DNA of 64,000 nucleotides, from positions 224,001 through 288,000 of the IMG/VR virus record IMGVR_UViG_3300012642_000011. One strand, 5' to 3'. Positions 1 through 64,000 of this stretch are shown here, one piece after another; the stretch's first letter is position 1; the number at the start of each line of letters is the position of its first letter. The notes below the pieces were generated by a model. It worked only from the letters and a program-made list of their open reading frames with translations. It was not told the DNA's origin and made no database searches. The stretch comes from a virus. Both the position numbers and the translations under genes were made by a program.

Positions 1-496
1 CGTTGCCAGATACGTAGGCGTTATCAGTCAGCATGGCCTTACCAACCACCAGTACATAACCGGAAACTCGTGCGTTGCCAGTTACTCGCGCGTTGCCGGT
101 CACCCACACGTCGTCAGTCACTCGCGCTTCGTACTCCACTGTCGAGTTGCCTTCTACGCGTGCGTTGCCGGACACTTCTGCGTTCTCGAAAACCTCTGCG
201 TTACCGTACACCCACGCGTTGTCGGTTACTCGCGCGTTATCGTACACCTCCGCTTCACCGGACACTCGCGCGTTGTCGGTTACTCGTGCGTTACCGTAGA
301 CTACTGCGTAGTCGAATACTCGTGCATCATCGGCTACCCAAGCGTTTCCTGAAAGGTTACCCAGATGTTCCACATATCCGCCGAGATCACCGGCCTTCAC
401 GTCATGAGTAGGCAGGTCTCGTGTGGCTCGGATACGGTGGAGCGTGCGACCTTCATAGTGAATTGTTTCATCTGTTAATTCGAAGTGAGCGCTCAT
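1..496 (-). CDS. hexapeptide-repeat (LbH-like) paralog, N-terminal part only (3' end lies beyond window start); N-term MSAHFELTDETIHYEGRTLHRIRATRDLP... then xVxGNAxV repeats
   Basis: ATG at 494-496 after RBS GGAGAGAAAAC; N-terminal domain nearly identical to the six paralogs at 40.7-46.1 kb; 18-bp tandem DNA repeats. Confidence 0.6.
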   Translation of the reverse strand, partial: MSAHFELTDETIHYEGRTLHRIRATRDLPTHDVKAGDLGGYVEHLGNLSGNAWVADDARVFDYAVVYGNARVTDNARVSGEAEVYDNARVTDNAWVYGNAEVFENAEVSGNARVEGNSTVEYEARVTDDVWVTGNARVTGNARVSGYVLVVGKAMLTDNAYVSGN

Positions 497-723
497 GTTT
501 TCTCTCCTTAAGTAAGGTTAACTCTGGTTTGTCATTCTCATTGGTGATCGTATATTACCACAAGAATACGACATAAACAAGACGTGTATAAAACTTATGG
601 TGCGTATTTGCGCTTGTTATCGTTGTGGACTGTCGTTGTCGATAGGGACACAATCCAGTAATCCGTGAAAGAAGAATGCCCGCTATCCTCCCATGTGAAG
701 GTCAAGCGGGCATCCGTAGTTCG

Positions 724-975
724 TCAGGGCTGAAGAAGTTCATTCATGTAGTCGTGAGCATCCTTGGCGTTGTCGAACGTGGCGAGGGTCTCGCACGTCT
801 GATCGTCCCAGATGCTCACGGTAGCGTTCTTATGCGCGAGGTAGAACAGGTTAGAACTCACGTAAATGTTTGCTTCAGTCTGGACATCTCCGAACATGAT
901 GGATGCGCGAACCACCTCGGGCTTGCTAAGGGAAGTAGTCTCCATCTTGGTCAGTTCATTCAGGACGGTCTCCAT
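724..975 (-). CDS. hypothetical protein, 83 aa
   Basis: ORF with RBS GGAGAGATCATCATG; followed by conserved-loop terminator at 683-716. Confidence 0.5.
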   Translation of the reverse strand: METVLNELTKMETTSLSKPEVVRASIMFGDVQTEANIYVSSNLFYLAHKNATVSIWDDQTCETLATFDNAKDAHDYMNELLQP

Positions 976-1077
976 GATGATCTCTCCTTGTGAATGGTAG
1001 GTGTTCGCCTAAGTTGCTTTTCTTATTGTTGGAATCAATCTATCACGGGGGACGTGACGCGCGCAACTCTTAGGTTT

Positions 1078-1371
1078 TCAGATCAGCACACGCATCATGT
1101 CTGTGTCATCAATGGGGGCAAGCACACCGGCTCTCATCAAGTCGTGAGCAAACGCTGTACCGTACTTGCTTAGCGTCACCACGTTCTCGTGAGCGTGACG
1201 AGGATCGCGGATACCGATGACTTCACCCTCATCAGCAGTCCACGCGAGAAAGCGAAGCAGCAGGGTGCCATCGGTCTTCCAGACGGCGACAGCCTCATTG
1301 AAGTGGTTTCCGATGAAGGGGATCTTGAAGGGTGCAGTGGTAATGGCGGTGGTCTTGAAGATGCTTGCCAT
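1078..1371 (-). CDS. hypothetical protein, 97 aa
   Basis: ORF with RBS AGGAGAACATCATG. Confidence 0.5.
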   Translation of the reverse strand: MASIFKTTAITTAPFKIPFIGNHFNEAVAVWKTDGTLLLRFLAWTADEGEVIGIRDPRHAHENVVTLSKYGTAFAHDLMRAGVLAPIDDTDMMRVLI

Positions 1372-1615
1372 GATGTTCTCCTATGTTTGTACGGTGAGTA
1401 TCAAGGCAATCGTATCAGGCTATCAGCCTATTGTCTACATCATGTTTCGAGATCATTATGGCTATGTGGGGACACAGTAATAGGCTGCAGGATTGGACTT
1501 TTCCTATACCCGATTGTGTGATTGTTTTCGGATGCTGCGACACAATAGCCCGCCGTTCCATCGTGTGAGGTACTAGGCGGGCCATTGCTTATCTACTGTC
1601 TGCGATCAGCGCGGA

Positions 1616-1825
1616 TCACTCGGAGACGACGTACACGGTTCCGGTGGCAGGCTCGTAGTCTTCGGGGCAATTGTCGCACTGCCACGGGCCTTCCATCTTG
1701 GTGGTGCCGCGAATCTGCTCTTCAGTGTAGAAGTCGATGTGCTTGTTGCAGACCGCGTAGACTTCGTGGCCCTTGTTCGAGAATGCGAACAGGTCAACGA
1801 AAGGTGCGTTCGCGTTCTTCATCAT
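1616..1825 (-). CDS. hypothetical small Cys-containing protein (MMKNANAPF..., 69 aa)
   Basis: Internal start with RBS AAGGAGAGAGC; conserved promoter/leader variant at 1826-1930; upstream in-frame part of ORF 1616..1945 is translated leader. Confidence 0.5.
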   Translation of the reverse strand: MMKNANAPFVDLFAFSNKGHEVYAVCNKHIDFYTEEQIRGTTKMEGPWQCDNCPEDYEPATGTVYVVSE

Positions 1826-1937
1826 GATGCTCTCTCCTTGAGAGTAGTAGGGATCACTCTGTGTTACTCTCCCTGTTGATGACTCAACTCTACCATGGGG
1901 GACGTGACAAGTGCAACTCGTGCAACACGTTTTATTT

Positions 1938-2315
1938 TCAGTCAATGAAACCGTCCTCGATGATCCTTTCGATCATGTTGGCAGCCATGTTCAGAATGAT
2001 GTATGAATTGTCGTTTGCAAGGTCTGCAGCGTTTCGGAGCACTTCTAGTGCTTGCACGCTTTCCATCTCTGTAGGGGGTACTGTGTCCTCTCCTCCTGTA
2101 CCAGCGATGACAGCCCATGTGGAAATGGTCTGCTCTGCGTTCATGGTGTTGATGACCGTATCCGACCTTGAAAGCAACCAGCGGTAACGGATCTGGCTAA
2201 GGATGATGGCGGCGTTAGTAAGGATGGGGTGTTGCCCACGGATGAGGACGAGTTGACCTTGATCGTCTCTGCCCCATTGTGAGATGTTGATGTGTCGCTC
2301 ATGATTAATGCCCAT
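1938..2315 (-). CDS. hypothetical protein (MGINHERHINISQWG..., ~125 aa)
   Basis: Start chosen at Met preceded by GGAGACAATC; sigma70-like TTGCTA-17-TATCAT upstream (2340-2375, minus strand). Confidence 0.4.
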   Translation of the reverse strand: MGINHERHINISQWGRDDQGQLVLIRGQHPILTNAAIILSQIRYRWLLSRSDTVINTMNAEQTISTWAVIAGTGGEDTVPPTEMESVQALEVLRNAADLANDNSYIILNMAANMIERIIEDGFID

Positions 2316-2420
2316 GATTGTCTCCATGTCGATGATTGTTTTATCGAATGATAGCATATGGTTCTTTTGGTAGCAAGGTGGGGGCATGGGGACACGGAAT
2401 TATCACTAGGAAAGAACAAC

Positions 2421-2458
2421 GGCCCGCTGTCCTCCCGTGTGTGGGATTCTAGCGGGCC
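2421..2458 (-). terminator. intrinsic terminator, conserved-loop family (GGCCCGCU-loop AGAAUCCCACACGGGAGGAC-AGCGGGCC, then GUUGUUCUUUC)
   Basis: GC stem + U-rich tail on minus-strand transcript immediately after stop of 2472..2885. Confidence 0.6.
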
Positions 2459-2471
2459 GTTGCGGTTGGGG

Positions 2472-2885
2472 TCAGTCGCCCTCGCCATCGGCGCTAGTCT
2501 TCACGTCAATGTCCGGCACGACGTTCTCCGGCTTGAAGATGACACGATGATGGTACTCGCTGACATCAGCAGAATCAATCTGCTCCGCAATATAAGTAAC
2601 GTTGTCAGACAGGCCAAGGAAATGCTTCTTGTACTCGTTGGGGCCAATCTTGCATGTTACCTCAAGCTGACCATCTGCATCGACAATAGAGCATCGACCC
2701 TCTACCGTAAGCATGTACTTATCCGTGATTCCATTGTAGAAAACCACACGGCGATTGATTTCAAAGTTGTCTGCAGCAGTCGAAAGATTGTCACTAGCCC
2801 TTGACGCGCCAGACTGACAGCCGGTAAGCCCAAGGACAAGAGCACATGCGGCACCAACAAAAGCAAGGTTCTTCTTCTTATTCAT
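2472..2885 (-). CDS. putative lipoprotein (signal peptide with lipobox LTGC), 137 aa
   Basis: N-term MNKKKNLAFVGAACALVLGLTGC; RBS GGAGAGTAATG. Confidence 0.55.
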   Translation of the reverse strand: MNKKKNLAFVGAACALVLGLTGCQSGASRASDNLSTAADNFEINRRVVFYNGITDKYMLTVEGRCSIVDADGQLEVTCKIGPNEYKKHFLGLSDNVTYIAEQIDSADVSEYHHRVIFKPENVVPDIDVKTSADGEGD

Positions 2886-3200
2886 TACTCTCCTAATAGA
2901 TGTTTAAAGATGTGAACGTGGTTGATTCATTCGAGGTGATGGGCGGGTGTTTGTTCACGACATGTTATCTCCTTGAAAGCATTGGTCTTATGTTGTTCTC
3001 TTGATCTGATGCTCTCAATGTACAATAGGAACTCTTCACAGTCAAGTCAAGTCGAAGAAATTGTCGTGACGTGTGTAGGTTTTACGAAGACAAGTGTACG
3101 CTTCACCTTTAGCGGGAGGTTAAGGGACACAATTTAAACATCCCGTTATGAAGACAACGGCCCGCTGTCCTCCCGTGTGGGATTCTAGCGTGCCGCTGGT

Positions 3201-3566
3201 TCAGTAGTACAGGGCGATCCACCCGATGGTTTCCCCGTCATCGTCCTGCACAGTGGTCGTGTAGAAGTGAATCAGATCGGTTTCGGGGTTGTCGTTGAAC
3301 GCTCGTGCGATCATGCCTGCACTGAACACCTCGGAAGTGTGCATGATTGCGCCGTCGTAGCCGTGCTGGTTGCTGGAACCGTGGAGGGTTTTGAGGCCGT
3401 GGGGGATCGTGAGTTCCAACGCGCCATCGTGCTTGTCGTAGGTCTCCACCGTCTCGGGGAAGTCATGCTCAAGGATGGTCTGGTACTCACCGTTGGCACG
3501 GACGAGGACGGCGGCGTACTCGCTGTCGTTGATGGCTTGGGCTGCGTCGTTGTAGATGCTGGACAT
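3201..3566 (-). CDS. hypothetical protein, paralog family with 11454..11906 and 56927..57361
   Basis: Start MSSIYNDAAQ after conserved leader; shared motifs (LMHESE/HTSE, IGWIALYY vs FSWVTLYREP). Confidence 0.5.
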   Translation of the reverse strand: MSSIYNDAAQAINDSEYAAVLVRANGEYQTILEHDFPETVETYDKHDGALELTIPHGLKTLHGSSNQHGYDGAIMHTSEVFSAGMIARAFNDNPETDLIHFYTTTVQDDDGETIGWIALYY

Positions 3567-3779
3567 GATGTTCTCCTTGTGGAGTGTGGGGCTGATTACT
3601 GATGTAAGCATACCATGTTGACAGGGTGTTGTCTATAGATGGTTTTAATCTGGTCAACCTTTTATTTGGGGACACAGGATTGATCTCTTGCCCCGACGTT
3701 TAGGCTGAAGTCACATATCTGTGATTGTTATGTCTCAGTTATGTGACTTCAGCGTGCAACGTAGTCCAGTTATGTGACT

Positions 3780-4043
3780 TCACCGTGCAGCGTAGGCCGC
3801 TCGACGCTGTTCCTCATGGGCGGTCACAACGTCCTTGATGATGCGATGATCCAGCAGGATTCCCGTAGCGTCGAAGAGGTCATCCTTCATGGTTTCAAGG
3901 ACGTGGACGCGGGCGCGCTGACGCTGTTCAGCGGCTGTGATGATGGTGCTGCCCCGTCGCTTGCACAGGGTGTTCTTCATCTCCTTGCGATGCGTCTTGT
4001 AGCAGTTGTAGATGCGCTGGGAGATGTCAGGGGTGATGGTCAT
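3780..4043 (-). CDS. small basic protein, paralog of 39256..39522 (and 59216..59554)
   Basis: MTITPDISQRIYNCYK... similar to MTIISDNVDARVFNAYK...; weak RBS. Confidence 0.4.
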   Translation of the reverse strand: MTITPDISQRIYNCYKTHRKEMKNTLCKRRGSTIITAAEQRQRARVHVLETMKDDLFDATGILLDHRIIKDVVTAHEEQRRAAYAAR

Positions 4044-4230
4044 GGTGATCGTCTTTTCTGTGCGGTCTATGTTCCCACGGTTGTGGTGTCTTCACACTCT
4101 ACAGTGCGTGGTTCCTGATGTCAACACGGGGGACGGACAATCTGGTTGCTTGTGTTCCTTTCTTGTGGTATGCTTCCATGAGAACACCACGAAGGGGTTC
4201 GCGCAATTACACTTCTCAAGGAGAACAGGC

Positions 4231-4608
4231 ATGACCAAGACCGCTTACCAGACCAACACTGGATCAATCCGAGGAGATGTGGCTCTGCTCAAGGAGACCA
4301 TGGATCGTGAGTTCGCGGTGCTGGTGAATCCGTCGCTGAAGAATCTCGACAAGGCAACAGACACTGCACGCAAGTCGGCAGTGGTGCGTCTGGCGAACTA
4401 CACCGCCAAGATGGAGCTGTGTGACCTCCTTACGCTTCTGGTTCATGAGGATGCTGACGATGACACCATCGTGCGCAATGCTCGCAAGCACATCTACGAT
4501 ACCCTGATCTGCAACCACAACTCGCTGTCCGATCTTCAGGCGGCGCGCCGAGATATGATGGAGAACATGGCGTTTGAATTCAGGTGGATGAGCATTCGCC
4601 CGGAGTGA
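4231..4608 (+). CDS. hypothetical protein, 125 aa
   Basis: ATG after RBS AAGGAGAACAGGC; upstream part of ORF 4012..4608 lacks RBS. Confidence 0.5.
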   Translation: MTKTAYQTNTGSIRGDVALLKETMDREFAVLVNPSLKNLDKATDTARKSAVVRLANYTAKMELCDLLTLLVHEDADDDTIVRNARKHIYDTLICNHNSLSDLQAARRDMMENMAFEFRWMSIRPE

Positions 4609-4801
4609 GAATCGCTGCAAGGCCACGGTAGTCATTCGAGACTACCGTGGCCTTGTTGTATCTGCATGTACTTTGGTACTTCAACAGGGGACACAGAAAA
4701 CAATAGCCAATGGAGCCACAGTCATCATGACTCCATTGGCTGCTTTTGCGGTCAGATCTTCAACCTCTCTATGATCTACCCTCCTGTCTTGTGTAGGGTG
4801 A

Positions 4802-5077
4802 TCAGTCGAGGGTGATGGTCTCGCGCACCAGATCCATGGAACGGTCCCACGTGTTCTTCTCGACCTCGTTATCGCTGAGGCGGCGGGCGTTCTTGATGCG
4901 ATCCTCCATCACGGCCACAGCCTCAGCCTTGGTCATCTCAGGGGTAAGGTGGTCCGTGAACATGTCAGACGTGTTCCACACGTCCGCCTCGTGGTAAGAC
5001 TCCTCGGTACCCATGTCCGTGGCGATCTTCCAGTTCTGATGGAAAGCGTCCGAGAGGGTCTTTGCGATGGTAGCCAT
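4802..5077 (-). CDS. hypothetical protein, 91 aa
   Basis: ORF with RBS and leader variant ending ...gacgctccatgagcaag. Confidence 0.5.
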   Translation of the reverse strand: MATIAKTLSDAFHQNWKIATDMGTEESYHEADVWNTSDMFTDHLTPEMTKAEAVAVMEDRIKNARRLSDNEVEKNTWDRSMDLVRETITLD

Positions 5078-5180
5078 GGTCTTCTCCTTCTGGATTCGTG
5101 GTGCTTGGCTTTCCTCACACCGTTGATGTTTTCAGTCTACTACGCTGGACGCTCCATGAGCAAGACCAGCGTCGAGTGGA

Positions 5181-5369
5181 TCAGACAGTCTCGATGCGGA
5201 TGATCTGGAAGTTCATGTCATCGACAGTGTCCAGCGCGGTCGCTTGGGAGAAGATCGCCATCGCCTCTGCCATGTCCTTGGCCTCCACCGTCATGGTGGC
5301 GTTCTCGGCAACCGTGTCCTCCAGGTCGGGAGCAAGGATGCGAGCGATGTAACGGAACGTGCGGTTCAT
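5181..5369 (-). CDS. hypothetical small protein, paralog of 48193..48402 (C-term DMNFQIIRIE)
   Basis: Shared C-terminal motif with 48193..48402. Confidence 0.45.
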   Translation of the reverse strand: MNRTFRYIARILAPDLEDTVAENATMTVEAKDMAEAMAIFSQATALDTVDDMNFQIIRIETV

Positions 5370-5625
5370 GGTGTCCTCTTTCAGTCTAGGATGGTGGTGG
5401 CAGTGTTGCCAATGTCTTCAGGCTACACGGACGACATGGGCGCTGTCAAGTACTCATCTGGAATCAGGTGGGCACGGGTATCCCTTGTCTGTCAGGGGTG
5501 AATTGACAACAAGACGCTCCATCGATGGAATCAATCCATACTACTTTGACAGGACTGCACATTTGTGGAAGGATACTTACAAAGGCAACCATGCCTGGAC
5601 AGGCAACCATCACCTGAAGGAGTAG

Positions 5626-5724
5626 ATGATGAACAACATCACCACCCGCGAGCAGATGCACAATCTGGTGCCTCTGATGAACGCTCTGAACCGTCACCCG
5701 CAGTCGCTGATTTTGTTACAATAA
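5626..5724 (+). pseudogene. 5' fragment of a gene truncated by IS insertion (MMNNITTREQMHNLVPLMNALNRHPQSL + 4 IS-encoded codons)
   Basis: RBS GAAGGAG; ORF runs into the AT-rich IS left end at ~5712 and stops at 5724. Confidence 0.4.
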
Positions 5725-7262
5725 TCACAATCCTAACAATTTTTACATAAGAGGATTTTCACGATAGTTCTTGATATAATCAAGCATGAGAAAAACACAC
5801 GCACCATTTAGACTTACGCATTATGAGATCCACGAAGGAAAAGCCACCAAAAAGGCAATCCTTCAAGAACTCACACGTATGAGCACATGGATGCGCGCAG
5901 AACAAGAACACTACTTCAAAAGCGACATGAACCGCATCATCCAAGAATTTCACAAAGGTGAAATCTTTACCGGTTCCCTTAACTCCCTCGGACGAACCCT
6001 CAACATACAACCATACAAGAACTACCCACACAATGCCTACAACATGAGCGAAATGCTCAGAACTTCCGTCCTCGCCCGCACCGCCGGACAAATACAAGAT
6101 GCCGCAATCTGCGAAATCATCAACAAAGACAATCAAAATGATACAAAAAAGATCATCCAAGACTTCAAGAATACTTATCCACACCTCAAAAAACCCACAG
6201 AAGCACACACCACAGCAGTAGCCAAAAGGCTCATCGAGAAGGGGGTCATTGCTGGAGAACCTGCTCCTGATGGGATCATTAACCTCTCCGCCACAGATAC
6301 TCACTATTGCAAAATCACAAGAGATAATCGCAATCTTTATTTAACTATTCGCTCCCTTGGAGAGTTAGGGCGAGTTGTGCTGAAGTTCAGAATCCCCAAA
6401 AGCGATAGGTTTAGCGGGGGTAAAATAACACGACCCAATATTGCTATCAAAAATGGGGAACCTGTTTTCTACTTCACTGTTCAACATGAGATTGAAACCT
6501 TACCCTACAACTCCCGCGTTCTCGGAGTAGATCTCGGCAAGATTGAAGAATATGTTGCTACCATTGTTGATGGTAACGAGATGAGCTATAGCGCTCCTTA
6601 TTATGCTCGAAAGAAAGTGAAAAGCATCACTGAACAGATGGATAAACTATGGAGACAGTATAATTCTAATAAATACAAGAAAGAAATGAATGAGAAGTTT
6701 GGTCATTTAAATCGCGCAAGCATTCATAAGACGGAATGCCAGAGAATCAGGTCAAGAATCACTCGGTTGAAGAATGAGAGAGCACTCACTATTGCTGCTC
6801 ATTTGGTAGAGGTTGCTGAGCGCAATGGCGTTAGCCTGATTTCTGTTGAGCAGTTATCATGGTTAGGGTCTAAAGGTGGCAAGTGGGAGCATTCTGCTAT
6901 TCAGAATGCTATGGAGAATCGTGGGAGACGTTCTGGCATCGGGGTGCGTAAAGTGAGTGCTAGGGGGACTTCCACTCATTGTTCTAAGTGTAATAAGGAG
7001 GCTCGTCAGTCTGGGCGTTTTGTGATTTGTGATTCTTGTGGTTTAAAGTTGAATCGTGATGTGTCTGCTTCTCGTAAGGTAGGCGTGAGGGCTATTCCTA
7101 ACGCTACTAAACAGTTTAACCATTATAAGCAGGTTTTATCGGTGATGACGCGATCATCGAGGCGGGTTACTATGGTTCCCTCTCCTTACCTCCAGAGTGT
7201 TACGATTGATTCTCAGGAATCTAAGAATTGTAACAACCTAGAGTAGCGTCCGCTGTTGAACC
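5712..7262 (+). mobile_element. IS200/IS605-family tnpB-only insertion (IS1341-like), AT-rich island; boundaries approximate
   Basis: Abrupt drop in GC at ~5712 and return at ~7247; contains TnpB ORF; no tnpA. Confidence 0.6.
5786..7246 (+). CDS. tnpB: TnpB-like RNA-guided endonuclease (RuvC-like D/E/D and CxxC..CxxC zinc ribbon), 486 aa
   Basis: N-term ...HAPFRLTHYE...; VLGVDLGK (RuvC-I), ISVEQL (RuvC-II), CSKCNKEARQSGRFVICDSCGLKLNRDVSASRKV (Zn ribbon + RuvC-III); AT-rich codon usage. Confidence 0.75.
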   Translation: MRKTHAPFRLTHYEIHEGKATKKAILQELTRMSTWMRAEQEHYFKSDMNRIIQEFHKGEIFTGSLNSLGRTLNIQPYKNYPHNAYNMSEMLRTSVLARTAGQIQDAAICEIINKDNQNDTKKIIQDFKNTYPHLKKPTEAHTTAVAKRLIEKGVIAGEPAPDGIINLSATDTHYCKITRDNRNLYLTIRSLGELGRVVLKFRIPKSDRFSGGKITRPNIAIKNGEPVFYFTVQHEIETLPYNSRVLGVDLGKIEEYVATIVDGNEMSYSAPYYARKKVKSITEQMDKLWRQYNSNKYKKEMNEKFGHLNRASIHKTECQRIRSRITRLKNERALTIAAHLVEVAERNGVSLISVEQLSWLGSKGGKWEHSAIQNAMENRGRRSGIGVRKVSARGTSTHCSKCNKEARQSGRFVICDSCGLKLNRDVSASRKVGVRAIPNATKQFNHYKQVLSVMTRSSRRVTMVPSPYLQSVTIDSQESKNCNNLE

Positions 7263-7645
7263 ATGACATCGAGAACACATGGGGGCTGCATGTTGTCGCT
7301 GTCAGCGTTGATAACCCGAACCTGCTCATCACCACAGACATGATGGGGGAGAGTTCCAAGGTGCTGGTCATCGACGGCGACATTGACTTGCGCGACATGG
7401 ATGACCCTGATTCCTATGATGAGGATGGGTCCATTGCCTCCGATATGGTCTTCAACATCGTGGATGAGGTGATGGGGGTGATGGAGACCAACATCCTCAC
7501 GGACTTCTATCGCCTCTTCCTTGACAAGAACACCAAGGTCGAACTTAACCCCATGCTCATCACAAGCCTGTCGAAGTCGGGGGTGCGGTTGTATGTCGCC
7601 TCTGGTTACGAACTCAAGGTCATGAAGATCGCCCGTCTCGCCTGA
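7256..7645 (+). CDS. hypothetical acidic protein; possibly the 3' remnant of the gene interrupted by the IS (no RBS, TTG-start ORF)
   Basis: ORF begins immediately after IS right end without promoter/RBS; terminator hairpin downstream. Confidence 0.35.
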   Translation: MNHDIENTWGLHVVAVSVDNPNLLITTDMMGESSKVLVIDGDIDLRDMDDPDSYDEDGSIASDMVFNIVDEVMGVMETNILTDFYRLFLDKNTKVELNPMLITSLSKSGVRLYVASGYELKVMKIARLA

Positions 7646-7650
7646 TCTCA

Positions 7651-7688
7651 AGCAAGAACCCCAGTCAGACATAACTGGGGTTCTTGCT
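7651..7688 (+). terminator. hairpin agcaagaacccc-agtcagacataact-ggggttcttgct
   Basis: 12-bp perfect stem after stop of 7256..7645. Confidence 0.5.
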
Positions 7689-7863
7689 TGGCTCTCAATC
7701 AGGGGACACAATAAGTGACTTCTTCCAACTCGTAACCTTGAACTCTCCTCGCGCTTTCATCTTCTGTAGAAGTCATGTGTCCTTGGACAGCACGCAACCC
7801 CGACTCTACCATGTGTGAAACAAGGTCGGATCGGGGTTGCGTCGTCTATGCGCAGATGAGGCA

Positions 7864-8154
7864 TCAGCAATCGTCAGAGGAGTAGTAACTATACGTGTAA
7901 TCGTAACAGAAAGAGGCGATTTCCGCATAATCCACATAGTACTTTCCGACCTTCGCAACGCGCTTCGGGCTTTCGGTTGCAACGCGAGTGTTGCTGTTGA
8001 TGGCGGTGGCAATCCTCTCAACGGTATCCTTCGCCTCTTGCGCGCTTATCATGTGCGCTTTGATCACATGCCCTGAAGTGAGAACCACAGTGACATAGTG
8101 ATACAGTTTGTAGTTCTCATCAGTCTCGGCTTCAAGGTTGCTGACGTTCTTCAT
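7864..8154 (-). CDS. hypothetical protein (MKNVSNLEAE..., 96 aa)
   Basis: RBS AAGGAGGAATGAGAAGGGTC-ATG. Confidence 0.5.
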   Translation of the reverse strand: MKNVSNLEAETDENYKLYHYVTVVLTSGHVIKAHMISAQEAKDTVERIATAINSNTRVATESPKRVAKVGKYYVDYAEIASFCYDYTYSYYSSDDC

Positions 8155-8462
8155 GACCCTTCTCATTCCTCCTTGTGTAGTGTGGCGGTTGCAGGATCTT
8201 CCTTGTCCTGTTGCTGATGTGAGTATAACATGCAGTATGCTTCTTGTACAGTGTCGATTCTAAGACTGATCTCTTCACAAGTTCTTGATCGCTTGCGGTG
8301 AAGCAGCAACAGTAGGGGCGCGAGATGGAAGCACTGGGGGACACAGATTGTATTGAATCCTGCATAGTTCTTTGTGTCGCTCACGGCCGTCATAGGACGG
8401 AAGAGCGACAAGAATATCTCCCTGCAAGAGGGGGTGGGGATTATGCCCCACCCCTCACCTTG

Positions 8463-8777
8463 TCAAGCGACGATTTCGAGGATTTCCTCGCGGTGCGGGT
8501 GAATTCTCACCGTGACCCCATGGAAGTCAAGATCAAAGAACCGCTCGCCCTCGAACGCGTCACGACCCACCCCCACCACGGTGGCGACTCGCGGAGCATA
8601 GGCCCCGAGGTAGGCACCGGCGAAATCGGGATTAATCTTCAGCATCCATCCCACGCACTCGATATGATCGGGGTTGTCTTTCGACTTGATGACGCCGTTG
8701 TGCGACTTGACCAGAGCCAGCACGTCGCCTACCTTGATGGCGGACTGAAAGACGGGAGTGGTGTTGTAGTCCTTCAT
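8463..8777 (-). CDS. hypothetical protein (MKDYNTTPVFQ..., 104 aa)
   Basis: Conserved leader 8778-8860 with AAGGAGAGAAC-ATG; upstream 21 codons of ORF are translated leader. Confidence 0.55.
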   Translation of the reverse strand: MKDYNTTPVFQSAIKVGDVLALVKSHNGVIKSKDNPDHIECVGWMLKINPDFAGAYLGAYAPRVATVVGVGRDAFEGERFFDLDFHGVTVRIHPHREEILEIVA

Positions 8778-9016
8778 GTTCTCTCCTTGAGAGTGATGGT
8801 CTTGGGTTGTTCCCTTGACCTGATGAATCAATAGTACCACGAGGGACGCTCCATGTTCAAGTACCCTATGGAGTAATTTTTACGGCACGCTCGGCAGCAC
8901 AATCGCTGCGTCATTACCGTCTTGTAATGCTTGATTGACGAGATTGCGTTTATGGTGTAGGCTGGTTTCAGAACAACAGATCAGGGCGACTCGCCCCTCA
9001 CAGAAACGAGAACATC

Positions 9017-9481
9017 ATGAGCACGAACTTCTACCTTGTCCCCGCCGTTGCCGTGCAGTCGGGAATGGATCTGTCGTGGCTGACGAAGGTTCATCTGGGC
9101 AAGCGCTCCAATGGTCGGGTCATGCTTCAGGCGCTTGTGGGCGAGTGGGACAACGATAACACTGATGTCCTCAAGAAGCAGTCGGATTACGTGAGGATGG
9201 GTGCACCGCAGTTCTCCTTCATGGACGCTCCGGTGATCGACACGTGGGCTGTGATGCGCTCCATGCTGGTTTCCGGCGAGTTCGACGTGGTTGATGAGTA
9301 TGGACGGAGCGGGCTGATGATGGAGTTCATTAAGAGCGTGGAGGTTGACCCCTCTGGCGCTCACAGGGAGATGATGGACTACTTCGATTCGCTGAATCCC
9401 GGACACTACAGCCTGCCTTATCGTGAGCACCACTTCATGGACGATCAGGGATTCTCCTTCTCCGTCTCGGATTTCTCCTGA
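9017..9481 (+). CDS. hypothetical protein, 154 aa
   Basis: Alternative conserved plus-strand leader CAGGGCGACTCGCCCCTCACAGAAACGAGAACATC-ATG. Confidence 0.55.
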   Translation: MSTNFYLVPAVAVQSGMDLSWLTKVHLGKRSNGRVMLQALVGEWDNDNTDVLKKQSDYVRMGAPQFSFMDAPVIDTWAVMRSMLVSGEFDVVDEYGRSGLMMEFIKSVEVDPSGAHREMMDYFDSLNPGHYSLPYREHHFMDDQGFSFSVSDFS

Positions 9482-9493
9482 TCGTTTCACGTC

Positions 9494-9530
9494 GGGCGGG
9501 GCTGGCTACGGCTGGCCCCGTTTGATGTTT
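9494..9530 (+). terminator. intrinsic terminator (GC-rich hairpin + TTTGATGTTT)
   Basis: gggcggggctggctacggctggccccg followed by T-rich run after stop of 9017..9481. Confidence 0.55.
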
Positions 9531-9683
9531 GGTCAGATCGGGGGACACAGAATCACGCACTACCCACCCCATCGACTCGGTGACAGATTGAAAGAATGAG
9601 CGGTTTGTCATCATTGCCATCATGGTGTAATCTGTTCTCAGAACAACCGATCAGGGCGACTCGCCCCTCACAGAAACGAGAAC

Positions 9684-10175
9684 ATGATGACCCTCACTGA
9701 CAAGGATTACAACACCACCACCGTGGTTGACATGGCGGGAGAGAGCCTCTCGCTGATCGAGTTCTTCGGCGACAATGCCAAGCACGGCTCCGTGGAGTTC
9801 TCTGAGGACGGTGATCGCGCCGATGTGATCATCGTGGAGGATCTGGAGTGGCACCAGAAGCGCGATCCCGAGCTGATGGAGAAGCTGACCGATGAGGAGG
9901 GTTGGCTCACCGAGGGCACCCGTGAAATCATCGCGCGTAACCTGTCCAAGATCGTGGGCGGCTCCGTCGAGATCGAGCTGAGCGAGATGGACGCTCACCC
10001 TGACAGCCCCTCCGTTGCCTTCGTCGCCAGCTACCATGTGAACCCTGAGACCACGCTGGGGACGCTCCACGAGATGTCCTACGGGTTCTACGCTGATGTG
10101 ATCAATGTGACTGATCCCGGCACCTTCGACTCCCCCTACGTGTTCGGCACACTGGCGAACCCCAGCTACTCCTGA
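9684..10175 (+). CDS. hypothetical acidic protein, 163 aa
   Basis: Same conserved plus-strand leader as 9017 gene. Confidence 0.55.
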   Translation: MMTLTDKDYNTTTVVDMAGESLSLIEFFGDNAKHGSVEFSEDGDRADVIIVEDLEWHQKRDPELMEKLTDEEGWLTEGTREIIARNLSKIVGGSVEIELSEMDAHPDSPSVAFVASYHVNPETTLGTLHEMSYGFYADVINVTDPGTFDSPYVFGTLANPSYS

Positions 10176-10238
10176 ACGCACGGATCGACCCGCTCTACTC
10201 CTCATAGGGTGGGCGGGTCGATCTTTTGCGCAGGAGCA

Positions 10239-10251
10239 GGGGACACAGAAT
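10239..10251 (+). repeat. instance of dispersed 13-mer GGGGACACAGAAT (other examples: 9542-9554, 11298-11310, 13358-13370, 19350-19362, 50913-50925, 56781-56793)
   Basis: Exact 13-mer seen at each listed site, always between a terminator and the next promoter. Confidence 0.8.
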
Positions 10252-10424
10252 GTGAGCATTGACTGCATCTGCACCTGCTTCCCGTGGTGGTGCCACAAAG
10301 CCCCCACTGCTTCCGGGCGCACCACACAGCGCCACACGGTTCTGACTTGCACTCGGCTCATCATGCTGGTAACCTGATTCCTGTCAGCAACCGCTGGCAC
10401 TGCACTCTGAACAAGGAGACCATC

Positions 10425-10844
10425 ATGAGCGTCATCACCTACCGCTACGACCTGTCCGACCGCGACAACGTCATCGCCACCTCTGCGGAGGTCATGCTGT
10501 GGCAGGCAGGCGAGATGATGGATGAGAACGGCGAGATGCTCGCGCAGAAGTGGGAGGATCACTTCGATGAGTCCAACCTGACCGATGAGGCGCGTGAGCG
10601 CATCGTGGAGGACTTCGCCGCGTTCGTGGGCAACGTGAGCGACGGCGACCTGCTGGCCTACGAGGCGGCTGGTGAGACCTCGGCGCAGATGATCCATGAC
10701 TACTGGCTCACGCGCAACAGGCACGGTGCTGGCTTCTGGGATCGTGGTCTGGGGGAGCTGGGGGATCGCCTGACCGAACTGGCGCAGTCGGACGGCACCT
10801 ACAACCTCTTCGAGACCAACGACGGCGAGTGGGACTACATGTGA
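10425..10844 (+). CDS. hypothetical protein (MSVITYRYDLSD..., 139 aa)
   Basis: RBS ACAAGGAGACCATC-ATG. Confidence 0.5.
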   Translation: MSVITYRYDLSDRDNVIATSAEVMLWQAGEMMDENGEMLAQKWEDHFDESNLTDEARERIVEDFAAFVGNVSDGDLLAYEAAGETSAQMIHDYWLTRNRHGAGFWDRGLGELGDRLTELAQSDGTYNLFETNDGEWDYM

Positions 10845-11056
10845 TCCAGTGAGGACGCTCCGCGTGCTACCCGTGACACCACAGGAAGCACGCGGAGCGG
10901 TCGCCGTGAAGGGCTGGCAGGGCGGGAGGCTTCACGGTCTCCCGCTTTTTGTGTCAAGGGCAAGGGGACACAGTTCTCACTGAATCATGCATGCCCTCGT
11001 GTGGCATCCACGGCGGTGATGGTGTAGGATGGGGGAGTCCCACACGGCAAGGAGCG

Positions 11057-11260
11057 ATGACGATGGCGACCATGACCACCGATGTCACCACGGTTCGCAT
11101 TGAGCACATGGTGCGCGTGACCACGTTCGGTCGCAACCACGCCTTCAGCACGCCTCCCATGCTCGCCTCCAAGGGGCGACAGTGGGCGGAGATGGAGTCG
11201 GGTGAGCCGGACACGGTGAAGGTGGTTGTGGAGTGCGATGCCTACTGCTGGTGCCAGTGA
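11057..11260 (+). CDS. small protein of 'CWC' paralog family (ends ...CDAYCWCQ); paralogs 17031..17234 and 54917..55120
   Basis: RBS AAGGAG; conserved HMVRVTTFGRNHAFSTPPM / HIVRVVTSGSNHAFTTPPM; C-terminal C-x-C. Confidence 0.5.
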   Translation: MTMATMTTDVTTVRIEHMVRVTTFGRNHAFSTPPMLASKGRQWAEMESGEPDTVKVVVECDAYCWCQ

Positions 11261-11453
11261 GGTGTGTAGGCGGGCGTGAGGGTGAGGGTGGGCAACAGGG
11301 GACACAGAATGTGTTCTTATGCTCGCGCTGTCGCCCTGACGACTGAAACAATGGGAGAGCGCCCTGTTTGACTTCAGTGTGAATGTGTGGCAGACTGTTC
11401 TTCAGTAGGTCGGGGGAGCCGCCCCTGACCATCTACTCTCAAGGGGAGAAAAC

Positions 11454-11906
11454 ATGTCGAAGACCGACTGGACTGCTTTCGTGGATGCCGCCGACTCCAT
11501 CCGCACGCGTGGCGACGAGCAGACGCACCTGATCTACCCGGACGGCACCTTCGAGGTGTTCGAGCGCTACAGCACCGACGCTCCCGACACCCCCGAGGAC
11601 GCGCTTCAGTGGGAGGGCAAGGACGACGAGGAGCGCGACGTGATCACGGGCGCGCAGGGGTGGAGCATCGCCGAGGGAATGAGCGGGGCGTTCCGCTACG
11701 ACGGCCCTCTGATGCACGAGTCGGAGTTCTTCTCCCCCGGCATCCTCTCCTGCCTGATGTGGGACCGGGACGCTCCCCTGCTGGTCGCCACGGCGCATGT
11801 GGCTGACTACTCCCCCGAGGCGTACGACGAGGGCGAGGAGGACTCTCAGGTGGGCGAGGTGTTCTCGTGGGTGACCCTCTACCGCGAGCCGGAGACCGAC
11901 GACTGA
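11454..11906 (+). CDS. hypothetical acidic protein, paralog family E
   Basis: Leader ...CTCAAGGGGAGAAAAC-ATG; similarity to 56927..57361. Confidence 0.55.
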   Translation: MSKTDWTAFVDAADSIRTRGDEQTHLIYPDGTFEVFERYSTDAPDTPEDALQWEGKDDEERDVITGAQGWSIAEGMSGAFRYDGPLMHESEFFSPGILSCLMWDRDAPLLVATAHVADYSPEAYDEGEEDSQVGEVFSWVTLYREPETDD

Positions 11907-12108
11907 CCGACACTACCAACGCCCCGCCTGACTCCCACGAGGATGATGGCGGGGCGTTGTGTTGTGGGGGGAATCGGGAACAGGGGACACAATATGTGTC
12001 ATCAACGACAACGGGTTACCACGGCGAACAGGGTGACGCTGTGTGGACATGCGAACGCCCCGCCCGTGCTCCTTGGTCCAAGGGTTCAGGCGGGGCTGTC
12101 GTGCTGGT

Positions 12109-12489
12109 TCAGTTCTCCCAGTAACGCGGGTTGGTCACCTCTTCGCCGTCGTAGTCGAGAGCAAGGATGACGCGGCCGATCTGATCGGCGTAGATGTTGG
12201 AAGCGGTGTAGTGAGTGACGATCTCGCTTGCGCGCTTGTAGGTCACAGTGACCGTATAGGTGTCGGAGAACGTGCAGACGATCTTCACATCCATGATACG
12301 CGCGCAGCCGGAGCGCTTGCCGGTCTTAGTGAAGGGGAGAATGTTTGCATGGAAGGAGAGGCTCCCGCGCTCTTCCGAACCGTAGAGGAAGTCACGCGCA
12401 CCCACGGCGGCGAAGTTCCAGAAGCCGATCTGCTGACGGATGGTATCGGCGACCTGCTTGTACTGGGTATCCTTGATGGTCTGCGACAT
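12109..12489 (-). CDS. hypothetical protein, 126 aa
   Basis: Conserved leader/promoter directly upstream. Confidence 0.55.
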   Translation of the reverse strand: MSQTIKDTQYKQVADTIRQQIGFWNFAAVGARDFLYGSEERGSLSFHANILPFTKTGKRSGCARIMDVKIVCTFSDTYTVTVTYKRASEIVTHYTASNIYADQIGRVILALDYDGEEVTNPRYWEN

Positions 12490-12543
12490 GTTCTCTCCTT
12501 GAGAGTTGTGGTCTTGGGTGGCTCCCTCGACCTGATGACTCTT

Positions 12544-12573
12544 ACTCTACAGCACAGGACGCTCCACGGTCAA
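12544..12573 (-). promoter_or_regulatory. sigma70-like promoter exemplar: TTGACC-18-(TG)TAGAGT with conserved spacer GGAGCGTCC
   Basis: Read on minus strand: ...TTGACCGTGGAGCGTCCTGTGCTGTAGAGT... Confidence 0.5.
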
Positions 12574-12686
12574 GTCCCCTATGGAATAATTTTTACGGCA
12601 TGCTCGGTAGGGTAACGCTTAGGGGACACAATGCGCATGGGGCAACCAAGCGCAATGGCGACTGTGAATTCAGGATTGAACCGTAA

Positions 12687-12749
12687 GTTAAAATCGACAT
12701 TTTGACATAAAATAGCGAGAAAATGCTATAAATGAATGGCGATTTTAAC
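12687..12749. repeat. 10-bp inverted repeat (gttaaaatcg / cgattttaac) flanking a ~45-bp AT-rich core
   Basis: Seen directly; lies in a 200-bp non-coding AT-rich gap. Confidence 0.5.
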
Positions 12750-12842
12750 TTCTTTTGCGCAGCCATGGGCGGCATCACGCTTGTCGTGATGCCCCGCCGT
12801 CCTCCCTTGTCGAGAGCGAAGGCGGGGCGCGTGCTCACATGA

Positions 12843-13226
12843 TCACTCGGCGGGAGCGAGGAACGCGGCGACCTCATCATCGGTCAGGGACTCGTAGTGC
12901 GAGTAGCCTTCCTCATCCACGCTCTCACGCACCACCAGCACGGGACCGAACGGGTAAGCCCCCTGCATGATGCCCAGACGGTCGATGACGTGCTTGTGCG
13001 GGTTGGGGCGACCGAACTTGTAGATCCCCTCATCGTCCGCCATGACCTCGATGCCGTCGCCGTAAGCATCGCGCGGCATGTAGGTGATGGTGCCCAGACC
13101 GGCGACCTCACGGAAGGCGGGGAAGTTGTAAGCCTCGGGGTCGGCGTTGATGGTCACCTCGATGGCGCGCGGGGTGGAGTCCAGATCGCCGGGGACGAGA
13201 ACAGCCTTGATGTTCTTCGTGGTCAT
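12843..13226 (-). CDS. hypothetical protein, paralog of 21148..21522 (MTTKNIKAVLVPGDLDSTPRAIEV...)
   Basis: ~60% identity by eye to 21148..21522 product; conserved leader. Confidence 0.55.
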   Translation of the reverse strand: MTTKNIKAVLVPGDLDSTPRAIEVTINADPEAYNFPAFREVAGLGTITYMPRDAYGDGIEVMADDEGIYKFGRPNPHKHVIDRLGIMQGAYPFGPVLVVRESVDEEGYSHYESLTDDEVAAFLAPAE

Positions 13227-13436
13227 GGTCTCTCTCCTTGAGAGTCGTGAGGCTTGCCGGTTGCTTACCCCTTGATGAATCCCACTATACACGACAGTAC
13301 GCGCAGCCGTCAAGCGTATTATCGCCCCTCCAGCAGAGCAATCACTGTATGCTGTGAGGGGACACAGAATTCGAGTTGACGGTTTGAAAAAACCGCCCCA
13401 GTGCTCATAATCAGCACTGGGGCGGCGGGGCGCTTG

Positions 13437-13775
13437 TCAGCGTTCGAGACCAGCCTCGAACGCGGCGATCACGAGGTGTGACACAGTTGAGTAGACATCC
13501 TCGATCCCGCTGTAGCCGGAGCTGTGACCCTCACCATAGGAGTAGTTAAACACTCGATCAGCGATGTGGTCGGGAATGTCGTCGGTCAGGTAGTCATCGC
13601 GGAACTGCTTAGCGTGGCGCTCCCGTTCCTCGCGCTCGATTCGGTAGCGCTCCTCACGCTCGATGCGACGCGCCTCCTGCTTGGCGCGCTCCTCTTCCGC
13701 CTGGGCTTCAGCGAGAGCCTGCTTGGCGGCGTCGAGGGCGGCTTCGGCTGCGATCACTTCTGGGGACTTCTGCAT
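13437..13775 (-). CDS. hypothetical coiled-coil protein (EERAKQEARRIEREERYRIEREERER)
   Basis: Conserved leader; charged repeat region. Confidence 0.5.
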   Translation of the reverse strand: MQKSPEVIAAEAALDAAKQALAEAQAEEERAKQEARRIEREERYRIEREERERHAKQFRDDYLTDDIPDHIADRVFNYSYGEGHSSGYSGIEDVYSTVSHLVIAAFEAGLER

Positions 13776-13999
13776 AATACTCTCCTTGTGGAGTCGTGGT
13801 CTTGGGCTGCTCCCTTGACCTGATGAATCAATAGTACCACGGGGGACGCTCCGCCGTCAAATCTATCAATCGTGGTAGTGCTATAACATCTCGGATTGGT
13901 CGAGGCGCTGGATGACTTAGGTATCAGGGGACACAAGAATTGCGACAACGAGGATAAGAACACGCCCCCATCCTCGCGGTAAGGATGGGGGTGTGTGAG

Positions 14000-14230
14000 T
14001 CAGAATCGGGCGGAACCGGCGAGGATAGCCATGGTGTCAGCCATGGTCTCGCTGTAGCGCATCTTGATCTTCGCGCGCAGGTGCTTCATTCGCAGGATGC
14101 GGCGGATGTGATGCTCGTCCAGTTCAGTCTCACCGGCGAGGGTGTCCAAGTAGATGCCGGAGTACTCGTTGTCGATCTCTTCGGTGATAGCGTCGATGCG
14201 GGCGGCGTCGTCGGCGGTCATCTGCTTCAT
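14000..14230 (-). CDS. hypothetical protein, 76 aa
   Basis: Conserved leader 14231-14320. Confidence 0.5.
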   Translation of the reverse strand: MKQMTADDAARIDAITEEIDNEYSGIYLDTLAGETELDEHHIRRILRMKHLRAKIKMRYSETMADTMAILAGSARF

Positions 14231-14450
14231 GATTGTCTCTCCTTGAGAGTCGTGGTCTTAGGTTCTTCCCTCGACCTGATGAAAGAAATCTATCACAGAC
14301 ATGGAGCAGGCGTCAAGTCGAGCGGTCAAGATTATTTCATCATCTTCCAGAGGGGACACGGAATATGGTATATGCCACACTTCTTGCATCCATCAGTGTG
14401 AACAGGGCGATGCATGATCACACTGATGGATGCTCACACCTTGCACACTG

Positions 14451-14846
14451 TCAGGAGCGGACTTCCACCATCTCTCCTCGTGAGTTGCACTCCACGGTCT
14501 TACCACTGTAGGTGCCGGAGTCGTGCGTGTAACGGATCAGGCGCTCAGGCAAGTAAGTCCTGCCGTTCGCGCACCAGTATTCGCCGTCATAGACCATCTT
14601 GCTGTAGTGTCCGTCGCCCCATTCGTAGTCCTCCCGCATGGTGACGCTCGTGATCGTGTCACCGATCTCGGACGGGTGCGGGTAAGTGCGCTCTTCCTCC
14701 ACGGTCAGAGCGGCGGTCAGGATTGCGCGCATCCTCTCGACATCATGGTGATCCCACTCATCGAGTTCCCTATGCCCCCATGACGACACGCTGGCGTTCA
14801 GCGCGCGTTCGAGCATGTTATCATCGACTTCGATCATTGTGCTCAT
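14451..14846 (-). CDS. hypothetical protein, 131 aa
   Basis: RBS GAAGGAGAGACC-ATG; promoter TTGACC-17-TAGCAT upstream. Confidence 0.5.
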   Translation of the reverse strand: MSTMIEVDDNMLERALNASVSSWGHRELDEWDHHDVERMRAILTAALTVEEERTYPHPSEIGDTITSVTMREDYEWGDGHYSKMVYDGEYWCANGRTYLPERLIRYTHDSGTYSGKTVECNSRGEMVEVRS

Positions 14847-15219
14847 GGTCTCTCCTTCGAGTTGTGCCCAGCCGTGTGCTGTGCTCTCGTGAGCAATGCT
14901 ACCAGATAATTAACCCGTGGTCAAAGTTGTCTGTCGAGAAGATCAAGGGGACACAATAATGTCCTTGATACCCACACCCGCAGATAACACCACAAGACTG
15001 GGGAACAGCAAGCGGGAACCTTTGCGCAACACGTAGATGGCACACCATATGTGGAGTACAGGTGAGGTGTGCAGGTACTCAAGGGGACACAGTAATTGTA
15101 CTCGGACTGCAGCGTAATCCGCAGAATCACGCTGCTGAACACGCATTGGCGACTTGACCACATCGGTGCTCTGCGGCTACAGTGGAGATAGATCAACACC
15201 CATTTCCAAGGAGAACACC

Positions 15220-15798
15220 ATGACCACCTTGAACAGCCTCCCCATCCGCCATTTCACCAACCACTTCTTCGACATGCACGACAGCGACAGTGTCGAGGTC
15301 GATGGTGAGATCATCACCCAGATCCCCGAGGTGATGGGAACGATGGGGCATGACATCATCAACAAAACCATCTACATCGGTGCAGAGCGCGATGGCAAGG
15401 TCGCTGTGGATGCCTCATGGACGATCACGCTTGACCGCGCTCACCTTGATCGCCTGAAGTCCGAGGGACGTGACAACGCGGTGCTCAACTCGGAGGCGTT
15501 CGAGACCGGCGAGGATTCGTGGTTGGAGGTACACCGTGAGCATATGAAGAGCATCACGGATCACATCAAGTCCGCTGTGCCGTCTGCGCTGGACGTGAGC
15601 GAAGATGAGGGGGAGCATGACCGCTGGGTTGAGGACGTGCCGTTCTCCGTGTTTGCCACCTTCACCGTGAATCCCGATGCCACTATCGGTGACGTGGAGG
15701 AGACGGTGCGCCCGTTCTTCGAGTTCATGGAGAAGGTGACCGCGCCGGACGCGCCGGATGAGGACTACATCTTCGGTCGTGCTGTGCTGGGCAAGTGA
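15220..15798 (+). CDS. hypothetical acidic protein, 192 aa
   Basis: RBS CCAAGGAGAACACC-ATG. Confidence 0.55.
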   Translation: MTTLNSLPIRHFTNHFFDMHDSDSVEVDGEIITQIPEVMGTMGHDIINKTIYIGAERDGKVAVDASWTITLDRAHLDRLKSEGRDNAVLNSEAFETGEDSWLEVHREHMKSITDHIKSAVPSALDVSEDEGEHDRWVEDVPFSVFATFTVNPDATIGDVEETVRPFFEFMEKVTAPDAPDEDYIFGRAVLGK

Positions 15799-16128
15799 GT
15801 ATCGGGGCGACGTGGTGTATAACTGCACCACGTCGCCCCGTAGGTGCCCCTGATGCCTATGTGAGCACATGGATGGCACTAAGGTCTTCAGGCGTCCTCA
15901 TAGGGGTACAGAACGCCGTGTGTGTCGTCGTCTCTGATTCGTGAGGAGATAATTAAGCAGAGCGGTCGAAGGGGTAGTGGTAACGATAGGGGACACGGAA
16001 TCGGATGTAGTAGGCACGAGATCCTTGAACGACTGTACTGCCAATCAAGGATCTCGTGCCTACTCAACCCACTGTACTCATTAGCAGTTGTAGGGAGACT
16101 GCTAAGGGGGACGCTCGTGCGTGGCGAT

Positions 16129-16509
16129 TCAGTTGTCCAGGTGCTTCCGGGCGTAGTCGTAGACGCGAGAGGCTACGATGTTCCCGTCCTCGTCCCTGAA
16201 CGCATCCCAGTGCGTGAACACGTTGCCGTCGTCGTCATCGCGCTCGATGTCGAAAAGGTAATCACCCGCTGAGGTCACTTCCGCGTTCTCGTCGGACTCG
16301 CTCTGAAGCACCTGACACACGCTGTAGTAGCCCTCCTCGCTCACAGAGAGGTCGATGATGGCGTCCTCGGGAATGCCGTTCTCCTGAAGGATGAAGGCGA
16401 GCATCAGACAGTTGTGGTGAGCCTGTGCCTCCTCGTACTCGGTGCGAGCATCCTCAAGACGCTGATCCTGAAGAAGCACAGCCTTTTCAAAAATGTTCTT
16501 GGTCATCAT
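16129..16509 (-). CDS. hypothetical acidic protein (MMTKNIFEK..., 126 aa)
   Basis: RBS AAAGGAACC-ATGATG. Confidence 0.45.
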   Translation of the reverse strand: MMTKNIFEKAVLLQDQRLEDARTEYEEAQAHHNCLMLAFILQENGIPEDAIIDLSVSEEGYYSVCQVLQSESDENAEVTSAGDYLFDIERDDDDGNVFTHWDAFRDEDGNIVASRVYDYARKHLDN

Positions 16510-17030
16510 GGTTCCTTTGTTTGATCTGTTCGTCTGTCGTCTACCAGTGTAGCAGAACAAGGGGAACAGGGGTAATCCAAGTGGCACGATAGCAATGGGG
16601 ACACAATGCAAACACTCTGATGGGCAGCACGACAGGTAGTACAGCAATTGTCTCCTTGTCCATCATGTCGATCTTGCTGACGGCTTGACCTTCACGGCGG
16701 TCAGAACATGCTCTGGGGTCGCCTATGCGCCCCGTGGAGGCGTTGGGAGCTTGTGGGGGCACTCTTGGACGTTGAAACACTGTGGGTGGCTCTGAAGGGC
16801 GGCAGGGGCTTCGAGGTGTCTGCATGGGCTTGAGGGTGCCGTTTTTTGGTGGCTTGAGGGACGTGACATGGACATCGTTAGCACTCCTCGAAAAAAAATA
16901 TTGGCTCCCGACTTGTGCTCGGATTAAATGTGTGCCATGATGGTTACAACGCAAACGAATAGAGCAACGAAGGACAGGGAGCGCCAGAGAGTTCCCGAAT
17001 CTTCCTGATCACCTACAAAGGAGGTGAAAA

Positions 17031-17234
17031 ATGAAGGTTAACGTCATTCCGACTCCTGCTGAGGCTTTCCCGCGTCAGCACCGGGTCACCGTTGAGATTG
17101 ACGGCATGTGGGGCACCTACCGCAGCGATATGTGGGATCGAGAGGTCACCGCGTTCCTTGCGGAACTCCCCACAACCGAGGGTCTTTCCGACCTTTACTG
17201 CGCCCGCAACTGCTGGTGCGAGGTCGGGGAGTGA
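17031..17234 (+). CDS. small 'CWC' family protein (ends ...ARNCWCEVGE)
   Basis: RBS AAAGGAGGTGAAAA-ATG; follows 380-bp non-coding region. Confidence 0.5.
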   Translation: MKVNVIPTPAEAFPRQHRVTVEIDGMWGTYRSDMWDREVTAFLAELPTTEGLSDLYCARNCWCEVGE

Positions 17235-17504
17235 TCTCCACGGTCATCAGGCAGGGCAAGTGACCCCACCTGCCGCACGGATACCCCGTGCGGGACGTTC
17301 TACTTCAGGGGCTGGGCACAATGTCCAGCCCCTTTTTCATGCGCTCGATAGGGGACACAGTTTTCACGACCACCTTAGCCCTTTCATGTGTTGACTTCAC
17401 CGAATATGGCAAGGACAGCAAGCCACATCGGAAGGACAAGAAGACGACCATTCTGGGTTGTACAAAGGACACGCTCGATACTGTCACCACGGAGGAGATG
17501 GACG

Positions 17505-17625
17505 ATTACGCTTGACCGCGCTCACTTTGACCGCCTGAAGCAAGAGGGACGTGACAACGCGGTGCTCAACTCGGAGGTGTTCGACAACGGTGAGTCGCGG
17601 TTGGAAGTGCGCCGTGAGCACAAGG
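17505..17625 (+). pseudogene. orphan internal fragment duplicating 15420-15540 (WTITLDRAHLDRLKSEGRDNAVLNSE...)
   Basis: About 85% nucleotide identity over ~120 bp to the interior of 15220..15798; no start or RBS; followed by hairpin ggttatcaagc...gcttgataacc. Confidence 0.5.
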
Positions 17626-17663
17626 TTATCAAGCGGGTAGTGTGCTTGATAACCTTGTGCTCG

Positions 17664-18119
17664 TTAGCAGTTGTAGGGGGTCTTCAAACGCTTCAGGCTC
17701 GCCTTGCTGATGGTGCTCGACTCGATGACCTCGAAGGCATCCCACGCGCACACAATGGAGATACTGCCGCAGTCCTCCCACTCGTTATAGTACCCCTGAA
17801 CATCGTAATCAATTCCCCGCCAGATATGGTCTTCATCGTCCTCGATGAAAGGGCTGATCACAGCATCGGGCTTCAGCCGCAGAGCGTGGATGTAGTTCTT
17901 AGTGTCTCCCGTGGCGAAGAGACGCTCATAAGCGGCCATGAGGGTGCCTGCATGGATGTCAAACTTGGCTTCCTTGAGATCATTCTGCCACGTATCGGCA
18001 GGAGTGGCGTGATACCAGATCATGTCCTTCATGGCTTCAGGGTTCGCCGTGATCAACTTTGCCTCATCGGTCAGGATGGGGGAGAATTGGAGGCAGTTGA
18101 TAGACTCACACTCACTCAT
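17664..18119 (-). CDS. hypothetical protein, third gene of overlapping operon
   Basis: ATG overlaps stop of upstream gene (ATGAGTGA). Confidence 0.5.
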   Translation of the reverse strand: MSECESINCLQFSPILTDEAKLITANPEAMKDMIWYHATPADTWQNDLKEAKFDIHAGTLMAAYERLFATGDTKNYIHALRLKPDAVISPFIEDDEDHIWRGIDYDVQGYYNEWEDCGSISIVCAWDAFEVIESSTISKASLKRLKTPYNC

Positions 18120-18552
18120 TCATGACAAAAAAGAACTCCTCGATCCTCTGGCGATCATCATCGCTCAAGGGAGCCACCGCACGCTCATACAGATCAAGAG
18201 CACGCAGGTAATCGGGGTCATCTTTGTCGATCCAGATTTCCGAACGGAAGTCCCCCTCCCCGCGAACCGTGATGTCCATCATGATAGCGCCCACGACCTC
18301 ATCGTAGGGCAGCCCCAGCGTCTTCACCCGCCACTCATTAGCGGGGTCGTCAGGATCGGCAAGGTAGAAAACCTCGGCGTCTTCACCCTTGGATGCATCT
18401 CCATTGATGCAGATACGATCCTTGGAGACCTCGGGATCACCCTTTCCCGAAGGGCCGAAGACCTGAACGGTAGAGGTATCAATGATCTTGTGGGCATTCT
18501 TGACGGTGGTATCACTGATCTTAGAGTTGTTCCAGAAGTGAAAGTGTCCCAT
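18112..18552 (-). CDS. hypothetical protein (MGHFHFWNNSK..., 146 aa)
   Basis: RBS AAAGGACTTTTC-ATG. Confidence 0.45.
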   Translation of the reverse strand: MGHFHFWNNSKISDTTVKNAHKIIDTSTVQVFGPSGKGDPEVSKDRICINGDASKGEDAEVFYLADPDDPANEWRVKTLGLPYDEVVGAIMMDITVRGEGDFRSEIWIDKDDPDYLRALDLYERAVAPLSDDDRQRIEEFFFVMNE

Positions 18553-18693
18553 GAAAAGTCCTTTGATTGGTGGATGGTGTTGCCTCAATGCTACAGCAAG
18601 GAAGCGCTTTCGTCAAGCAATCCAAAGACAGATTTGTTTCGTTCCCTGTGTCCCCTCATGCACACGGAGAGCGGCGGATCGCCCCGCCACTGC

Positions 18694-19248
18694 TCACGCG
18701 GCACAGGTCATCTGATCCAGCGCACTGATAATGTCGCACTCAAAGCGCGCCTCCCTCTTCCCGCGCATCTCCACCGCTTCCAAGCAGTGATCCAGCACCT
18801 CGGAGAGATCCATCTCGCGACAGTCGATGATCTCTGACGGATGCAGAAGCACCTCCCAGTCGGCAGTGTGGTAGTCCCCGATGTTCTCCATGAAGTCCAT
18901 CAGAGGCACCGCGCCCTCCCAGTAAGCGTAGGCATAGGACTCATCACCGGAATCCTTCCACTGCTCATACTTGCTCACCTGATAGGCAAAGACCTCATCA
19001 CACTCCACCTCCACCTCATTGATGACGACAGTCGCGCCACCAGCCACCCCCTTGGTCCAGACCCAACGCATCAGTGCGCTCATGTCGGGAGCAGCGAAGA
19101 AGCAGTGGGAACGGGTGTGGTAACCCATAGTGCGCTGGATCGCAGGGTGACACATCTCGTCAAACTCGCGGTTGATCACGCGCACGTAGTCGTCTCGGAG
19201 GTGGAGGGGAGTCATCTCGCCCACCCTGTAGATCTTCATCGTCGTCAT
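18694..19248 (-). CDS. hypothetical protein; N-term MTTMKIYRVGEM shared with 29288..29539
   Basis: First 13 codons + ~100 bp upstream about 85% identical to 29501-29640. Confidence 0.5.
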   Translation of the reverse strand: MTTMKIYRVGEMTPLHLRDDYVRVINREFDEMCHPAIQRTMGYHTRSHCFFAAPDMSALMRWVWTKGVAGGATVVINEVEVECDEVFAYQVSKYEQWKDSGDESYAYAYWEGAVPLMDFMENIGDYHTADWEVLLHPSEIIDCREMDLSEVLDHCLEAVEMRGKREARFECDIISALDQMTCAA

Positions 19249-19453
19249 GGTGCCAGCCTACAGGACAAGAGGAAATAATGCAAGCCTGATGCTCTGCTTG
19301 TTTTTGCCTCATATTGTGTCCCCTTGGGCGTGCCATCATGTGCGCGCGTGGGGACACAGAATTCGAGAGTAGTCATGAACCACGATGAGCACACACGCGC
19401 CGCCCCGCCGTTCATCCTCTGGGGACTACTTGGCGGGGCGAGCGGCTTGCAGG

Positions 19454-19852
19454 TCAGGCGTCCTCGTTCTTCTTCAGGGCGTTCTTGTCAGCGTCGATTC
19501 CGAAGAGGTCGAGGTGGGTATAGAATACCGCGTAAGCCTTCATCTTTGCCATCTCCTCCACAGTGAAGCGGGGATTGAGTTCGGAGGTGAAAGCGACAAT
19601 CTCGATGACGTAGTTGGACGCGCGGTGCTTCAGGTGGGCGATCACCTTCTCCGCAGAGTAACCCTTGTCCAGAAGCTTCTGCGCGCTGTCAGCAAGAGCC
19701 TTCTGCGCGGTGTAGAACTGCATCGAGGCAGCACGGGAGCCGATGCTGGTCACGATGCCCGCGTCCAGATCGTCCTTGATGATCTGCTTCTGGTTCTCGT
19801 AGAGGGCGTTGGCGTCCTTGATGAACTTGTTGAGTTCGTTGGCGATGGTCAT
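19454..19852 (-). CDS. hypothetical protein, 132 aa
   Basis: Conserved leader; conserved-loop terminator at 19395-19440. Confidence 0.55.
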   Translation of the reverse strand: MTIANELNKFIKDANALYENQKQIIKDDLDAGIVTSIGSRAASMQFYTAQKALADSAQKLLDKGYSAEKVIAHLKHRASNYVIEIVAFTSELNPRFTVEEMAKMKAYAVFYTHLDLFGIDADKNALKKNEDA

Positions 19853-20084
19853 GGTATCTCCTTGAAGAGTGGTGGGTCTTGCCGGTTGCTTGCCCCTTGA
19901 TGACTCCTACTCTACCAGCAAGACGCTCCATTATCCAACCCCAGAGCAATATTGTGTTCTTCAACAGTAAGCGCACACTCGGATGGACGAGTCGCTCTGG
20001 GGACACAAATTAATGCTTAAGTATCCTATACGCACGCATGCCCGCCACCCCTCTGTCGTAGAGTTCTGGCGGGCATGCTGCATG

Positions 20085-20453
20085 TCAGCGAGAGGTGTTC
20101 AGAACCGAAAAAAGGTCATTCATAAGCATGGCGGCAACACGGTTCCGTGACGCCTCATCTGCAGGCACGGGAACGTCCGACATTGCCATGTGGATGAGCC
20201 TCTTCGTCTGGTCAGACAGGAACTCCTCGGCGATCTGGGTATCGGTCGCACCGGCGTCACGCTTTCTCTTGAGGTTGCCAGCAATCATCTTACGATGGCG
20301 GGCGTCCATGAAAGCCTTGAGGTCATGAGAAGAGATCGTTTCAACAAGGTTCGATGTGCTTGCGACCTCTACAGCCGACTTGTAATCCCCCTCAGCACGA
20401 TTGATGAACTGGTCGATGATGAACGTGACGATGTCCTGCTGATCCTGCTCCAT
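20085..20453 (-). CDS. hypothetical protein, 122 aa
   Basis: Conserved leader. Confidence 0.55.
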   Translation of the reverse strand: MEQDQQDIVTFIIDQFINRAEGDYKSAVEVASTSNLVETISSHDLKAFMDARHRKMIAGNLKRKRDAGATDTQIAEEFLSDQTKRLIHMAMSDVPVPADEASRNRVAAMLMNDLFSVLNTSR

Positions 20454-20695
20454 GATGTTCTCCTTGAGAGTGTTGGTCTCGGGCTGTTCCCTTGACCTGA
20501 TGAAATGATCTTACCACACGGGACGCTCCACGGTCAATCTTTCCATGAAACTTCATGCATGAATGGTTCCGCGTTCGGACCTATTCATGCATGGCCCCTC
20601 CCCTGTGGGGACACAATATGGGTGACCACTGTGCGCACGATAAAGCCCCGCCGTCCCTCCGTGATGGAGTTCAGGCGGGGCGTCGGGGGTCAGGA

Positions 20696-20947
20696 TCAGA
20701 GCGTGATGACCTCGATAGCGGCGATCTCCGACAGGTTGATGAACAGGTCAGCGGTGCTCTTGACGACGGCGGGGTACTTACCCTGCGCGTGGTCATCGGT
20801 CAGGATCTGGAAGCCCTCGGCGGACATGCGAGCATCCTCCAGCGGCTCGGGGGCAGTCTTGACCTGCACGCCGGACTTCAGCGTGATGACGACCTGACCC
20901 TCGCGGTGATCGAACTTGTAACCGATAAAGTTCTTGTTCTGCTCCAT
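20696..20947 (-). CDS. hypothetical protein, 83 aa
   Basis: Conserved leader; terminator 20640-20690. Confidence 0.55.
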   Translation of the reverse strand: MEQNKNFIGYKFDHREGQVVITLKSGVQVKTAPEPLEDARMSAEGFQILTDDHAQGKYPAVVKSTADLFINLSEIAAIEVITL

Positions 20948-21147
20948 GATGTTCTCCTTGAAAGTGTTGGTCTCGGGTGGCTCCCTTGACCTGATGGAAT
21001 GACCTTACCACACAGGACGCTTCTTGTGCAACCCACATTGGAGGAGAAGGGAGGGGACACAAGATGTTGCCACCAGAGCACTACGAACATGACAAAGCCC
21101 CGCCGTCCCTCCGTGATGGAGTTCAGGCGGGGCATTATCGGAGTGAG

Positions 21148-21522
21148 TCACTCCACGGGAGCGAGGATCTGGGCGAGCTCTTCATCGGTCAGCGAGTCGT
21201 AGTGGGACTCACCCTCGTCATCCACGCTCTCGCGGATCACCAGCACCGGACCGAACGGGTACGTTTCGTCCATGAGACCCAGACGATTGATGACGTGCTC
21301 GTGGGGGTTGGGAGTGTCGAACCTGTAGATGCCCTCGTCGTCGGCCACGACCTCGATACCGTCACTGTAGTTCTTACGCGGCATGTAGGTGATCAGACCC
21401 AGCCCCGCGACCTCTCGAAAGACGCGGAATGCGCCAGCACCCTCTTCGATGGTCATTTCCACGGCACGCGGGGCAGAGTCGAGGTTGGCGGGAACAAGCA
21501 CGGCCTTGATGGTCTGCGACAT
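21148..21522 (-). CDS. hypothetical protein, paralog of 12843..13226
   Basis: MSQTIKAVLVPANLDSAPRAVEM...; conserved leader. Confidence 0.55.
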   Translation of the reverse strand: MSQTIKAVLVPANLDSAPRAVEMTIEEGAGAFRVFREVAGLGLITYMPRKNYSDGIEVVADDEGIYRFDTPNPHEHVINRLGLMDETYPFGPVLVIRESVDDEGESHYDSLTDEELAQILAPVE

Positions 21523-22151
21523 GGTATCTCTCCTTGAGAGTTTCGGTCTTGGGCGGTTCCTTCGACCTGATGAGACCATCCTACATGATAGGACGCTCCA
21601 CTGTCCAGACCGCACCCAGTCACAGTTGTCGTGGCTGCAGTTACCACTAAAGACATTTTGCTTCCTCAAGGTGTCTTTGAAGTCAATCTGTCCATGAAAG
21701 AGAACGTGATGAATACACTTTGACATTTTGACTCGAAGACTGATTGGACAAATTGATCTGGGGGTGATCCGTAGTGACCCTCCGAACGTCACCACGGCCT
21801 CGTGCATGCTGTGCGGCGCTGTAAGCCTATTTGACGCACTGACATTGCCTCAGCGTCCAAGAGTGCCCTCAGATGTCACCAGAGGCTCACAGAGGCGCTC
21901 ATAGGCTCCTGACGCACTCGGAGAGGGCCACGTGCTCTCGTGCTCTCGTAAAGTCTCCTGCACCCTCACAGGGACCATAATGACCATGTGATGCCATGTG
22001 AGCACGATGGGGCAGGCGCGCAACTGCTGCATCTATCCCTGACGGTGAGAGCGGATAGTGGGCGAGTTGCCATAGGGGACACAAAAGATGATACAAAGAG
22101 ATGACCCCGCTTTGCGATTCAGGTCAGAATCGCAAAGCAGGGTCTAACAGG

Positions 22152-22490
22152 TCACTTCTCGGGGAAGGTGTAGGTCGCCAGCAGTCGCGGAGTCTTGCGC
22201 CCCTCGACGTTCTCGAACACGCGGTACTCAGCGACGGCACCGAACTCGCCCATGCTCTCTGCAACCTTATCGAAGATGTCGAAGGGGTGATGGACGGCAA
22301 AGAGATGCTTTGTAGTCGTCTCGCCATTGCTACCCTCGAAGTAGAACTTCTTGTCGCCATGAAGGCGCACCTTGCCGAAGAACTGGAAAGGGTGGTTCGG
22401 GTTGTTGTTGATTACGCCCTTGTAGTTGACGGTCTTGGCGAACAGGCTGCTCTCCGTGGGAGTGACGTGGGTAACGATGGTCTCAGACAT
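22152..22490 (-). CDS. hypothetical protein, 112 aa
   Basis: RBS GAGGAGAAACC-ATG. Confidence 0.5.
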   Translation of the reverse strand: MSETIVTHVTPTESSLFAKTVNYKGVINNNPNHPFQFFGKVRLHGDKKFYFEGSNGETTTKHLFAVHHPFDIFDKVAESMGEFGAVAEYRVFENVEGRKTPRLLATYTFPEK

Positions 22491-22892
22491 GGTTTCTCCT
22501 CAGAAAATATGGCAGGGTCTTCCTGATCCAGTAATTCGATTCTACTACATCCTCTCTTGCGAGTCAACAACTCCGATGAGACGGTACTGGTGGTTGCCCT
22601 TGCCGTGCCGCTGACACCATTCGGGGACACAGTTAGCACATTGCAGCAAGAGCCACCAAGTAACCCGTAAGGGTGAAAGGTGGCGTAGTGGTCAGTGCTG
22701 ATCAGGTCGATTCCCTTGATGGTGCGCATGATGAGTGCCCTCTTCCTGTTGAGTGATCTTTGTCCATGCAGTCTATCAGGGATGGGGCGAGAGTCAAGTG
22801 GATGTAAAGGTTCCCGAGGGGACACAAGATGATCAGAAAAACACAAGACCCAGCAATTCAACTCACTGGGTCTTGTGTTTGTGCGTGTTCCC

Positions 22893-23114
22893 TCAGTCCT
22901 CGATGTCCTCTGCAACGGTGTAGTCCGCGCTCAGCGACACCCACTTTGCGCCACGGTAGTTGCCCGAGGACAGCGCGACATACTTCATACCATCGAGCTT
23001 AGCCGACTCCAGCATTTCGATCAGCTCGTCGATGCTCTCCGCTGCGTCGTCCAGCGAGTAGGCCAAGCCGCCGCCGCTGAGGATGATGGTATTCTGATCG
23101 GTGATCTCGCTCAT
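22893..23114 (-). CDS. hypothetical small acidic protein, 73 aa
   Basis: Conserved leader variant. Confidence 0.5.
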   Translation of the reverse strand: MSEITDQNTIILSGGGLAYSLDDAAESIDELIEMLESAKLDGMKYVALSSGNYRGAKWVSLSADYTVAEDIED

Positions 23115-23201
23115 GGTCTTCTCCTATGAAATGGTGGTCTTGGGGGATTCCTTGACCTGATGATGAAACTCTACACCACAGGACGCTCCATATGCAAACA
23201 A

Positions 23202-23615
23202 TCAGTTCATCGGGATCATCTTGTCCCAGTCACGGACGAACGTCATGTCCTTGAACGCTTCATGATGAGTATCGCCATAGCGGACGCGCCACTGCTGCAT
23301 CGGTACCAGCCCCTCCCCATTGCGCACCAGTCGCTCGTATCCGGTTTTCGTGTAGCACCCCGACGTGTAGAGAATCTTGCCGTCCTCGGACTCCTGGACG
23401 CGCCGGATGATCTCTTTCGCCAGCCCCTTCCCACGATACTCGGGGCGCACCTCAAGGTCGCACAGAGCCAGTCCCTTTTCCTCGCCCTCCACCACGTGAT
23501 TGTCGTCGTGGTGGAAGTAGCAAAGGTAGGCTACCGGAACACCGTCGATCAGCATGAACGTGTCGATCATGGAGTTCGCCCAGCGCTTCTCCTTGTTAAG
23601 TGTGATGGTGCTCAT
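23202..23615 (-). CDS. GNAT-family N-acetyltransferase, 137 aa
   Basis: Motif A VRPEYRGKGLAKEIIRRV; RBS TAGGAGAACATC-ATG. Confidence 0.6.
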   Translation of the reverse strand: MSTITLNKEKRWANSMIDTFMLIDGVPVAYLCYFHHDDNHVVEGEEKGLALCDLEVRPEYRGKGLAKEIIRRVQESEDGKILYTSGCYTKTGYERLVRNGEGLVPMQQWRVRYGDTHHEAFKDMTFVRDWDKMIPMN

Positions 23616-24011
23616 GATGTTCTCCTATGGGGAGTGCGGGTTTATTGCTGATGAGTAGCGGGGCGGGGAGAACTACCACTCCCCGCCCCGCCGTGTATCC
23701 GTTCAGGCGCTTGTGGGCTTTCCACAGTGACCATCAACCCATTGGGGAGGATGATCCACCGCATTTGAGCTTCTTCGAGAGGCTTGAGTGGCGCTCTGTC
23801 CTGTTGTCTTGATCGTAGCACCCTTGTGCTCATGGTGTCAATGCGAGTTCTCCACGGACAAGGACGCTCCACTGGTCTTGGTCTGTCACGCGCTGTTCTG
23901 GGTCTCGCTACTGTCCATCTCGTTCTTCATAGAAGGGACACAATCCCTGCACAGCGAGAGAGGGCGGGGCTTCCACCGTCTCCGGCTTCCGCCCCGCCCT
24001 CTTGGGTGAGG

Positions 24012-24212
24012 TCAGTAGTCCTCGTCCCGCGTCTCGACCCACTCGGCGTAACTGGACGGACTCATCCATTCAATCCGCAGCGGCTGGCCGGAGGCGCTGA
24101 ACCACTGCCCGCACGAGCACTGCTGGTCGCCCTGACCACGGTAGCACTCCACGGTCTCGCCGCAGCCACACTCCCACGTGTGGGTGGGGGTCTCGAACTC
24201 GTAATCCGCCAT
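24012..24212 (-). CDS. small Cys-rich zinc-ribbon-like protein, paralog of 63422..63622
   Basis: WECGCGETVECYRGQGDQQCSCGQW vs WTCDCGTLVERWRGQSDVQCYNCGQW. Confidence 0.55.
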   Translation of the reverse strand: MADYEFETPTHTWECGCGETVECYRGQGDQQCSCGQWFSASGQPLRIEWMSPSSYAEWVETRDEDY

Positions 24213-24431
24213 GCTGCTCTCCTTGAGAGTGGTGGTCTTGGGATGTTCCCTTGACCTGATGAGACCAGACTACACGATAGGACGCTCCACTGTCCAGTCG
24301 AAAACCGAGAATCTTTCTCCAGAAGGCAGACGGAGCGATCAGGGGACACACATCGAGGCGCGTGTGCGAAGCAGAAACGCCCCGCCATCGTCCTCTCGGG
24401 TGAGGAGTCAGGCGGGGCGGTCTCGGAGTGC

Positions 24432-24599
24432 TCACTTGCTCCCGAAGGCACTCTGTGCGTTGCGGATCGCGGCGCTCTCACGAACCTTCTCGTCCGCCTC
24501 ATCACGCTTGCGAAGAGTCTCGCGCACGGCACGGCCCCACCGCTTGTTCGACTCGCTGATGACGCGGATGCTGATAGTGTTCTTGCTCTCGTTCTCCAT
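24432..24599 (-). CDS. small basic protein (~55 aa, MENESKNTISIRVISESNKRWGRAVRETL...)
   Basis: Below ORF-track cutoff; RBS AAGGAGAGC; coordinates approximate. Confidence 0.35.
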   Translation of the reverse strand: MENESKNTISIRVISESNKRWGRAVRETLRKRDEADEKVRESAAIRNAQSAFGSK

Positions 24600-24842
24600 G
24601 ATGCTCTCCTTGCTCGGAGTTTGATTGACATGACCATGATAGAACGCGTTTGATGTTCATGTCAAGAGGTTTTCCAGAATTCCAGAGAGCGATCTTCGTG
24701 ACGGACTCATCGAGTGAGCGTGGTGGTTGCTGTCTGGGTGAGCAGGGCAAGGGGACACAGTATTCGTGAGCGCGGTAACGCGATGACACCGCCACGCCCC
24801 GCCTGTACTCTACCACAGAGGGACGGCGGGGCGCTGTGTTAT

Positions 24843-25229
24843 TCAGTCCGCGATCAGAACACCCTGCTCAACAAGGTAGTCGATCATCTTGGAGCGCACC
24901 AGCACCCAGCGGGAGCCATCTCCCTCGAAGTCATCACCGATGGTCTCCCACAGGAACTTGGAAGCATCCTCCATGTGCTCGATGCCGTTCGTGTAGAAAG
25001 TCGGAGCGGACTCAAGCGCCTGCTCACTCATGTCCACACCCAGTGCCACCATGATGACACGATCCTCGGGGCCGTCGTAACCGTTGTCCGTGGCCTCCAT
25101 GACCTCGGGGACGGGCACGCCGCGCTCAATGTGAGCCTCGAAGACCTGACTGATGAACTCGATCTCCACCGTGAGGTCGGGGAAGTTGTCGATAGCGTCG
25201 AAGACCTGATGATCGGTGACCTGCTTCAT
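24843..25229 (-). CDS. hypothetical acidic protein (MKQVTDHQVFDAIDN..., 128 aa)
   Basis: Conserved leader. Confidence 0.55.
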   Translation of the reverse strand: MKQVTDHQVFDAIDNFPDLTVEIEFISQVFEAHIERGVPVPEVMEATDNGYDGPEDRVIMVALGVDMSEQALESAPTFYTNGIEHMEDASKFLWETIGDDFEGDGSRWVLVRSKMIDYLVEQGVLIAD

Positions 25230-25403
25230 GTATCTCTCCTTGAGAGTCGTGGTCTTGGGGGAATCCCTTGACCTGATAAGGCCATCGTAGCGCACGTAGT
25301 CCGCTTTGTCGAATCTGCAGACGGGGTAGCCCCAGAGGCCAAAGGGGACACGGAATCAAGGACAACAGAACAGGCGGGGAGTACTATCACTCCCCGCCTA
25401 CTC

Positions 25404-25715
25404 TCAACCTGCGATGTTCTGGGCGCGCTCGAAGTCCCGTGCCAGATTCAAGTCATCCAGAGCAGTGCAGATAGCCTCGTTGTAGGCGGAGATAGCCTTG
25501 CGGGTGCTCTTGTACGACTCGTCGCTGTGCCAGAGAGCGTAGAAGATGTTCAGCGATGTGAAGACGAACGTGACCCCAGAGGTGATGTACAAAGCAACAA
25601 CCAGCGCCACTGCCTCCATCACGCCGAGCACACAGGCAAGCGCGAACACGAGACCACCGGCGATGAAGAACTTAAACGCGCGATGTGAAAAATCATTGGA
25701 CATCTTGCGGTGCAT
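25404..25715 (-). CDS. small membrane protein (2 TM), 103 aa
   Basis: Hydrophobic segments FFIAGGLVFALACVLGVMEAVALVVALYITSGVTFVF. Confidence 0.5.
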   Translation of the reverse strand: MHRKMSNDFSHRAFKFFIAGGLVFALACVLGVMEAVALVVALYITSGVTFVFTSLNIFYALWHSDESYKSTRKAISAYNEAICTALDDLNLARDFERAQNIAG

Positions 25716-25769
25716 GCGGGCGGCGGCATGGAGCCTCCGAGCACGCGAGGCATCAGGGGTTTGCGGTGT

Positions 25770-27150
25770 AGAAAACAGATGCTTAATTACATGCTTTTTG
25801 CTATACTATAATGTAGAAACGGGAAGAAGGTGAAAAATGATACTCACAGAGAAGCATGTGATTCGCAAAAATCACATGAACTTCAATGAGTGCGATCATC
25901 TCGCTTTCTTGAGCAAGAATCTTTACAATTCTACTCTTTTTGCCGTTCGCCAGCACTACTTCAGTAATGGTGAATACCTTAACTACAATAATGCAAATAA
26001 AATCTTCACCATAGAGGGACAAAGCGACTATGTTGCCTTGCCCAGAAAAGTCAGCAAACACACAATGATGCTGGTGGATCGTTCTTTCAAATCCTTTTTC
26101 AAACTCTTGGAGAAGAAAAGAAATGGAGAATATGACAAAACCGTAAGAATCCCAAAATACTTAGACAAAACAAAAGGTCGTCAAGTTGTTCATTATGAAA
26201 AAGGGGCATTGTCCTTCAAGAAGAAGGAGGGGTACCTCTATCTTTCACAGACTAACATATATTTGAAAACCAAGGTAACTTCGGATCAAATTCAATTTGC
26301 TAGAATCGTCCCTCGGGGTGAGCATTATGTGATTGAGGTGGGATATAGGGTTCCTCAGGTAGATAATCTTCACGATAATGGGCGATACCTGTCCCTTGAT
26401 CTTGGGGTGAATAATCTTGTCACAGCAGTGAGCAATGTGACAGCCCCGATACTCTTCAATGGGCGACCATTGAAGAGTATCAATCAGTTTTACAATAAGA
26501 GATTTGCATCCCTTCAGTCTAAACTCGGAGAGGAGGTGAAAAGCAGTAAGCAGATCAAGACTTTGCATCAGAGAAGATTGAACAAAATCAATGATTATCT
26601 CCACAAAGCCTCAAGAATGTTGGTGAATCACGCAGTTGAAAACTCTATCAATACTATAGTTATTGGATACAATAAAGAGTGGAAACAAGACATCAACATT
26701 GGGCGAAGAAACAATCAGAATTTTGCCTCTATTCCTTTTGCAAGGCTTATTGAGATGATTGAATACAAGGCTTCTCTTGTTGGTATCAACACCATCAGAC
26801 AGGAAGAGTCCTATACTTCCAAGTGTTCCTTTCTTGACGATGAGCAGGTGAGGAAAGCCAATTCCTATTCAGGAAGAAGGGTGAGTCGAGGTCTTTTCAA
26901 GACTGGGCAAGGACTTCGCGTTAATGCTGATGTGAATGGTGCCTTGAATATCTTAAGAAAAGCACTGAAAGTATCATGGAATGACCAGTTGTGGTCAGAC
27001 TGTGTAGCGGCGTGCAGTGTGCCGAAGCGGGTCAATATACCAGCTTGAAATGTTAATTCATGTTTATCATGTTTTCAACTAACTGTCCATCTTCTCGTTC
27101 ATCGTAAGTATTTTTTCTCCTTGGGAATAGTGGTTTCCGAGCGTGAAGCG
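25770..27150 (+). mobile_element. second IS200/IS605-family tnpB-only insertion, AT-rich; boundaries approximate
   Basis: GC drop at ~25770, return at ~27150; carries TnpB-like ORF antisense to flanking genes. Confidence 0.55.
25837..27048 (+). CDS. tnpB: TnpB-like protein, 403 aa, with degenerate zinc finger (only one Cys in place of CxxC..CxxC)
   Basis: LSLDLGVNN (RuvC-I), ESYTSKCSF..., NADVNGALNILRK (RuvC-III) typical of TnpB; second CxxC absent; RuvC-II Glu not obvious. Confidence 0.65.
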   Translation: MILTEKHVIRKNHMNFNECDHLAFLSKNLYNSTLFAVRQHYFSNGEYLNYNNANKIFTIEGQSDYVALPRKVSKHTMMLVDRSFKSFFKLLEKKRNGEYDKTVRIPKYLDKTKGRQVVHYEKGALSFKKKEGYLYLSQTNIYLKTKVTSDQIQFARIVPRGEHYVIEVGYRVPQVDNLHDNGRYLSLDLGVNNLVTAVSNVTAPILFNGRPLKSINQFYNKRFASLQSKLGEEVKSSKQIKTLHQRRLNKINDYLHKASRMLVNHAVENSINTIVIGYNKEWKQDINIGRRNNQNFASIPFARLIEMIEYKASLVGINTIRQEESYTSKCSFLDDEQVRKANSYSGRRVSRGLFKTGQGLRVNADVNGALNILRKALKVSWNDQLWSDCVAACSVPKRVNIPA

Positions 27151-27152
27151 GT

Positions 27153-27479
27153 TCAGAGGCTCGTGATCTGGTAAGTGTAAGACTTCAGGTCACCCTTGGG
27201 CTTCGTGGAGTAATCAACTTCCACAGCGACGATGCTCCCGCTCTTGTCAAGCACCGGACGCGCCAGTTCGAACAGGGAGTAGCGAGGGTCACTCTCTTCA
27301 GCGGCGCGCAGAGCGGCAGGCTGGTGCAGTTGGAACAGGCGAGTGTTGCGCTCATCCTGTGCGGTCTGCGCACGGGGTGTGCTCCGCTTCGGCTTCACCG
27401 TGGCGGTGACCTTGTTCTCGATGATTGCGCGGGCGGTGGGAGTCATCAGGGACAGGCTGTGCCGCGTGGAAGACTTCAT
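27153..27479 (-). CDS. hypothetical protein, 108 aa
   Basis: RBS TAAGGAGAGCATC-ATG; 33 nt after upstream gene. Confidence 0.5.
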   Translation of the reverse strand: MKSSTRHSLSLMTPTARAIIENKVTATVKPKRSTPRAQTAQDERNTRLFQLHQPAALRAAEESDPRYSLFELARPVLDKSGSIVAVEVDYSTKPKGDLKSYTYQITSL

Positions 27480-27511
27480 GATGCTCTCCTTAGGGGAATG
27501 ACTGTGTTGTT

Positions 27512-28039
27512 TCAGTCTTCGAAGCGGATAGCAGGAATGATCTTGAAACCATTGTAGCGGGTCTTTTCAAGATAGTCAAGAAGGTCGATTACCAAGTAGC
27601 CCCACGAGGTGTCAGAGGGGATCTTCCAGCCATCCTCGCCAGCATCAAGGACGCGCCGCACGTCAGCATTGAACCTGTGATCGTCTGCCTGCCTCTTGCG
27701 GATACGAGCAGTAGTGTTCTCCACGTAGGTGAGCACTTCCAGAGCCTCGCTCTTGAACGGTTCAGGAAGAGACTGGGCGCTCTCCATCGTGACGTTCTTG
27801 GCGATTTCAAGATCATCGTCATCGAGGTATTGGTTGGAGTTGATGATCTCATCGACCTCACGATCAGCACGAGTGTCGATGAAGTCGTCGCTGCGAAGGA
27901 AGTACTTTTCGCTTGTCATTTTCACCAACTCGGCGTGACAGAATCGAGCGAACTGATCAGGGGAGTTGATGATGTAGTGGTCTCGCTCACGGGTGTCTTC
28001 ACCTGCCAGCGTGACGATGATGGGGTAGTCAATGCTCAT
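27512..28039 (-). CDS. hypothetical protein, paralog family with 46800..47315 and 47466..47978 (SLPEP, GEDGWK/S motifs)
   Basis: Shared motifs across three ORFs. Confidence 0.5.
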   Translation of the reverse strand: MSIDYPIIVTLAGEDTRERDHYIINSPDQFARFCHAELVKMTSEKYFLRSDDFIDTRADREVDEIINSNQYLDDDDLEIAKNVTMESAQSLPEPFKSEALEVLTYVENTTARIRKRQADDHRFNADVRRVLDAGEDGWKIPSDTSWGYLVIDLLDYLEKTRYNGFKIIPAIRFED

Positions 28040-28226
28040 GATGTTCTCCTAATGAATAATTGATGAGTCTTGTTCAAGTGCAATGCTATACCGTCATATG
28101 TGTTACGTCAAGCCTCATCCGCGAGCGATCAAGGAGTTCTCACATGGGGACACAACTTGAGCGCAAGCGCACCCCTTGAACAGCAAAAAGTGGGCAGCGC
28201 CTCCACTACCCACCCTTGCTCATGAG

Positions 28227-28520
28227 TCAGGCGCTCTTGACGTTCGTCTGCACCCACTCGATTGCGTCTTCGGGGCTGGCGAACGTTCCGAGGATAACAG
28301 GCTGTGACTTGCGCAGTCGGCGCTTGTGGTCGGAGTGCTTCAGGACCGTGACGTAGCCGCCCAGATGGATCATGTAGTCCACATCGTGACCATTGACATG
28401 CATGCTCATGTTGGTGAAGTCAGTCATGAGGACGGAGAGATCATTGAGCGGGTGGTGCTCGAAGTCAACGATCTTGTTCGCGGTCTCGGTCAGGTTCTCG
28501 GTGACATCTACGGTGTTCAT
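28227..28520 (-). CDS. hypothetical protein, 97 aa
   Basis: RBS AAGGAGAGAAC-ATG. Confidence 0.5.
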   Translation of the reverse strand: MNTVDVTENLTETANKIVDFEHHPLNDLSVLMTDFTNMSMHVNGHDVDYMIHLGGYVTVLKHSDHKRRLRKSQPVILGTFASPEDAIEWVQTNVKSA

Positions 28521-28712
28521 GTTCTCTCCTTAGAGTGTCTGCGCGGTGTTGCGCTCTGCAATGAACTCTACCCTACGCGGTGGATCATTGTCAAAGCGCA
28601 ACGCAGTGAATGCATATGGGGACACAATACTCGCGGCAGCGCCATGAGCGCAGCAGCACAACGCCCCGCCGTTCATCCTCGGGGGACTACTGGGCGGGGC
28701 GCTGGTGGGGTC

Positions 28713-29042
28713 TTAGCGGGCGAGCAGAGTCCGCACGGACTGGATCATGCGGGTCACGTGCTTGATGCTCTCCTGCGCGTCGTCCGACTCATCGTAGTGA
28801 CGCTCGGCGGTGAAGATGTTGCGATCACCCTGATAGGCGCGGGCATTCACGCGCATGCCGGTGGGGTGGTTCAGGAACACGCTCACATAGACGCGACCGG
28901 CGGGCTCATTGCTGTCCTTGTCGAACAGGTGCTCGAACTCATCGGACAGGTCGAAGTAGGGAGCGCTGAGCGTGTAGCCGAGAGTCTTGTGCTCGTGCAG
29001 GCGGGTGATGGTCTCGTGGATATTCTTGGTCGTCGGCTCCAT
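28713..29042 (-). CDS. hypothetical protein (MEPTTKNIHETITR..., 109 aa)
   Basis: Conserved leader; conserved-loop terminator 28660-28705. Confidence 0.55.
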   Translation of the reverse strand: MEPTTKNIHETITRLHEHKTLGYTLSAPYFDLSDEFEHLFDKDSNEPAGRVYVSVFLNHPTGMRVNARAYQGDRNIFTAERHYDESDDAQESIKHVTRMIQSVRTLLAR

Positions 29043-29287
29043 GATGGTCTCCTTGGGGAGTTGTGGGGTTCGGCTCTTCCTCATCCCTTGATGAATCCCA
29101 CTTTACCAGACAGACGCTCCGCTGTCCAGCCGGAATGAGTAGGGCGAACAACTTTTTCCTCCCTATGCGATGAGGGGGTGGGTGTAGCGTGAGGGGACAC
29201 AGATTGTATGATCACCACATCGGCAACACACACACAACGCCCCGCCGTTCATCCTCTGGGGGACTACTGGGCGGAGCGTGCGGTGGA

Positions 29288-29539
29288 TCAGGCGTTGGTC
29301 TGGTAGCGACGCTCCCACTCGTCCATGATGGAGTTCGCCACGCGGTTGAGGGTGCACGCGTTGGTGTCCATGAGGATGACTCGGTAGCCCTTCTTGCTCC
29401 CCGTGACCGCACCGTAGCGGGTCAGGGTGCGGGCACAGACATGGTTGATGATCTTGGTCACATCCATCTCGTCTGTGCCCTTGAACTGCGGCAGGGTCAG
29501 GGTCATCTCGCCCACGCGGTAGATCTTCATCGTCGTCAT
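29288..29539 (-). CDS. hypothetical protein with MTTMKIYRVGEM N-terminus (chimeric paralog of 18694..19248)
   Basis: Identical first 12-13 aa and upstream region, unrelated remainder. Confidence 0.5.
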   Translation of the reverse strand: MTTMKIYRVGEMTLTLPQFKGTDEMDVTKIINHVCARTLTRYGAVTGSKKGYRVILMDTNACTLNRVANSIMDEWERRYQTNA

Positions 29540-29704
29540 GGTGCCAACCTATAGGATGAGAGGGAATAATGTAAGTCTGATTGCCTGCATATTTTTGTCT
29601 TATATTGTGTCCCCTTGAAGCGAGTCATCATGTGCGCGCGTGCCAGTTGAATGCAAGAGGGCGGGTTTAGCCATGGTGCGCTCAACCCGCCCTCACGCAG
29701 TAGG

Positions 29705-30337
29705 TCACACCTCGAACGACTCCCACGTGATCGAGACCGGACGGCGCACGGCGCGCCACATGTGCTCACTACCCTCATCCTTGGAGTCAGCCATCCAGCC
29801 CATCACCTGTGGCAGAGACATGTCAGAGCGGTGAAGGTCTTCAGAGTTCAGGTGATTCGGCACAGAGTCTGCACGGGCGATGCCATACTGCCAGATCCGA
29901 CCGTTCAGGCGGTTGGTGCGAATCGTCTCCAAAGCGCGCACGTTGATGTCCTCATCGAAGTCAAGCGCCACGCGAGTGGGGAAGATTTCAGGACGATCTG
30001 CACCGTAGAAGATGATAGCTTCGTTGTGAAGGTTGTAGTCACCATCCTCAAGCAGAAGTACACCCTCACCATAGTGGATGATCGCCTTCATGGTGTCAGA
30101 GTCATCATCGAAGATCGAGTGATAACGGTCATCCTTGCTCACGCGAGCCTCGAACACCACGTCCTGACGCAGAGCGTCATGATCCTCCTTGTAGGAGGTC
30201 TCGAACTTCACGCCATGAGCGGAGAGAACGTCGTAGATGCCCTTGGCGTTCTGGTCGATGCAGCCGATCATCTTGGCGAAGTCGGGCACGTGAGCCTTCG
30301 GGATGGTGATGCGGTAGAGGGGGTGGATCTTAGTCAT
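29705..30337 (-). CDS. hypothetical protein, 210 aa
   Basis: RBS AAGGAGAGAGCACC-ATG; overlapping plus-strand ORF 29651..30469 rejected. Confidence 0.5.
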   Translation of the reverse strand: MTKIHPLYRITIPKAHVPDFAKMIGCIDQNAKGIYDVLSAHGVKFETSYKEDHDALRQDVVFEARVSKDDRYHSIFDDDSDTMKAIIHYGEGVLLLEDGDYNLHNEAIIFYGADRPEIFPTRVALDFDEDINVRALETIRTNRLNGRIWQYGIARADSVPNHLNSEDLHRSDMSLPQVMGWMADSKDEGSEHMWRAVRRPVSITWESFEV

Positions 30338-30633
30338 GGTGCTCTCTCCTTGAGTAGCGGAATTCTTACTGATGTAGAGACTACCATCATCTTCTCCTCA
30401 ATGCAAGCCATGCGATCAATCAGCAAAATGAATGCCGGTCGGACTAAAGCGATAGTCCGACCGGCTTAGTCAGAAGCATTGCGCGCTCAAGCACCTATGG
30501 TGCTAACAAGAAGCATTCTTGACTGATGTGTAGAAGCATACATGCTGATCAGGCAGAGCGCAACCGTTGTCTTCGTGAGGTGGGTCACGGTGTCCGACTG
30601 GCGAGGAACGCGGGTGAGGAGAATGACACGCTC

Positions 30634-30876
30634 ATGACCGCGTTGGAGCGCTTCGGCTTCGAGGTGGATGCCGGTTACGAGAACCCCGATGACGTGGTGA
30701 TCACGAACTACAACGACAAGTATGGCGATGAGATCGTCGCCGCTCTGGAGGCACTTGCCCCGTTCGCTGTCGAGGGCACGGGGATGCAGTGGCAGGGCGA
30801 GGACAATTCCTTCTGGAAGATGGAGGTCAAGGGTGGCAAACTGGATGAGAAGAACGGGGATCTCACCTACTCCTGA
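30634..30876 (+). CDS. hypothetical small acidic protein (~80 aa)
   Basis: GAGGAG 12 nt upstream of the ATG. Confidence 0.35.
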   Translation: MTALERFGFEVDAGYENPDDVVITNYNDKYGDEIVAALEALAPFAVEGTGMQWQGEDNSFWKMEVKGGKLDEKNGDLTYS

Positions 30877-30949
30877 CCCCAGCACCTTGACGAGAATGCC
30901 CCCATGAGGTAGCATGGAGGCAACAAGCACTCACAGCAGACAGGAGAAC

Positions 30950-31225
30950 ATGATGAACAAGGTGGATGAGGTCAAGACCCACGATGACGCTGGTTTCCTC
31001 ATGGGTTACGAGTTCTACGAGGACAACGGGAAGTTCCGCTGGATCTTCACCGAGCACGGTCAGCCGGACGACGTGAGCAGTGCCCGCTTCGACAGTCTGA
31101 TCGATGCTCTGCGCGGGGCTTCGGACAACGCTGAGGACTCCTTCGGCTCTTACGAGGAAGCCAAGCGACTCACGCGCGTGATGCGCGGCAAGGCGACCCG
31201 ACTGGAGAAGAAGAACCAGTCCTGA
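30950..31225 (+). CDS. hypothetical protein (MMNKVDEVKTHDD..., 91 aa)
   Basis: RBS CAGGAGAAC-ATGATG. Confidence 0.5.
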   Translation: MMNKVDEVKTHDDAGFLMGYEFYEDNGKFRWIFTEHGQPDDVSSARFDSLIDALRGASDNAEDSFGSYEEAKRLTRVMRGKATRLEKKNQS

Positions 31226-31452
31226 CGATGAGCGCCCCGCTGGTGACAATGCCAGCGGGCGTTTTCTATATTCACATTTCGTGTCCCCACTCGTCCCACG
31301 GCGCACCCGCAACAGCAATGAGCCCAGATGACAACATGAGAAGGGGATCAGTGGAGAGGTCGCCACAAGGGGACACAATATGACTATTTTTGAGAACACC
31401 ACCGCCCCGCCTGAACTCCGAGAGGGAGGATAAGCGGGGCGGTTGGTATAGA

Positions 31453-31950
31453 TCAGGCCGTGGCGAGCGCCGGAGCGTGGGCGGAGTGGTAGGACTTCTT
31501 CACCGTCTCCGAGACGCGGCCACGGGTGCCCACGGTGAGGCCCTGTGCGATAGCCCACTCGCGGATGCGCGAGTTGGCAGAGAGGATCACCTTCACCGGA
31601 GCGGCCTCGCCGTGAGCCTCACGGTAAGCCTTGACCACGGCGTGCGGGACGCGACCACGCTGACCCGCCTTCAGCAGCCCCTCGGCCTCGGCCCACGCGC
31701 GGATGACGGGGGCGGACTCACCGGCGAGCAGGCCCTTGTCCTCGTTGTAGGCCGCGCCGACAACCTCCCCCTTGTCGAGCAGACGCTCCGCCTTGGACTC
31801 GCGGAAGTTCTTGTCCTTCAGGGCGGCGGCGGTCTTGTCGGTCAGGGCCACGGTGACGCGCTTGCCGTTCACGCGGATGGTGTGCTCGGTCGCGCCGAAG
31901 TGGCCGGTCAGGGCGTCGCGGACGGTGGAGGTGGTCTGGGTCTTCGTCAT
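31453..31950 (-). CDS. lsr2: Lsr2-like nucleoid-associated/xenogeneic-silencing protein with two tandem Lsr2-type C-terminal DNA-binding motifs
   Basis: VIRAWAEAEGLLKAGQRGRVPHAVVKAYREAHG and IREWAIAQGLTVGTRGRVSETVKKSYHSAH match the Lsr2 RGR DNA-binding motif. Confidence 0.65.
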   Translation of the reverse strand: MTKTQTTSTVRDALTGHFGATEHTIRVNGKRVTVALTDKTAAALKDKNFRESKAERLLDKGEVVGAAYNEDKGLLAGESAPVIRAWAEAEGLLKAGQRGRVPHAVVKAYREAHGEAAPVKVILSANSRIREWAIAQGLTVGTRGRVSETVKKSYHSAHAPALATA

Positions 31951-32243
31951 GATGTTCTCCTAAGAGTTGTGGAGCCGTGGTGACTCCGTTATGTGGGCTT
32001 TGGGTTTGTTTCCCTCTGCCGTGCTGATGGAATAAATCTAACACACCAGACGCTCCACGGTCAACCCGAAACGGCAGATTCGAGGAACTTTTTCTTGATG
32101 TGCAGGGACGCTCCACTATGGCGACAAGTGAGAGTAAGAATCAGTTGCACATTCAAGGGGACACAGGATTCGTATTTTATAGTGACGCTGGATACACAAA
32201 GCCGCCCCAGCGATCATCGTGACCACTGGGGCGGCGAGGTGGA

Positions 32244-32411
32244 TCACCAACCGGCGTTGATCGCCTGTCGCTTGTTGGCGGAGCGGGTGCCCTTGCGCGA
32301 CTTCACCGTGTGGCGCTGGGCGGCGGAGGAACGTCGCAGTTCCATCATCGCGTCGTAGCAGGCGCGGTTGCCGTTGTTGGCCGCGTTCTTGATCTTCTTG
32401 TTCTTCGCCAT
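32244..32411 (-). CDS. very basic small protein (~54 aa, MAKNKKIKNAANNGNRACYDAMMELRR...)
   Basis: Below ORF-track cutoff; conserved leader upstream; coordinates approximate. Confidence 0.4.
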   Translation of the reverse strand: MAKNKKIKNAANNGNRACYDAMMELRRSSAAQRHTVKSRKGTRSANKRQAINAGW

Positions 32412-32671
32412 GATGTTCTCTCCTTGAGAGTTGTGGGGTTTGGCTCTTCCTCGCCCCTGTTGTCTCCTACTCTACACGATGAGACGCTCCATGTCAAATC
32501 ATTCTCGGAACTTCTTTGGTTGAGGAGAAGACGTAGCGTTTATTGCGCTCTGGGGGTTCAGTGCGTGCTTCTGTCACATGCTGACGGGGCAACTTGAGGG
32601 GACACAATGATACTGCATTGTCAAACAACAAGCCCGACACCCTGATGAGTGCCGGGCTTGTTGTTGTGGAT

Positions 32672-32938
32672 TCAGAGCAGGCCCATGAGCATGTAGTTCT
32701 CGATGTGGCGGCGCACGTTGAGCGCGTGCTTCAGATCGTTTCGCGCGGCCTCATGGTCGAACCCCACGCTCATTGCGAGCATGCCGTAGAACGTGCGGAT
32801 GACATCATTGACGTGCCCCAGCATCTCGTTCATCTGCTTGACCGTGAGATTATCGAGGATGCTGGTGGCGTCCTCATCATCGGTGAAAGAACCGAGATCG
32901 TAGTAGGCGTTCAAGTTCTCGCCGGTCAGTTGCATCAT
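32672..32938 (-). CDS. hypothetical protein, 88 aa
   Basis: RBS GAAGGAGAGTCACC-ATG. Confidence 0.5.
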   Translation of the reverse strand: MMQLTGENLNAYYDLGSFTDDEDATSILDNLTVKQMNEMLGHVNDVIRTFYGMLAMSVGFDHEAARNDLKHALNVRRHIENYMLMGLL

Positions 32939-33124
32939 GGTGACTCTCCTTCAGAGTGAGTGAAGACTTGGTTGTCTTCGTTGTTGATTTGATCCTAAGG
33001 CATGCAGCATCAGCGCGTCAAGCCCAGTGGAAGATTTTTTCGCATGATGTTACAAGCGGCAGGAGAGGGACACAAGTCTGCTGTATGCCGCATTCTCCCT
33101 GAAGTCAGAGATCTGCGGTACCTA

Positions 33125-33457
33125 TCACTTGATGGTCACGATGAAATCGCTTCCGTACTCATCCTTGCCCTCAAGCGTCTTAGCGTCGATCAGGCCGTTG
33201 AACTCCTTGATGCGATCAACGATGCCTGCCGTGCCCTTGCTTTCAGGCGTCCATCCCAGATGCAGACGGAGAGCGGGCGCATAGTCCTCGTAGTCAACGA
33301 AGACCGTGATCCCCTCGTGCTCCTTCTCGAACTGACGAGCAATCTGCTCAATGTTGGAATGCTTCGCCTTACCAGCACCGATGCTGTAGCCATAGGCGTC
33401 CAGTCGGGCACCACTCAGCGTAGGGGTGTTCTGGGTGAAGTGGTAGTGGTAGGACAT
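33125..33457 (-). CDS. hypothetical protein, 110 aa
   Basis: Canonical conserved leader. Confidence 0.55.
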   Translation of the reverse strand: MSYHYHFTQNTPTLSGARLDAYGYSIGAGKAKHSNIEQIARQFEKEHEGITVFVDYEDYAPALRLHLGWTPESKGTAGIVDRIKEFNGLIDAKTLEGKDEYGSDFIVTIK

Positions 33458-33511
33458 GTTTCTCTCCTTGAGAGTTGTGGTCTTGGGCTGTTCCCTCGAC
33501 CTGATGAATTA

Positions 33512-33545
33512 ATAGTACCACAGGGGACGCTCCATACGCAACACG
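33512..33545 (-). promoter_or_regulatory. conserved promoter exemplar (-35-like, spacer GGAGCGTCCCCTGTGG, TGnTACTAT)
   Basis: Read on minus strand upstream of 33125..33457. Confidence 0.5.
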
Positions 33546-33704
33546 ATTGAGGGAACTTGCAGAATTGTTCAAAAGGGACACAGAAGTAGCGCTGGGTGGG
33601 ATTGGAAGCATGCAGCCCCGTTATCCTCTGGGTAGGGAGGATAGCGGAGCATGTGTAAGAGGGGAGTAGTGGTCAATACGCTTGACCACTACTTCCCCCT
33701 CCAT

Positions 33705-34019
33705 TCACTTGCGTCGCGCAATGCCAACGAGGAACTCGCTGAACTTTGTGCTCGTGAACACGGAATCATAGGGCACGTACAGCGTCCGATGAACGTCGTC
33801 GTACACACGGAAACGTACCTCAATGTCGTAGTTACGGTACGATACATCAACGGATGCGATGTAGCCCACGTGCCACGCCAGATCACCCATAACCACAGCG
33901 CGCAGATGCTCAACGTCCATTCGGTGCAGCGGGACGTACTCGCCCACAAGACACTCCGTGCAACCGCAGTCGTAGGGGTTGATAGCGTAAACTTTCCTGC
34001 CGTCAATGACCTTCGCCAT
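33705..34019 (-). CDS. hypothetical protein (MAKVIDGRKVYAINPYDCGCTEC..., 105 aa)
   Basis: Conserved leader. Confidence 0.55.
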   Translation of the reverse strand: MAKVIDGRKVYAINPYDCGCTECLVGEYVPLHRMDVEHLRAVVMGDLAWHVGYIASVDVSYRNYDIEVRFRVYDDVHRTLYVPYDSVFTSTKFSEFLVGIARRK

Positions 34020-34297
34020 GATGTGCTCCTTGTGGAGTCGTGGTCTTGGGCTGTTCCCTCGACCTGATGACTCTACTCTACCACAAGGGACGCTCCATGT
34101 CAAAATGATTCAGAGCGTGGTGCCACCGTCAGGATGTGGCGCAGAAAGCATAAGGGGACACAAGTCATCACCCTGATCACCAAGGTGCTGCTGTACCCAT
34201 TGGCACCTACAAGATGCTTCATGCTCACTGCCAAGATTGAGACACATTGGTGACACTGCCGCCCACTTGTGTGTCCAGACAGGCGGCAGTGTCATCA

Positions 34298-34756
34298 TCA
34301 GACCTTCACATCATACTGGGAGGTATGAGCAGAGACAGGAACGGGTTCGTAGCGCTTAGTCTTTGCGTTGCAAGACACTGTGGAGATGCTGACGTGCTGG
34401 AATGGCGTGGACGCTCCATCCCAGATAGCGTTGCCGTAAGCCGTCACCGCGCGAAGATGGTCCAGCATCTCCGACTCGTCTTCAGGGGCGGCGATCACCA
34501 TGCGATCCACCTGATTCATCCACTTCACCCAACGGTAGGTGTCCTCTTCAGCGCACCACGTGATCGTGTAATACGTGTCGTCATCAAAGAAGACGGACGC
34601 ATTGGCGTGGTGGTGGCCCTCGTGCTCGGGAGAACAAAGTGGGTTGTCAGCGTAATGGGCAGCAAGCATGGGGTTGTGGGTGAAGCGGAAGTGCCGCTCC
34701 TCATAGTGGGCATTCGTCTTCGTAGCGATAGTGCGCTTGATCTGGTTCAGGTTCAT
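34298..34756 (-). CDS. hypothetical His-rich protein (MNLNQIKRTIATK..., 152 aa)
   Basis: RBS GAGGGAGTCACCACC-ATG. Confidence 0.5.
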   Translation of the reverse strand: MNLNQIKRTIATKTNAHYEERHFRFTHNPMLAAHYADNPLCSPEHEGHHHANASVFFDDDTYYTITWCAEEDTYRWVKWMNQVDRMVIAAPEDESEMLDHLRAVTAYGNAIWDGASTPFQHVSISTVSCNAKTKRYEPVPVSAHTSQYDVKV

Positions 34757-34943
34757 GGTGGTGACTCCCTCGTTATTATCTGTGCCTCCATCATAAGCAT
34801 GATGAAACCGTTGCGTCAAGGAAAAACTAAGGAAGTTAAAAGTCCTTAGTGCCACAGTCTCATGCTTGCGAGAGGTCAAATAAGAACGTTGCCGGTGGCT
34901 CTGGGGACACAATTACACTCCCGTAGATCATCGATGTGGATTA

Positions 34944-34972
34944 TTGATTTCCCTCCTAGTCTGTGATACGAT
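34944..34972 (+). promoter_or_regulatory. sigma70-like promoter TTGATT-17-TACGAT giving a leaderless transcript (ATG at predicted +1)
   Basis: -10 ends 7 nt before ATG 34979; no RBS. Confidence 0.45.
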
Positions 34973-34978
34973 GTCACC

Positions 34979-35497
34979 ATGAGCACGAAGAAATCAAAGC
35001 GACTGGCGTACATTCTGCGTCACGATCCGGCATCTGCGAACACCACTGCCAGTGAGCAGGGTTGGGTCAGTGTGTCGGATATCATGCGTGCTCTCAACGT
35101 CACCATGTCTCAGTTGCAGGTCATCGTGAGCGAGGACAACAAGGGTCGCTACGAGTTCTCTGCAGACAATGAGATGATCAGAGCAACTCAGGGCCACTCC
35201 TACCCTGTCAACTTGGGATGGGAGAGCGTGCTTCCTCCTGCTATCCTCTACCACGGCACGGCTACGCGATTCGTTGAGTCCATCATGCGTGAGGGTCTGG
35301 TCAAGGGGTCGCGTCAGTGGGTCCACCTGTCTGCTGACACTGCTACAGCCTCGATGGTTGGTTCTCGTCATGGCGAGTTGGTCATCCTTGAGGTGGCAGC
35401 ATCTCGCATGGCAGCGGATGGTCGCTCCTTCTACCGCTCTTCCAACGGCGTGTGGATGGCTGAACATGTCCCTGTGGAGTACATCACCACCCTCTGA
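34979..35497 (+). CDS. kptA: RNA 2'-phosphotransferase Tpt1/KptA-like (NAD-dependent)
   Basis: KRLAYILRHDP...GWVSV and LYHGTATRFVESIMREGL...RQWVHLSAD match Tpt1 signature motifs. Confidence 0.7.
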   Translation: MSTKKSKRLAYILRHDPASANTTASEQGWVSVSDIMRALNVTMSQLQVIVSEDNKGRYEFSADNEMIRATQGHSYPVNLGWESVLPPAILYHGTATRFVESIMREGLVKGSRQWVHLSADTATASMVGSRHGELVILEVAASRMAADGRSFYRSSNGVWMAEHVPVEYITTL

Positions 35498-35637
35498 TAG
35501 CAGAGAATCTTGTGGCACACAGTTGTCACAGGATTCTCTCATGACGGACAGGGGACACAAAAACAGAACAACACCAACCAAACACTACGGCCCGCCGTTC
35601 CCTCGTGTGAGGTACTGGGCGGGCCGTAGTGTGGAGG

Positions 35638-35940
35638 TCACAGACCAGAGAGTTCAGACTTGACAGAACACATCCACGACGGGGTGATCTCGTTGATGCT
35701 CTCAACCATGAACTCCTTCTCGTTGAAGGCGTTGATGAAGTTGATCACGTTGTTGAACTTGAAGTAGGTGATGTAGTCATCACCAGAGAGTTCGCCGTTC
35801 TCGATCTTCACGGTCAGACCATTCACCTCGAAGGTGAAGTAGAAGACAGTCATCTCACCAGTGTGCATGCAGAAGTCACAGGTGCCCCAAGTGATGTCCT
35901 CCTGGCTGCTGTCAACGTTCACGATCTTCACGGGGTACAT
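35638..35940 (-). CDS. hypothetical protein, 100 aa
   Basis: Conserved leader. Confidence 0.55.
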   Translation of the reverse strand: MYPVKIVNVDSSQEDITWGTCDFCMHTGEMTVFYFTFEVNGLTVKIENGELSGDDYITYFKFNNVINFINAFNEKEFMVESINEITPSWMCSVKSELSGL

Positions 35941-36060
35941 GGTATCTCCTTGTGGAGTAATGGTCTCGGGCTGTTCCCTCGACCTGATGAATCAATAGTA
36001 GCACAGGGGACGCTCCATACGCAACTCCACAACGCGAATAATTTGAGTAGAGTCGTAGCC

Positions 36061-36522
36061 TCACCCCATACGGTAGGAGAAAAGCGTCTCGAAACCCTGT
36101 ACGCCCTCATCATCCACTGTCCCACGGCTTACATGAATCCAGTTAAAAGGCTCATTCTCGCCCTCCATGCTTGCCCCTGTCACATGCGGCAGATAGCCGT
36201 CGCCGTGGTGCTCGGGAACAGCAAGGGACGCTCCACTATCGATAGCGGCGCGCAAAAGATGATCGTGCATAGTGCCGATCTGGTTGCTCTTCAAAACTTC
36301 AATGACGTGAATTGCTTCCCCATCGTCCCCCTGAAACACCTGCTCACCTTGATTAGAAGTGATCACAGGGCCAAAATAGAAACAAGCATTCTTTACTCTG
36401 TCAATGAACTTGTTGACCTGATCCTCTGTGTCAACACGGAAGGCAGGCATCAGTGTCAGATGGAAAACAGATCCTTCACCGTGATCAACAATCACATAGA
36501 TCTTCATGTCCTTATTGTGCAT
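36061..36522 (-). CDS. hypothetical protein (MHNKDMKIYVIVDHGEG..., 153 aa)
   Basis: RBS CAAGGAATCCAAG-ATG. Confidence 0.45.
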   Translation of the reverse strand: MHNKDMKIYVIVDHGEGSVFHLTLMPAFRVDTEDQVNKFIDRVKNACFYFGPVITSNQGEQVFQGDDGEAIHVIEVLKSNQIGTMHDHLLRAAIDSGASLAVPEHHGDGYLPHVTGASMEGENEPFNWIHVSRGTVDDEGVQGFETLFSYRMG

Positions 36523-36656
36523 CTTGGATTCCTTGTCTGAATATGAGTTTGTCAACAATCTATCATGGATGAACGTATAAGACAACCTTGTTTTCAGGCG
36601 AGGTCTCCTTAGGGACACAGGATACTCGTAGATGATCCTTTCCGAAGTCTTGGGGA

Positions 36657-36866
36657 TCACTCATTCCATGAAGCGAAATCTCCCCATGTGGACGTACCGG
36701 AATGATCGGTAACGGAATGATCTGCAGAACCGTTATGATCTGTGGTGTCCTTCTGATCGCCTTCGCGGATGAGTCGATGCGCTTCCTCGAAGACGCGACG
36801 ATGGTACTCCGCTTCGGTCTCACCTTCCTCGTAGGTAACGGCAGCGTGCTTCATTGCGTGCTTCAT
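36657..36866 (-). CDS. hypothetical small protein, 69 aa
   Basis: RBS AAAGGAGAGCATC-ATG. Confidence 0.45.
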   Translation of the reverse strand: MKHAMKHAAVTYEEGETEAEYHRRVFEEAHRLIREGDQKDTTDHNGSADHSVTDHSGTSTWGDFASWNE

Positions 36867-37192
36867 GATGCTCTCCTTTTCGTGTTGTCCTTGCCACTAT
36901 GGTAACAGGTTTAAAGGTATTACGGTAGGGGGTACATTCTTTGATTACTGGTAGGTTGCATGAGGGTGAGTCGCCTCTGGATTGTCTGACCTCGACAGAG
37001 GCTCTGTGTGCCCTTCTGACGCCTTCTAACACCCCCATCCCACTGTGAGGCATCAACGGTTGGAACGTTCTTCTACGAGCCGCACAGCCTCGTAGAGCAT
37101 ATATTCTCACTCGTGCGTGCTCACATGAGTGGCTTTGGGTGTCTGATGTTCTCGTGGACCCTTGGGGACACAAAATGGTGTGAGACGAAAAA

Positions 37193-37230
37193 GGCCCTGC
37201 CGTCCTCCCGTGTGGGATTCTGGCAGGGCC
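37193..37230 (-). terminator. conserved-loop intrinsic terminator (GGCCCUGCC-loop-GGCAGGGCC + U-run)
   Basis: Follows stop of 37236..37475 on minus strand. Confidence 0.6.
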
Positions 37231-37235
37231 TCGTA

Positions 37236-37475
37236 TCAGGCGAGGTTATCCGGCAGGTCTCCGGTCTCTCGCAGGGAACGCTTCACCGCCGACTTGGCGT
37301 TACGGATGCCAGAGGCGGACTTGGAAGTGGAGGGGCCGACGAACATGCGACCGTTGATGAGGCGGTAGCGGATGTGACCGGAACCCGTCTTGCCCTCCAC
37401 TTCGCCTAGGTTGTTCTTCACGATCCAATCGTGAAGTTCCTTGGCGATCCCCGTTGCTCCGATTCGCTTCCCCAT
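37236..37475 (-). CDS. hypothetical protein (MGKRIGATGIAKELHDW..., 79 aa)
   Basis: Conserved leader. Confidence 0.5.
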   Translation of the reverse strand: MGKRIGATGIAKELHDWIVKNNLGEVEGKTGSGHIRYRLINGRMFVGPSTSKSASGIRNAKSAVKRSLRETGDLPDNLA

Positions 37476-37703
37476 GATCTCTCCTTGAGAGTTGCGGTCT
37501 CGGGCTGTTCCCTCGACCTGATGAATCAATAGTACCACAGGGGACGCTCCATCGTCTACTCCGCAGAGAATTTATTTTCAGCACTCTTGGAGGCAGATGG
37601 ACAAGGGGACACAATAATCGTATCCCTCTTGACTAAGAGGACAGGATACAGTTCGGCCCACCATCCTCCCGTGTGTGGGATTCTGGTGGGCCGAACTGTC
37701 TCA

Positions 37704-37913
37704 TCACGCCTTGACGGACTCCCACGTGTTCTCGGAAGTCTTCACCATGGTCATGTCCGTCACGTCCACACCGATGTGCTTGAGGCGATGCACAGCGGCC
37801 TTCTTGGCGATCTCGCGCGGGACGTAGGGGTAGATTGTGGACTCCACGAACTGAGTGCCGTTGTAGACGGTCACGATGTAGTCAACGCCGTTCTTGGTCA
37901 GGACTGCCTTCAT
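37704..37913 (-). CDS. hypothetical protein, 69 aa
   Basis: Conserved leader variant. Confidence 0.5.
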   Translation of the reverse strand: MKAVLTKNGVDYIVTVYNGTQFVESTIYPYVPREIAKKAAVHRLKHIGVDVTDMTMVKTSENTWESVKA

Positions 37914-38000
37914 GATGCTCTCTCCTTGAGAGTAGTAGGGATTACTCTGTGTGCTCTCCCTTGCTGATGAATTAATAGTAGCACAGGGGGACGCTCCATG

Positions 38001-38183
38001 TCAATCCGAAGAAGCGTCGATCTTCTGCTTTTCGTTTGAGCGATTGCGGATCATCAAGGTGAAAGCATGGAAGAAGCACGCGGTGGCTACAGTGATCCCT
38101 GCCATCAGCGTTCTAATGGGAGAGGGGTCCGTGACAGCAGTGAATACATTAAAGACCGCAAATAATATGATGATATCCTTCAT
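38001..38183 (-). CDS. small membrane protein, 60 aa
   Basis: RBS TAAGGAAATC-ATG; hydrophobic. Confidence 0.45.
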   Translation of the reverse strand: MKDIIILFAVFNVFTAVTDPSPIRTLMAGITVATACFFHAFTLMIRNRSNEKQKIDASSD

Positions 38184-38377
38184 GATTTCCTTAGATTAGA
38201 TGACAATGTACTGTGAGAGATGGTAGCACGTGTGGGCATCGAGATCAACTTGTGACACAAGATGACATGGATAAAAATGATCCTCCCAAAGATTTGCAAT
38301 CAACGAGATGATGCTGTAGCGTGGACATCAGTTGGTGAGGGAGCCGCCCGAACCGCTTACTCCGAAAGGGAGTCGCC

Positions 38378-38707
38378 ATGTCGCTTCTTATCGAGAACAT
38401 GATCAACAGCCGCGAACTGTCGCCTGCTGCGCGGGACATGTCTGCTGCTGATGTCCTTCAGGCTTGGGTTGAGGCCAATGCAGCGGAGACTGTGAAGTTG
38501 GAGACCCTCGGAGTCGAGGAGGAGTCCCTGATTGGTGTGCTGGCTTTCGAGCGTGATGGGGACGCTCTGAGCGTCCTCCTGAACACTTTCGACAACCCTG
38601 TGGAGTCGAGCATGGAGATCTTCCTGATCGATCCCATGATGAAGGGCAAGGGTCAGTATGACTCGCAGGGTGTGTGGAAGGGTGCCAAGATGCTCGTGGC
38701 GCTGTGA
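38378..38707 (+). CDS. hypothetical protein, 109 aa
   Basis: RBS AAAGGGAGTCGCC-ATG. Confidence 0.5.
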   Translation: MSLLIENMINSRELSPAARDMSAADVLQAWVEANAAETVKLETLGVEEESLIGVLAFERDGDALSVLLNTFDNPVESSMEIFLIDPMMKGKGQYDSQGVWKGAKMLVAL

Positions 38708-38878
38708 TCATAGGGTGAGGGTGATGGGAGGAATCCTGTCACCCTCACTTTTTGAGTGAGTATGGGGACACAATATACATGACATGGTTGTGATGTATGT
38801 CTGATGTGTTGTCGTATGTGTAACACTCAACCCCCTGCCGTTCTGTACTGATGCTGGCAGGGGGTTGAGTGGATCATC

Positions 38879-39136
38879 TCACTCCCAGTAGATGCTGTTC
38901 ATGTAGTCAATGGCTTCATCTGCCGTGCTGAAGGTCTTTTCGAACTCGTAGTTCTCATCATTCCACACGCTCACATCACCATTGGGATGGACGACGTAGA
39001 AGTGAAGCACATGCGCGTAGATGGTCACTTCCCCACTGTCCTCGTAGAGCACGGCAGGTTCCCCATCGGGGCCGGTCTCCTTGCTGATGAGGTAGTCAAC
39101 AACGCTCTGTGCGGTGGTGGTCTTGACGTTTGACAC
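38879..39136 (-). CDS. hypothetical protein, 85 aa
   Basis: RBS TAGGAGAGTATCGTG...ATG. Confidence 0.45.
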   Translation of the reverse strand: MSNVKTTTAQSVVDYLISKETGPDGEPAVLYEDSGEVTIYAHVLHFYVVHPNGDVSVWNDENYEFEKTFSTADEAIDYMNSIYWE

Positions 39137-39255
39137 GATACTCTCCTAAGGTTGAGTGTTTAGGATTGATTACTGGACTTCATAGTGAAACCATAGCAGA
39201 GGGACGTGACAGGTGCAACACGTAATCCCGATTTCGGTGTTGCGCCTGTTGAGAT

Positions 39256-39522
39256 TCAGCGTCCGTTGAGCATGGCGTTTCGATCTTGCACAATGTCTTT
39301 GATGACACGATGAGTGAGTTCGTAACCAGTTGCCTCGAAAACGTCATCTGCCATGGCATGCATGACGTTGTGGCGGGCGTTCTGGCGTTGCATGCTGGCT
39401 GTCACGATGTTGCCCGTAGCGTTGCCTCGACGTGATTTCTGCAATGCTCGCTTGATCTTTGCGCGTTCCATCTTGTACGCATTGAATACGCGCGCATCCA
39501 CGTTGTCGCTGATGATTGTCAT
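39256..39522 (-). CDS. small basic protein, paralog of 3780..4043
   Basis: RBS CAGGAGACCATGAA-ATG. Confidence 0.5.
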   Translation of the reverse strand: MTIISDNVDARVFNAYKMERAKIKRALQKSRRGNATGNIVTASMQRQNARHNVMHAMADDVFEATGYELTHRVIKDIVQDRNAMLNGR

Positions 39523-39555
39523 TTCATGGTCTCCTGAATCCGTTATGGGGACGTG

Positions 39556-39711
39556 TCACTCTGCGATCAGAGCGTACATGAGAGCGTACATCATGACAGC
39601 ACAGAAGAAACTCAGGACAGCGCCCGTCACAACGTCGAAGCCGTTCTGAGTGGTCACGCACATTGCCATGAAGGCAACCATGGCGCTGAAGACAAGGTTG
39701 AAGACTCGCAT
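39556..39711 (-). CDS. tiny membrane protein (~51 aa, MRVFNLVFSAMVAFMAMCV...)
   Basis: Conserved leader; below ORF cutoff. Confidence 0.45.
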   Translation of the reverse strand: MRVFNLVFSAMVAFMAMCVTTQNGFDVVTGAVLSFFCAVMMYALMYALIAE

Positions 39712-40182
39712 GATGCTCTCCTTGTGGAGTAGTGGTCTTGGGCTGTTCCCTCGACCTGATGGGATCATCCTATCACAGTGGATTGTCCAGTTCAAGTCAG
39801 GGGTCAGGGGTGGTTAGGGGACACAGGAATCATGTGATGCCCATGCAGCAAGATGCAGTGCTACCTCATGCTGATTGGCTCGTGTTCCATGTGAGCGCAT
39901 AGGTGGATGGTGCTACCGTAGAGTTTCCCTGTGTGGCATGGAGAGGAGGTCAAAAGGGTAGTACCATGACTTGCTTGCCGGTGATTGAAAAAGTCTGATG
40001 TATAGTCATTATTTTTACGATATTTATAGGGACACGTATTGTCTTCAGCGCCAATAAAAGAAACCTGATTGATTTGTACTTATCACTCAATCAGGTTTCT
40101 TTTGTTTTGTCTGTAGTTAAAAGAACAATGTGGCCCAGCCACCTGTACTATCAGGATTCACTGGGCCGCATTGCTATGTGGT

Positions 40183-40488
40183 TCATACGTTCACGATGGT
40201 GGCGTTCTTCATGTGCTGGTCGTAGGCGTCCACGATGATAGCGGCCAGCTGACCACGCTCGCTCACGTCGTAGCCGTTCTTGATGGCCCACGCTCGGATG
40301 GTGGCCGTGGTGGTCTTGGGGCGGTAGGAGGGGTTCTCGTCACGGAACTGGGCCACGAGATCCTTGGACAGACGACCACGGACGCTGACCTCGATGCCCT
40401 TGGACTTGGCCCACTGGCGGATGTCAGCGGCAGCCGAACGGCCAGCGATGAGGGTCTTGTCCTCGTTGTACTTGCGCTTGGTGGTCAT
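40183..40488 (-). CDS. lsr2: Lsr2-like DNA-binding protein (two Lsr2-type motifs), ~101 aa
   Basis: IRQWAKSKGIEVSVRGRLSKDLVAQF and IRAWAIKNGYDVSERGQLAAIIVDAY; conserved leader. Confidence 0.55.
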   Translation of the reverse strand: MTTKRKYNEDKTLIAGRSAAADIRQWAKSKGIEVSVRGRLSKDLVAQFRDENPSYRPKTTTATIRAWAIKNGYDVSERGQLAAIIVDAYDQHMKNATIVNV

Positions 40489-40705
40489 GGTCTCTCCTAG
40501 GAGTAGTGGTTGGTGTTGAGATTGGCCCCTGTGGCCTCGCTGTTTGCTCTCAACCTGATGAATCAATAGTAGCACGGGGGACGCTCCATGTGCAACATGT
40601 GCAGCACGAATAATCTCGGGATAGTCGCAGCCCTCTATTGGATCACGTAAACTCGTGATAGTATGCTCACACATACCTATGGGGACACATAACTTGCTGT
40701 AAATA

Positions 40706-40757
40706 GTCAGGTAGCACAGTAGTGGTTTTCCTACTGTGCTACCTGACTTTATTTATT
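40706..40757 (+). terminator. hairpin gtcaggtagcacagtag-N-ctactgtgctacctgac + TTTATTTATT; same element recurs after each LbH paralog (42990, 44510, 45218)
   Basis: Perfect 17-bp stem; T-run on plus strand. Confidence 0.5.
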
Positions 40758-40762
40758 CGGAA

Positions 40763-41488
40763 TCAGGTCGCACAATCGTTTCCGGTCAACTTTGCATAAT
40801 CACACACTTGTGCGTTGCCAGACACTTGTGCATTTCCGGCCACAAATGCACAATCGTACACTTGTGCGTTACCGGACACTTGTGCGCTGTCTGTTACTTC
40901 TGCATCGTCAGATACCTGTGTATTACCAGTCACTTGAGCGTTGTCATAAATAAATGCTTCACCGGATACTCGTGCTTTACCAGACACCCGTGCGTTACCT
41001 GCCACGCGCGAGTTGCCATAAATTCGCGTGTTACCAGACACTCGCGCATTATCGTACACCTCTGCGTTGCCATATACTCGTGCGTTGTCATGCACAAGAG
41101 CGTCATCAAACACGTAAGCGTCGCCGGACACACAAGCGCTACCGTACACCGAAGCATTGCCAAATACCCAAGCGTTCTCGAACACTCGCGCGTTGCCGTA
41201 AACCCGCGAGTCCTCAGTGACGTATATGTTACCAAGCAACTCTGCGTTATCATACGCCTGAGCGTTCTCGTACACCCGAGCGTTATCAGTCACGTGCGCA
41301 TTGCCGTACACCTTCGCCTCATCATTGACCCATGCATTATCTGAGAGATTGTCCATGCTCTCCACATAACCGCCCAGATCCCCAGATTTCACCTCATGAT
41401 CGGGCAGGTCGCGTGTGGCTCGAATACGGTGGAGCGTTCGACCGTTGTAGTGAATCGTTTCATCTGTCAGTTCGTAATTCTTATTCAT
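40763..41488 (-). CDS. hexapeptide-repeat (LbH-like) paralog, 241 aa
   Basis: N-term MNKNYELTDETIHYNGRTLHRIRATRDLP..., ~30 xVxGNAxV repeats; co-operonic with 41503..42258 (14-nt gap). Confidence 0.65.
   Translation of the reverse strand: MNKNYELTDETIHYNGRTLHRIRATRDLPDHEVKSGDLGGYVESMDNLSDNAWVNDEAKVYGNAHVTDNARVYENAQAYDNAELLGNIYVTEDSRVYGNARVFENAWVFGNASVYGSACVSGDAYVFDDALVHDNARVYGNAEVYDNARVSGNTRIYGNSRVAGNARVSGKARVSGEAFIYDNAQVTGNTQVSDDAEVTDSAQVSGNAQVYDCAFVAGNAQVSGNAQVCDYAKLTGNDCAT
40800..41340 (-). repeat. tandem 18-bp coding repeats (gcg tta ccg gac act cgc-type), also in 41760-42110, 43060-43600, 43860-44210, 44600-44900, 45300-45930 and 60-330
   Basis: Periodicity produces the many short overlapping out-of-frame ORFs in the six-frame track. 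Confidence 0.8.
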
Positions 41489-41502
41489 GATTTCTCCTTG
41501 TA

Positions 41503-42258
41503 TTATTTAGTCCAGCGTGCGACACGGGCGCGGCACTGATCAATGACGGATTGGTACTCGGGACGTGCGTCACGAATGATTTCAGGGTCAGTGGTTTCAA
41601 CCCATGAATCCGAGTCGCAGAGGATCTGGTGATCATCAAGAGTGCCTGACTTGCAACCGATATGGAGAACATGATCATCCGTGGTGCGGTGCAGGGTCCA
41701 ATTGAATTGCCGATTGGTGCAGAGTGTGCCGATCATAATATGCTTTTCTTCAGCCACTCGCGCGTACCCAAACACGTGTGCGTTACCAAAAACTCGCGCG
41801 TACCCAAACACCCGTGCGTTACCACACACCCGTGCCCAATTGTACACTTGTGCGTCATCGGACACTTGTGCGTTGTCTGTTACTTCTGCATTCTCAAATA
41901 TGTGTGCCTTACCAGCCACTTGAGCTTTGTCATAAATAAATGCGTCATCGGACACTAGTGCGTCCCCGAACACTTGTGCGTCCCCGAACACTTGTGCGTT
42001 ACCGGACACGCGTGCGTTGCCATATACACGCGCGTCATCGTACACCAAAGCGTTCCCTGACACTCGTGCGTCATCGTACACCATCGCCTCATCAGCGACC
42101 CATGCGCTATCGGAGAGGTTGTCCAGATGTTCCACGAAGCCGCCCAGATCGCCGGGCTTTACAGCGTGGTAGGGTAGTTCTCGTGTTGCACGAATGCGGT
42201 GGAGCGTTCGACCGTCGTAGTGAATCGTTTCATCTGTCAGTTCGAAATGCTTATTCAT
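41503..42258 (-). CDS. hexapeptide-repeat paralog with extra ~80-aa Cys-containing C-terminal domain, 251 aa
   Basis: Same N-term domain; C-term AEEKHIMIGTLCTNRQFNW... unique. Confidence 0.65.
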   Translation of the reverse strand: MNKHFELTDETIHYDGRTLHRIRATRELPYHAVKPGDLGGFVEHLDNLSDSAWVADEAMVYDDARVSGNALVYDDARVYGNARVSGNAQVFGDAQVFGDALVSDDAFIYDKAQVAGKAHIFENAEVTDNAQVSDDAQVYNWARVCGNARVFGYARVFGNAHVFGYARVAEEKHIMIGTLCTNRQFNWTLHRTTDDHVLHIGCKSGTLDDHQILCDSDSWVETTDPEIIRDARPEYQSVIDQCRARVARWTK

Positions 42259-42467
42259 GGCGTCTCCTTGAAAATGGTAGGGATTATCTTATCAACGATC
42301 CTATGCTGCCCTTACCCTATCATATGGGACGCTCTATGCGCAACCTATTTCTTGTACTAATTGGGCTATATTGCGACAAGTGATGCCGAAGTTTACACAA
42401 GGGGACACAGTAGCGAAAACAGAGAACGGACAAGGCGACAGTCGATGCCACCTTGTCCGTTCTCTGA

Positions 42468-42779
42468 TCAGGCTGCGAGGTTGTAGTAATCCTTGAGGTC
42501 AGTGTTCTTGAACCCACCCATAGCGTGAGCGTTTCGCTCCGACATGGCCCACGTGCGGATCTTCTTGTTCTGGGTGCGGTGGAAGTAGTTCCGGTTCCGC
42601 TGGACTCGCGTTCCGAAGTTGACGATATCCTCGTAGTTCGCGTAGGTGGTGTTGTCCTTCTTGTTCTTGACACGATTGATGGTGCTCTCATCGGCGGGGA
42701 AAAGGTAGATGCCCTTGCCGGGAACGCGGATCTCGACATGACCCTTGACATCGGAAGCGAAGACCTGGAAGTTCTGCAT
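42468..42779 (-). CDS. hypothetical protein (MQNFQVFASDVKGHVEIRVPGKG..., 103 aa)
   Basis: Conserved leader; embedded between LbH paralogs. Confidence 0.5.
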   Translation of the reverse strand: MQNFQVFASDVKGHVEIRVPGKGIYLFPADESTINRVKNKKDNTTYANYEDIVNFGTRVQRNRNYFHRTQNKKIRTWAMSERNAHAMGGFKNTDLKDYYNLAA

Positions 42780-43022
42780 AATCTCTCCTTGAGAGTGGTA
42801 AGGGTCGCTCTGTGTTGCTCTCCCTTGCTGATGAGTCAATAGTAACACGGGGGACGCTCCATGCGCAACCTGACAGCAGAAATAATCTAGGGAGGCTCAC
42901 AACCTCTCGATTGGATCACTTCAATTCGTGATAGTATGCTCACACATACCTATGGGGACACATAACTTGCTGTAAACAGTCAAGTAGCACAGTAGGGATA
43001 CAACTACTGTGCTACTTGGGTT

Positions 43023-43724
43023 TTACCACCTGCAATCAAACCAATTAATTTCATCAGTAACTATTGCATTACCGGACACCCGCGAGTTACCAATCACCCG
43101 CGCATATTCGCAAACCCTCGAACAACCAGTCACTATTGCATTACCTGACACCAATGCTCTGTCTGTCACTTGTGCATTACCATTCACCATTGCTCTTTCA
43201 GAGACCAGTGAATTACCAAATACCTGTGCGTCACCCCTCACTATCGCGTCATCGATAACCCTTGTTTTGCCGTGTACACGAGCATTGCCAGACACATGCG
43301 CATGACCGAACACCCACGCTTCATCGAATACTCGTGCAGAGATATATACATATGCGTAACCGAACACCCGTGCGTCACCATAGACCCACGCTTCACCGGA
43401 CACTGATGAATTACCACTCACCAATGCGTTGCCGAAAACCCGCGCACTATTGTACACATGTGCAGTACCAGTCACCAATGCATTACCGGACACCATTGCC
43501 TTACCATTCACTTTTGCGCCCCCTGATACCCGCGCGTCCCCGTACACCATAGCCTCGCCACCGACCCATGCGATATCTGAAAGGTTATCCAAACGCTCCA
43601 CAAAACCACCCAGATCACCTGACTTTACGCGGTGCTCGGGCAAGTCTTGCGTGGCGCAGATACGATGGAGCGTGTGTCCTTCATAGCGGATCGTCTCATT
43701 TGTTAGTTCAAAGTGTTTAGTCAT
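43023..43724 (-). CDS. hexapeptide-repeat paralog, 233 aa
   Basis: N-term MTKHFELTNETIRYEGHTLHRICATQDLP... Confidence 0.65.
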   Translation of the reverse strand: MTKHFELTNETIRYEGHTLHRICATQDLPEHRVKSGDLGGFVERLDNLSDIAWVGGEAMVYGDARVSGGAKVNGKAMVSGNALVTGTAHVYNSARVFGNALVSGNSSVSGEAWVYGDARVFGYAYVYISARVFDEAWVFGHAHVSGNARVHGKTRVIDDAIVRGDAQVFGNSLVSERAMVNGNAQVTDRALVSGNAIVTGCSRVCEYARVIGNSRVSGNAIVTDEINWFDCRW

Positions 43725-43825
43725 GGTTTTCCTCGTGAAGTAATGATCTTTGTTTATTTCCTATAGTAGATTTTTAGATTTTCCATCGGATTATTTCATT
43801 TCTTGATCAGGTTACTCACAGACGC

Positions 43826-44347
43826 TCACCTGTGCATCACGGTCACTTCTGCGTCGCCAGACACTCGCACGTCACCTGTCATCCATGCTTCTCCAAACAC
43901 GCGTGCGTTACCAATCACATTCACGCTGTCGGCCACAACCGCTTCCCCATACACGTGAGCATTCTCAGCCACGTATGCATTACCGGACACTCGCGTGTCG
44001 CCATGCACTCGCGCGTCACCTGTCACCCATGCTTCGCCGTACACTCGCGCATTACCGAACACCCGCGCGCGACCATCCACCAGTGCGTTACCGGCCACCT
44101 GTGCATTACCAGACACCTCTGCATTGCTGTACACCTGCGCGTTATCATATACTCGCGCGTCATCGTACACCTTGGCCTCATCAGCAACCCATGCGTTACC
44201 TGAAAGGTTGTCCATGCCCTCCACAAAACCGCCCAGATCACCGGCCTTCACGTCATGAATAGGCAGGTTTCGTGTTGCACGGATGCGGTAGAGCGTGCGG
44301 CCCTCATGATTGATGGTCTCGTCAGTCAGTTCGAAGTGCTTATTCAT
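43826..44347 (-). CDS. hexapeptide-repeat paralog, 173 aa
   Basis: Same family. Confidence 0.65.
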   Translation of the reverse strand: MNKHFELTDETINHEGRTLYRIRATRNLPIHDVKAGDLGGFVEGMDNLSGNAWVADEAKVYDDARVYDNAQVYSNAEVSGNAQVAGNALVDGRARVFGNARVYGEAWVTGDARVHGDTRVSGNAYVAENAHVYGEAVVADSVNVIGNARVFGEAWMTGDVRVSGDAEVTVMHR

Positions 44348-44573
44348 AGTTTCTCCTTGAAATGGTAGGTGATGACCTTACCCTATCATGGAGACGACCC
44401 ATACGCAACATGTGCAGCATGAATGATCTATGGAGACTCACGGTATCTCAATTGGGTCATTTCAACTCATGAGACTACTAAAGGGACACAAAACGTGGTA
44501 CAAACAAGGCAATCAGCACAGTAGGAATCCCACTACTGTGCTGATTGCCTTTTATTGCTTGGAATCAGGCCGC

Positions 44574-45038
44574 TCAATCAGTGCCGATTACCGACATCTC
44601 ATCGAACACTCGCGCGTCGCCGGACACTCGTGCGTTACCGGACACCCATGCGTTACCGAACACGTTCGCATCACCGGACACCCATGCGCTACCGGAGACA
44701 TATGCCCCTTCGTACACCCACGCATTGCCATAGACCCATGCATCGTCGTACACACGCGCATTGCCAAACACTCGTGCGTTACCGGACACTCGGGCGTAAC
44801 CGAACACTCGCGCGTTGTCATACACTCGCGCGTTATCAGTCACGTGTGCATTGCCGTACACCTTCGCCATATCAGCGACCCACGCGTTATGTGAGAGATT
44901 GTCCGTGCCCTCCACGAAACCACCCAGATCACCCTGCAGCACGTTGTGCTCTGGCAGGTCGCGTGTGGCACGGATGCGATAGAGCGTGCGACCCTCATGG
45001 TTGATGGTCTCGTCAGTCAGTTCGAAGTGGTTGCTCAT
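44574..45038 (-). CDS. hexapeptide-repeat paralog, 154 aa
   Basis: Same family. Confidence 0.65.
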   Translation of the reverse strand: MSNHFELTDETINHEGRTLYRIRATRDLPEHNVLQGDLGGFVEGTDNLSHNAWVADMAKVYGNAHVTDNARVYDNARVFGYARVSGNARVFGNARVYDDAWVYGNAWVYEGAYVSGSAWVSGDANVFGNAWVSGNARVSGDARVFDEMSVIGTD

Positions 45039-45268
45039 AGCGTCTCCTTGAGAGTGGTAGGGTGTTGTCCTATTGACGTTCCCGTGATTCCCTTATCCTA
45101 TCATGGGAGACGCTCCACATGCAACACTAGTGATCTAGGGAGGCTCACGACATCTCAATTGGATCACTTCAACTCGTAAGAATGCTAAAGGGACACAAAG
45201 TATTAAGTAAACAATCAGGTAGCACAGTAGTGGTATTCCTACTGTACTACCTGACTTTTGTTGCTTGA

Positions 45269-46084
45269 TCAGGTCGCTCGTTCGTTACCTAACACTCGTG
45301 CGTAACCATACACCAGCGCGTTGTCGGTCACCCATGCATCACCCTGCACCTGAGCGTTGTCTTCCACTCGCGCATAGGTGAGCACGCATGCGTTACCAAA
45401 CACTCGCGCGTTACCGGACACTCGCGCATAGTCAGTCACTTGCGCGTTATCGTACACCATTGCACCACCGAACACCTGAGCGTTACCGGACACCTGTGCC
45501 TCACCGAACACTTGGGCGTTACGAGATACCCACGCGTTACCGGACACCACTGCATCGCCGTACACTTGTGCGTCTTCATCAATATATGCACCACCGAACA
45601 CCTGAGCGTTACCGTACACTCGGGCGCAATCGGACACTCGTGCGTTATCGTACACTCGCGCGTCGCAAAGCACTAGCGCGTTACCCGTCACTCGCGCGTT
45701 ACCGGACACTCGCGCATAGTCAGTCACTTGCGCGTTATCGTACACCATTGCACCACCGAACACCTGAGCGTTACCGGACACCTGTGCCTCACCGAACACC
45801 CAAGCGTAACCGAACACTCGCGCGTCGTCGCCAATATATGCCTTACCGAACACCCATGCATCATTGGATACCCGTGCGTTACCAGATACCAGCGCGTTAC
45901 CAAACACATACGCCTCATCAGCAACCCATGCATCATCTGAAAGGTTGTCCAGACGCTCCACGTAACCACCCAGATCCCCAGCCTTCACATCATGATCGGG
46001 CAGATCTCGTGTCGCACGGATACGATAGAGCGTTCGACCGTAGCGGATGATGGTATCGTTTGTCAGTTCGAAGTGCTTGCTCAT
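45269..46084 (-). CDS. hexapeptide-repeat paralog, 271 aa, with internal ~300-bp duplication
   Basis: Blocks 45400-45540 and 45690-45830 nearly identical at DNA level. Confidence 0.65.
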   Translation of the reverse strand: MSKHFELTNDTIIRYGRTLYRIRATRDLPDHDVKAGDLGGYVERLDNLSDDAWVADEAYVFGNALVSGNARVSNDAWVFGKAYIGDDARVFGYAWVFGEAQVSGNAQVFGGAMVYDNAQVTDYARVSGNARVTGNALVLCDARVYDNARVSDCARVYGNAQVFGGAYIDEDAQVYGDAVVSGNAWVSRNAQVFGEAQVSGNAQVFGGAMVYDNAQVTDYARVSGNARVFGNACVLTYARVEDNAQVQGDAWVTDNALVYGYARVLGNERAT

Positions 46085-46337
46085 GATTTCTCCTTATGAA
46101 TGAGGGGCGATTCGTGTTTGCTGCCTTCGTCGCTAACGCAACTCTACCATAGGAAACACTCCACTATCAACTCTGAAACGAAACTTCAAGGTCAATTCTT
46201 ACCATCCTTTGAGTATAGGGGACACAAGTTGCGAGGGTGTTTCCTACAAGTCCTCATGGTCTCCCCATGTTGACAATGAGTTACCCATGTGTTAGATTTA
46301 AGTCATCAACAGGTTCATTGGTACAGGAGAGTGAAAC

Positions 46338-46709
46338 ATGAAGCAGGGATTGATCGTACTCATTGATGATCTGAGGTCATTCAAGGATGCTCAGATGATG
46401 GAGAATGCTGTAGTGATCCGCACAATCAAAGATGCGCTGACGTGGCTGGATGCTTCCAGTGGTGTTCATGTTGCCCAGTTGTGGCTTGACCATGATCTTG
46501 GCGAGGTGGATGGTGTTGCTACAGACGTGATGCCGTTCGTGAACTTGCTGGAAGAGCGACTTGCCTTGGGAGAGGACGCTCCGTATATTGACGATGTGAT
46601 CGTCCACACTTCGAACACTGTGGGTCGCTCTCGCATGATTGCTGCCTTGTCGGGCCGTGTGGGTCGCGTGGTGGTTGTGGACGCTGGCGCGTACTTCACC
46701 GCTCAGTAA
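46338..46709 (+). CDS. hypothetical protein; weak resemblance to a stand-alone receiver (REC)/flavodoxin-like fold
   Basis: LIVLIDD at N-term, Asp ~53, HTS ~83; RBS CAGGAGAGTGAAAC-ATG. Confidence 0.3.
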   Translation: MKQGLIVLIDDLRSFKDAQMMENAVVIRTIKDALTWLDASSGVHVAQLWLDHDLGEVDGVATDVMPFVNLLEERLALGEDAPYIDDVIVHTSNTVGRSRMIAALSGRVGRVVVVDAGAYFTAQ

Positions 46710-46799
46710 GTCGCCCATACGGCGCAAGAAGGCCGATCAGTAATCACTACTACTGATCGGCCTTCTTGTCGCTGATGATCACTCCTTGAGGAGAACGGG

Positions 46800-47315
46800 T
46801 CAGATAGTCATGACTTTGTAGAATTCAACTTCCTCACCAGGCTCATGCCGACGTGAATTAATCAGGTCAATGCACAGGTACTGACCCTTGTCATTCTTCA
46901 GAGACCATCCGTTCTCATCAGAATCAAGCACACGAGACAAACCATTATAAAAATCCCTGTTTTTGATGTACTGGTACTCGATTTCAAGGGTCTTCTGGGC
47001 GTATTCACCTCGTGCGATTTCAGCAAGCATACGGATGGGTTCAGGCAGAGACTTCACCTCATCCTCAGAGAGATCCACGAAAGCATGCTCCTGAGTGGTC
47101 ATGGCAGCGTGGAACTCCTGCAACTTCTGTGACTTCTGTCGCTCTGGATTTGTGCTCATGACGTGCCAATACCTATTTTTCTGTACTCTCGTAATGAGCA
47201 TCTTATAGCAGATCTTGGCAATGTCCTCATCAGAGTGAGCGAGGTATCGGAGGTCTCCTGATGATTTGTTTGGGAAGGTGACAATCATAGGGTAATTCGT
47301 GTATCTCTGTTTCAT
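46800..47315 (-). CDS. hypothetical protein (MKQRYTNYPMIVTF..., 171 aa), paralog of 47466..47978 and 27512..28039
   Basis: Lower GC; RBS AAAGGAGAAAACC-ATG. Confidence 0.5.
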   Translation of the reverse strand: MKQRYTNYPMIVTFPNKSSGDLRYLAHSDEDIAKICYKMLITRVQKNRYWHVMSTNPERQKSQKLQEFHAAMTTQEHAFVDLSEDEVKSLPEPIRMLAEIARGEYAQKTLEIEYQYIKNRDFYNGLSRVLDSDENGWSLKNDKGQYLCIDLINSRRHEPGEEVEFYKVMTI

Positions 47316-47465
47316 GGTTTTCTCCTTTGATGGACATGTTTTCATTACAACATTACAAGACAATGTGTTCATTGTCAACACAGAAAACACAAGGTTTACT
47401 GATAATCAAGGGACACAAGACGTGAAGCGCCCCTGTAGAGACTGTTCTACAGGGAGGCTACACGA

Positions 47466-47978
47466 TCAGAAAGATTCACTGTGCTCTACGTAACACTCTT
47501 CGTACTGATGCGTTACCCGATGAGAGATCAAGATGTGGCTAAGATACCGATCACCCTTATTCCCTTTCAGAGACCAACCATCCTCGCCCATGTTCTTGAT
47601 CGAAAGGACGCCCTGCGCGAATGCCAAATCCTCCGAAAGATATGAATTCTCTCGCTTAACGGCCTCACGATAGGAACGACGAGCAGCGAGAGCGTTCTTC
47701 TTTACAGGATCAGGGAGGGAAAGCACTTCCTCCTCAGACAGATCAATAAAACTCTTTTCGCTTTCCTTCAGACGAGAGCGAAGACGCGATTCAGTCTCGC
47801 GCATTTCTTTTCGCGTTCGGTCGTAGTCGGGATACCAACCGTCCTCATCACGCTCAAGGAGGATCTTGCGGCATACCTTAGCCGTGTCCTCAGGGGAGTT
47901 GACGATAAAGAATCGATCAGCGTGCTTCTCATGGAAGACAAGGATGGCAGGGTATTCGATCTTCGAGGTGATCAGCAT
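47466..47978 (-). CDS. hypothetical protein (MLITSKIEYPAILVF..., 170 aa), paralog family
   Basis: RBS GGAGAAGTAATA-ATG. Confidence 0.5.
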   Translation of the reverse strand: MLITSKIEYPAILVFHEKHADRFFIVNSPEDTAKVCRKILLERDEDGWYPDYDRTRKEMRETESRLRSRLKESEKSFIDLSEEEVLSLPDPVKKNALAARRSYREAVKRENSYLSEDLAFAQGVLSIKNMGEDGWSLKGNKGDRYLSHILISHRVTHQYEECYVEHSESF

Positions 47979-47980
47979 TA

Positions 47981-48196
47981 TTACTTCTCCTTCTCGGAAA
48001 CAGTCAACAGTGGAGCGCCGCATGGAGAAACCACGGTGTAGTCGTCCAGAGAGCGATCAGAGGTGAGCAGGGTATCCCCTGCATCCTCGGCTGCCTTCAG
48101 GGTCTTGAACTCGCCTACGGTACGGCCAGAGACCTTCAGCGTGTACACCAGAGGGGACGTGACAGCATCAGTGATCAGAGCGTGCTTCATGCTCAC
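47981..48196 (-). CDS. hypothetical small protein, 71 aa
   Basis: ATGA overlap with upstream gene. Confidence 0.45.
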   Translation of the reverse strand: MSMKHALITDAVTSPLVYTLKVSGRTVGEFKTLKAAEDAGDTLLTSDRSLDDYTVVSPCGAPLLTVSEKEK

Positions 48197-48402
48197 ACCT
48201 GCTCGATCTTGATGATCTGGAAGTTCATGTCCTCCTCAGTCTCCAGGAACGTGGCATCGGTGAGCAGGTTAATGGCTTCAGAAAGACCATTCGCCTGCAC
48301 GGTGACCGTTGCGTCCTTGGCGATGAAACCGTTGTCTTCCTCACGCGCAGCCGTGAAATTATCACCCTTGCGGAGCAGGAAGCGGGCGGTGTACTTGAAC
48401 AT
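48193..48402 (-). CDS. hypothetical small protein, paralog of 5181..5369
   Basis: C-term EEDMNFQIIKIEQV. Confidence 0.45.
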   Translation of the reverse strand: MFKYTARFLLRKGDNFTAAREEDNGFIAKDATVTVQANGLSEAINLLTDATFLETEEDMNFQIIKIEQV

Positions 48403-48576
48403 GGTGTTCCCTTTCGTTGGAATGGTTCAGGAAGTCTTACTTGATGGAATCATCGTATCACAGGTTTCTTCTTGTTGCAAACGTAACTGTGTCATTCAGG
48501 CAGCAGCGCCGCTTGGGACACAGTTTGAGTATGTTGTATGCTGCATATAAATGCTGCAGTTTTTAAACGGGGAAAC

Positions 48577-48611
48577 GCCCGCCGTCCTCCCTGTGTGGGA
48601 TTCTGGCGGGC
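48577..48611 (-). terminator. conserved-loop intrinsic terminator
   Basis: GCCCGCC-GTCCTCCCTGTGTGGGATTCT-GGCGGGC; U-run on minus transcript. Confidence 0.6.
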
Positions 48612-48624
48612 CGTTAGCCTTGGA

Positions 48625-49038
48625 TCAGAGGTTGCCGTTCATGTCAACGACGAACACGTAGGCGAGCACCTGACCATCTTCTCCGATCTCGGTGCTGACG
48701 ACACCCTTGTGGACGAGGCTGGCGAGGACGCCACCACGCTGGTTCTTGGACTCCCAGTTGTCCATCGGCATGATGTCGAAGTCGCCCCAGAAGTCGAACT
48801 CGCCGGAGGCTTCCAGAGCATCCTGGATGATCTCGGTGACCAGCAGGGTCTCCTTCTCGGTCAGGTTGTACTTCGCCTTCACCTCAGCGGCAACGGAAGC
48901 GGCGGTCTTGGTCTCGGTCTCGGTGCTCTCACCGGAGGCATCCAGAACAGCCTCAGTCATCTCGGCCATCAGCAGGGACTCCTTCTCGGTCATCTTGAAC
49001 TGAGTCTTCAGGTCAGCGGCGGTCTTGTTCTCGGTCAT
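48625..49038 (-). CDS. hypothetical acidic protein with internal ~27-aa duplication; paralog of 49438..49722
   Basis: TEKESLLMAEMTEAVLDASGE / TEKETLLVTEIIQDALEASGE. Confidence 0.5.
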   Translation of the reverse strand: MTENKTAADLKTQFKMTEKESLLMAEMTEAVLDASGESTETETKTAASVAAEVKAKYNLTEKETLLVTEIIQDALEASGEFDFWGDFDIMPMDNWESKNQRGGVLASLVHKGVVSTEIGEDGQVLAYVFVVDMNGNL

Positions 49039-49437
49039 GATGCTCTCCTTGGGGAGTGGTAGGGATTGCTCTGTTTTGCTCTCCCTGTTGATGACTCAAC
49101 TCTAACATGTGGGGACGCTCCATGTCAACTGGTTTGAGCAATAATTTTTAGGCAGCCGAAACGCACAGTGTTATCACAGGAAACAGAAAGGGACACAGAA
49201 CTTCTCGCAGTATCAAAAAGTGGACTGATTGCATAGGCAGCATGCAACCAGTCCACTCAAGTGAGGTTCTCTTGTTGGTATCACTCTACAACAGGGGACG
49301 CTCCGTTGTCAACTCGATCTCGGGACAATCTGCAGCCTTTTGGTCAGATAGGCATTAGGGACACAAGATACGAGTGCCACCTAAAAAGGAAGGGGAGAGC
49401 ACAGCGCCTTGTGGTCTCCCCTTCCTGTGGCAGTGTG

Positions 49438-49722
49438 TCAGACTCTGCAACCATCCGAAGTGACCGCGATCACTCGAACAGTGTCATCATCCATAGACAC
49501 AATGCCATCCTCAACCAGGTGCTCAATAATCATCATTTGACGTTCACGGCTATCCCAGTCCAGCAACGGCAGGGAGTCGATCTCCACAGAAGCGTCGTAA
49601 CGTCCAGTAGACGACAGCGCTTGGTGCATGATGTCAGTAAGCATGAAGCCCTCAGAAGTGCTCAGTCCCAGATCGTGTTCGATAGACAGGGCCAAGTCTT
49701 CAGCGTCCATGTGTGCAGTCAT
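49438..49722 (-). CDS. hypothetical acidic protein, 94 aa
   Basis: RBS TAGGAGAACATC-ATG. Confidence 0.5.
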   Translation of the reverse strand: MTAHMDAEDLALSIEHDLGLSTSEGFMLTDIMHQALSSTGRYDASVEIDSLPLLDWDSRERQMMIIEHLVEDGIVSMDDDTVRVIAVTSDGCRV

Positions 49723-49992
49723 GATGTTCTCCTATGAGTAGTGATGTTGCTTCTTGCAACATTTCGTATGTACAGAAATAATCTTACATGAGTAATTGGA
49801 ACATGTCAACCTACACCATGATCAGAACAGATGCAAGGAGGTAACGAGTTCGTCGTTTCGGTCTAGCACGGGGACGCTCCACGATCTTCGGAAATCATGT
49901 TGCACATGAAGCGTCCCCGTGGTAGAGTTGAGTCATCAACAAGGGAGAGCAACACAGAGCAATCCCGCACTACTCTCATCAAGGAGAACATC

Positions 49993-50268
49993 ATGAGCAA
50001 GCGTCGTGATGACATGGTTATCGCAGAACTGTCTTTTGAACTGGGTCGCATGGGATATGACCCGTATGGCACCTCTGAGCAGATCAAGATGCTGCCTCTT
50101 CGGGGTGGTCATCGGCTCTTCATTGACGGTCAGGAAGCCATGCAGGTCATGCAGTACATGGGGATGGCTGATCTTGCCTACTACGATTGTGGTCGGGGTG
50201 TGATCGAGACGGATAAGGGCGTAGATGATCTTCACGATCTGTTCCGCTCCATCCTGAAGGTCCAGTGA
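49993..50268 (+). CDS. hypothetical protein (MSKRRDDMVIAELSF..., 91 aa)
   Basis: Plus-strand copy of the second leader family ...CATCAACAAGGGAGAGCAACACAGAGCAATCCC...CAAGGAGAACATC-ATG. Confidence 0.55.
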   Translation: MSKRRDDMVIAELSFELGRMGYDPYGTSEQIKMLPLRGGHRLFIDGQEAMQVMQYMGMADLAYYDCGRGVIETDKGVDDLHDLFRSILKVQ

Positions 50269-50404
50269 TCCTGATGCCGCCCGTGAGGGTGGTGTCATAG
50301 GGGACACAATTCCTGAATTACCATACTGAGATCTGTTCTCAACATGAACAACGTCCCGCTATCGTCTCTTTCGTGAGATTCTAGCGGGACGTTGTTCTTT
50401 TGCT

Positions 50405-50809
50405 TCAGATGCGGGTGTCAGGGAAGGTGTAGGAGGGGTCAACAAGGGCCTTCATGATCAGTTCCTTAGCAACTCCACCATGATCCTCACCCACAACAGG
50501 GGTCTGATGAAGGATACATTCCGCAATGCCGCGAACGTACTCATCGTAGGCGTTAGTAGGAGCGCCATAAGGGTCTTCGCAAAGACTACCCATCATGTAG
50601 ATCAGACGCTTGCGCTCTGCAAAATCGTCAACGATCTGAATCTTCTCATTGGGGATTCGCAGCGTGCCGATCTTGATGGGAACCTCCACCATGTCGCCAA
50701 TCACCTCCACCTCACCAGTGACAGTGATTTCCTCGCCATTATTCTGGACGATCTTCATGCCGTATCGAAGATCCTTGGGGGAAACAGTAGTCAGATTCCT
50801 GGTCATCAT
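50405..50809 (-). CDS. hypothetical protein, 134 aa
   Basis: RBS CAAGGAGTAC-ATGATG. Confidence 0.5.
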   Translation of the reverse strand: MMTRNLTTVSPKDLRYGMKIVQNNGEEITVTGEVEVIGDMVEVPIKIGTLRIPNEKIQIVDDFAERKRLIYMMGSLCEDPYGAPTNAYDEYVRGIAECILHQTPVVGEDHGGVAKELIMKALVDPSYTFPDTRI

Positions 50810-50995
50810 GTACTCCTTGTCGTGGGGTAGTATTCATTTCCTATCACCATCAGGATACATGATGGAGAGGTGAAAGGCAACCTGCACGAGTTCTTATTTG
50901 TAGAGATGAAGTGGGGACACAGAATTATAACGTGAGGAAAAGCAAACGACCCGCTCTCATCCTCTCGGGAATCAAGCGGGCCGTTTGCTTTTGGA

Positions 50996-51337
50996 TCAGG
51001 CGTGAGCGGCCTTGTAGGCGTCGATCACGTCCTTGGGGAAGCGGCCACGGGTGCCGACCTTGTAGCCGTTCGCCTTGGCCCACTCGCGGACCTTGGCGGC
51101 GTCCTGACCCACCTTCAGGTCGGGGTTGACCTTGTAGGAGCGGACGACGCGGCGGACGGAGTTCTCGATGATCTTGTCGGACTTCTCGATCAGGAACGTC
51201 TCGTCCTTGATCTTCTCCACGGACTTGGAGTTCAGGGGAACCTCGTACACACCCTTGTTGGGGATGCGCACCTGAACCAGCTTGGCACCCATCTGCTTGG
51301 TGATCGCGTCCTGCAGGAAAGCCTGGGTCTTCGTCAT
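50996..51337 (-). CDS. lsr2: Lsr2-like DNA-binding protein, ~113 aa
   Basis: C-term [31 protein letters not shown] matches the Lsr2 C-terminal DNA-binding domain; conserved leader. Confidence 0.65.
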
Positions 51338-51580
51338 GATTTTCTCCTTGATGAGAGTATTTCGGGATTGCTCTGTGTTGCTCTCCCTTGCTGATGAATC
51401 AAATGTACCACAGGGGACGCTCCATGTGCAACATGATTTCCGAAGATCGTGGAACTTTTCTACCCGTGAGAACAAAAGGCAGCATGAAGACCACACACAG
51501 ACAACCCACAGGGGACACAAGATGAGAGCAACAAGAAAGGGTGTGGACGTTTGTATGCGGCCACACCCCTCTTTGATCAA

Positions 51581-52030
51581 TCAAGCCATAGCGATTGGAC
51601 CCCAATTGTCAGGAAGGCGAACCCCTCCACCGATCACCCCGAACGGCTTGCCAAGTTCGGGGATGTGCTCCACGGCAACCAGCGCAATGCAGGCATTTGT
51701 ATACCCATCGAAAGGCTCATCACCGTAAGACGTGCCACCCATGGAGTAGTGAACATAGCCTGTGTCCGCAATCGGACTCTCAGCGCAATCATAAGGGTCT
51801 GCAAGAATAAACAGGCCATCGCTCACAATGTCCACCACAGCATCCCTGTCCTCAGGATCATCAAAAAACTCATCATAATCCCACACATCGAGATCACTCA
51901 TAAGATCATATGAGTGCCGCTCCACAAGAATGCGAACGTCCTCTCGTGTCAGGTCGCTGTTATCCACAGCGGAGTCCAGCGTCCACCCAACACTCACAAA
52001 CGATGCCGACATGGTTCTCCTCTTTCTCAC
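51581..52030 (-). CDS. hypothetical acidic protein, 149 aa
   Basis: RBS AAGAGGAGAACC-ATG. Confidence 0.5.
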   Translation of the reverse strand: MRKRRTMSASFVSVGWTLDSAVDNSDLTREDVRILVERHSYDLMSDLDVWDYDEFFDDPEDRDAVVDIVSDGLFILADPYDCAESPIADTGYVHYSMGGTSYGDEPFDGYTNACIALVAVEHIPELGKPFGVIGGGVRLPDNWGPIAMA

Positions 52031-52274
52031 AATTTAAACAATAGGGACGTGACACCATGCAGTATCGACGTAAAACAAGGTCTGCATTAGCGCCTCTTGC
52101 ACACAGTACCACGTTCTTCACACATGATCAACTCGAACGTGACACAACATGGGACGCTCCGCAGACCAGCCTCTCGGACAGACGAGAGCAGAGGAATTAT
52201 TTGACAGCAGACATGCACCCCTGATAACGTTCATCCTGTCAACAAGGAACCACGACACAGAGAGGGAAACGATC

Positions 52275-52508
52275 ATGAAGACCATCACGTCGCAGCATGA
52301 CCCCCGTATCACCTACATCGTCGTGGAGGAACCGTTCAAGATCACCCTGATCGACCACAAGCGTCGTCATCACACCGGACTCACCCTGAACATGGCGATC
52401 AAGGCCGCTGAAGATATGCTGTCCTCCGAGCCTATGCTGGCAGCATCTGATGTGCAGTGGTGGATGGATGCGCGAGAAGCCTACATGGACTACGATCTCA
52501 CCGCATGA
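52275..52508 (+). CDS. hypothetical protein (MKTITSQHDPRITYIVV..., 77 aa)
   Basis: RBS AGAGGGAAACGATC-ATG. Confidence 0.45.
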   Translation: MKTITSQHDPRITYIVVEEPFKITLIDHKRRHHTGLTLNMAIKAAEDMLSSEPMLAASDVQWWMDAREAYMDYDLTA

Positions 52509-52674
52509 TCAGAGTGTGAGGTGAGATCGTAGTGGTCTGTGGCGAGGGGACACAATTATGCTAACAAAATAGTGGCGTTTTGGTAGATCGGGGACGTGAC
52601 ATGAAGATCATCCGGTGAGATGAACAGGGGGAGGGAGATGGGATCACTCCCATCTCCCTCCCCAGATCACGTTG

Positions 52675-53832
52675 TCAGCGACGGTTCAAGTACGCATTGA
52701 AGGCAAGAGACAGCGGCTTGATGAGAGGACGTGACCACTCGCCGTGAGTCTGCACCACGTCAGCGCCCACAGCCGTCTTGAACATGGTCAGGCCAGAAGT
52801 CTTGCCGTTCGCCTTCAATGATCCCGGCACGCCGATCAGGTCATACCACTTGCACCCATACTTCACGGCGTCAGAGATCATCTCCCACTGAACAGCGCGG
52901 GAAGCGTACATCTTACGATGCTCAGCACTGGAACCGCCGTACAGGTACCACAGAAAATCGCCCTGACGGATCGTGAGCGCTGCAGCAAGCGGAATGTCCT
53001 CGTGGTAAGCGACAATGACCTCAGCGTGGGCGATCTCCGAGCGATCAAAAACTTCAAGGAGACGCTCAAAGTAGGAGACAGGTCGGGGAGTGAACTGCTC
53101 ACGCTCTGCCGTCATCACATAGAGTGCGTGGAAATCATGCACGAGGGACGCTCCACGCTTGATGATCAGACCCTGCTTCAGAGACTTGCGCGTTTCGGAT
53201 CGAGAGGTCTGGTTCATGCGCATGAGGACGCTCTCGGCATCTGACTCAATCGGAATGCGTGCTTGAAACATGGGCTGACCATTACCGAAGTCCTCTTCGA
53301 TAGAAGGCTCCTTGAATCCAGCGCGAACCATGTCTGATTCAATGGAGATCTGGCGATAATCCACATCTGCCTGAAGTTCCATCAGGTGCTCGTACTGGTC
53401 GTCCTTGAGTGCCTTGCGTACCACGTCAGCATCCCAACGTCGGACAGTCTCAGGAAGACCCAGACGGAGTTCGAACGCACCAGTCTTCTTCACGTAGGAA
53501 GTCAGGGCAGGGAGCACATCAGAGATATGCACATCTGCGTTTACTACAGGACCTTCACTGATGTAGGCCAGAGACAGGTTGCCGATCACAGGGATCTTGT
53601 TCACGACAGGAAGCGGGCGGTAGAGGATCAGGGACGCTCCAACCAGAACGTCCTCATGGTAGATGCCTACGGACTCGTTGCGCCACTCGCTCTTGACCTC
53701 ACCCCAGTGTGGGTTCTGCAGGAAGGATGCAGCAGGACGGGTAGACAGATATGCCTCATGCTGATCTGCGGTGATAGCGCGGATCGTGTAGTCCTTGTTT
53801 GCCTTGATTGGCTTGGTTGCGGTAGCGGTCAT
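52675..53832 (-). CDS. FemAB-family (Fem/FemX-like) peptidoglycan aminoacyltransferase homolog, 385 aa
   Basis: Size and C-terminal WYLYGGSS...R...WEMISDAVKYGCKWYDLIG motif typical of FemABX/GNAT-fold transferases. Confidence 0.5.
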   Translation of the reverse strand: MTATATKPIKANKDYTIRAITADQHEAYLSTRPAASFLQNPHWGEVKSEWRNESVGIYHEDVLVGASLILYRPLPVVNKIPVIGNLSLAYISEGPVVNADVHISDVLPALTSYVKKTGAFELRLGLPETVRRWDADVVRKALKDDQYEHLMELQADVDYRQISIESDMVRAGFKEPSIEEDFGNGQPMFQARIPIESDAESVLMRMNQTSRSETRKSLKQGLIIKRGASLVHDFHALYVMTAEREQFTPRPVSYFERLLEVFDRSEIAHAEVIVAYHEDIPLAAALTIRQGDFLWYLYGGSSAEHRKMYASRAVQWEMISDAVKYGCKWYDLIGVPGSLKANGKTSGLTMFKTAVGADVVQTHGEWSRPLIKPLSLAFNAYLNRR

Positions 53833-54029
53833 AGTTTCCTCATGGTTTAATTGTAGAAATGAATAGTTCTTGCCATGATCTTAGCACAATGCTTGCTACG
53901 AGAACAAATGCAAGCGCGTCTTTGTGACAGATTGTTTCGTACTATCCGCTTGGGGACACAAAATAATGTTGCGAGGGAATGAAAAACCCCTGCTGATCTC
54001 CACTCGGGAACCCAGCAGGGGGAGGAGGG

Positions 54030-54186
54030 TCAGTGACCCTGCGCCGCGTTGGCGGCGGCCACGACGGCGAATGGCTCGCCCTCGAAGGAGGTGTGGGTCT
54101 CACCCACCTTCACCGCCACGGCGGCGGAGGCAAGGGCCTCCACGTTGCCGATGGTGATGGCCTTGTTGTTGAGGATGATCTCCATG
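54030..54186 (-). CDS. very small ORF (28-51 aa depending on a 1-nt reading ambiguity near 54121) behind a conserved leader
   Basis: Conserved leader 54187-54270 with AAGGAGAACATC-ATG; frame not resolved confidently. Confidence 0.25.
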
Positions 54187-54445
54187 ATGTTCTCCTTGTG
54201 GAGTAGTAGGGATTGCTCTGTGTTGCTCTCCCTGTTGATGACTCAACTCTACCATGGGGGACGCTCCACGTGCAAGTCTCGGCAAGATTATTTTTGAGGA
54301 TGTGTAAGCCGGCATGATGTGTGCAGTTCCGCAGGGGACACAAGAGAGGGCGAAATAATCTTCTGCCCTCATGTTGACTTTCGCCTCTCCTTGCCCTAGG
54401 CTTAGAGAAGAAGCAAGGAAACATTCGACTCACGAAAGAGAGACC

Positions 54446-54742
54446 ATGAAGCGTTCTAAGATGGATCTGGTTGCTGAACTCATCCTGTTCAGGGAAGAGA
54501 ACGGGTTTGAGGAAGATGTGATGTGGAAGCATTACGCTCCCATCCTCCTGAAGCACCTTGCTCTCGGCAATGACCGTGAGTTCCTTACCGCCATGCAGGA
54601 CGCTGTGGAGGCACATCGCTTGCAGTACGGTGTGGGTATCGTCCCGAAGCGACTTGTCGATCTTGAGACTTCCCTGTGGGAGAAGGAAGAGGCTATGCCG
54701 CGTGAGATCGGCCCGCGTGCTCGGCGTATGCAGCGTCAGTGA
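54446..54742 (+). CDS. hypothetical protein (MKRSKMDLVAELILF..., 98 aa)
   Basis: RBS GAAAGAGAGACC-ATG. Confidence 0.5.
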   Translation: MKRSKMDLVAELILFREENGFEEDVMWKHYAPILLKHLALGNDREFLTAMQDAVEAHRLQYGVGIVPKRLVDLETSLWEKEEAMPREIGPRARRMQRQ

Positions 54743-54916
54743 GCATAGACGCTGAAGACCTGACACTAAAACGTCAGGTCTTCAGCGTTTCTGTGTCTCC
54801 CATCATGACGGGACGAGGGGACACAGTATTCGAGAAGAACGCACTTGCTGTTGGGCTTGCTTATGCGCATGATGCCCTGTAGGCTGGGAGCATCCCCGAC
54901 AGCAAGGAATGGAATC

Positions 54917-55120
54917 ATGGCAGTTCAGACGATCACACGTTCGGGCACGATCACCATTGAGCACATTGTCCGAGTGGTCACGAGCGGATCGAACCACGCC
55001 TTTACCACGCCCCCGATGGAAGCATCCCGTGCTCTCCTGTGGGCCGAAGCGGAAAAGCGCGAGTATGGCTATGACAACGTGAAGATCACCTGTGATACGC
55101 ATTGCTGGTGTAAGCACTAA
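54917..55120 (+). CDS. small 'CWC' family protein (ends ...CDTHCWCKH)
   Basis: RBS AAGGAATGGAATC-ATG. Confidence 0.5.
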   Translation: MAVQTITRSGTITIEHIVRVVTSGSNHAFTTPPMEASRALLWAEAEKREYGYDNVKITCDTHCWCKH

Positions 55121-55296
55121 AGGCAAGAAGGGATCAGCGATAGTAGGTAATCCTACTATCGCTGTTTTAATCTCTAGGGGAGGGGACACAACATGAGAGC
55201 AGCACGTATTCGTGTACCAAGTTGCTTTCAGGATGTCGCTGTGATAGTCTGATTCCAGTTGTTCACCAGTACACATCTCACTAAGGAGAGAGAACC

Positions 55297-55770
55297 ATGA
55301 AGATCAATGCCGAGACTCTTGCCAAGATCGATGCTATCGTGAAGGAAGGCATCCCGAAGATCGGCTACGAGGCTGTCATCCCTCTTGATCAGAAAGAGGC
55401 CGTGAACGCCGCTGCTCTGAACCACTGGGAGGATCTGGTCGAGATGCGGCCTGCGTACTTCGACGCTCTGAGCGACGGGTACGAGATCGAGGGATACCTG
55501 AACGGTAACGGTGTGGATCTCAAGAAGGTGATGGACGCGAGCGAGGACGTTGAGTTCGAGTCTGAGATTCTGGGCTGGGCTGGTGAACTGCAGGGTAACG
55601 CCGCTTCCATGACGTTCGCTCAGATGCGCGAGGGCTATTTCCGCGCCATCGTCATGGACTTCGCTCGTGCATGGGAGGCCCTGTACCGCGATGCTGTGGA
55701 GCAGGTCACGGGTGAAGATCACATGGGCGCGGGGGACGGCCTGACGTGGTGGGATGAGGAGCAGGACTGA
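55297..55770 (+). CDS. hypothetical acidic protein, 157 aa
   Basis: RBS TAAGGAGAGAGAACC-ATG. Confidence 0.55.
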   Translation: MKINAETLAKIDAIVKEGIPKIGYEAVIPLDQKEAVNAAALNHWEDLVEMRPAYFDALSDGYEIEGYLNGNGVDLKKVMDASEDVEFESEILGWAGELQGNAASMTFAQMREGYFRAIVMDFARAWEALYRDAVEQVTGEDHMGAGDGLTWWDEEQD

Positions 55771-55984
55771 TCTTCTGACGTAAGGGAGACGGGAGCAATC
55801 CTGTCTCCCTTACTCTTTGTCGCCATTGGGGACACAAAAATCCTCACACTACCTCTCATTGCTCTTGCCCAACGGGGACGCTCTACCACACAACGATATG
55901 CTGACTGGTGTGCAGTATCTGTTCGCTTTGACATCTGATGGAGAAGGTGTAGAGTAGAAGAAAACGACGATGAGAGGATGGATC

Positions 55985-56230
55985 ATGCGAGAGGTGCTGA
56001 GTGATAAGCCGCGTGTGACGCTCAAGGAAGCGCTGCTGACCACGCCGGGTATCGCTGAAGACATTGTTGAGTCTGTGCGAGATTATGATGATCCCCGCAC
56101 GAGTGATGAGACTCTAGAGGAGATTCAGGCATGGTGGGATCGGATTGGCATTCGAAACGTGATGCATGCACGAGCCGCCAAGGCTGAATTTGAATACCTG
56201 TGGAAGTATGAGCCGGATATGGCGTGGTGA
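55985..56230 (+). CDS. hypothetical protein (MREVLSDKPRVTLKEALL..., 81 aa)
   Basis: Start chosen for RBS GAGAGGATGGATC-ATG. Confidence 0.4.
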   Translation: MREVLSDKPRVTLKEALLTTPGIAEDIVESVRDYDDPRTSDETLEEIQAWWDRIGIRNVMHARAAKAEFEYLWKYEPDMAW

Positions 56231-56414
56231 TCGGTCGCCCTTCGGGGCTTCGCCGCAAGGGACACAGAAAATAATCTGGTGCGGAAGCAAAAAAATTCCA
56301 CCAAGGGCTTGCATCATGCCGTCAGTTATGCCTATGATGGTTTCAGCAAGCAGCCCACATCCACGAACTCACCATTGATTTGGTGGAGACCATCAGCACT
56401 GAAAGGGACTTCCC

Positions 56415-56660
56415 ATGACGATTGACAAGATGCTCGCCAGCGACCTCTACGAGATGGCCGACGAGGACAACGGCCACGTTGAGGCTCCCACGGGATTCTT
56501 CGCCACTGTGCACATCGATGAGGAGATGCCCGGTCTCAAGCCCGGCCGCTACCTGTTGGTGACGGACAACTACGGTTTCGATTCGATCTACGAGGACTCG
56601 GACGGCCTCCTGTGGGATGAGAGGCTGAAGCAGTACTGCGAGTGGTACGACGAGGACTGA
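56415..56660 (+). CDS. hypothetical acidic protein, 81 aa
   Basis: RBS AAAGGGACTTCCC-ATG. Confidence 0.45.
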   Translation: MTIDKMLASDLYEMADEDNGHVEAPTGFFATVHIDEEMPGLKPGRYLLVTDNYGFDSIYEDSDGLLWDERLKQYCEWYDED

Positions 56661-56926
56661 TCCCGACATGCGCCCACCGATGATGACTCGGTGGGCGCAT
56701 GTTATCGACCAGCGTTCTCTGTAGGCAAAGACCACGATCTATTCCGAGATCGTGAACGCATGTTGAGGCAAGAGGACATAGGGGACACAGAATGCCATAC
56801 AGAGCGGGGAGTGAGTAGCCTGAAAGTTTTCCTTGCACGGCTTGACATGATCACCGCCATGTGTAATGATTGATTCATCAGGTCGAGGGAACAGCCTAAG
56901 ACCATCACTCTCAAGGAGAGACTATC

Positions 56927-57361
56927 GTGGATCTTTACGATCAGTACAAGGATGCAGCAGAGGCTATTGACGACGCCGAGTACGGTGTGGCATTCCTCGT
57001 GCAGCCGGATGGTCAGTTCGAGCAGATGGATGAGTCTGCTCACTACAGCCTCCACTGGCATGGTGTGGATGAGCAGGGACGTGACATCCTCAAGGATGAG
57101 GATGATGGTGATGTCACTGACTGGGAGATCGCCACTGGCATGACGGGTCAGTACGGCTACAACGATCCGCTCATGCACGAGTCGGAGTACTTCGGTGAGA
57201 ACCTCCTTGCCAGACTCATGGAAGACCGCACGGAGCCTTTGATGATCGCACTGGCTGTTGTGGGTGACTACTCGGAGGAAGCGTTCGAAAGTGAGGATTC
57301 TGAAGATCTGGGAGAGCCTTTCTCGTGGGTGATCCTCTACCGTGAGCCTGATTCCCTCTGA
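56927..57361 (+). CDS. hypothetical acidic protein, paralog family E (GTG start)
   Basis: Plus-strand copy of canonical leader GATTCATCAGGTCGAGGGAACAGCCTAAGACCATCACTCTCAAGGAGAGACTATC-GTG. Confidence 0.55.
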   Translation: MDLYDQYKDAAEAIDDAEYGVAFLVQPDGQFEQMDESAHYSLHWHGVDEQGRDILKDEDDGDVTDWEIATGMTGQYGYNDPLMHESEYFGENLLARLMEDRTEPLMIALAVVGDYSEEAFESEDSEDLGEPFSWVILYREPDSL

Positions 57362-57535
57362 TCCGAAGGCAGTTTGTTGACTTGGTGTGATTCAAGTCAA
57401 CAAACTGTCTTTTTGCGCATCGAGAGGGGACACAGTTTTTGTGTGCCTTTCATTCTTTTCCTCACGTTGACATCACGCTTGCTCTCCTGTAGATTTAGTT
57501 CCAACAGGGCAGGACAAATTCCACTCAAGGAGAAC

Positions 57536-57931
57536 ATGATGAGCACGATGACTCGCAAGCAGATGGATCAGAAGGTCTACGATCTTCAGGAGATGCTGAT
57601 CGAAGCAGGTGTCGAGTGTGAGGTGGATCATGTGGACTATGATCATGCCGAGTATGGTATGGCAGTCCTCTTCGGCACCTACACTGGTGAGGCGGAGGAC
57701 GAGGAAATCTACATCAACTTCGGTGGCTCTGATGAGGACGTGGCGAACGGCGACGATCCCACGTGGCAGTTCTACGCCCTGATGCCGCTTGGGGGCGGCA
57801 AGGTAAAGGAGATCTGCGACGTGACGCAGATGGGCGCTGACACCCCGATGAGCGAGGTTCGCGCGTGGGCTTTGAGGCATCTGTGGATCGACAGGGTTCC
57901 GGCGCTGACGGGTGAGTACATCCAGTACTGA
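57536..57931 (+). CDS. hypothetical acidic protein (MMSTMTRKQMDQKVYDL..., 131 aa)
   Basis: RBS CAAGGAGAAC-ATGATG. Confidence 0.5.
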   Translation: MMSTMTRKQMDQKVYDLQEMLIEAGVECEVDHVDYDHAEYGMAVLFGTYTGEAEDEEIYINFGGSDEDVANGDDPTWQFYALMPLGGGKVKEICDVTQMGADTPMSEVRAWALRHLWIDRVPALTGEYIQY

Positions 57932-58284
57932 TCACGCATAACAGAGACCCTGTAGGGAGAGTTTCCTACAGGGTCTCTTGTGTGCGTAGTAGAGGGGACA
58001 CAAGATCGCCAGTGCCGCGTATGTTCCTGCGATTCAAGCAATGTAGACTGTTTAGACATTTTGTAACCTTAGAGATCATTTGAGTGCAATATGTCTTCAC
58101 CTAGAGGTGATTCTGTTGACACTTTGAAATTCTGACTCGAAGAGCGATTGGACAAATTGCAACCTGCTGCATCCTGTAAGCGAACAACATCTTGCATGCA
58201 TCACACCCATGCTTGCATTCAATGCACGGGTAGTGTACGGTAGGAACTACCAAGCAAGATAACTTCCGAGAAGGAGAGCATGAG

Positions 58285-58578
58285 ATGACTGAGAACATTA
58301 ACGGACTGAACATCAAGGTCTACGACAACGGCGGGCGTACCTTTGATCGGTACACCGTGATCTACGTGGATGAGATCGAGGATAACGGCATGGGCAAGCG
58401 CCTTCCGTTCGGCGTCTTCATGAGCGACGATCCGACGCATCCTCAGGGTGTCTTCATCCGCGATCAGATCGAGGACAGCCCCCGTTTGGGCGATGTGATC
58501 CCGTTTGCCTCACTGCCGAAGAAGTGCCAGAAGTCCGTGTTGGAGGATGTGGAGGAAATCCTCGCCTTCAGCAACTGA
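58285..58578 (+). CDS. hypothetical protein, 97 aa
   Basis: RBS GAAGGAGAGCATGAG-ATG; 300-bp non-coding region upstream. Confidence 0.5.
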   Translation: MTENINGLNIKVYDNGGRTFDRYTVIYVDEIEDNGMGKRLPFGVFMSDDPTHPQGVFIRDQIEDSPRLGDVIPFASLPKKCQKSVLEDVEEILAFSN

Positions 58579-58685
58579 TGCCACCTAGCAACGCCTGACT
58601 GATTCCCCTTGAGGATGATGTCAGGCGTTGCTGTAGGTCACTTAGGGGACACAATATTTCTCTAAATGCAAAGAGGTTGCAGAAA

Positions 58686-58722
58686 GCCCGCCGTCCTCCT
58701 GTGTGTGGGGATTCAAGCGGGC
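58686..58722 (-). terminator. conserved-loop intrinsic terminator
   Basis: GCCCGCC-GTCCTCCTGTGTGTGGGGATTCAA-GCGGGC after stop of 58734..58991. Confidence 0.55.
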
Positions 58723-58733
58723 CACGTGTGTCA

Positions 58734-58991
58734 TCACATTCCGATGCGGTGATGATACTTGCGCACAGCAGTGATCAGGTGATCAGCGTTTTTCTGGTCG
58801 GACTCTACGATCACGGCGTTTCGCTTGTGATCGCGGAAGATCAGAATCAACTTGCCGTTCTCCTTTGCCTCCACCGTGTACATGCCGTTCTCCGTGACGA
58901 TCAGGCCCTTGTTCTTCCCGATAGTCACTACAGATGATGTCACGATATTGCTGTCGGCAATCTGTCGTGTGGTCTTAGCAATGAGGTTCAC
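58734..58991 (-). CDS. hypothetical protein, 85 aa
   Basis: RBS AAGGAGAAC-ATG. Confidence 0.5.
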   Translation of the reverse strand: MNLIAKTTRQIADSNIVTSSVVTIGKNKGLIVTENGMYTVEAKENGKLILIFRDHKRNAVIVESDQKNADHLITAVRKYHHRIGM

Positions 58992-59215
58992 TCATGTTCT
59001 CCTTGTTTAGCGGCGTAGAAGGTGTGCCGTGTGTTCAACTGACTACGTTACTCTACACGAAACCTGCTTTGACTGCAAAACTGTGAGAACGTTGAAGAAC
59101 TCACATGGTGATCACAGCGAACTGTTAGCCCCACGACTTGCACCATCATGACTATGTATGCAAGGATGTTGGTACAAGAACTACATAACCCTACTACTTC
59201 AAGGAGAAGAACCTT

Positions 59216-59554
59216 ATGGTTGACACCGTATCCACCAGAGCATTGATCACTTACGATCCCTCAATCGAGCGTGATGTCTACGATGCGTATAAGGAGCACC
59301 GTGCTGACATCAAGGCAGAGCTGCGTCAGGCTAAGTCCAAGGTGATCATGAAGGCTTCTGAACAGCGTAACGAGGCCAGAGAGCGCGTGATGGAGTACGA
59401 CTACCCGTTCCTCGATCACTACACGATCAAGCACATCGTGTCTAAGTTCGAGCCGCTGAAGTCCTCCTACCATGAGCGCATCGAACAGATGACCAAGAAG
59501 GATGAAGACACTGTTCTTCCTCATGATGACAGGCCCCTGTTCTCTGCAGCATGA
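59216..59554 (+). CDS. hypothetical protein, distant paralog of 3780/39256 family
   Basis: RBS CAAGGAGAAGAACCTT-ATG; DVYDAYKEHRADIKAEL resembles ARVFNAYKMERAKIKRAL. Confidence 0.5.
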   Translation: MVDTVSTRALITYDPSIERDVYDAYKEHRADIKAELRQAKSKVIMKASEQRNEARERVMEYDYPFLDHYTIKHIVSKFEPLKSSYHERIEQMTKKDEDTVLPHDDRPLFSAA

Positions 59555-60138
59555 TCAAATGAAAGAGACCTGAGATCTATAACCAGATCTCAGGTCTCTT
59601 TCGCTTAAGGGGACGTGACAATCACAACAGGCTGGCGACACGATAAGGGAGCGTCGAAGCCACTGCCTTCAGGCCGCATGCGTCAGGGGTTGGGATCACC
59701 GTCAAGAGCATCCATCACCCTGCAAGCAAACTTCCACCAAGTACAGTCAACGTCCTCATCACTAAGACGGGGATCATGACCAGAACGTGCAACAGATCGA
59801 ACGGCGGCAAGGATGCTTTCGTCGCTGGGCGCTTCGTATCTCTCCATGTTCTTTCTCTCCTTTGTGTAGAAATGATTCCTCTGCAGTTGATTAATTCAAT
59901 GCTTTTGCAGGTCACAATGATTGTATCATGTCAAGCGCCTGTATTCAATAGGGGACATGACACCAAACGACTTGACGACGCTGCTCTTAACGCGCTGGCA
60001 GTGGAACACCATGCGTATGCTCTCTTAGGCCGTACACGCGATTCTGACGCGATCTCGCAGTTAGACAGCGTAGTTGTGAGCGGGACTCCTGTGATCACCG
60101 GAGAAAGCAACGTGACACCGTGGAGACGAAAAAAGAGG

Positions 60139-60173
60139 AGTGACGGTACTTGACCATCACTCCTCTTCGAGAT
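60139..60173 (-). terminator. intrinsic terminator (11-bp stem aagaggagtga/tcactcctctt + U6 on minus transcript)
   Basis: Downstream of stop of 60194..60622. Confidence 0.6.
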
Positions 60174-60193
60174 TTCTCGCTACTACTTCAGCA

Positions 60194-60622
60194 TCAATGT
60201 GCCTGTGCAGCAGCCTTCATGCGCGACTCCTCCTGACGCCTATGCATATCCTCAAGCGCCGCTGCCTTCTCCTGACGCCTCTGAGCGACTACAGCAGCCT
60301 CAGCATCAGCAGCAGCCTGCGCCTTAGCAACCTTACGATCTGCCTCATCTCTAGCGGCATCAGCGGCTGCGAAAACCTTCGGGAACATGCGACGCTGGAC
60401 GGCCTCCTGATTCGCGCTGAAGTCAGCACCATAACTGGACGCACGGAGGTTCTCGCTCATCACCCCATCAAGGTCAGGTCGGGACGTGGGGATGACCTTC
60501 TGCACGTTTCTCGTTGCGTGAACAAACGCGCTAACAATGATGACACCAACGACAGCCAGAAGGCCGAGGAAGACGTAGCCGACGTAGGGGTGCAGGGTGG
60601 TTCCTGATGCAAGTACAAACAT
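60194..60622 (-). CDS. membrane protein (N-terminal TM, Ala/Gln/Arg-rich C-terminus), 142 aa
   Basis: GYVFLGLLAVVGVIIVSAFVHA; RBS TAGGAAAAACATC-ATG. Confidence 0.5.
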   Translation of the reverse strand: MFVLASGTTLHPYVGYVFLGLLAVVGVIIVSAFVHATRNVQKVIPTSRPDLDGVMSENLRASSYGADFSANQEAVQRRMFPKVFAAADAARDEADRKVAKAQAAADAEAAVVAQRRQEKAAALEDMHRRQEESRMKAAAQAH

Positions 60623-60726
60623 GATGTTTTTCCTATCTATGCGATGTGTCTAGAACATTGTCATCATAACACACTCTGCATCGAAAAACAACCGATATTC
60701 TGAACTAATTTTCTGAAGCCGAGAGA

Positions 60727-60900
60727 TCAGAGGACCAAGTACAGTCCACTTGAGAGCATGGCGAGCACACTGACCATCATCTTGAACATCGTGATCAATA
60801 CGCCAGACTTGTTGAACCCATCCTTCAGGGCGCGCTGAGGGATGGTGAAGATAGCGATCACAGATGCGATCAGGACAACGACAGCGATGAACGTACTCAT
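60727..60900 (-). CDS. small two-TM membrane protein (~57 aa, MSTFIAVVVLIASVIAIFT...); holin-like is speculative
   Basis: RBS AGAGGAGAGACC-ATG; below ORF cutoff. Confidence 0.4.
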   Translation of the reverse strand: MSTFIAVVVLIASVIAIFTIPQRALKDGFNKSGVLITMFKMMVSVLAMLSSGLYLVL

Positions 60901-61093
60901 GGTCTCTCCTCTGGGTCGGAAGTGGTCTTGAACTTCTCATGCTATCACACATGTGGGAAGATCACCTCATCCCAAGAACGTGTCGCCTTTAGCATGCGAG
61001 GGGGGACGTGACACTGCAGGTACACCCAACGTGTATCTGACCACTGGTGCGTTTGATAAGATATTCCACAGGAACGTGTTGACAATCAAGACA

Positions 61094-61588
61094 ATGGAGA
61101 TGATGGATATGAACTTGCTTACTTACGCTATGAATGCTGGAACGCTGACTACTGCAAAGGCCGCTGTCACTAACAACTTTTATACTGTTGATGAAGAGAA
61201 GAAGGCACGTGAGTTATTCATTGCTGCCAACGTGGTGGATGCGTCTCGTGTCCTCAAGATGAGTCGTGGTGTGATCAGCCCCAAGAGCGGATGGGTGACT
61301 CGTGTGCTGTGCGCTGTGGACGCATGGAATACCGGAAAGATTATCGCCGGAAATGTTGCTACTATCGCTTCATATGATGGCGATGATTTCGGGGAGAAAA
61401 CAGAAAAGTTCGTCAAGCATCTTCGATCCAACAAGGCAAGAGTGAAGAGTGCTCGATCATTGAGTAACAGGTTCCTCAAATTGAAGAACAACGTGATGAG
61501 CGATCCTTCAGAGGTCAAGTCCCACGTGAAGACCTTCTTGTTTGAGGATCATGTGGAAGATGCTTCCCCAAGCAATGCCCGTATCTGA
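61094..61588 (+). CDS. hypothetical protein (start among MEMMDM ambiguous), ~160 aa
   Basis: Several in-frame ATGs 61094-61111; GGAG at 61096. Confidence 0.4.
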   Translation: MEMMDMNLLTYAMNAGTLTTAKAAVTNNFYTVDEEKKARELFIAANVVDASRVLKMSRGVISPKSGWVTRVLCAVDAWNTGKIIAGNVATIASYDGDDFGEKTEKFVKHLRSNKARVKSARSLSNRFLKLKNNVMSDPSEVKSHVKTFLFEDHVEDASPSNARI

Positions 61589-61685
61589 GGAAGGCATTGT
61601 GGTCCCTGTGGGGACACAGATCAGCATGATCGGAACATGATAAAGTCCGACTGAAATTGATCAGTCGGACTTTATGCTTTCCCTG

Positions 61686-61913
61686 TCAGTCGTACAGAAG
61701 GATTTCCTGCACGTCGTTGCGGAGGGAGTTCACGATCTTGTTGGCGACCTTGTTGCCACCCACCTCGGAGGGGTCAACGTTCAGGCGGATGGAGAAGGAA
61801 CGCCCCTCGGGGATGACCACGAAGGAACCACCGGCACGGGTGACGAGGTTATCGATGGCATCCTCCTGCTTCCACGAAAGACGCTCGGGGGAGGAAACGG
61901 TGATCGAAGACAT
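61686..61913 (-). CDS. hypothetical protein, 75 aa
   Basis: RBS TAGGAGAGCATCAC-ATG. Confidence 0.5.
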   Translation of the reverse strand: MSSITVSSPERLSWKQEDAIDNLVTRAGGSFVVIPEGRSFSIRLNVDPSEVGGNKVANKIVNSLRNDVQEILLYD

Positions 61914-62118
61914 GTGATGCTCTCCTACGGAGTAAGTGGGAATCGGCTCTTCCTCTTCCCTGCTTGATACTCATAATCTATCACAGGGGACGCTCCACTG
62001 TCAACCATGTTTTGCACGTTGCTTCCGTGAGTAAACGATAGGCATAGGGACACAAGATGAGCGATCAATGAATAGGGGCGGCAGAGATGTGTTCTCTGCC
62101 GCCCCTATCGCGTGTTGG

Positions 62119-62550
62119 TCAGGGCTTGAAGTAGTGCCCGTTCATCATCTCCACGTCGATGGTCGCCATCACTGTCTCGGCCATCTTCTCGTAGTTCCCG
62201 CCCAGCATCTGGTACAGCAGGTTGGACGAGTCAGCGGAAAGCGTCTTGTTCATGTGGTCCTCTACGAAGGCAGCGTCATCCTCGAAGTGACCGAAGTGCG
62301 CATCATCAGCCGAGCGCACCAGATCGTCCAGATCATAAGCGGTCTTCATCTTCATGTTGAACAGAGTGGTATAAGCGTCGTACTTTCCAGCGTCCTCATC
62401 GTTCTCGACAGAGAACAGAAGGGGGTTCTCGATAGTCTCGACAGTGCTACGCAGATTCTCGATAGCATGGTAGATGCTCCCCACCGTGCCATCATGCTCG
62501 ATCTCGTAAGCGTCGCCCTGTGCGCTGTAGACAGTCATCGTCTGGGTCAT
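62119..62550 (-). CDS. hypothetical acidic protein, 143 aa
   Basis: RBS GAGGAGAGATC-ATG. Confidence 0.5.
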   Translation of the reverse strand: MTQTMTVYSAQGDAYEIEHDGTVGSIYHAIENLRSTVETIENPLLFSVENDEDAGKYDAYTTLFNMKMKTAYDLDDLVRSADDAHFGHFEDDAAFVEDHMNKTLSADSSNLLYQMLGGNYEKMAETVMATIDVEMMNGHYFKP

Positions 62551-62642
62551 GATCTCTCCTCATGAGTGAATGGTCTCGGATGGCTTCCTTAACCTCTGTG
62601 ATTACTCTACACGAAGGGACGTTTCACTGTCAACACGAGCGA

Positions 62643-62918
62643 TCACACCTCAAAACGCATGGAATAGAGTGGGTTCGCGCCGATCTTGTTCTCAGTCACG
62701 GAATAGCGAAGTTGTGTCATCGTGTTTGGAATGTATTCAGATCCGTTCATCCCCACCTCGTGATCCTTGATCCCCAGATGCAAGAACTCCTTGCTCACCT
62801 GATCCATGGCATCTTGTGCCGTCTTGTGGGCAGAGACGAACATATCGCCGCTCACGTCAATTGAATCCCGTGTCACAACAAGTCGCATTATGGTCAAAAT
62901 GTACACAGTATCGATCAT
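62643..62918 (-). CDS. hypothetical protein (MIDTVYILTIMRLVV..., 91 aa)
   Basis: RBS AAGGAGAAGAAC-ATG. Confidence 0.45.
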   Translation of the reverse strand: MIDTVYILTIMRLVVTRDSIDVSGDMFVSAHKTAQDAMDQVSKEFLHLGIKDHEVGMNGSEYIPNTMTQLRYSVTENKIGANPLYSMRFEV

Positions 62919-63086
62919 GTTCTTCTCCTTGTTTGTTTTGATTATTGTCAATGACACACTATATTTTCAGAACCCTTTTGTCAACACAGTCCCCACATCG
63001 AAATAAGGGGACACAGATCATGTGATGGCTGTAGTGACGATAGTACAACTAGTAGCACGAACAGGATCACAGAAGGAGGGAAGCAC

Positions 63087-63281
63087 ATGAACCTCAGAAG
63101 AGACAGAACCATAGCAGGAATCATTGCCTTGCTTATGCTCGTTGCTGTAGGCATCTATGCCCTCTACTCGGACATCCCTCTCGTGAGCGTAGGTGTTCTC
63201 ATCCTCGTCATCCTAGGGATCAGGGAGGTCTGGAAAGTACGCAAGGAACCAGACGCTCACGACACAGCAAACGACGACTGA
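63087..63281 (+). CDS. small membrane protein, 64 aa
   Basis: RBS GAAGGAGGGAAGCAC-ATG; two hydrophobic helices. Confidence 0.5.
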   Translation: MNLRRDRTIAGIIALLMLVAVGIYALYSDIPLVSVGVLILVILGIREVWKVRKEPDAHDTANDD

Positions 63282-63421
63282 TTCATAAGGGACGCTCCAT
63301 CGTGGTCTCCGTCTGGAAAATGTTTTGACCCAGAGTTGACACGTGTACAGAACGTGTGCAATGATTGATTCATCAGGTCAAGGGAACAGCCCAAGACCAT
63401 AACTCTCAAGGAGAGAGCATC

Positions 63422-63622
63422 ATGAAGGAAACTTTCAACCAGCCCGCCGCCCAGTGGACCTGCGATTGCGGCACCCTGGTGGAGCGGTGGCGCGGGCAGT
63501 CGGATGTCCAGTGCTACAACTGCGGCCAGTGGTACAACGCCTTCGGTCAGCGTCTGGTGAGCAACTGGGCCAGCGCCGCCCGCATGGCCGAGTACGGCGA
63601 GGTGTGGGACGAGGACTACTGA
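63422..63622 (+). CDS. small Cys-rich zinc-ribbon-like protein, paralog of 24012..24212
   Basis: Plus-strand canonical leader GATTCATCAGGTCAAGGGAACAGCCCAAGACCATAACTCTCAAGGAGAGAGCATC-ATG. Confidence 0.55.
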   Translation: MKETFNQPAAQWTCDCGTLVERWRGQSDVQCYNCGQWYNAFGQRLVSNWASAARMAEYGEVWDEDY

Positions 63623-63776
63623 GCATAGCCTCAGTAGCAGCCCGCCTAGTACCTCACACGAGGGAACGGCGGGCCGCTCCATATTGATTACTTGCTGGAT
63701 TTTGCATTCATGGGGTTATCATGGTAAGATAGGTAGACCATGAAAATACTCTGCAAATCAGCAAGGAGAATGGCGC

Positions 63777-64000
63777 ATGAGTGAAATCTTTGGAAGTTGG
63801 AACATCTGGGTGATCCTCGCTGTGACTATCGTCAGTTTCGCTCTGTTCGCTAAGGCGATACGTATGCGAGGCGATCATGACAGCAAGGCGGGAGGCGTAG
63901 CAGTTAATTCCGGTCTCTGCATCCTCGGCGTAGGCGTGATCGTGATGTCCATGATTGGTATTGCCTACCTGTCCGCGTCTTACACCAGCCATGTGGCAAA
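63777..64000 (+). CDS. membrane protein, 5' part (continues beyond window)
   Basis: Promoter TTGCAT-17-TAAGAT at ~63700-63730; RBS AAGGAGAATGGCGC-ATG. Confidence 0.5.
   Translation, partial: MSEIFGSWNIWVILAVTIVSFALFAKAIRMRGDHDSKAGGVAVNSGLCILGVGVIVMSMIGIAYLSASYTSHVA

Follow-up and report, generated by a model that had tools for sequence, protein, structure and literature searches.

Does one stretch of viral DNA really encode three Lsr2-like proteins, and what could three different ones do on the same element? The question was raised by a 64,000-nucleotide part of the IMG/VR virus record IMGVR_UViG_3300012642_000011 (positions 224,001 to 288,000), referred to here as the window, in which three Lsr2-like genes, two of them with tandem DNA-binding domains (DBDs), had been predicted from the sequence. 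In Actinobacteria, prophages, virulence genes, and antibiotic gene clusters are under the control of Lsr2-type silencers, and phages are believed to manipulate this control using copies of their own. To our knowledge, all mechanistic work on Lsr2 has been conducted with proteins that have one oligomerization domain and one DBD.

Lsr2 identity and domain layouts of the three proteins

The three genes, designated A, B, and C, all correspond to real ORFs, lie on the minus strand of the window, and are listed with their domains and signals in Table 1. The check proposed with the original prediction was a search with the Lsr2 profile, and all three products scored above the curated cut-off (26.9 bits) of the Pfam family PF23359 (Lsr2_DNA-bd). 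A and B were each matched over two stretches (67.9 bits, E 4.6e-19, and 89.6 bits, E 8e-26, respectively) and C over one (60.1 bits, E 1.2e-16), in agreement with the prediction that two of the three genes carry tandem motifs. The peptide that had been quoted as typical of the Lsr2 DBD is the exact C-terminus of the C product. When PDB sequences were searched with phmmer, each of the three proteins found the solved Lsr2 DBDs 2KNG, 6QKP, and 6QKQ (C matched 6QKQ with E 4e-9), and nothing credible was found for any of them beyond these three entries. No match for A, B, or C was obtained in NCBIfam, and the sole PADLOC match was to the C-terminal Lsr2-like tail of a methyltransferase model. The identification of the three products as Lsr2-like proteins is confirmed.

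Table 1. Positions in the window of the Lsr2-like genes, their domains and expression signals, and the two TnpB genes
Feature	Position	Strand	Evidence
TnpB gene 1	5786..7246		
TnpB gene 2	25837..27048		
Terminator hairpin, 3' of gene A	31395..31442	-	RNA fold -36.4 kcal/mol, z -6.9
Gene A, Lsr2-like, 165 aa, N-domain plus two DBDs	31453..31950	-	complete ATG ORF
A DBD2, residues ~122-162, IREW...TRGRV	31465..31587	-	domain HMM i-E 2.3e-15
A DBD1, residues ~77-116, IRAW...QRGRV	31603..31722	-	domain HMM i-E 1.9e-13
A N-domain, residues 1-60, probably a diverged form of the Lsr2 dimerization domain	31771..31950	-	AF2, hhalign, canonical profile
Promoter-like site of A, TTGACC, 18 nt, TG-TAGATT	32035..32064	-	consensus scan 9/12 with TG
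Terminator hairpin, 3' of gene B	40120..40176	-	RNA fold -30.6 kcal/mol, z -4.5; terminator-like site
Gene B, 101 aa, only two Lsr2 DBDs, no N-domain	40183..40488	-	PF23359, collinearity, AF2
B DBD2, residues ~58-95, IRAW...ERGQL	40204..40317	-	domain HMM i-E 4e-16
B DBD1, residues ~16-51, IRQW...VRGRL	40336..40443	-	Pfam best stretch 16-49; domain HMM i-E 9.6e-16
Promoter cassette of B, TTGCAC-ATGGAGCGTCCCCCGTGC-TACTAT	40566..40595	-	sequence, cassette table
Terminator hairpin, 3' of gene C	50937..50992	-	RNA fold -35.8 kcal/mol, z -6.3
Gene C, phage-type Lsr2-like, 113 aa, N-domain plus one DBD	50996..51337	-	PF23359, PHROG 1223
C DBD, residues ~76-113, VREW...TRGRF	50999..51112	-	Pfam stretch 77-111
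Promoter cassette of C, TTGCAC-ATGGAGCGTCCCCTGTGG-TACATT	51402..51431	-	sequence, cassette table

A six-frame scan with a domain HMM constructed from the copies in these genes detected exactly five DBD copies, all of them in A, B, and C, and no further copy was found in the rest of the window or in the ~9 kb flanking it on each side. The five domains are just 28-49% identical to each other and are, therefore, old paralogues rather than recent duplicates. The Arg of the IRxW/VRxW helix is kept in all five domains and the RGR loop in four; in the second domain of B, RGQ replaces RGR in 15 of 15 natural variants. The helix Arg corresponds to R86 of Mycobacterium smegmatis Lsr2, the loss of which weakens binding to DNA and makes the protein dominant-negative (PMC2367712), and the AT-hook-like motif tolerates variants, such as RGI in CgpS (PMC5137423). 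Each of A, B, and C was found intact, key residues included, in 7-17 natural variants. A helix-loop-helix was predicted for all four of the domains modeled with AF2, which are those of A and B, at a pLDDT of ~70-80. The DBD of C is 57% identical to the copy of the M. tuberculosis domain used for the comparison.

The three proteins combine the modules differently. C has an N-domain followed by one DBD (N+D), A has an N-domain followed by two (N+D+D), and B consists of two DBDs (D+D). The layout of C is the ordinary phage type. Over 99% of its length, C is 34.5% identical to the 'Lsr2-like DNA bridging protein' of cluster J mycobacteriophages, of which Redno2 gp56, in register with C along its full length (~35%), is an example, and C is also in register with Streptomyces Lsr2 proteins (32%) that have PF11774. 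Residues 4-113 of C matched positions 5-119 of the 123 in PHROG 1223, a family annotated 'nucleoid associated Lsr2-like' (E 2e-13), and residues 4-115 of A matched positions 3-120 (E 5e-20). Residues 1-113 of A are collinear with residues 1-112 of C, with 36% identity by BLASTP. B matched PHROG 1223 in its DBD part only and did so twice, and its residues 7-89 are collinear with residues 68-154 of A (35% identity, BLASTP).

The predicted structures of A and B show the helix-loop-helix modules, with linkers of low confidence between them. In the AF2 model of A (mean pLDDT 56.6), an N-domain of low pLDDT (helix 5-18, beta-hairpin 22-35, and helices 38-60) and a low-confidence linker are followed by two helix-loop-helix modules at ~70-80, the first of which has helices at residues 79-90 and 103-116 (pLDDT 70-79). 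The second module, with its best Pfam stretch at 125-157, aligns with 2KNG and 6QKP. These two entries were also the best PDB matches to the A model in Foldseek, 6QKP with a probability of 0.95 and 2KNG with an rmsd of 1.1 A over 32 columns, with weak E-values for so tiny a domain. The model of B (mean pLDDT 67.4) begins with 18 disordered residues and then has just two helix-loop-helix modules; residues 59-90 in the second of these align with 6QKP and 2KNG. The number of repeats is dynamic, as shown by P0185, a relative of A with a single hybrid domain that looks like a recombinant of the two repeats.

The starts of B and C are internal ATGs of longer mechanical ORFs (40183..40674 and 50996..51580, respectively), and the short forms were taken. 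These are the right ones because AGGAGA lies 6-8 nt 5' of the ATG, because the upstream extension crosses the conserved promoter motif, and because metagenome gene callers give the same lengths, 101 aa and 113 aa.

The N-halves of A and C did not match the Lsr2 dimerization family PF11774 even at E<=10, although the controls, Redno2 gp56, a Streptomyces Lsr2, and the metagenomic proteins P0042 and P0046, all passed. A profile search of the PDB with the A/C N-domain found no Lsr2 N-domain, and Foldseek gave no match between a solved Lsr2 N-domain and that of the A model, where AF2 confidence is low. The alignments are shallow and the N-domain model is poor because the word-indexed homologue searches returned almost solely the proteins' own clusters. 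A relationship to the canonical domain is suggested by the in-register alignments of C described above and by hhalign, which aligned the A/C N-domain with canonical N-domain profiles over 45 columns from residue 1 (79%, E 1.6e-5). BLASTP with the N-halves alone gave E 0.007, and when the canonical N-domain profile was used as the query, residues 1-46 of A ranked best (E 0.0022) among the ORFs of all six frames. We regard the A/C N-domain as probably a strongly diverged Lsr2 dimerization domain.

Shared expression signals and the nature of the element

Each of the Lsr2-like genes is a separate unit: a promoter-leader cassette and a ribosome-binding site precede it, and a strong terminator hairpin follows. 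The cassette is common to about 26 genes of the window. It begins with a -35-like hexamer (TTGACA, TTGCAC, or TTGACC), followed by a conserved spacer (TGGAGCGTCCCC-n-GTG) and a TG-extended -10 of the form TAnnnT, and then by a leader of the TCATCAG type, by AGGAG, and by the ATG, 86-106 nt downstream of GGAGCGTC. The promoter-like site of A is a variant of this cassette and can be aligned with the cassettes 5' of B and C. A 14-mer, CATGGAGCGTCCCC, was found in 23 copies with no more than two mismatches, compared to 0.7 expected, and almost all of these are on the minus strand. The TGTGTCCCC motif is G+C-rich. When the promoter motif was used as a probe, 82 single matches were obtained in IMG/VR, which is chance level, and nothing was found in the JGI metagenome collection.

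The GC3 values of A, B, and C (0.90, 0.85, and 0.92, respectively) are among the top of ~115 candidate genes. Since the cassette, the terminators, and a high GC3 are common to all three, A, B, and C probably belong to one co-regulated, well-expressed gene class. The shared promoters suggest joint production of the trio in a single temporal class, probably in abundance.

A, B, and C are known solely from metagenome assemblies, where they are found together on contigs of up to 437 kb; some of the source samples may be human skin metagenomes. On one such contig, ERZ27289831 k141_11150 (332 kb), position x of the window corresponds to 155744 minus x. The Corynebacterium glutamicum prophage CGP3, initially considered as the source because of the GC content and the Lsr2 genes, was rejected since no NCBI record is attached to the proteins. 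A megablast search with 24 kb of the element gave no match in the cultured-phage collection, and IMG/VR contained no close relative of A. GTDB, with one genome per species, also gave no close relative, the best match being from Streptomyces and 32% identical. About 100 small genes, mostly family-less, were seen in the ~84 kb that was read. The recognizable ones are phage-flavored: a protein of the RDF family (phrog_478), an RNA 2'-phosphotransferase with phage homologues mostly in jumbo phages of 260-300 kb, an RNA ligase with a PHROG match, and five YdcK beta-solenoid paralogues (phrog_5070). Two copies of Phage_gp86, a FemAB-family protein, a GmrSD_C protein, and two TnpB genes also belong to this group. 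Neither structural phage genes, such as those for capsid or terminase, nor tRNAs or housekeeping genes were seen in the ~84 kb, and no Rfam match was found within the window. Because no structural gene was seen, the element is called phage-like, short of a proven phage. All the Lsr2-domain relatives that were found belong to Actinomycetota or to phages of this phylum. The closest phage relatives of a TnpB gene are in Staphylococcus epidermidis phages (50% identity), which is uninformative on an actinobacterial host. Judged from its sequence, the element is best described as a large phage-like element of an actinobacterium, which may be a jumbo phage, a giant prophage, or an island.

The mean GC of the window is 0.536. 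Its lowest-GC DNA (0.39-0.44) lies mostly in the two TnpB genes, which are the two AT-rich IS islands noticed in the original prediction. The lowest GC over 200 bp is ~0.39, and the element is without strongly AT-rich tracts; because its AT-rich DNA is so modest, self-targets for Lsr2 are not evident. The TnpB islands could conceivably be Lsr2 targets, as had been proposed. At its core, the GGGGACACAGAAT motif is G+C-rich, and it does not look like an obvious Lsr2 target. The trio may reflect an investment in silencing control, as had also been suggested.

Possible functions of the three proteins

The tandem arrangement of Lsr2 DBDs is not limited to this element. An exhaustive HMMER search of 1.84 billion representative proteins was conducted with B as the query and gave 147 matches outside B's own cluster. 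The domain HMM counted two DBDs in 95 of these proteins, three in 25, one in 21, none in three, four in two, and six in one, and these counts are not frequencies since B as a query favors tandems. Fewer than 45 residues precede the first DBD in 48 of the multi-domain matches, which places the DBD-only layout in 48 unrelated representative clusters. The metagenomic protein P0041 has two DBDs only, and P0042 and P0046 have PF11774 followed by two and three DBDs, respectively. WP_078875325.1 from Streptomyces sp. NRRL F-5053 has an N-domain and three DBDs, WP_335743606.1 from Rhodococcus oxybenzonivorans has six DBDs, and a RefSeq protein of R. koreensis has five; all are named generically as 'Lsr2 family' proteins. 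The tandem layout is recurrent and already deposited, and it is not unique to the element. At tblastn sensitivity, none of the cultured-phage records matched 80% or more of B, and full-text literature searches found no study of tandem-DBD Lsr2 proteins.

On balance, we favor the explanation that a very large phage-like element, to which the window belongs, comes from an uncultured actinobacterium and carries a diversified, two-module set of three Lsr2-family nucleoid-associated proteins. By analogy with M. tuberculosis Lsr2, each DBD would bind AT-rich DNA by inserting its RGR loop into the minor groove. Through the N-domain, A and C would self-associate and could then bridge or coat AT-rich DNA of the element or of the host, which would be repressed or organized as a result. 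A would have twice the DNA-binding valency per subunit, with four DBDs per dimer. B cannot be a classical oligomerizing silencer because it is without the N-domain, and Lsr2 function in vivo requires both DNA binding and oligomerization (PMC2367712). We infer that B may bind the same kind of DNA bivalently, with no oligomerization and no entry into filaments. It could, thus, be a minimal bridge, or else compete with filament-forming silencers for a site and keep them away from it.

A somewhat unlikely alternative is that anti-silencing is the main job of the trio, which would defeat a host Lsr2 that otherwise silences the incoming, lower-GC element. B would then displace host Lsr2 by competing for AT-rich sites while building no filament, and A and C would poison or replace host filaments through an incompatible N-domain. 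It has been argued that foreign silencers disturb silencing when their oligomerization domains are incompatible and that phages could make use of such interference (PMC5137423), and this argument speaks for the alternative. So do the absence from B of a domain required for Lsr2 function (PMC2367712) and the strong divergence of the A/C N-domain from canonical Lsr2. The early-type shared promoters and the high GC3 would also fit host-takeover genes. However, whether the element would be a target of silencing hinges on the host and its GC. Furthermore, the known natural and engineered antagonists, such as H-NST and an N-terminal fragment of CgpS, keep the oligomerization domain and drop the DBD, which is the opposite of B, and no ORF with an N-domain alone, as in an H-NST-like paralogue, was found in the window or its flanks.

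It is unlikely, in our estimate, that B represents an unstudied class of anti-silencer, in which a single-chain tandem DBD is the mirror image of H-NST, and that it forms, with an element-specific filament of A and C, a self-contained kit with which a giant phage of actinobacteria would both silence and counter silencing. If this were true, B would occupy AT-rich sites bivalently and block the nucleation of host Lsr2 filaments, the A/C filament could not mix with that of the host, and the three genes would be co-regulated.

The trio could also be general DNA-organizing or host-nucleoid-remodeling proteins of a jumbo phage rather than sequence-selective silencers. The DBD would then be a portable tether that could serve in compaction, in protecting phage DNA, or in shutting off the host chromosome. 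Such portability is suggested by the fusion of the same DBD to unrelated proteins (PMC8612146), namely, the Ku-like PHROG 4873, the WhiB family PHROG 472, and a type II methyltransferase model, which has it at the C-terminus, and by the existence of proteins with up to six DBD copies. The ~100 small orphan genes around the trio, with their repeated strong promoters, are also like a host-takeover region. Nevertheless, this explanation is decidedly unlikely, since C is collinear along its full length with phage Lsr2-like proteins and the contact residues typical for AT-rich minor-groove binding are retained.

Finally, it is very improbable that B is functionless and in decay, a leftover of an A-like gene after loss of the 5' part, as its collinearity with the C-terminal two thirds of A and the RGQ in its second domain might suggest, because B has its own full promoter cassette, ribosome-binding site, and terminator as well as a high GC3, 15 natural variants have its reading frame intact, its identity to A of just 35% argues for long persistence, and the DBD-only layout recurs in the 48 unrelated clusters described above.

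N+D, N+D+D, and D+D occur side by side in the same genome, all with one type of promoter, as a natural series in which valency is separable from oligomerization. Bridging, silencing, and counter-silencing could each be traced to one or the other property with this series. The D+D form is also a candidate for a compact tool to relieve Lsr2 silencing. The trio is a variation inside a well-known family and overturns nothing by itself.

Comparison with known systems

The original prediction had noted that phages encode copies of Lsr2, in agreement with a survey of actinophages in which 76 of 354 Lsr2-encoding phages carry more than one copy; a Ku-Lsr2 fusion was reported in that survey, and tandem domains were not mentioned (PMC8612146). 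The multi-DBD proteins in the databases are like A and B in repeating the Lsr2 DBD within a chain, with or without an N-domain. They are 21-46% identical to B and represent independent lineages with generic annotation.

Compared to the Lsr2 of M. tuberculosis and M. smegmatis (Rv3597c), the trio has the same C-terminal domain with the IRxW Arg and the RGR loop. All three are likewise small basic proteins with a pI near 10 (9.99 for A, 9.92 for B, and 9.91 for C), and A and C follow the two-module plan of N-domain and DBD. In contrast to Rv3597c, the N-domain of A and C falls outside PF11774, which Redno2 gp56 passes, and an Arg/Gly-rich linker is missing. Each chain of A carries two DBDs, as does B, which is without an N-domain. 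The trio is also located on a phage-like element rather than at a chromosomal housekeeping locus.

CgpS, which is encoded by prophage CGP3 in C. glutamicum, is likened to the trio by description, since both are encoded on mobile elements (PMC5137423). H-NST resembles B in being a truncated paralogue of a xenogeneic silencer on horizontally acquired DNA, and B, too, could interfere with silencing (PMC5137423). The layout of H-NST, in which the oligomerization domain is kept and the DBD is lost, is not that of B. The two protein families are unrelated, and B, with its DBDs kept and the oligomerization domain absent, is the mirror image of H-NST.

Lsr2 DNA-binding domain and the ORF next to gene A

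The metagenomic protein P0185 (120 aa) is 77% identical to A, an Lsr2-like protein with two DNA-binding domains, and has a single hybrid DNA-binding domain in which the start of domain 1 is fused to the tail of domain 2. This hybrid looks like the product of recombination between the tandem repeats, and the apparent recombination indicates that domain number varies within the A lineage. The Lsr2 DNA-binding domain of A and of the two other Lsr2-like proteins, B and C, also matches the extreme C-terminus of the PADLOC type II methyltransferase model PDLC03328, as well as the Ku-like PHROG 4873 and the WhiB PHROG 472. Therefore, the domain is a portable module that is fused to unrelated proteins.

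Directly upstream of gene A, as a unit of its own, is a 55-aa ORF that is very rich in lysine and arginine. Its GC3 is 0.89 and it was called by gene callers on all related contigs. This ORF could encode another small nucleic-acid-binding protein.

Recognisable genes in and beside the window

The positions of the features are listed in the table. Most of the window's lowest-GC DNA (0.39-0.44) sits in two TnpB genes, and this low GC suggests that they are recent insertions. No TnpA was recognised adjoining either gene. The closest phage-borne relatives of the second TnpB, at 50% identity, were found in Staphylococcus epidermidis phages.

An RNA 2'-phosphotransferase, whose phage homologues are mainly in jumbo phages of 260-300 kb, and an RNA ligase encoded ~4 kb past the window's right end are a possible RNA-repair pair. 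Five YdcK beta-solenoid paralogues have matches in two phage families, phrog_5070 and phrog_7964 (E-values as low as 1e-99), and their relatives are found in phages of many phyla. The RDF-family protein has relatives in 938 phage records. Both this protein and the FemAB-family protein are surrounded by orphan genes.

Feature coordinates (L103 and L105 are contig stretches running past the window ends)
Feature	Position	Strand	Family
RDF-family protein	2472..2885	-	phrog_478, Pfam Phage_VG64
TnpB genes (IS605/OrfB, Cas12f-like)	5786..7246, 25837..27048	+	
55-aa ORF	32244..32411	-	
RNA 2'-phosphotransferase (Tpt1/KptA)	34979..35497	+	phrog_5470
YdcK beta-solenoid, four copies	40763..41488, 41503..42258, 43023..43724, 45269..46084	-	
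YdcK beta-solenoid, fifth copy, spanning window start	L103:10876-11628		
FemAB-family (peptidoglycan-bridge transferase-like) protein	52675..53832	-	
RNA ligase	L105:3322-4326		phrog_968
TGTGTCCCC motif, example sites	31369..31381, 40681..40693, 50913..50925, 51511..51523		
Promoter-leader cassette, example sites	8852, 13852, 20529, 33533, 36016, 37550, 42860, 49121, 54267	-	
Promoter-leader cassette, single plus-strand copy	49908	+	

Oriented motif and repeated promoter cassette

The motif TGTGTCCCC, which the original prediction gave as GGGGACACAGAAT, its form as read on the plus strand, occurs in 61 exact copies across the whole window, and 58 of these are on the minus strand. Its 13-mer had 52 matches compared to 1.8 expected. 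The copies are intergenic, downstream of terminators and 40-110 nt upstream of promoters. Their orientation is unchanged within the plus-strand gene clusters at 9.6-12 kb and 54.4-60.6 kb and, therefore, the motif is oriented with the genome rather than with the genes. Possible roles for it are a polar signal at the DNA level or a site for protein binding.

A promoter-leader cassette of ~95 nt is repeated upstream of many small genes, and ~26 minus-strand sites carry it. Its elements are a -35 hexamer, TGGAGCGTCCCC-n-GTG-n-TAnnnT, TCATCAG, and a leader, which is conserved and comes in two subtypes. The position of the start codon is nearly constant (75-86 nt). Large phages have repeated early promoters, and the cassette repeated before the small genes of this element resembles them.

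What the first reader, a model, noticed from the sequence alone, without database searches (positions are those of the whole stretch)
34940..35497. Tpt1/KptA-family RNA 2'-phosphotransferase expressed from a leaderless promoter
The product has the Tpt1 signatures LxYxLRHxP...GW and HGT...RQWVHLS. Tpt1 enzymes remove 2'-phosphates and can ADP-ribosylate 5'-phosphorylated nucleic acid ends. In a mobile element, this could repair RNA damaged by a host tRNA- or rRNA-targeting defence, or modify nucleic acid ends. The gene is transcribed from TTGATT-17-TACGAT with the ATG at the predicted +1. Leaderless transcripts are common in Actinobacteria, so this also supports the host assignment.
Basis: partly seen in the sequence, partly recalled or inferred. 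Interest (0 to 1): 0.55.

Follow-up and report, generated by a model that had tools for sequence, protein, structure and literature searches.

The report
Phage Tpt1 RNA 2'-phosphotransferase gene
This is an intact copy of a well-known RNA-repair enzyme (Tpt1/KptA) carried by a very large uncultured phage-like element, probably made from an mRNA that starts at its own start codon and sitting near other RNA-repair genes; it is a sound but fairly ordinary finding.

Summary
ORF 34979..35497 (+) encodes a 172-aa full-length Tpt1/KptA (Pfam PF01885, E=1.7e-41). All four catalytic residues are present: R14, H15, R57 and R112. The model (pLDDT 94) superposes on C. thermocellum Tpt1 at TM 0.91.

The promoter reads exactly as described: TTGATT, 17 nt, TGA-TACGAT, 6 nt, ATG. 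An in-frame stop lies 12 nt upstream. The Shine-Dalgarno match is weak (-5.1 against a median of -8.3 kcal/mol over 100 genes). A leaderless start is therefore likely, though unproven.

The window is part of a 332-kb metagenomic contig that looks like an actinobacterial jumbo phage. It has three Lsr2 genes, and its RNA ligase is closest to those of Arthrobacter and Microbacterium phages.

- a divergent 2H-type phosphoesterase 564 bp away (36061..36522, -);
- a cREC cyclic-phosphate domain gene (46338..46709, +);
- an Rnl5-type RNA ligase 4 kb beyond the window end.

Together these fit the NAD+-dependent RNA-repair set already predicted for jumbo phages. No polynucleotide kinase was found in the 83 kb surveyed.

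Verdict: a new member of a known kind, of modest interest.

The parts
34944..34949 (+). -35-like hexamer TTGATT (4 of 6 matches to TTGACA)
   Evidence: Read, positions verified. Unchanged in the 97% variant L009.
34964..34972 (+). Extended -10 element TGA-TACGAT (TGnTANNNT). The TGA is also the in-frame stop that closes the reading frame upstream of the start codon.
   Evidence: Unchanged in L009, whereas the spacer and the 6-nt discriminator carry about 5 differences, one of them an indel. The TANNNT and TGn motifs are described in PMC3898074.
34979..35497 (+). Tpt1/KptA RNA 2'-phosphotransferase CDS, 172 aa. The ATG at 34979 is the predicted +1. Catalytic residues are R14, H15, R57 and R112.
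   Evidence: pN/pS is 0.14 against L009, and GC is 56.5% against a gene mean of 56%.
35502..35539 (.). 16-bp hairpin starting 5 nt after the Tpt1 stop codon. Candidate terminator without a U-tract.
   Evidence: -23.5 kcal/mol, z = -5.1. The canonical terminator scan does not report it. One substitution, in the loop, in L009.
35582..35632 (.). Long hairpin between the convergent genes Tpt1 (+) and 35638..35940 (-). Candidate bidirectional terminator.
   Evidence: -39.2 kcal/mol on the + strand and -38.7 on the - strand, z = -5.4 and -7.9. Invariant in L003, L005 and L009.
36061..36522 (-). 153-aa divergent 2H-superfamily phosphoesterase candidate with HLTL at residues 21-24 and HVTG at 113-116. 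Predicted cyclic phosphodiesterase partner of Tpt1.
   Evidence: Its own Pfam hit to PF13563 has E=0.0034 and 17.9 bits, below the gathering score of 27. Remote homologues came from a full HMMER scan. H21, T23 and H113 are invariant in 15 sequences. 13 of 15 members hit PF13563 (best 9.3e-11) and 7 hit LigT_PEase. The profile hits PDB 2d4g (BSU11850) at E=6.4e-05, then PH0099.
46338..46709 (+). cREC (cyclic-phosphate processing receiver) domain gene, 123 aa. It has its own TTGACA-17-TAGATT promoter (46270-46298), a leader with an AGGAGA Shine-Dalgarno, and a downstream hairpin.
   Evidence: PF20274 E=2.2e-14. Sequence and acidic residues DD / DHD. Predicted role from PMC7824862.

Best explanation
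The gene encodes a catalytically competent NAD+-dependent RNA 2'-phosphotransferase (Tpt1/KptA) of a roughly 332-kb phage-like element whose host is probably an actinobacterium.

Shown here: the protein is full length, keeps the Arg-His-Arg-Arg active site, models confidently onto solved Tpt1 structures, and is under purifying selection.

Inferred expression: the host sigma-A-type RNA polymerase starts at the A of the ATG, from TTGATT-17-TGATACGAT. This would give a leaderless, single-gene mRNA that ends at the hairpins at 35502-35632. The gene lies on the opposite strand from the surrounding genes, which use a stereotyped promoter, 5'UTR and strong Shine-Dalgarno.

Inferred function: the enzyme works in phage RNA repair.
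1. [quoted passage not shown]
2. The nearby 2H-like phosphoesterase and/or the cREC protein opens the cyclic phosphate to a 2'-phosphate.
3. The Rnl5-type RNA ligase of the same genome seals the break.
4. [quoted passage not shown]
5. The 2H or cREC enzyme can then linearise that by-product.
For: Enzyme identity:
- Pfam PF01885 E=1.7e-41, full length. PHROG 5470 'RNA 2'-phosphotransferase' E=2.6e-56. Runella Tpt1 E=6e-41 and C. thermocellum Tpt1 E=2e-31.
- R14, H15, R57 and R112 are invariant in 22- and 50-sequence alignments. They align with the residues whose alanine substitution kills Runella Tpt1 (PMC6097658).
- AlphaFold model pLDDT 94, TM 0.91 and rmsd 1.7 A to 6e3a.
- 11 synonymous against 5 non-synonymous differences from the 97% variant, pN/pS 0.14.
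- Every Tpt1 tested performs internal 2'-PO4 removal. The closest characterised relative, Runella Tpt1 (45% identity), is inactive in pDNA 5'-capping and ineffective on terminal 2'/3'-phosphates (PMC6182162; PMC6573784).

Expression:
- ATG 34979 is the only start codon after the stop at 34964-34966.
- Family-conserved residues begin at residue 4.
- Shine-Dalgarno pairing is -5.1 kcal/mol, against a median of -8.3; 82 of 100 genes are at or below -7.
- Tpt1 is the only called gene with the full promoter-to-ATG arrangement.
- The first 21-25 nt of the mRNA are unpaired in the predicted fold.
- The hexamers, the TG and the 6-nt gap are kept in L009, while the spacer and discriminator changed.

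Context:
- 2H-like gene 564 bp from the Tpt1 stop.
- cREC PF20274 E=2.2e-14.
- 334-aa ligase with PF21189 + PF09414, E=4.6e-46 full length to Naegleria RNA ligase 5cot.
- This enzyme set is the one predicted for jumbo-phage RNA repair (PMC7824862; PMC9503650).
Against: - No activity, transcript end or substrate has been measured.
- The promoter matches the consensus at only 8 of 12 positions, and the scan tool does not call it. Window-wide, the composite motif is no more frequent than chance.
- A weak GTGAT complementarity to the 16S 3' tail lies 11 nt upstream of the ATG. It could serve if transcription started further upstream, for example from TTGCCG-19-TACACT (-10 hexamer starting at 34914).
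- The repair genes are not an operon. The 2H gene is on the other strand, cREC is 11 kb away and the ligase 33 kb away.
- The 2H assignment rests on family-level profile evidence. The protein's own Pfam score is below threshold, and its single-sequence model was too poor to use.
- No polynucleotide kinase (no Walker A motif) was found in the roughly 83 kb surveyed. About 250 kb of the contig could not be read.
- Whether an Rnl5 ligase accepts a 2'-phosphate end was not established here.
- NCBIfam equivalog cut-offs are not reached: 202 bits against 239.
Confidence: 0.6

Rival explanations
1. The enzyme acts mainly as a nucleic-acid ADP-ribosyltransferase. It would cap 5'-phosphate ends of RNA or DNA with ADP-ribose, either to protect phage ends or to block host RNA or DNA ends, rather than remove 2'-phosphates.
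For: A subset of Tpt1 enzymes cap 5'-phosphate RNA or DNA ends (PMC6182162). Streptomyces SCO3953 and human TRPT1 do so in vitro (PMC11833690). Solved KptA/DNA/5'-p-ADPR complexes exist and superpose on the model at TM about 0.92.
Against: Capping ability cannot be read from sequence. The nearest characterised relative, Runella Tpt1, was inactive in DNA capping, whereas all Tpt1 enzymes tested do the canonical reaction. R57, whose Runella equivalent (Arg64) is selectively needed for step 2, the phosphotransfer step (PMC6097658), is invariant. The genomic company (2H, cREC, RNA ligase) fits phosphate-end processing. No macrodomain or other de-capping enzyme was seen in the surveyed 83 kb.
Confidence: 0.12
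2. The repair role is the same but the order differs. Tpt1 removes a terminal 2'-phosphate, left by the 2H or cREC enzyme, before ligation, so that the ligase receives an ordinary 2'-OH,3'-OH end and no 2'-phosphate junction is ever formed.
For: C. thermocellum, Aeropyrum and Chaetomium Tpt1 remove terminal 2'-phosphates (PMC6573784). The genome's ligase belongs to the Naegleria (Rnl5) type rather than the fungal/plant Trl1 type that demands a 2'-phosphate (the Trl1 requirement is stated in PMC6097658).
Against: Runella Tpt1, the closest characterised relative, is ineffective on terminal 2'- or 3'-phosphates. Nothing in the sequence discriminates between the two orders.
Confidence: 0.2
3. The gene is not leaderless. 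Transcription starts further upstream in the 221-nt divergent intergenic region, and the ATG is reached by a ribosome without a classical Shine-Dalgarno, or with the weak GTGAT match.
For: The promoter is only an 8 of 12 consensus match and is not called by the scan. An alternative TTGCCG-19-TACACT lies about 53 nt upstream. The upstream region 34780-34940 is more conserved between variants than the promoter spacer. About 8 of 100 genes have weak Shine-Dalgarno pairing, and most of them lack a -10 element at the ATG.
Against: The alternative has a 19-nt spacer and no TG. The TGnTANNNT element sits exactly 6 nt from the ATG and is preserved in the variant while flanking bases changed. Given 8 genes with weak Shine-Dalgarno pairing, only about 0.01 would be expected to carry the full arrangement by chance.
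Confidence: 0.25
4. The gene is a passenger ('moron'): an independently transcribed cassette picked up from a bacterium, with no role in the phage's own RNA metabolism.
For: It is a single gene on the opposite strand from its neighbours, with its own promoter and hairpins. Its nearest relatives, at about 52% identity, are cellular or unassigned metagenomic proteins from unrelated phyla.
Against: Its composition matches the other genes of the element (GC 56.5%, GC3 66.5% against means of 56% and 71%). The identical protein is found on 23 or more contigs from several samples. It is under purifying selection. Functionally related genes lie nearby.
Confidence: 0.05

Closest known systems
Runella slithyformis Tpt1 (PDB 7kw8; PMC6097658, PMC8464070)
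   Same: Best solved-structure match (E=6e-41, 45% identity in alignment A3). Similar size. The four essential residues are the same (R16/H17/R64/R119 = R14/H15/R57/R112). It too is encoded near RNA-repair genes (a ligase and an end-healing enzyme).
   Different: It is bacterial and chromosomal, and sits in a co-oriented four-gene cluster with HD-Pnk, a ligase and an MTase-HIT protein. The phage protein has a 7-residue deletion in the N-terminal lobe, and its partners are a 2H-like enzyme, cREC and an Rnl5 ligase scattered over 33 kb.
Phage-encoded KptA of jumbo phages (PHROG 5470; Erwinia, Dickeya, Klebsiella and Serratia jumbo phages, Bacillus phage G, C. difficile phiCD211)
   Same: Same family, 33-45% identity over the full length. 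Large phage genomes. The predicted role is NAD+-dependent clean-up of 2'-phosphates during RNA repair, together with 2H, cREC and RNA ligases (PMC7824862, PMC9503650).
   Different: None of the 60 listed records, nor any of the ten organism names tallied across the 98 matching records, is from an actinobacterial host; three names were not shown. In phiCD211 and Erwinia pEa_SNUABM_30 the gene is co-oriented within a run of genes and has no annotated repair neighbour. Here it is a lone opposite-strand unit with a leaderless-type promoter.
Fungal/plant tRNA splicing pathway (Trl1 CPDase + kinase + ligase, then Tpt1)
   Same: The proposed logic is the same: a 2H-type cyclic phosphodiesterase makes a 2'-phosphate, a ligase seals the break, and Tpt1 removes the 2'-phosphate with NAD+.
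   Different: The ligase here is the Naegleria/Rnl5 type, not Trl1. No kinase was found. The components are separate small proteins. No intron-containing tRNA substrate is implied.
Leaderless mRNAs of Actinobacteria (e.g. M. tuberculosis, PMC3898074)
   Same: A TANNNT -10 element, here with the TGn extension, lies a few bases upstream of a start codon that is itself the transcript start. There is no Shine-Dalgarno.
   Different: There is no experimental 5' end here. The element's other genes are overwhelmingly led by a strong Shine-Dalgarno, so this would be a minority mode in this genome.

Membership tests
Tpt1/KptA RNA 2'-phosphotransferase (Pfam PF01885) | Full-length match to the family profile above the curated threshold | tested here: met
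   142.7 bits against a gathering score of 26, E=1.7e-41, covering profile positions 5-176 of 177.
Tpt1/KptA RNA 2'-phosphotransferase (Pfam PF01885) | Catalytic Arg-His-Arg-Arg tetrad (yeast R23/H24/R71/R138; E. coli R21/H22/R69/R125; Runella R16/H17/R64/R119) | tested here: met
   R14, H15, R57 and R112 align with the Runella and C. thermocellum residues and are invariant in 22 and 50 sequences. Residue numbering is from PMC6097658.
Tpt1/KptA RNA 2'-phosphotransferase (Pfam PF01885) | Overall fold superposable on solved Tpt1 structures (two-lobed enzyme, PMC8464070) | tested here: met
   Model pLDDT 94.1. Foldseek against PDB gives the top 21 hits all Tpt1/KptA; 6e3a has TM 0.91 and rmsd 1.7 A.
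Tpt1/KptA RNA 2'-phosphotransferase (Pfam PF01885) | NAD+-dependent removal of an internal RNA 2'-phosphate; complementation of yeast tpt1-delta | not testable with these tools
   Needs a biochemical or genetic assay.
NCBIfam PRK00819 equivalog models (NF002012-NF002015) | Score at or above the curated equivalog cut-off | tested here: not met
   Best score is 202.1 bits against a cut-off of 239 (NF002014). These cut-offs define narrow bacterial subgroups used for automatic naming, not the family. The protein is a divergent member.
Leaderless transcript | A -10 element (TANNNT) positioned so that the A of the start codon is +1 | tested here: met
   TACGAT at 34967-34972, 6 nt, ATG at 34979, preceded by TG. 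Motif and position as in PMC3898074.
Leaderless transcript | No Shine-Dalgarno and no alternative upstream start | tested here: met
   Pairing is -5.1 kcal/mol against a median of -8.3. An in-frame TGA lies at 34964-34966. Downstream starts would delete R14/H15.
Leaderless transcript | Mapped primary 5' end at the start codon | not testable with these tools
   Needs 5'-RACE, dRNA-seq or Cappable-seq.
Phage NAD+-dependent RNA-repair set (KptA + 2H/cREC + RNA ligase + end-healing kinase; PMC7824862, PMC9503650) | Cyclic-phosphate-opening enzyme (2H or cREC) in the same genome | tested here: met
   cREC PF20274 E=2.2e-14. The 2H-like protein has two conserved HxT motifs, and its family hits PF13563 (13 of 15 members, best 9.3e-11) and PDB 2d4g at E=6.4e-05. 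The 2H protein's own Pfam score is below threshold.
Phage NAD+-dependent RNA-repair set (KptA + 2H/cREC + RNA ligase + end-healing kinase; PMC7824862, PMC9503650) | RNA ligase in the same genome | tested here: met
   L012 14804-15808 (same contig, 4.2 kb past the window end) carries PF21189 + PF09414 and matches Naegleria RNA ligase at E=4.6e-46.
Phage NAD+-dependent RNA-repair set (KptA + 2H/cREC + RNA ligase + end-healing kinase; PMC7824862, PMC9503650) | 5'-OH polynucleotide kinase | tested here: not met
   No Walker A motif in any ORF of 80 aa or more in the window, L012 or L013, and no kinase Pfam hit. Only about 83 of 332 kb could be read, so absence from the genome is not shown.
Phage NAD+-dependent RNA-repair set (KptA + 2H/cREC + RNA ligase + end-healing kinase; PMC7824862, PMC9503650) | Operonic or neighbourhood linkage of the components | tested here: inconclusive
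   The 2H-like gene is two genes away but on the opposite strand. cREC is 11 kb away and the ligase 33 kb away, and each has its own promoter.

The most novel reading that the evidence does not exclude
The phage runs a complete, separately encoded version of the fungal/plant-style '2'-phosphate junction' RNA repair pathway. A divergent 2H enzyme makes 2'-PO4/3'-OH ends, an Rnl5-type ligase seals them, and Tpt1 erases the mark. This would supply a natural substrate for a bacterial-world Tpt1, whose substrates in bacteria are still described as obscure (PMC6573784). It would also be the first such system in a phage of Actinobacteria.
Probability: 0.2. Interest if true: 0.6.

Novelty: new member of a known kind. 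Interest (0 to 1): 0.3.

Why it matters
Tpt1/KptA is widespread in bacteria and phages, yet its natural substrates outside fungal and plant tRNA splicing remain unclear. This element offers a compact, testable set in one genome: Tpt1, a neighbouring 2H-like phosphoesterase, a cREC protein and an Rnl5 ligase. It may also extend phage KptA to actinobacterial jumbo phages. For annotation, it adds a well-supported example of a gene with a leaderless-type start in a genome whose other genes nearly all use a strong Shine-Dalgarno. Gene callers and expression predictions can mishandle that arrangement. None of this changes current understanding: the enzyme, its presence in jumbo phages and the proposed repair role are already in the literature.

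Tried and rejected
- Megablast of 33500-37500 against 50,697 phage records found no match, so there is no close cultured relative.
- My first by-eye choice of R68 (IRATQGHS) as the third tetrad residue was wrong. The alignment to Runella and C. thermocellum shows it is R57.
- Two look-ups failed because I mis-set minus-strand coordinates. They were repeated correctly.
- My naive Shine-Dalgarno-based gene caller was too noisy. I replaced it with the gene calls attached to the contig loci.
- Host identification through the TnpB gene failed: the best genome hits are only 57% (Lachnospiraceae MAGs), then cyanobacteria and archaea. Host identification through a beta-solenoid paralogue also failed, giving repeat-driven hits to unrelated phages.
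- tblastn of cREC against phages found no match.
- Rfam at gathering thresholds found nothing in the window.
- The sigma-70 and terminator scan lists neither the Tpt1 promoter (8/12) nor the hairpins, which lack a U-tract.
- The word-index homologue search for the 2H-like protein returned only a 94% variant. The full HMMER scan was needed.
- The single-sequence AlphaFold model of the 2H-like protein had pLDDT 52, and its Foldseek hits were meaningless. I should have waited for the alignment before spending the last structure job.
- Annotated neighbourhoods of KptA in phiCD211 and Erwinia pEa_SNUABM_30 showed no annotated repair partners.
Full report
**What is at the coordinates**

TTGATT lies at 34944-34949, followed by a 17-nt spacer, then TACGAT at 34967-34972, then six bases (GTCACC) and ATG at 34979. 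Positions were checked by script. The two bases before the spacer's last base are TG, so the -10 element is the extended form TGnTANNNT.

The ORF list gives 34979..35497 (+), 172 aa. This ATG is the first possible start after an in-frame stop, and that stop is the TGA of the extended -10 element itself (34964-34966). The quoted signatures are all present: LAYILRHDP at residues 9-17, GW at 28-29, HGT at 92-94 and RQWVHLS at 112-118.

**Is it a Tpt1?**

Yes, by every test available.

- *Profiles.* Pfam PF01885 matches over essentially the whole profile (positions 5-176 of 177) with E=1.7e-41 and 142.7 bits, against a gathering score of 26. PHROG 5470, 'RNA 2'-phosphotransferase', gives E=2.6e-56.
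- *Solved structures.* The best sequence matches are Runella slithyformis Tpt1 (7kw8, E=6e-41) and Clostridium thermocellum Tpt1 (6e3a, E=2e-31).
- *NCBIfam.* The four PRK00819 equivalog models match strongly (up to 202 bits) but below their strict cut-offs (239). The protein is therefore a divergent member, not one of those narrow bacterial subgroups.
In an alignment with the Runella and C. thermocellum enzymes and 19 database homologues, and again with 49 homologues, R14, H15, R57 and R112 are invariant. They align with Runella R16/H17/R64/R119, whose alanine mutants are lethal in yeast and catalytically crippled (PMC6097658). The third arginine is R57 (KGRYEF), not the R68 of IRATQGHS.
- *Fold.* An AlphaFold model built from the 50-sequence alignment has mean pLDDT 94.1. 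Its top 21 PDB matches are all Tpt1/KptA, led by 6e3a at TM 0.91 and rmsd 1.7 A.
- *Selection.* Against a 97%-identical variant from another sample (L009) there are 11 synonymous and 5 non-synonymous differences, giving pN/pS 0.14. The gene's GC (56.5%) and GC3 (66.5%) are like those of the other genes here (means 56% and 71%). The gene is functional and long resident, not a fresh insertion.

**Where the window comes from**

The exact protein is encoded on at least 23 metagenomic contigs. The longest is a 332,269-bp contig (ENA ERZ27289831 k141_11150), of which the window is the reverse complement of about 91.7-155.7 kb. There is no close relative among 50,697 phage records.

The surveyed region consists of many small genes. 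Of the 100 gene calls, 66 are on the minus strand. Many share a stereotyped promoter, 5'UTR and strong Shine-Dalgarno unit.

Markers of an actinobacterial phage are as follows:
- Three Lsr2 DNA-binding-domain proteins. One of them finds only Streptomyces phage Lsr2-like genes by tblastn.
- An RNA ligase whose nearest phage relatives are Arthrobacter and Microbacterium phages.
- Matches to the Pfam families Phage_gp86 and Phage_VG64.

I saw no capsid or terminase gene, because only about 83 kb could be read. 'Jumbo phage' is therefore a well-founded inference, not a demonstration.

**Leaderless expression**

Evidence for:
- No other start is possible. A stop lies 12 nt upstream, family-conserved residues begin at residue 4, and the next in-frame starts would delete R14/H15.
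- Predicted pairing of the upstream 18 nt with the 16S 3' tail is -5.1 kcal/mol. The median over 100 called genes is -8.3, and 82 of 100 are at or below -7.
- The -10 element ends 6 nt before the A of the ATG. This is the geometry of leaderless promoters, and TANNNT with TGn is the actinobacterial -10 form (PMC3898074).
- Tpt1 is the only one of the 100 called genes whose start carries the composite pattern. The per-start chance is 0.13%, or 0.036% with TGn.
- In variant L009, the stretch from the -35 hexamer to the ATG differs at about five positions, one of them an indel that lengthens the spacer to 18 nt. All of them fall in the spacer or discriminator. The -35, TG, -10 and the 6-nt gap are unchanged.
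- The first 21-25 nt of the predicted mRNA are unpaired.

Evidence against:
- The hexamers match the consensus at only 8 of 12 positions, so the scan tool with its 9/12 cut-off does not report the site.
- The composite motif is not enriched in the window overall: 7 occurrences against 5.5 +/- 2.2.
- A weaker alternative promoter (TTGCCG-19-TACACT) lies about 53 nt upstream.
- A five-base GTGAT complementarity to the 16S tail exists 11 nt upstream.

I rate a leaderless start at about 0.6-0.7. Only 5'-end mapping can settle it.

Downstream, two strong hairpins (35502-35539, -23.5 kcal/mol; 35582-35632, -39 kcal/mol; z from -5 to -8) lie between Tpt1 and the convergent gene 35638..35940. They are conserved in the variants. 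They lack U-tracts, so they are not canonical terminators.

**Genomic company**

Pfam hits attached to the contig's gene calls, plus my own scans, show no RNA-repair domain at standard thresholds in the immediate neighbours. A relaxed scan showed more.

- *2H-like phosphoesterase, 36061..36522 (-).* This 153-aa product, whose gene begins 564 bp past the Tpt1 stop, hits the 2H phosphoesterase families weakly: PF13563 at E=0.0034 and LigT_PEase at E=0.22.
  - It carries two H-x-T-x motifs, HLTL at 21-24 and HVTG at 113-116.
  - A word-index search found only a 94% variant. A full HMMER scan of 1.8 billion representatives found 14 more relatives.
  - In their alignment H21, T23 and H113 are invariant.
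  - 13 of the 15 members hit PF13563 (best 9.3e-11) and 7 hit LigT_PEase.
  - The family profile hits solved B. subtilis BSU11850 (2d4g, E=6.4e-05), and then more weakly (E=0.1) PH0099 of Pyrococcus horikoshii. To my knowledge both belong to the 2H/LigT phosphoesterase group.
  - I therefore regard it as a divergent 2H phosphoesterase. A single-sequence structure model was too poor to add anything.
- *cREC gene, 46338..46709 (+).* It encodes a cREC domain (PF20274, E=2.2e-14) with the receiver-type acidic residues, under its own TTGACA-17-TAGATT promoter.
- *RNA ligase.* 4.2 kb beyond the window end the same contig encodes a 334-aa ligase (PF21189 + PF09414) that aligns end to end with Naegleria gruberi RNA ligase (E=4.6e-46).
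- *Missing kinase.* No Walker A motif, and hence no P-loop polynucleotide kinase, exists in any ORF of 80 aa or more in the roughly 83 kb I could read.

**How it most likely works**

All Tpt1 enzymes tested convert an internal RNA 2'-phosphate to 2'-OH using NAD+ (PMC6182162). Only some cap 5'-phosphate ends or remove terminal phosphates. The closest characterised relative, Runella Tpt1, was inactive in pDNA capping and ineffective on terminal 2'/3'-phosphates.

Comparative genomics of jumbo phages has already proposed that KptA, 2H, cREC and RNA ligases together repair RNAs cut by host metal-independent nucleases (PMC7824862; PMC9503650). The set found here matches that proposal.

The proposed sequence is:
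1. 2H and/or cREC opens the 2',3'-cyclic phosphate to a 2'-phosphate.
2. The ligase seals the break.
3. Tpt1 removes the 2'-phosphate.
4. 2H or cREC linearises the ADP-ribose cyclic phosphate by-product.

The catalytic competence of Tpt1 is well supported by sequence and model. Every pathway step is inferred. The order of steps, the kinase and the substrate are unknown.

**Comparison with the known, and novelty**

Phage KptA is established. 98 phage records carry a homologue at 33-45% identity, most of them jumbo phages of Erwinia, Dickeya, Klebsiella and Serratia, plus Bacillus phage G and C. difficile phages, and many are already annotated as RNA 2'-phosphotransferase. None of the listed records has an actinobacterial host, so this may extend the host range of phage KptA.

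The opposite-strand, single-gene, leaderless-type unit and the divergent 2H neighbour are local peculiarities, not a new kind of system.

Verdict: a new member of a known kind. Interest is modest (0.3).

Noticed in passing
window 8775-8880, 12487-12593, 13775-13880, 20452-20557, 33456-33561, 34019-34124, 35939-36044, 37473-37578 and at least 8 more: A stereotyped unit of about 90 nt precedes many genes, mostly on the minus strand. On the coding strand it reads TTGnnn, about 18 nt containing an invariant GGAGCGTCCCC, TGGTACTAT, then a conserved 5'UTR (UCAGGUCGAGGGAACAGCCCAAGACCAC..CUCUCAAGGAGA) and AUG. The UTR can form a GGUC/GACC-GGG/CCC hairpin. It looks like a phage promoter class with a built-in operator or 5' stabiliser. 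There is no Rfam match.
   Followed up: partly
window 1822-1901, 37910-37989, 42773-42852, 49034-49113, 54181-54260: A second conserved promoter/5'UTR class (..GGGAGAGCAACACAGAGCAATCCCTACCACTCTCAAGGAGA..ATG) precedes another subset of genes.
   Followed up: no
window 40763-46084 (-) and 1-500: Six tandem paralogous genes encode YdcK-type beta-solenoid/hexapeptide repeat proteins (PF18836, up to E=4e-32) with 18-nt DNA periodicity. Another copy runs off the window start.
   Followed up: partly
window 5786-7246 (+) and 25837-27048 (+): Two TnpB/IS605-OrfB-type genes (PF07282, PF01385) sit in lower-GC islands (47%). The first lacks a Shine-Dalgarno and has TGATATAAT 5 nt before its ATG, so it also looks leaderless. 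ORF 7256-7645 directly after it may be a spurious call over the element's RNA region. The nearest genomic relatives of the second are only 57% identical (Lachnospiraceae MAGs).
   Followed up: partly
window 36061-36522 (-): A divergent 2H phosphoesterase family with very few relatives: 15 sequences at E<=1e-3 among 1.8 billion representatives, none carrying a precomputed Pfam hit. Both HxT/S motifs and a third invariant His (H86) are conserved.
   Followed up: yes
L012 14804-15808 (-), same contig, equivalent to window 68225-69229: A Naegleria-type (Rnl5) RNA ligase with an N-terminal OB domain. Its nearest phage homologues are in Arthrobacter and Microbacterium phages (about 40% identity). 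A GmrSD_C/HNH nuclease-like gene lies 1.3 kb further on (L012 17153-17995).
   Followed up: partly
window 31453-31950 (-), 40183-40488 (-), 50996-51337 (-): Three Lsr2 DNA-binding-domain proteins lie within 20 kb (PF23359, best E=8e-26). This suggests the element manipulates or mimics the host's xenogeneic silencer.
   Followed up: partly
window 29288-29539 (-): Another gene without a Shine-Dalgarno (-4.3 kcal/mol), with CTTACA-18-TAGGTT-GGCACC-ATG. The discriminator resembles that of Tpt1 (GTCACC-ATG), so this is a possible second leaderless gene. Gene calls on this stretch disagree between contigs.
   Followed up: no
window 52675-53832 (-) and 23202-23615 (-): A FemAB-family peptidyltransferase (PF02388, E=4e-47) and a GNAT acetyltransferase are encoded by the element. 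This hints at modification of the host cell wall or of small molecules.
   Followed up: no
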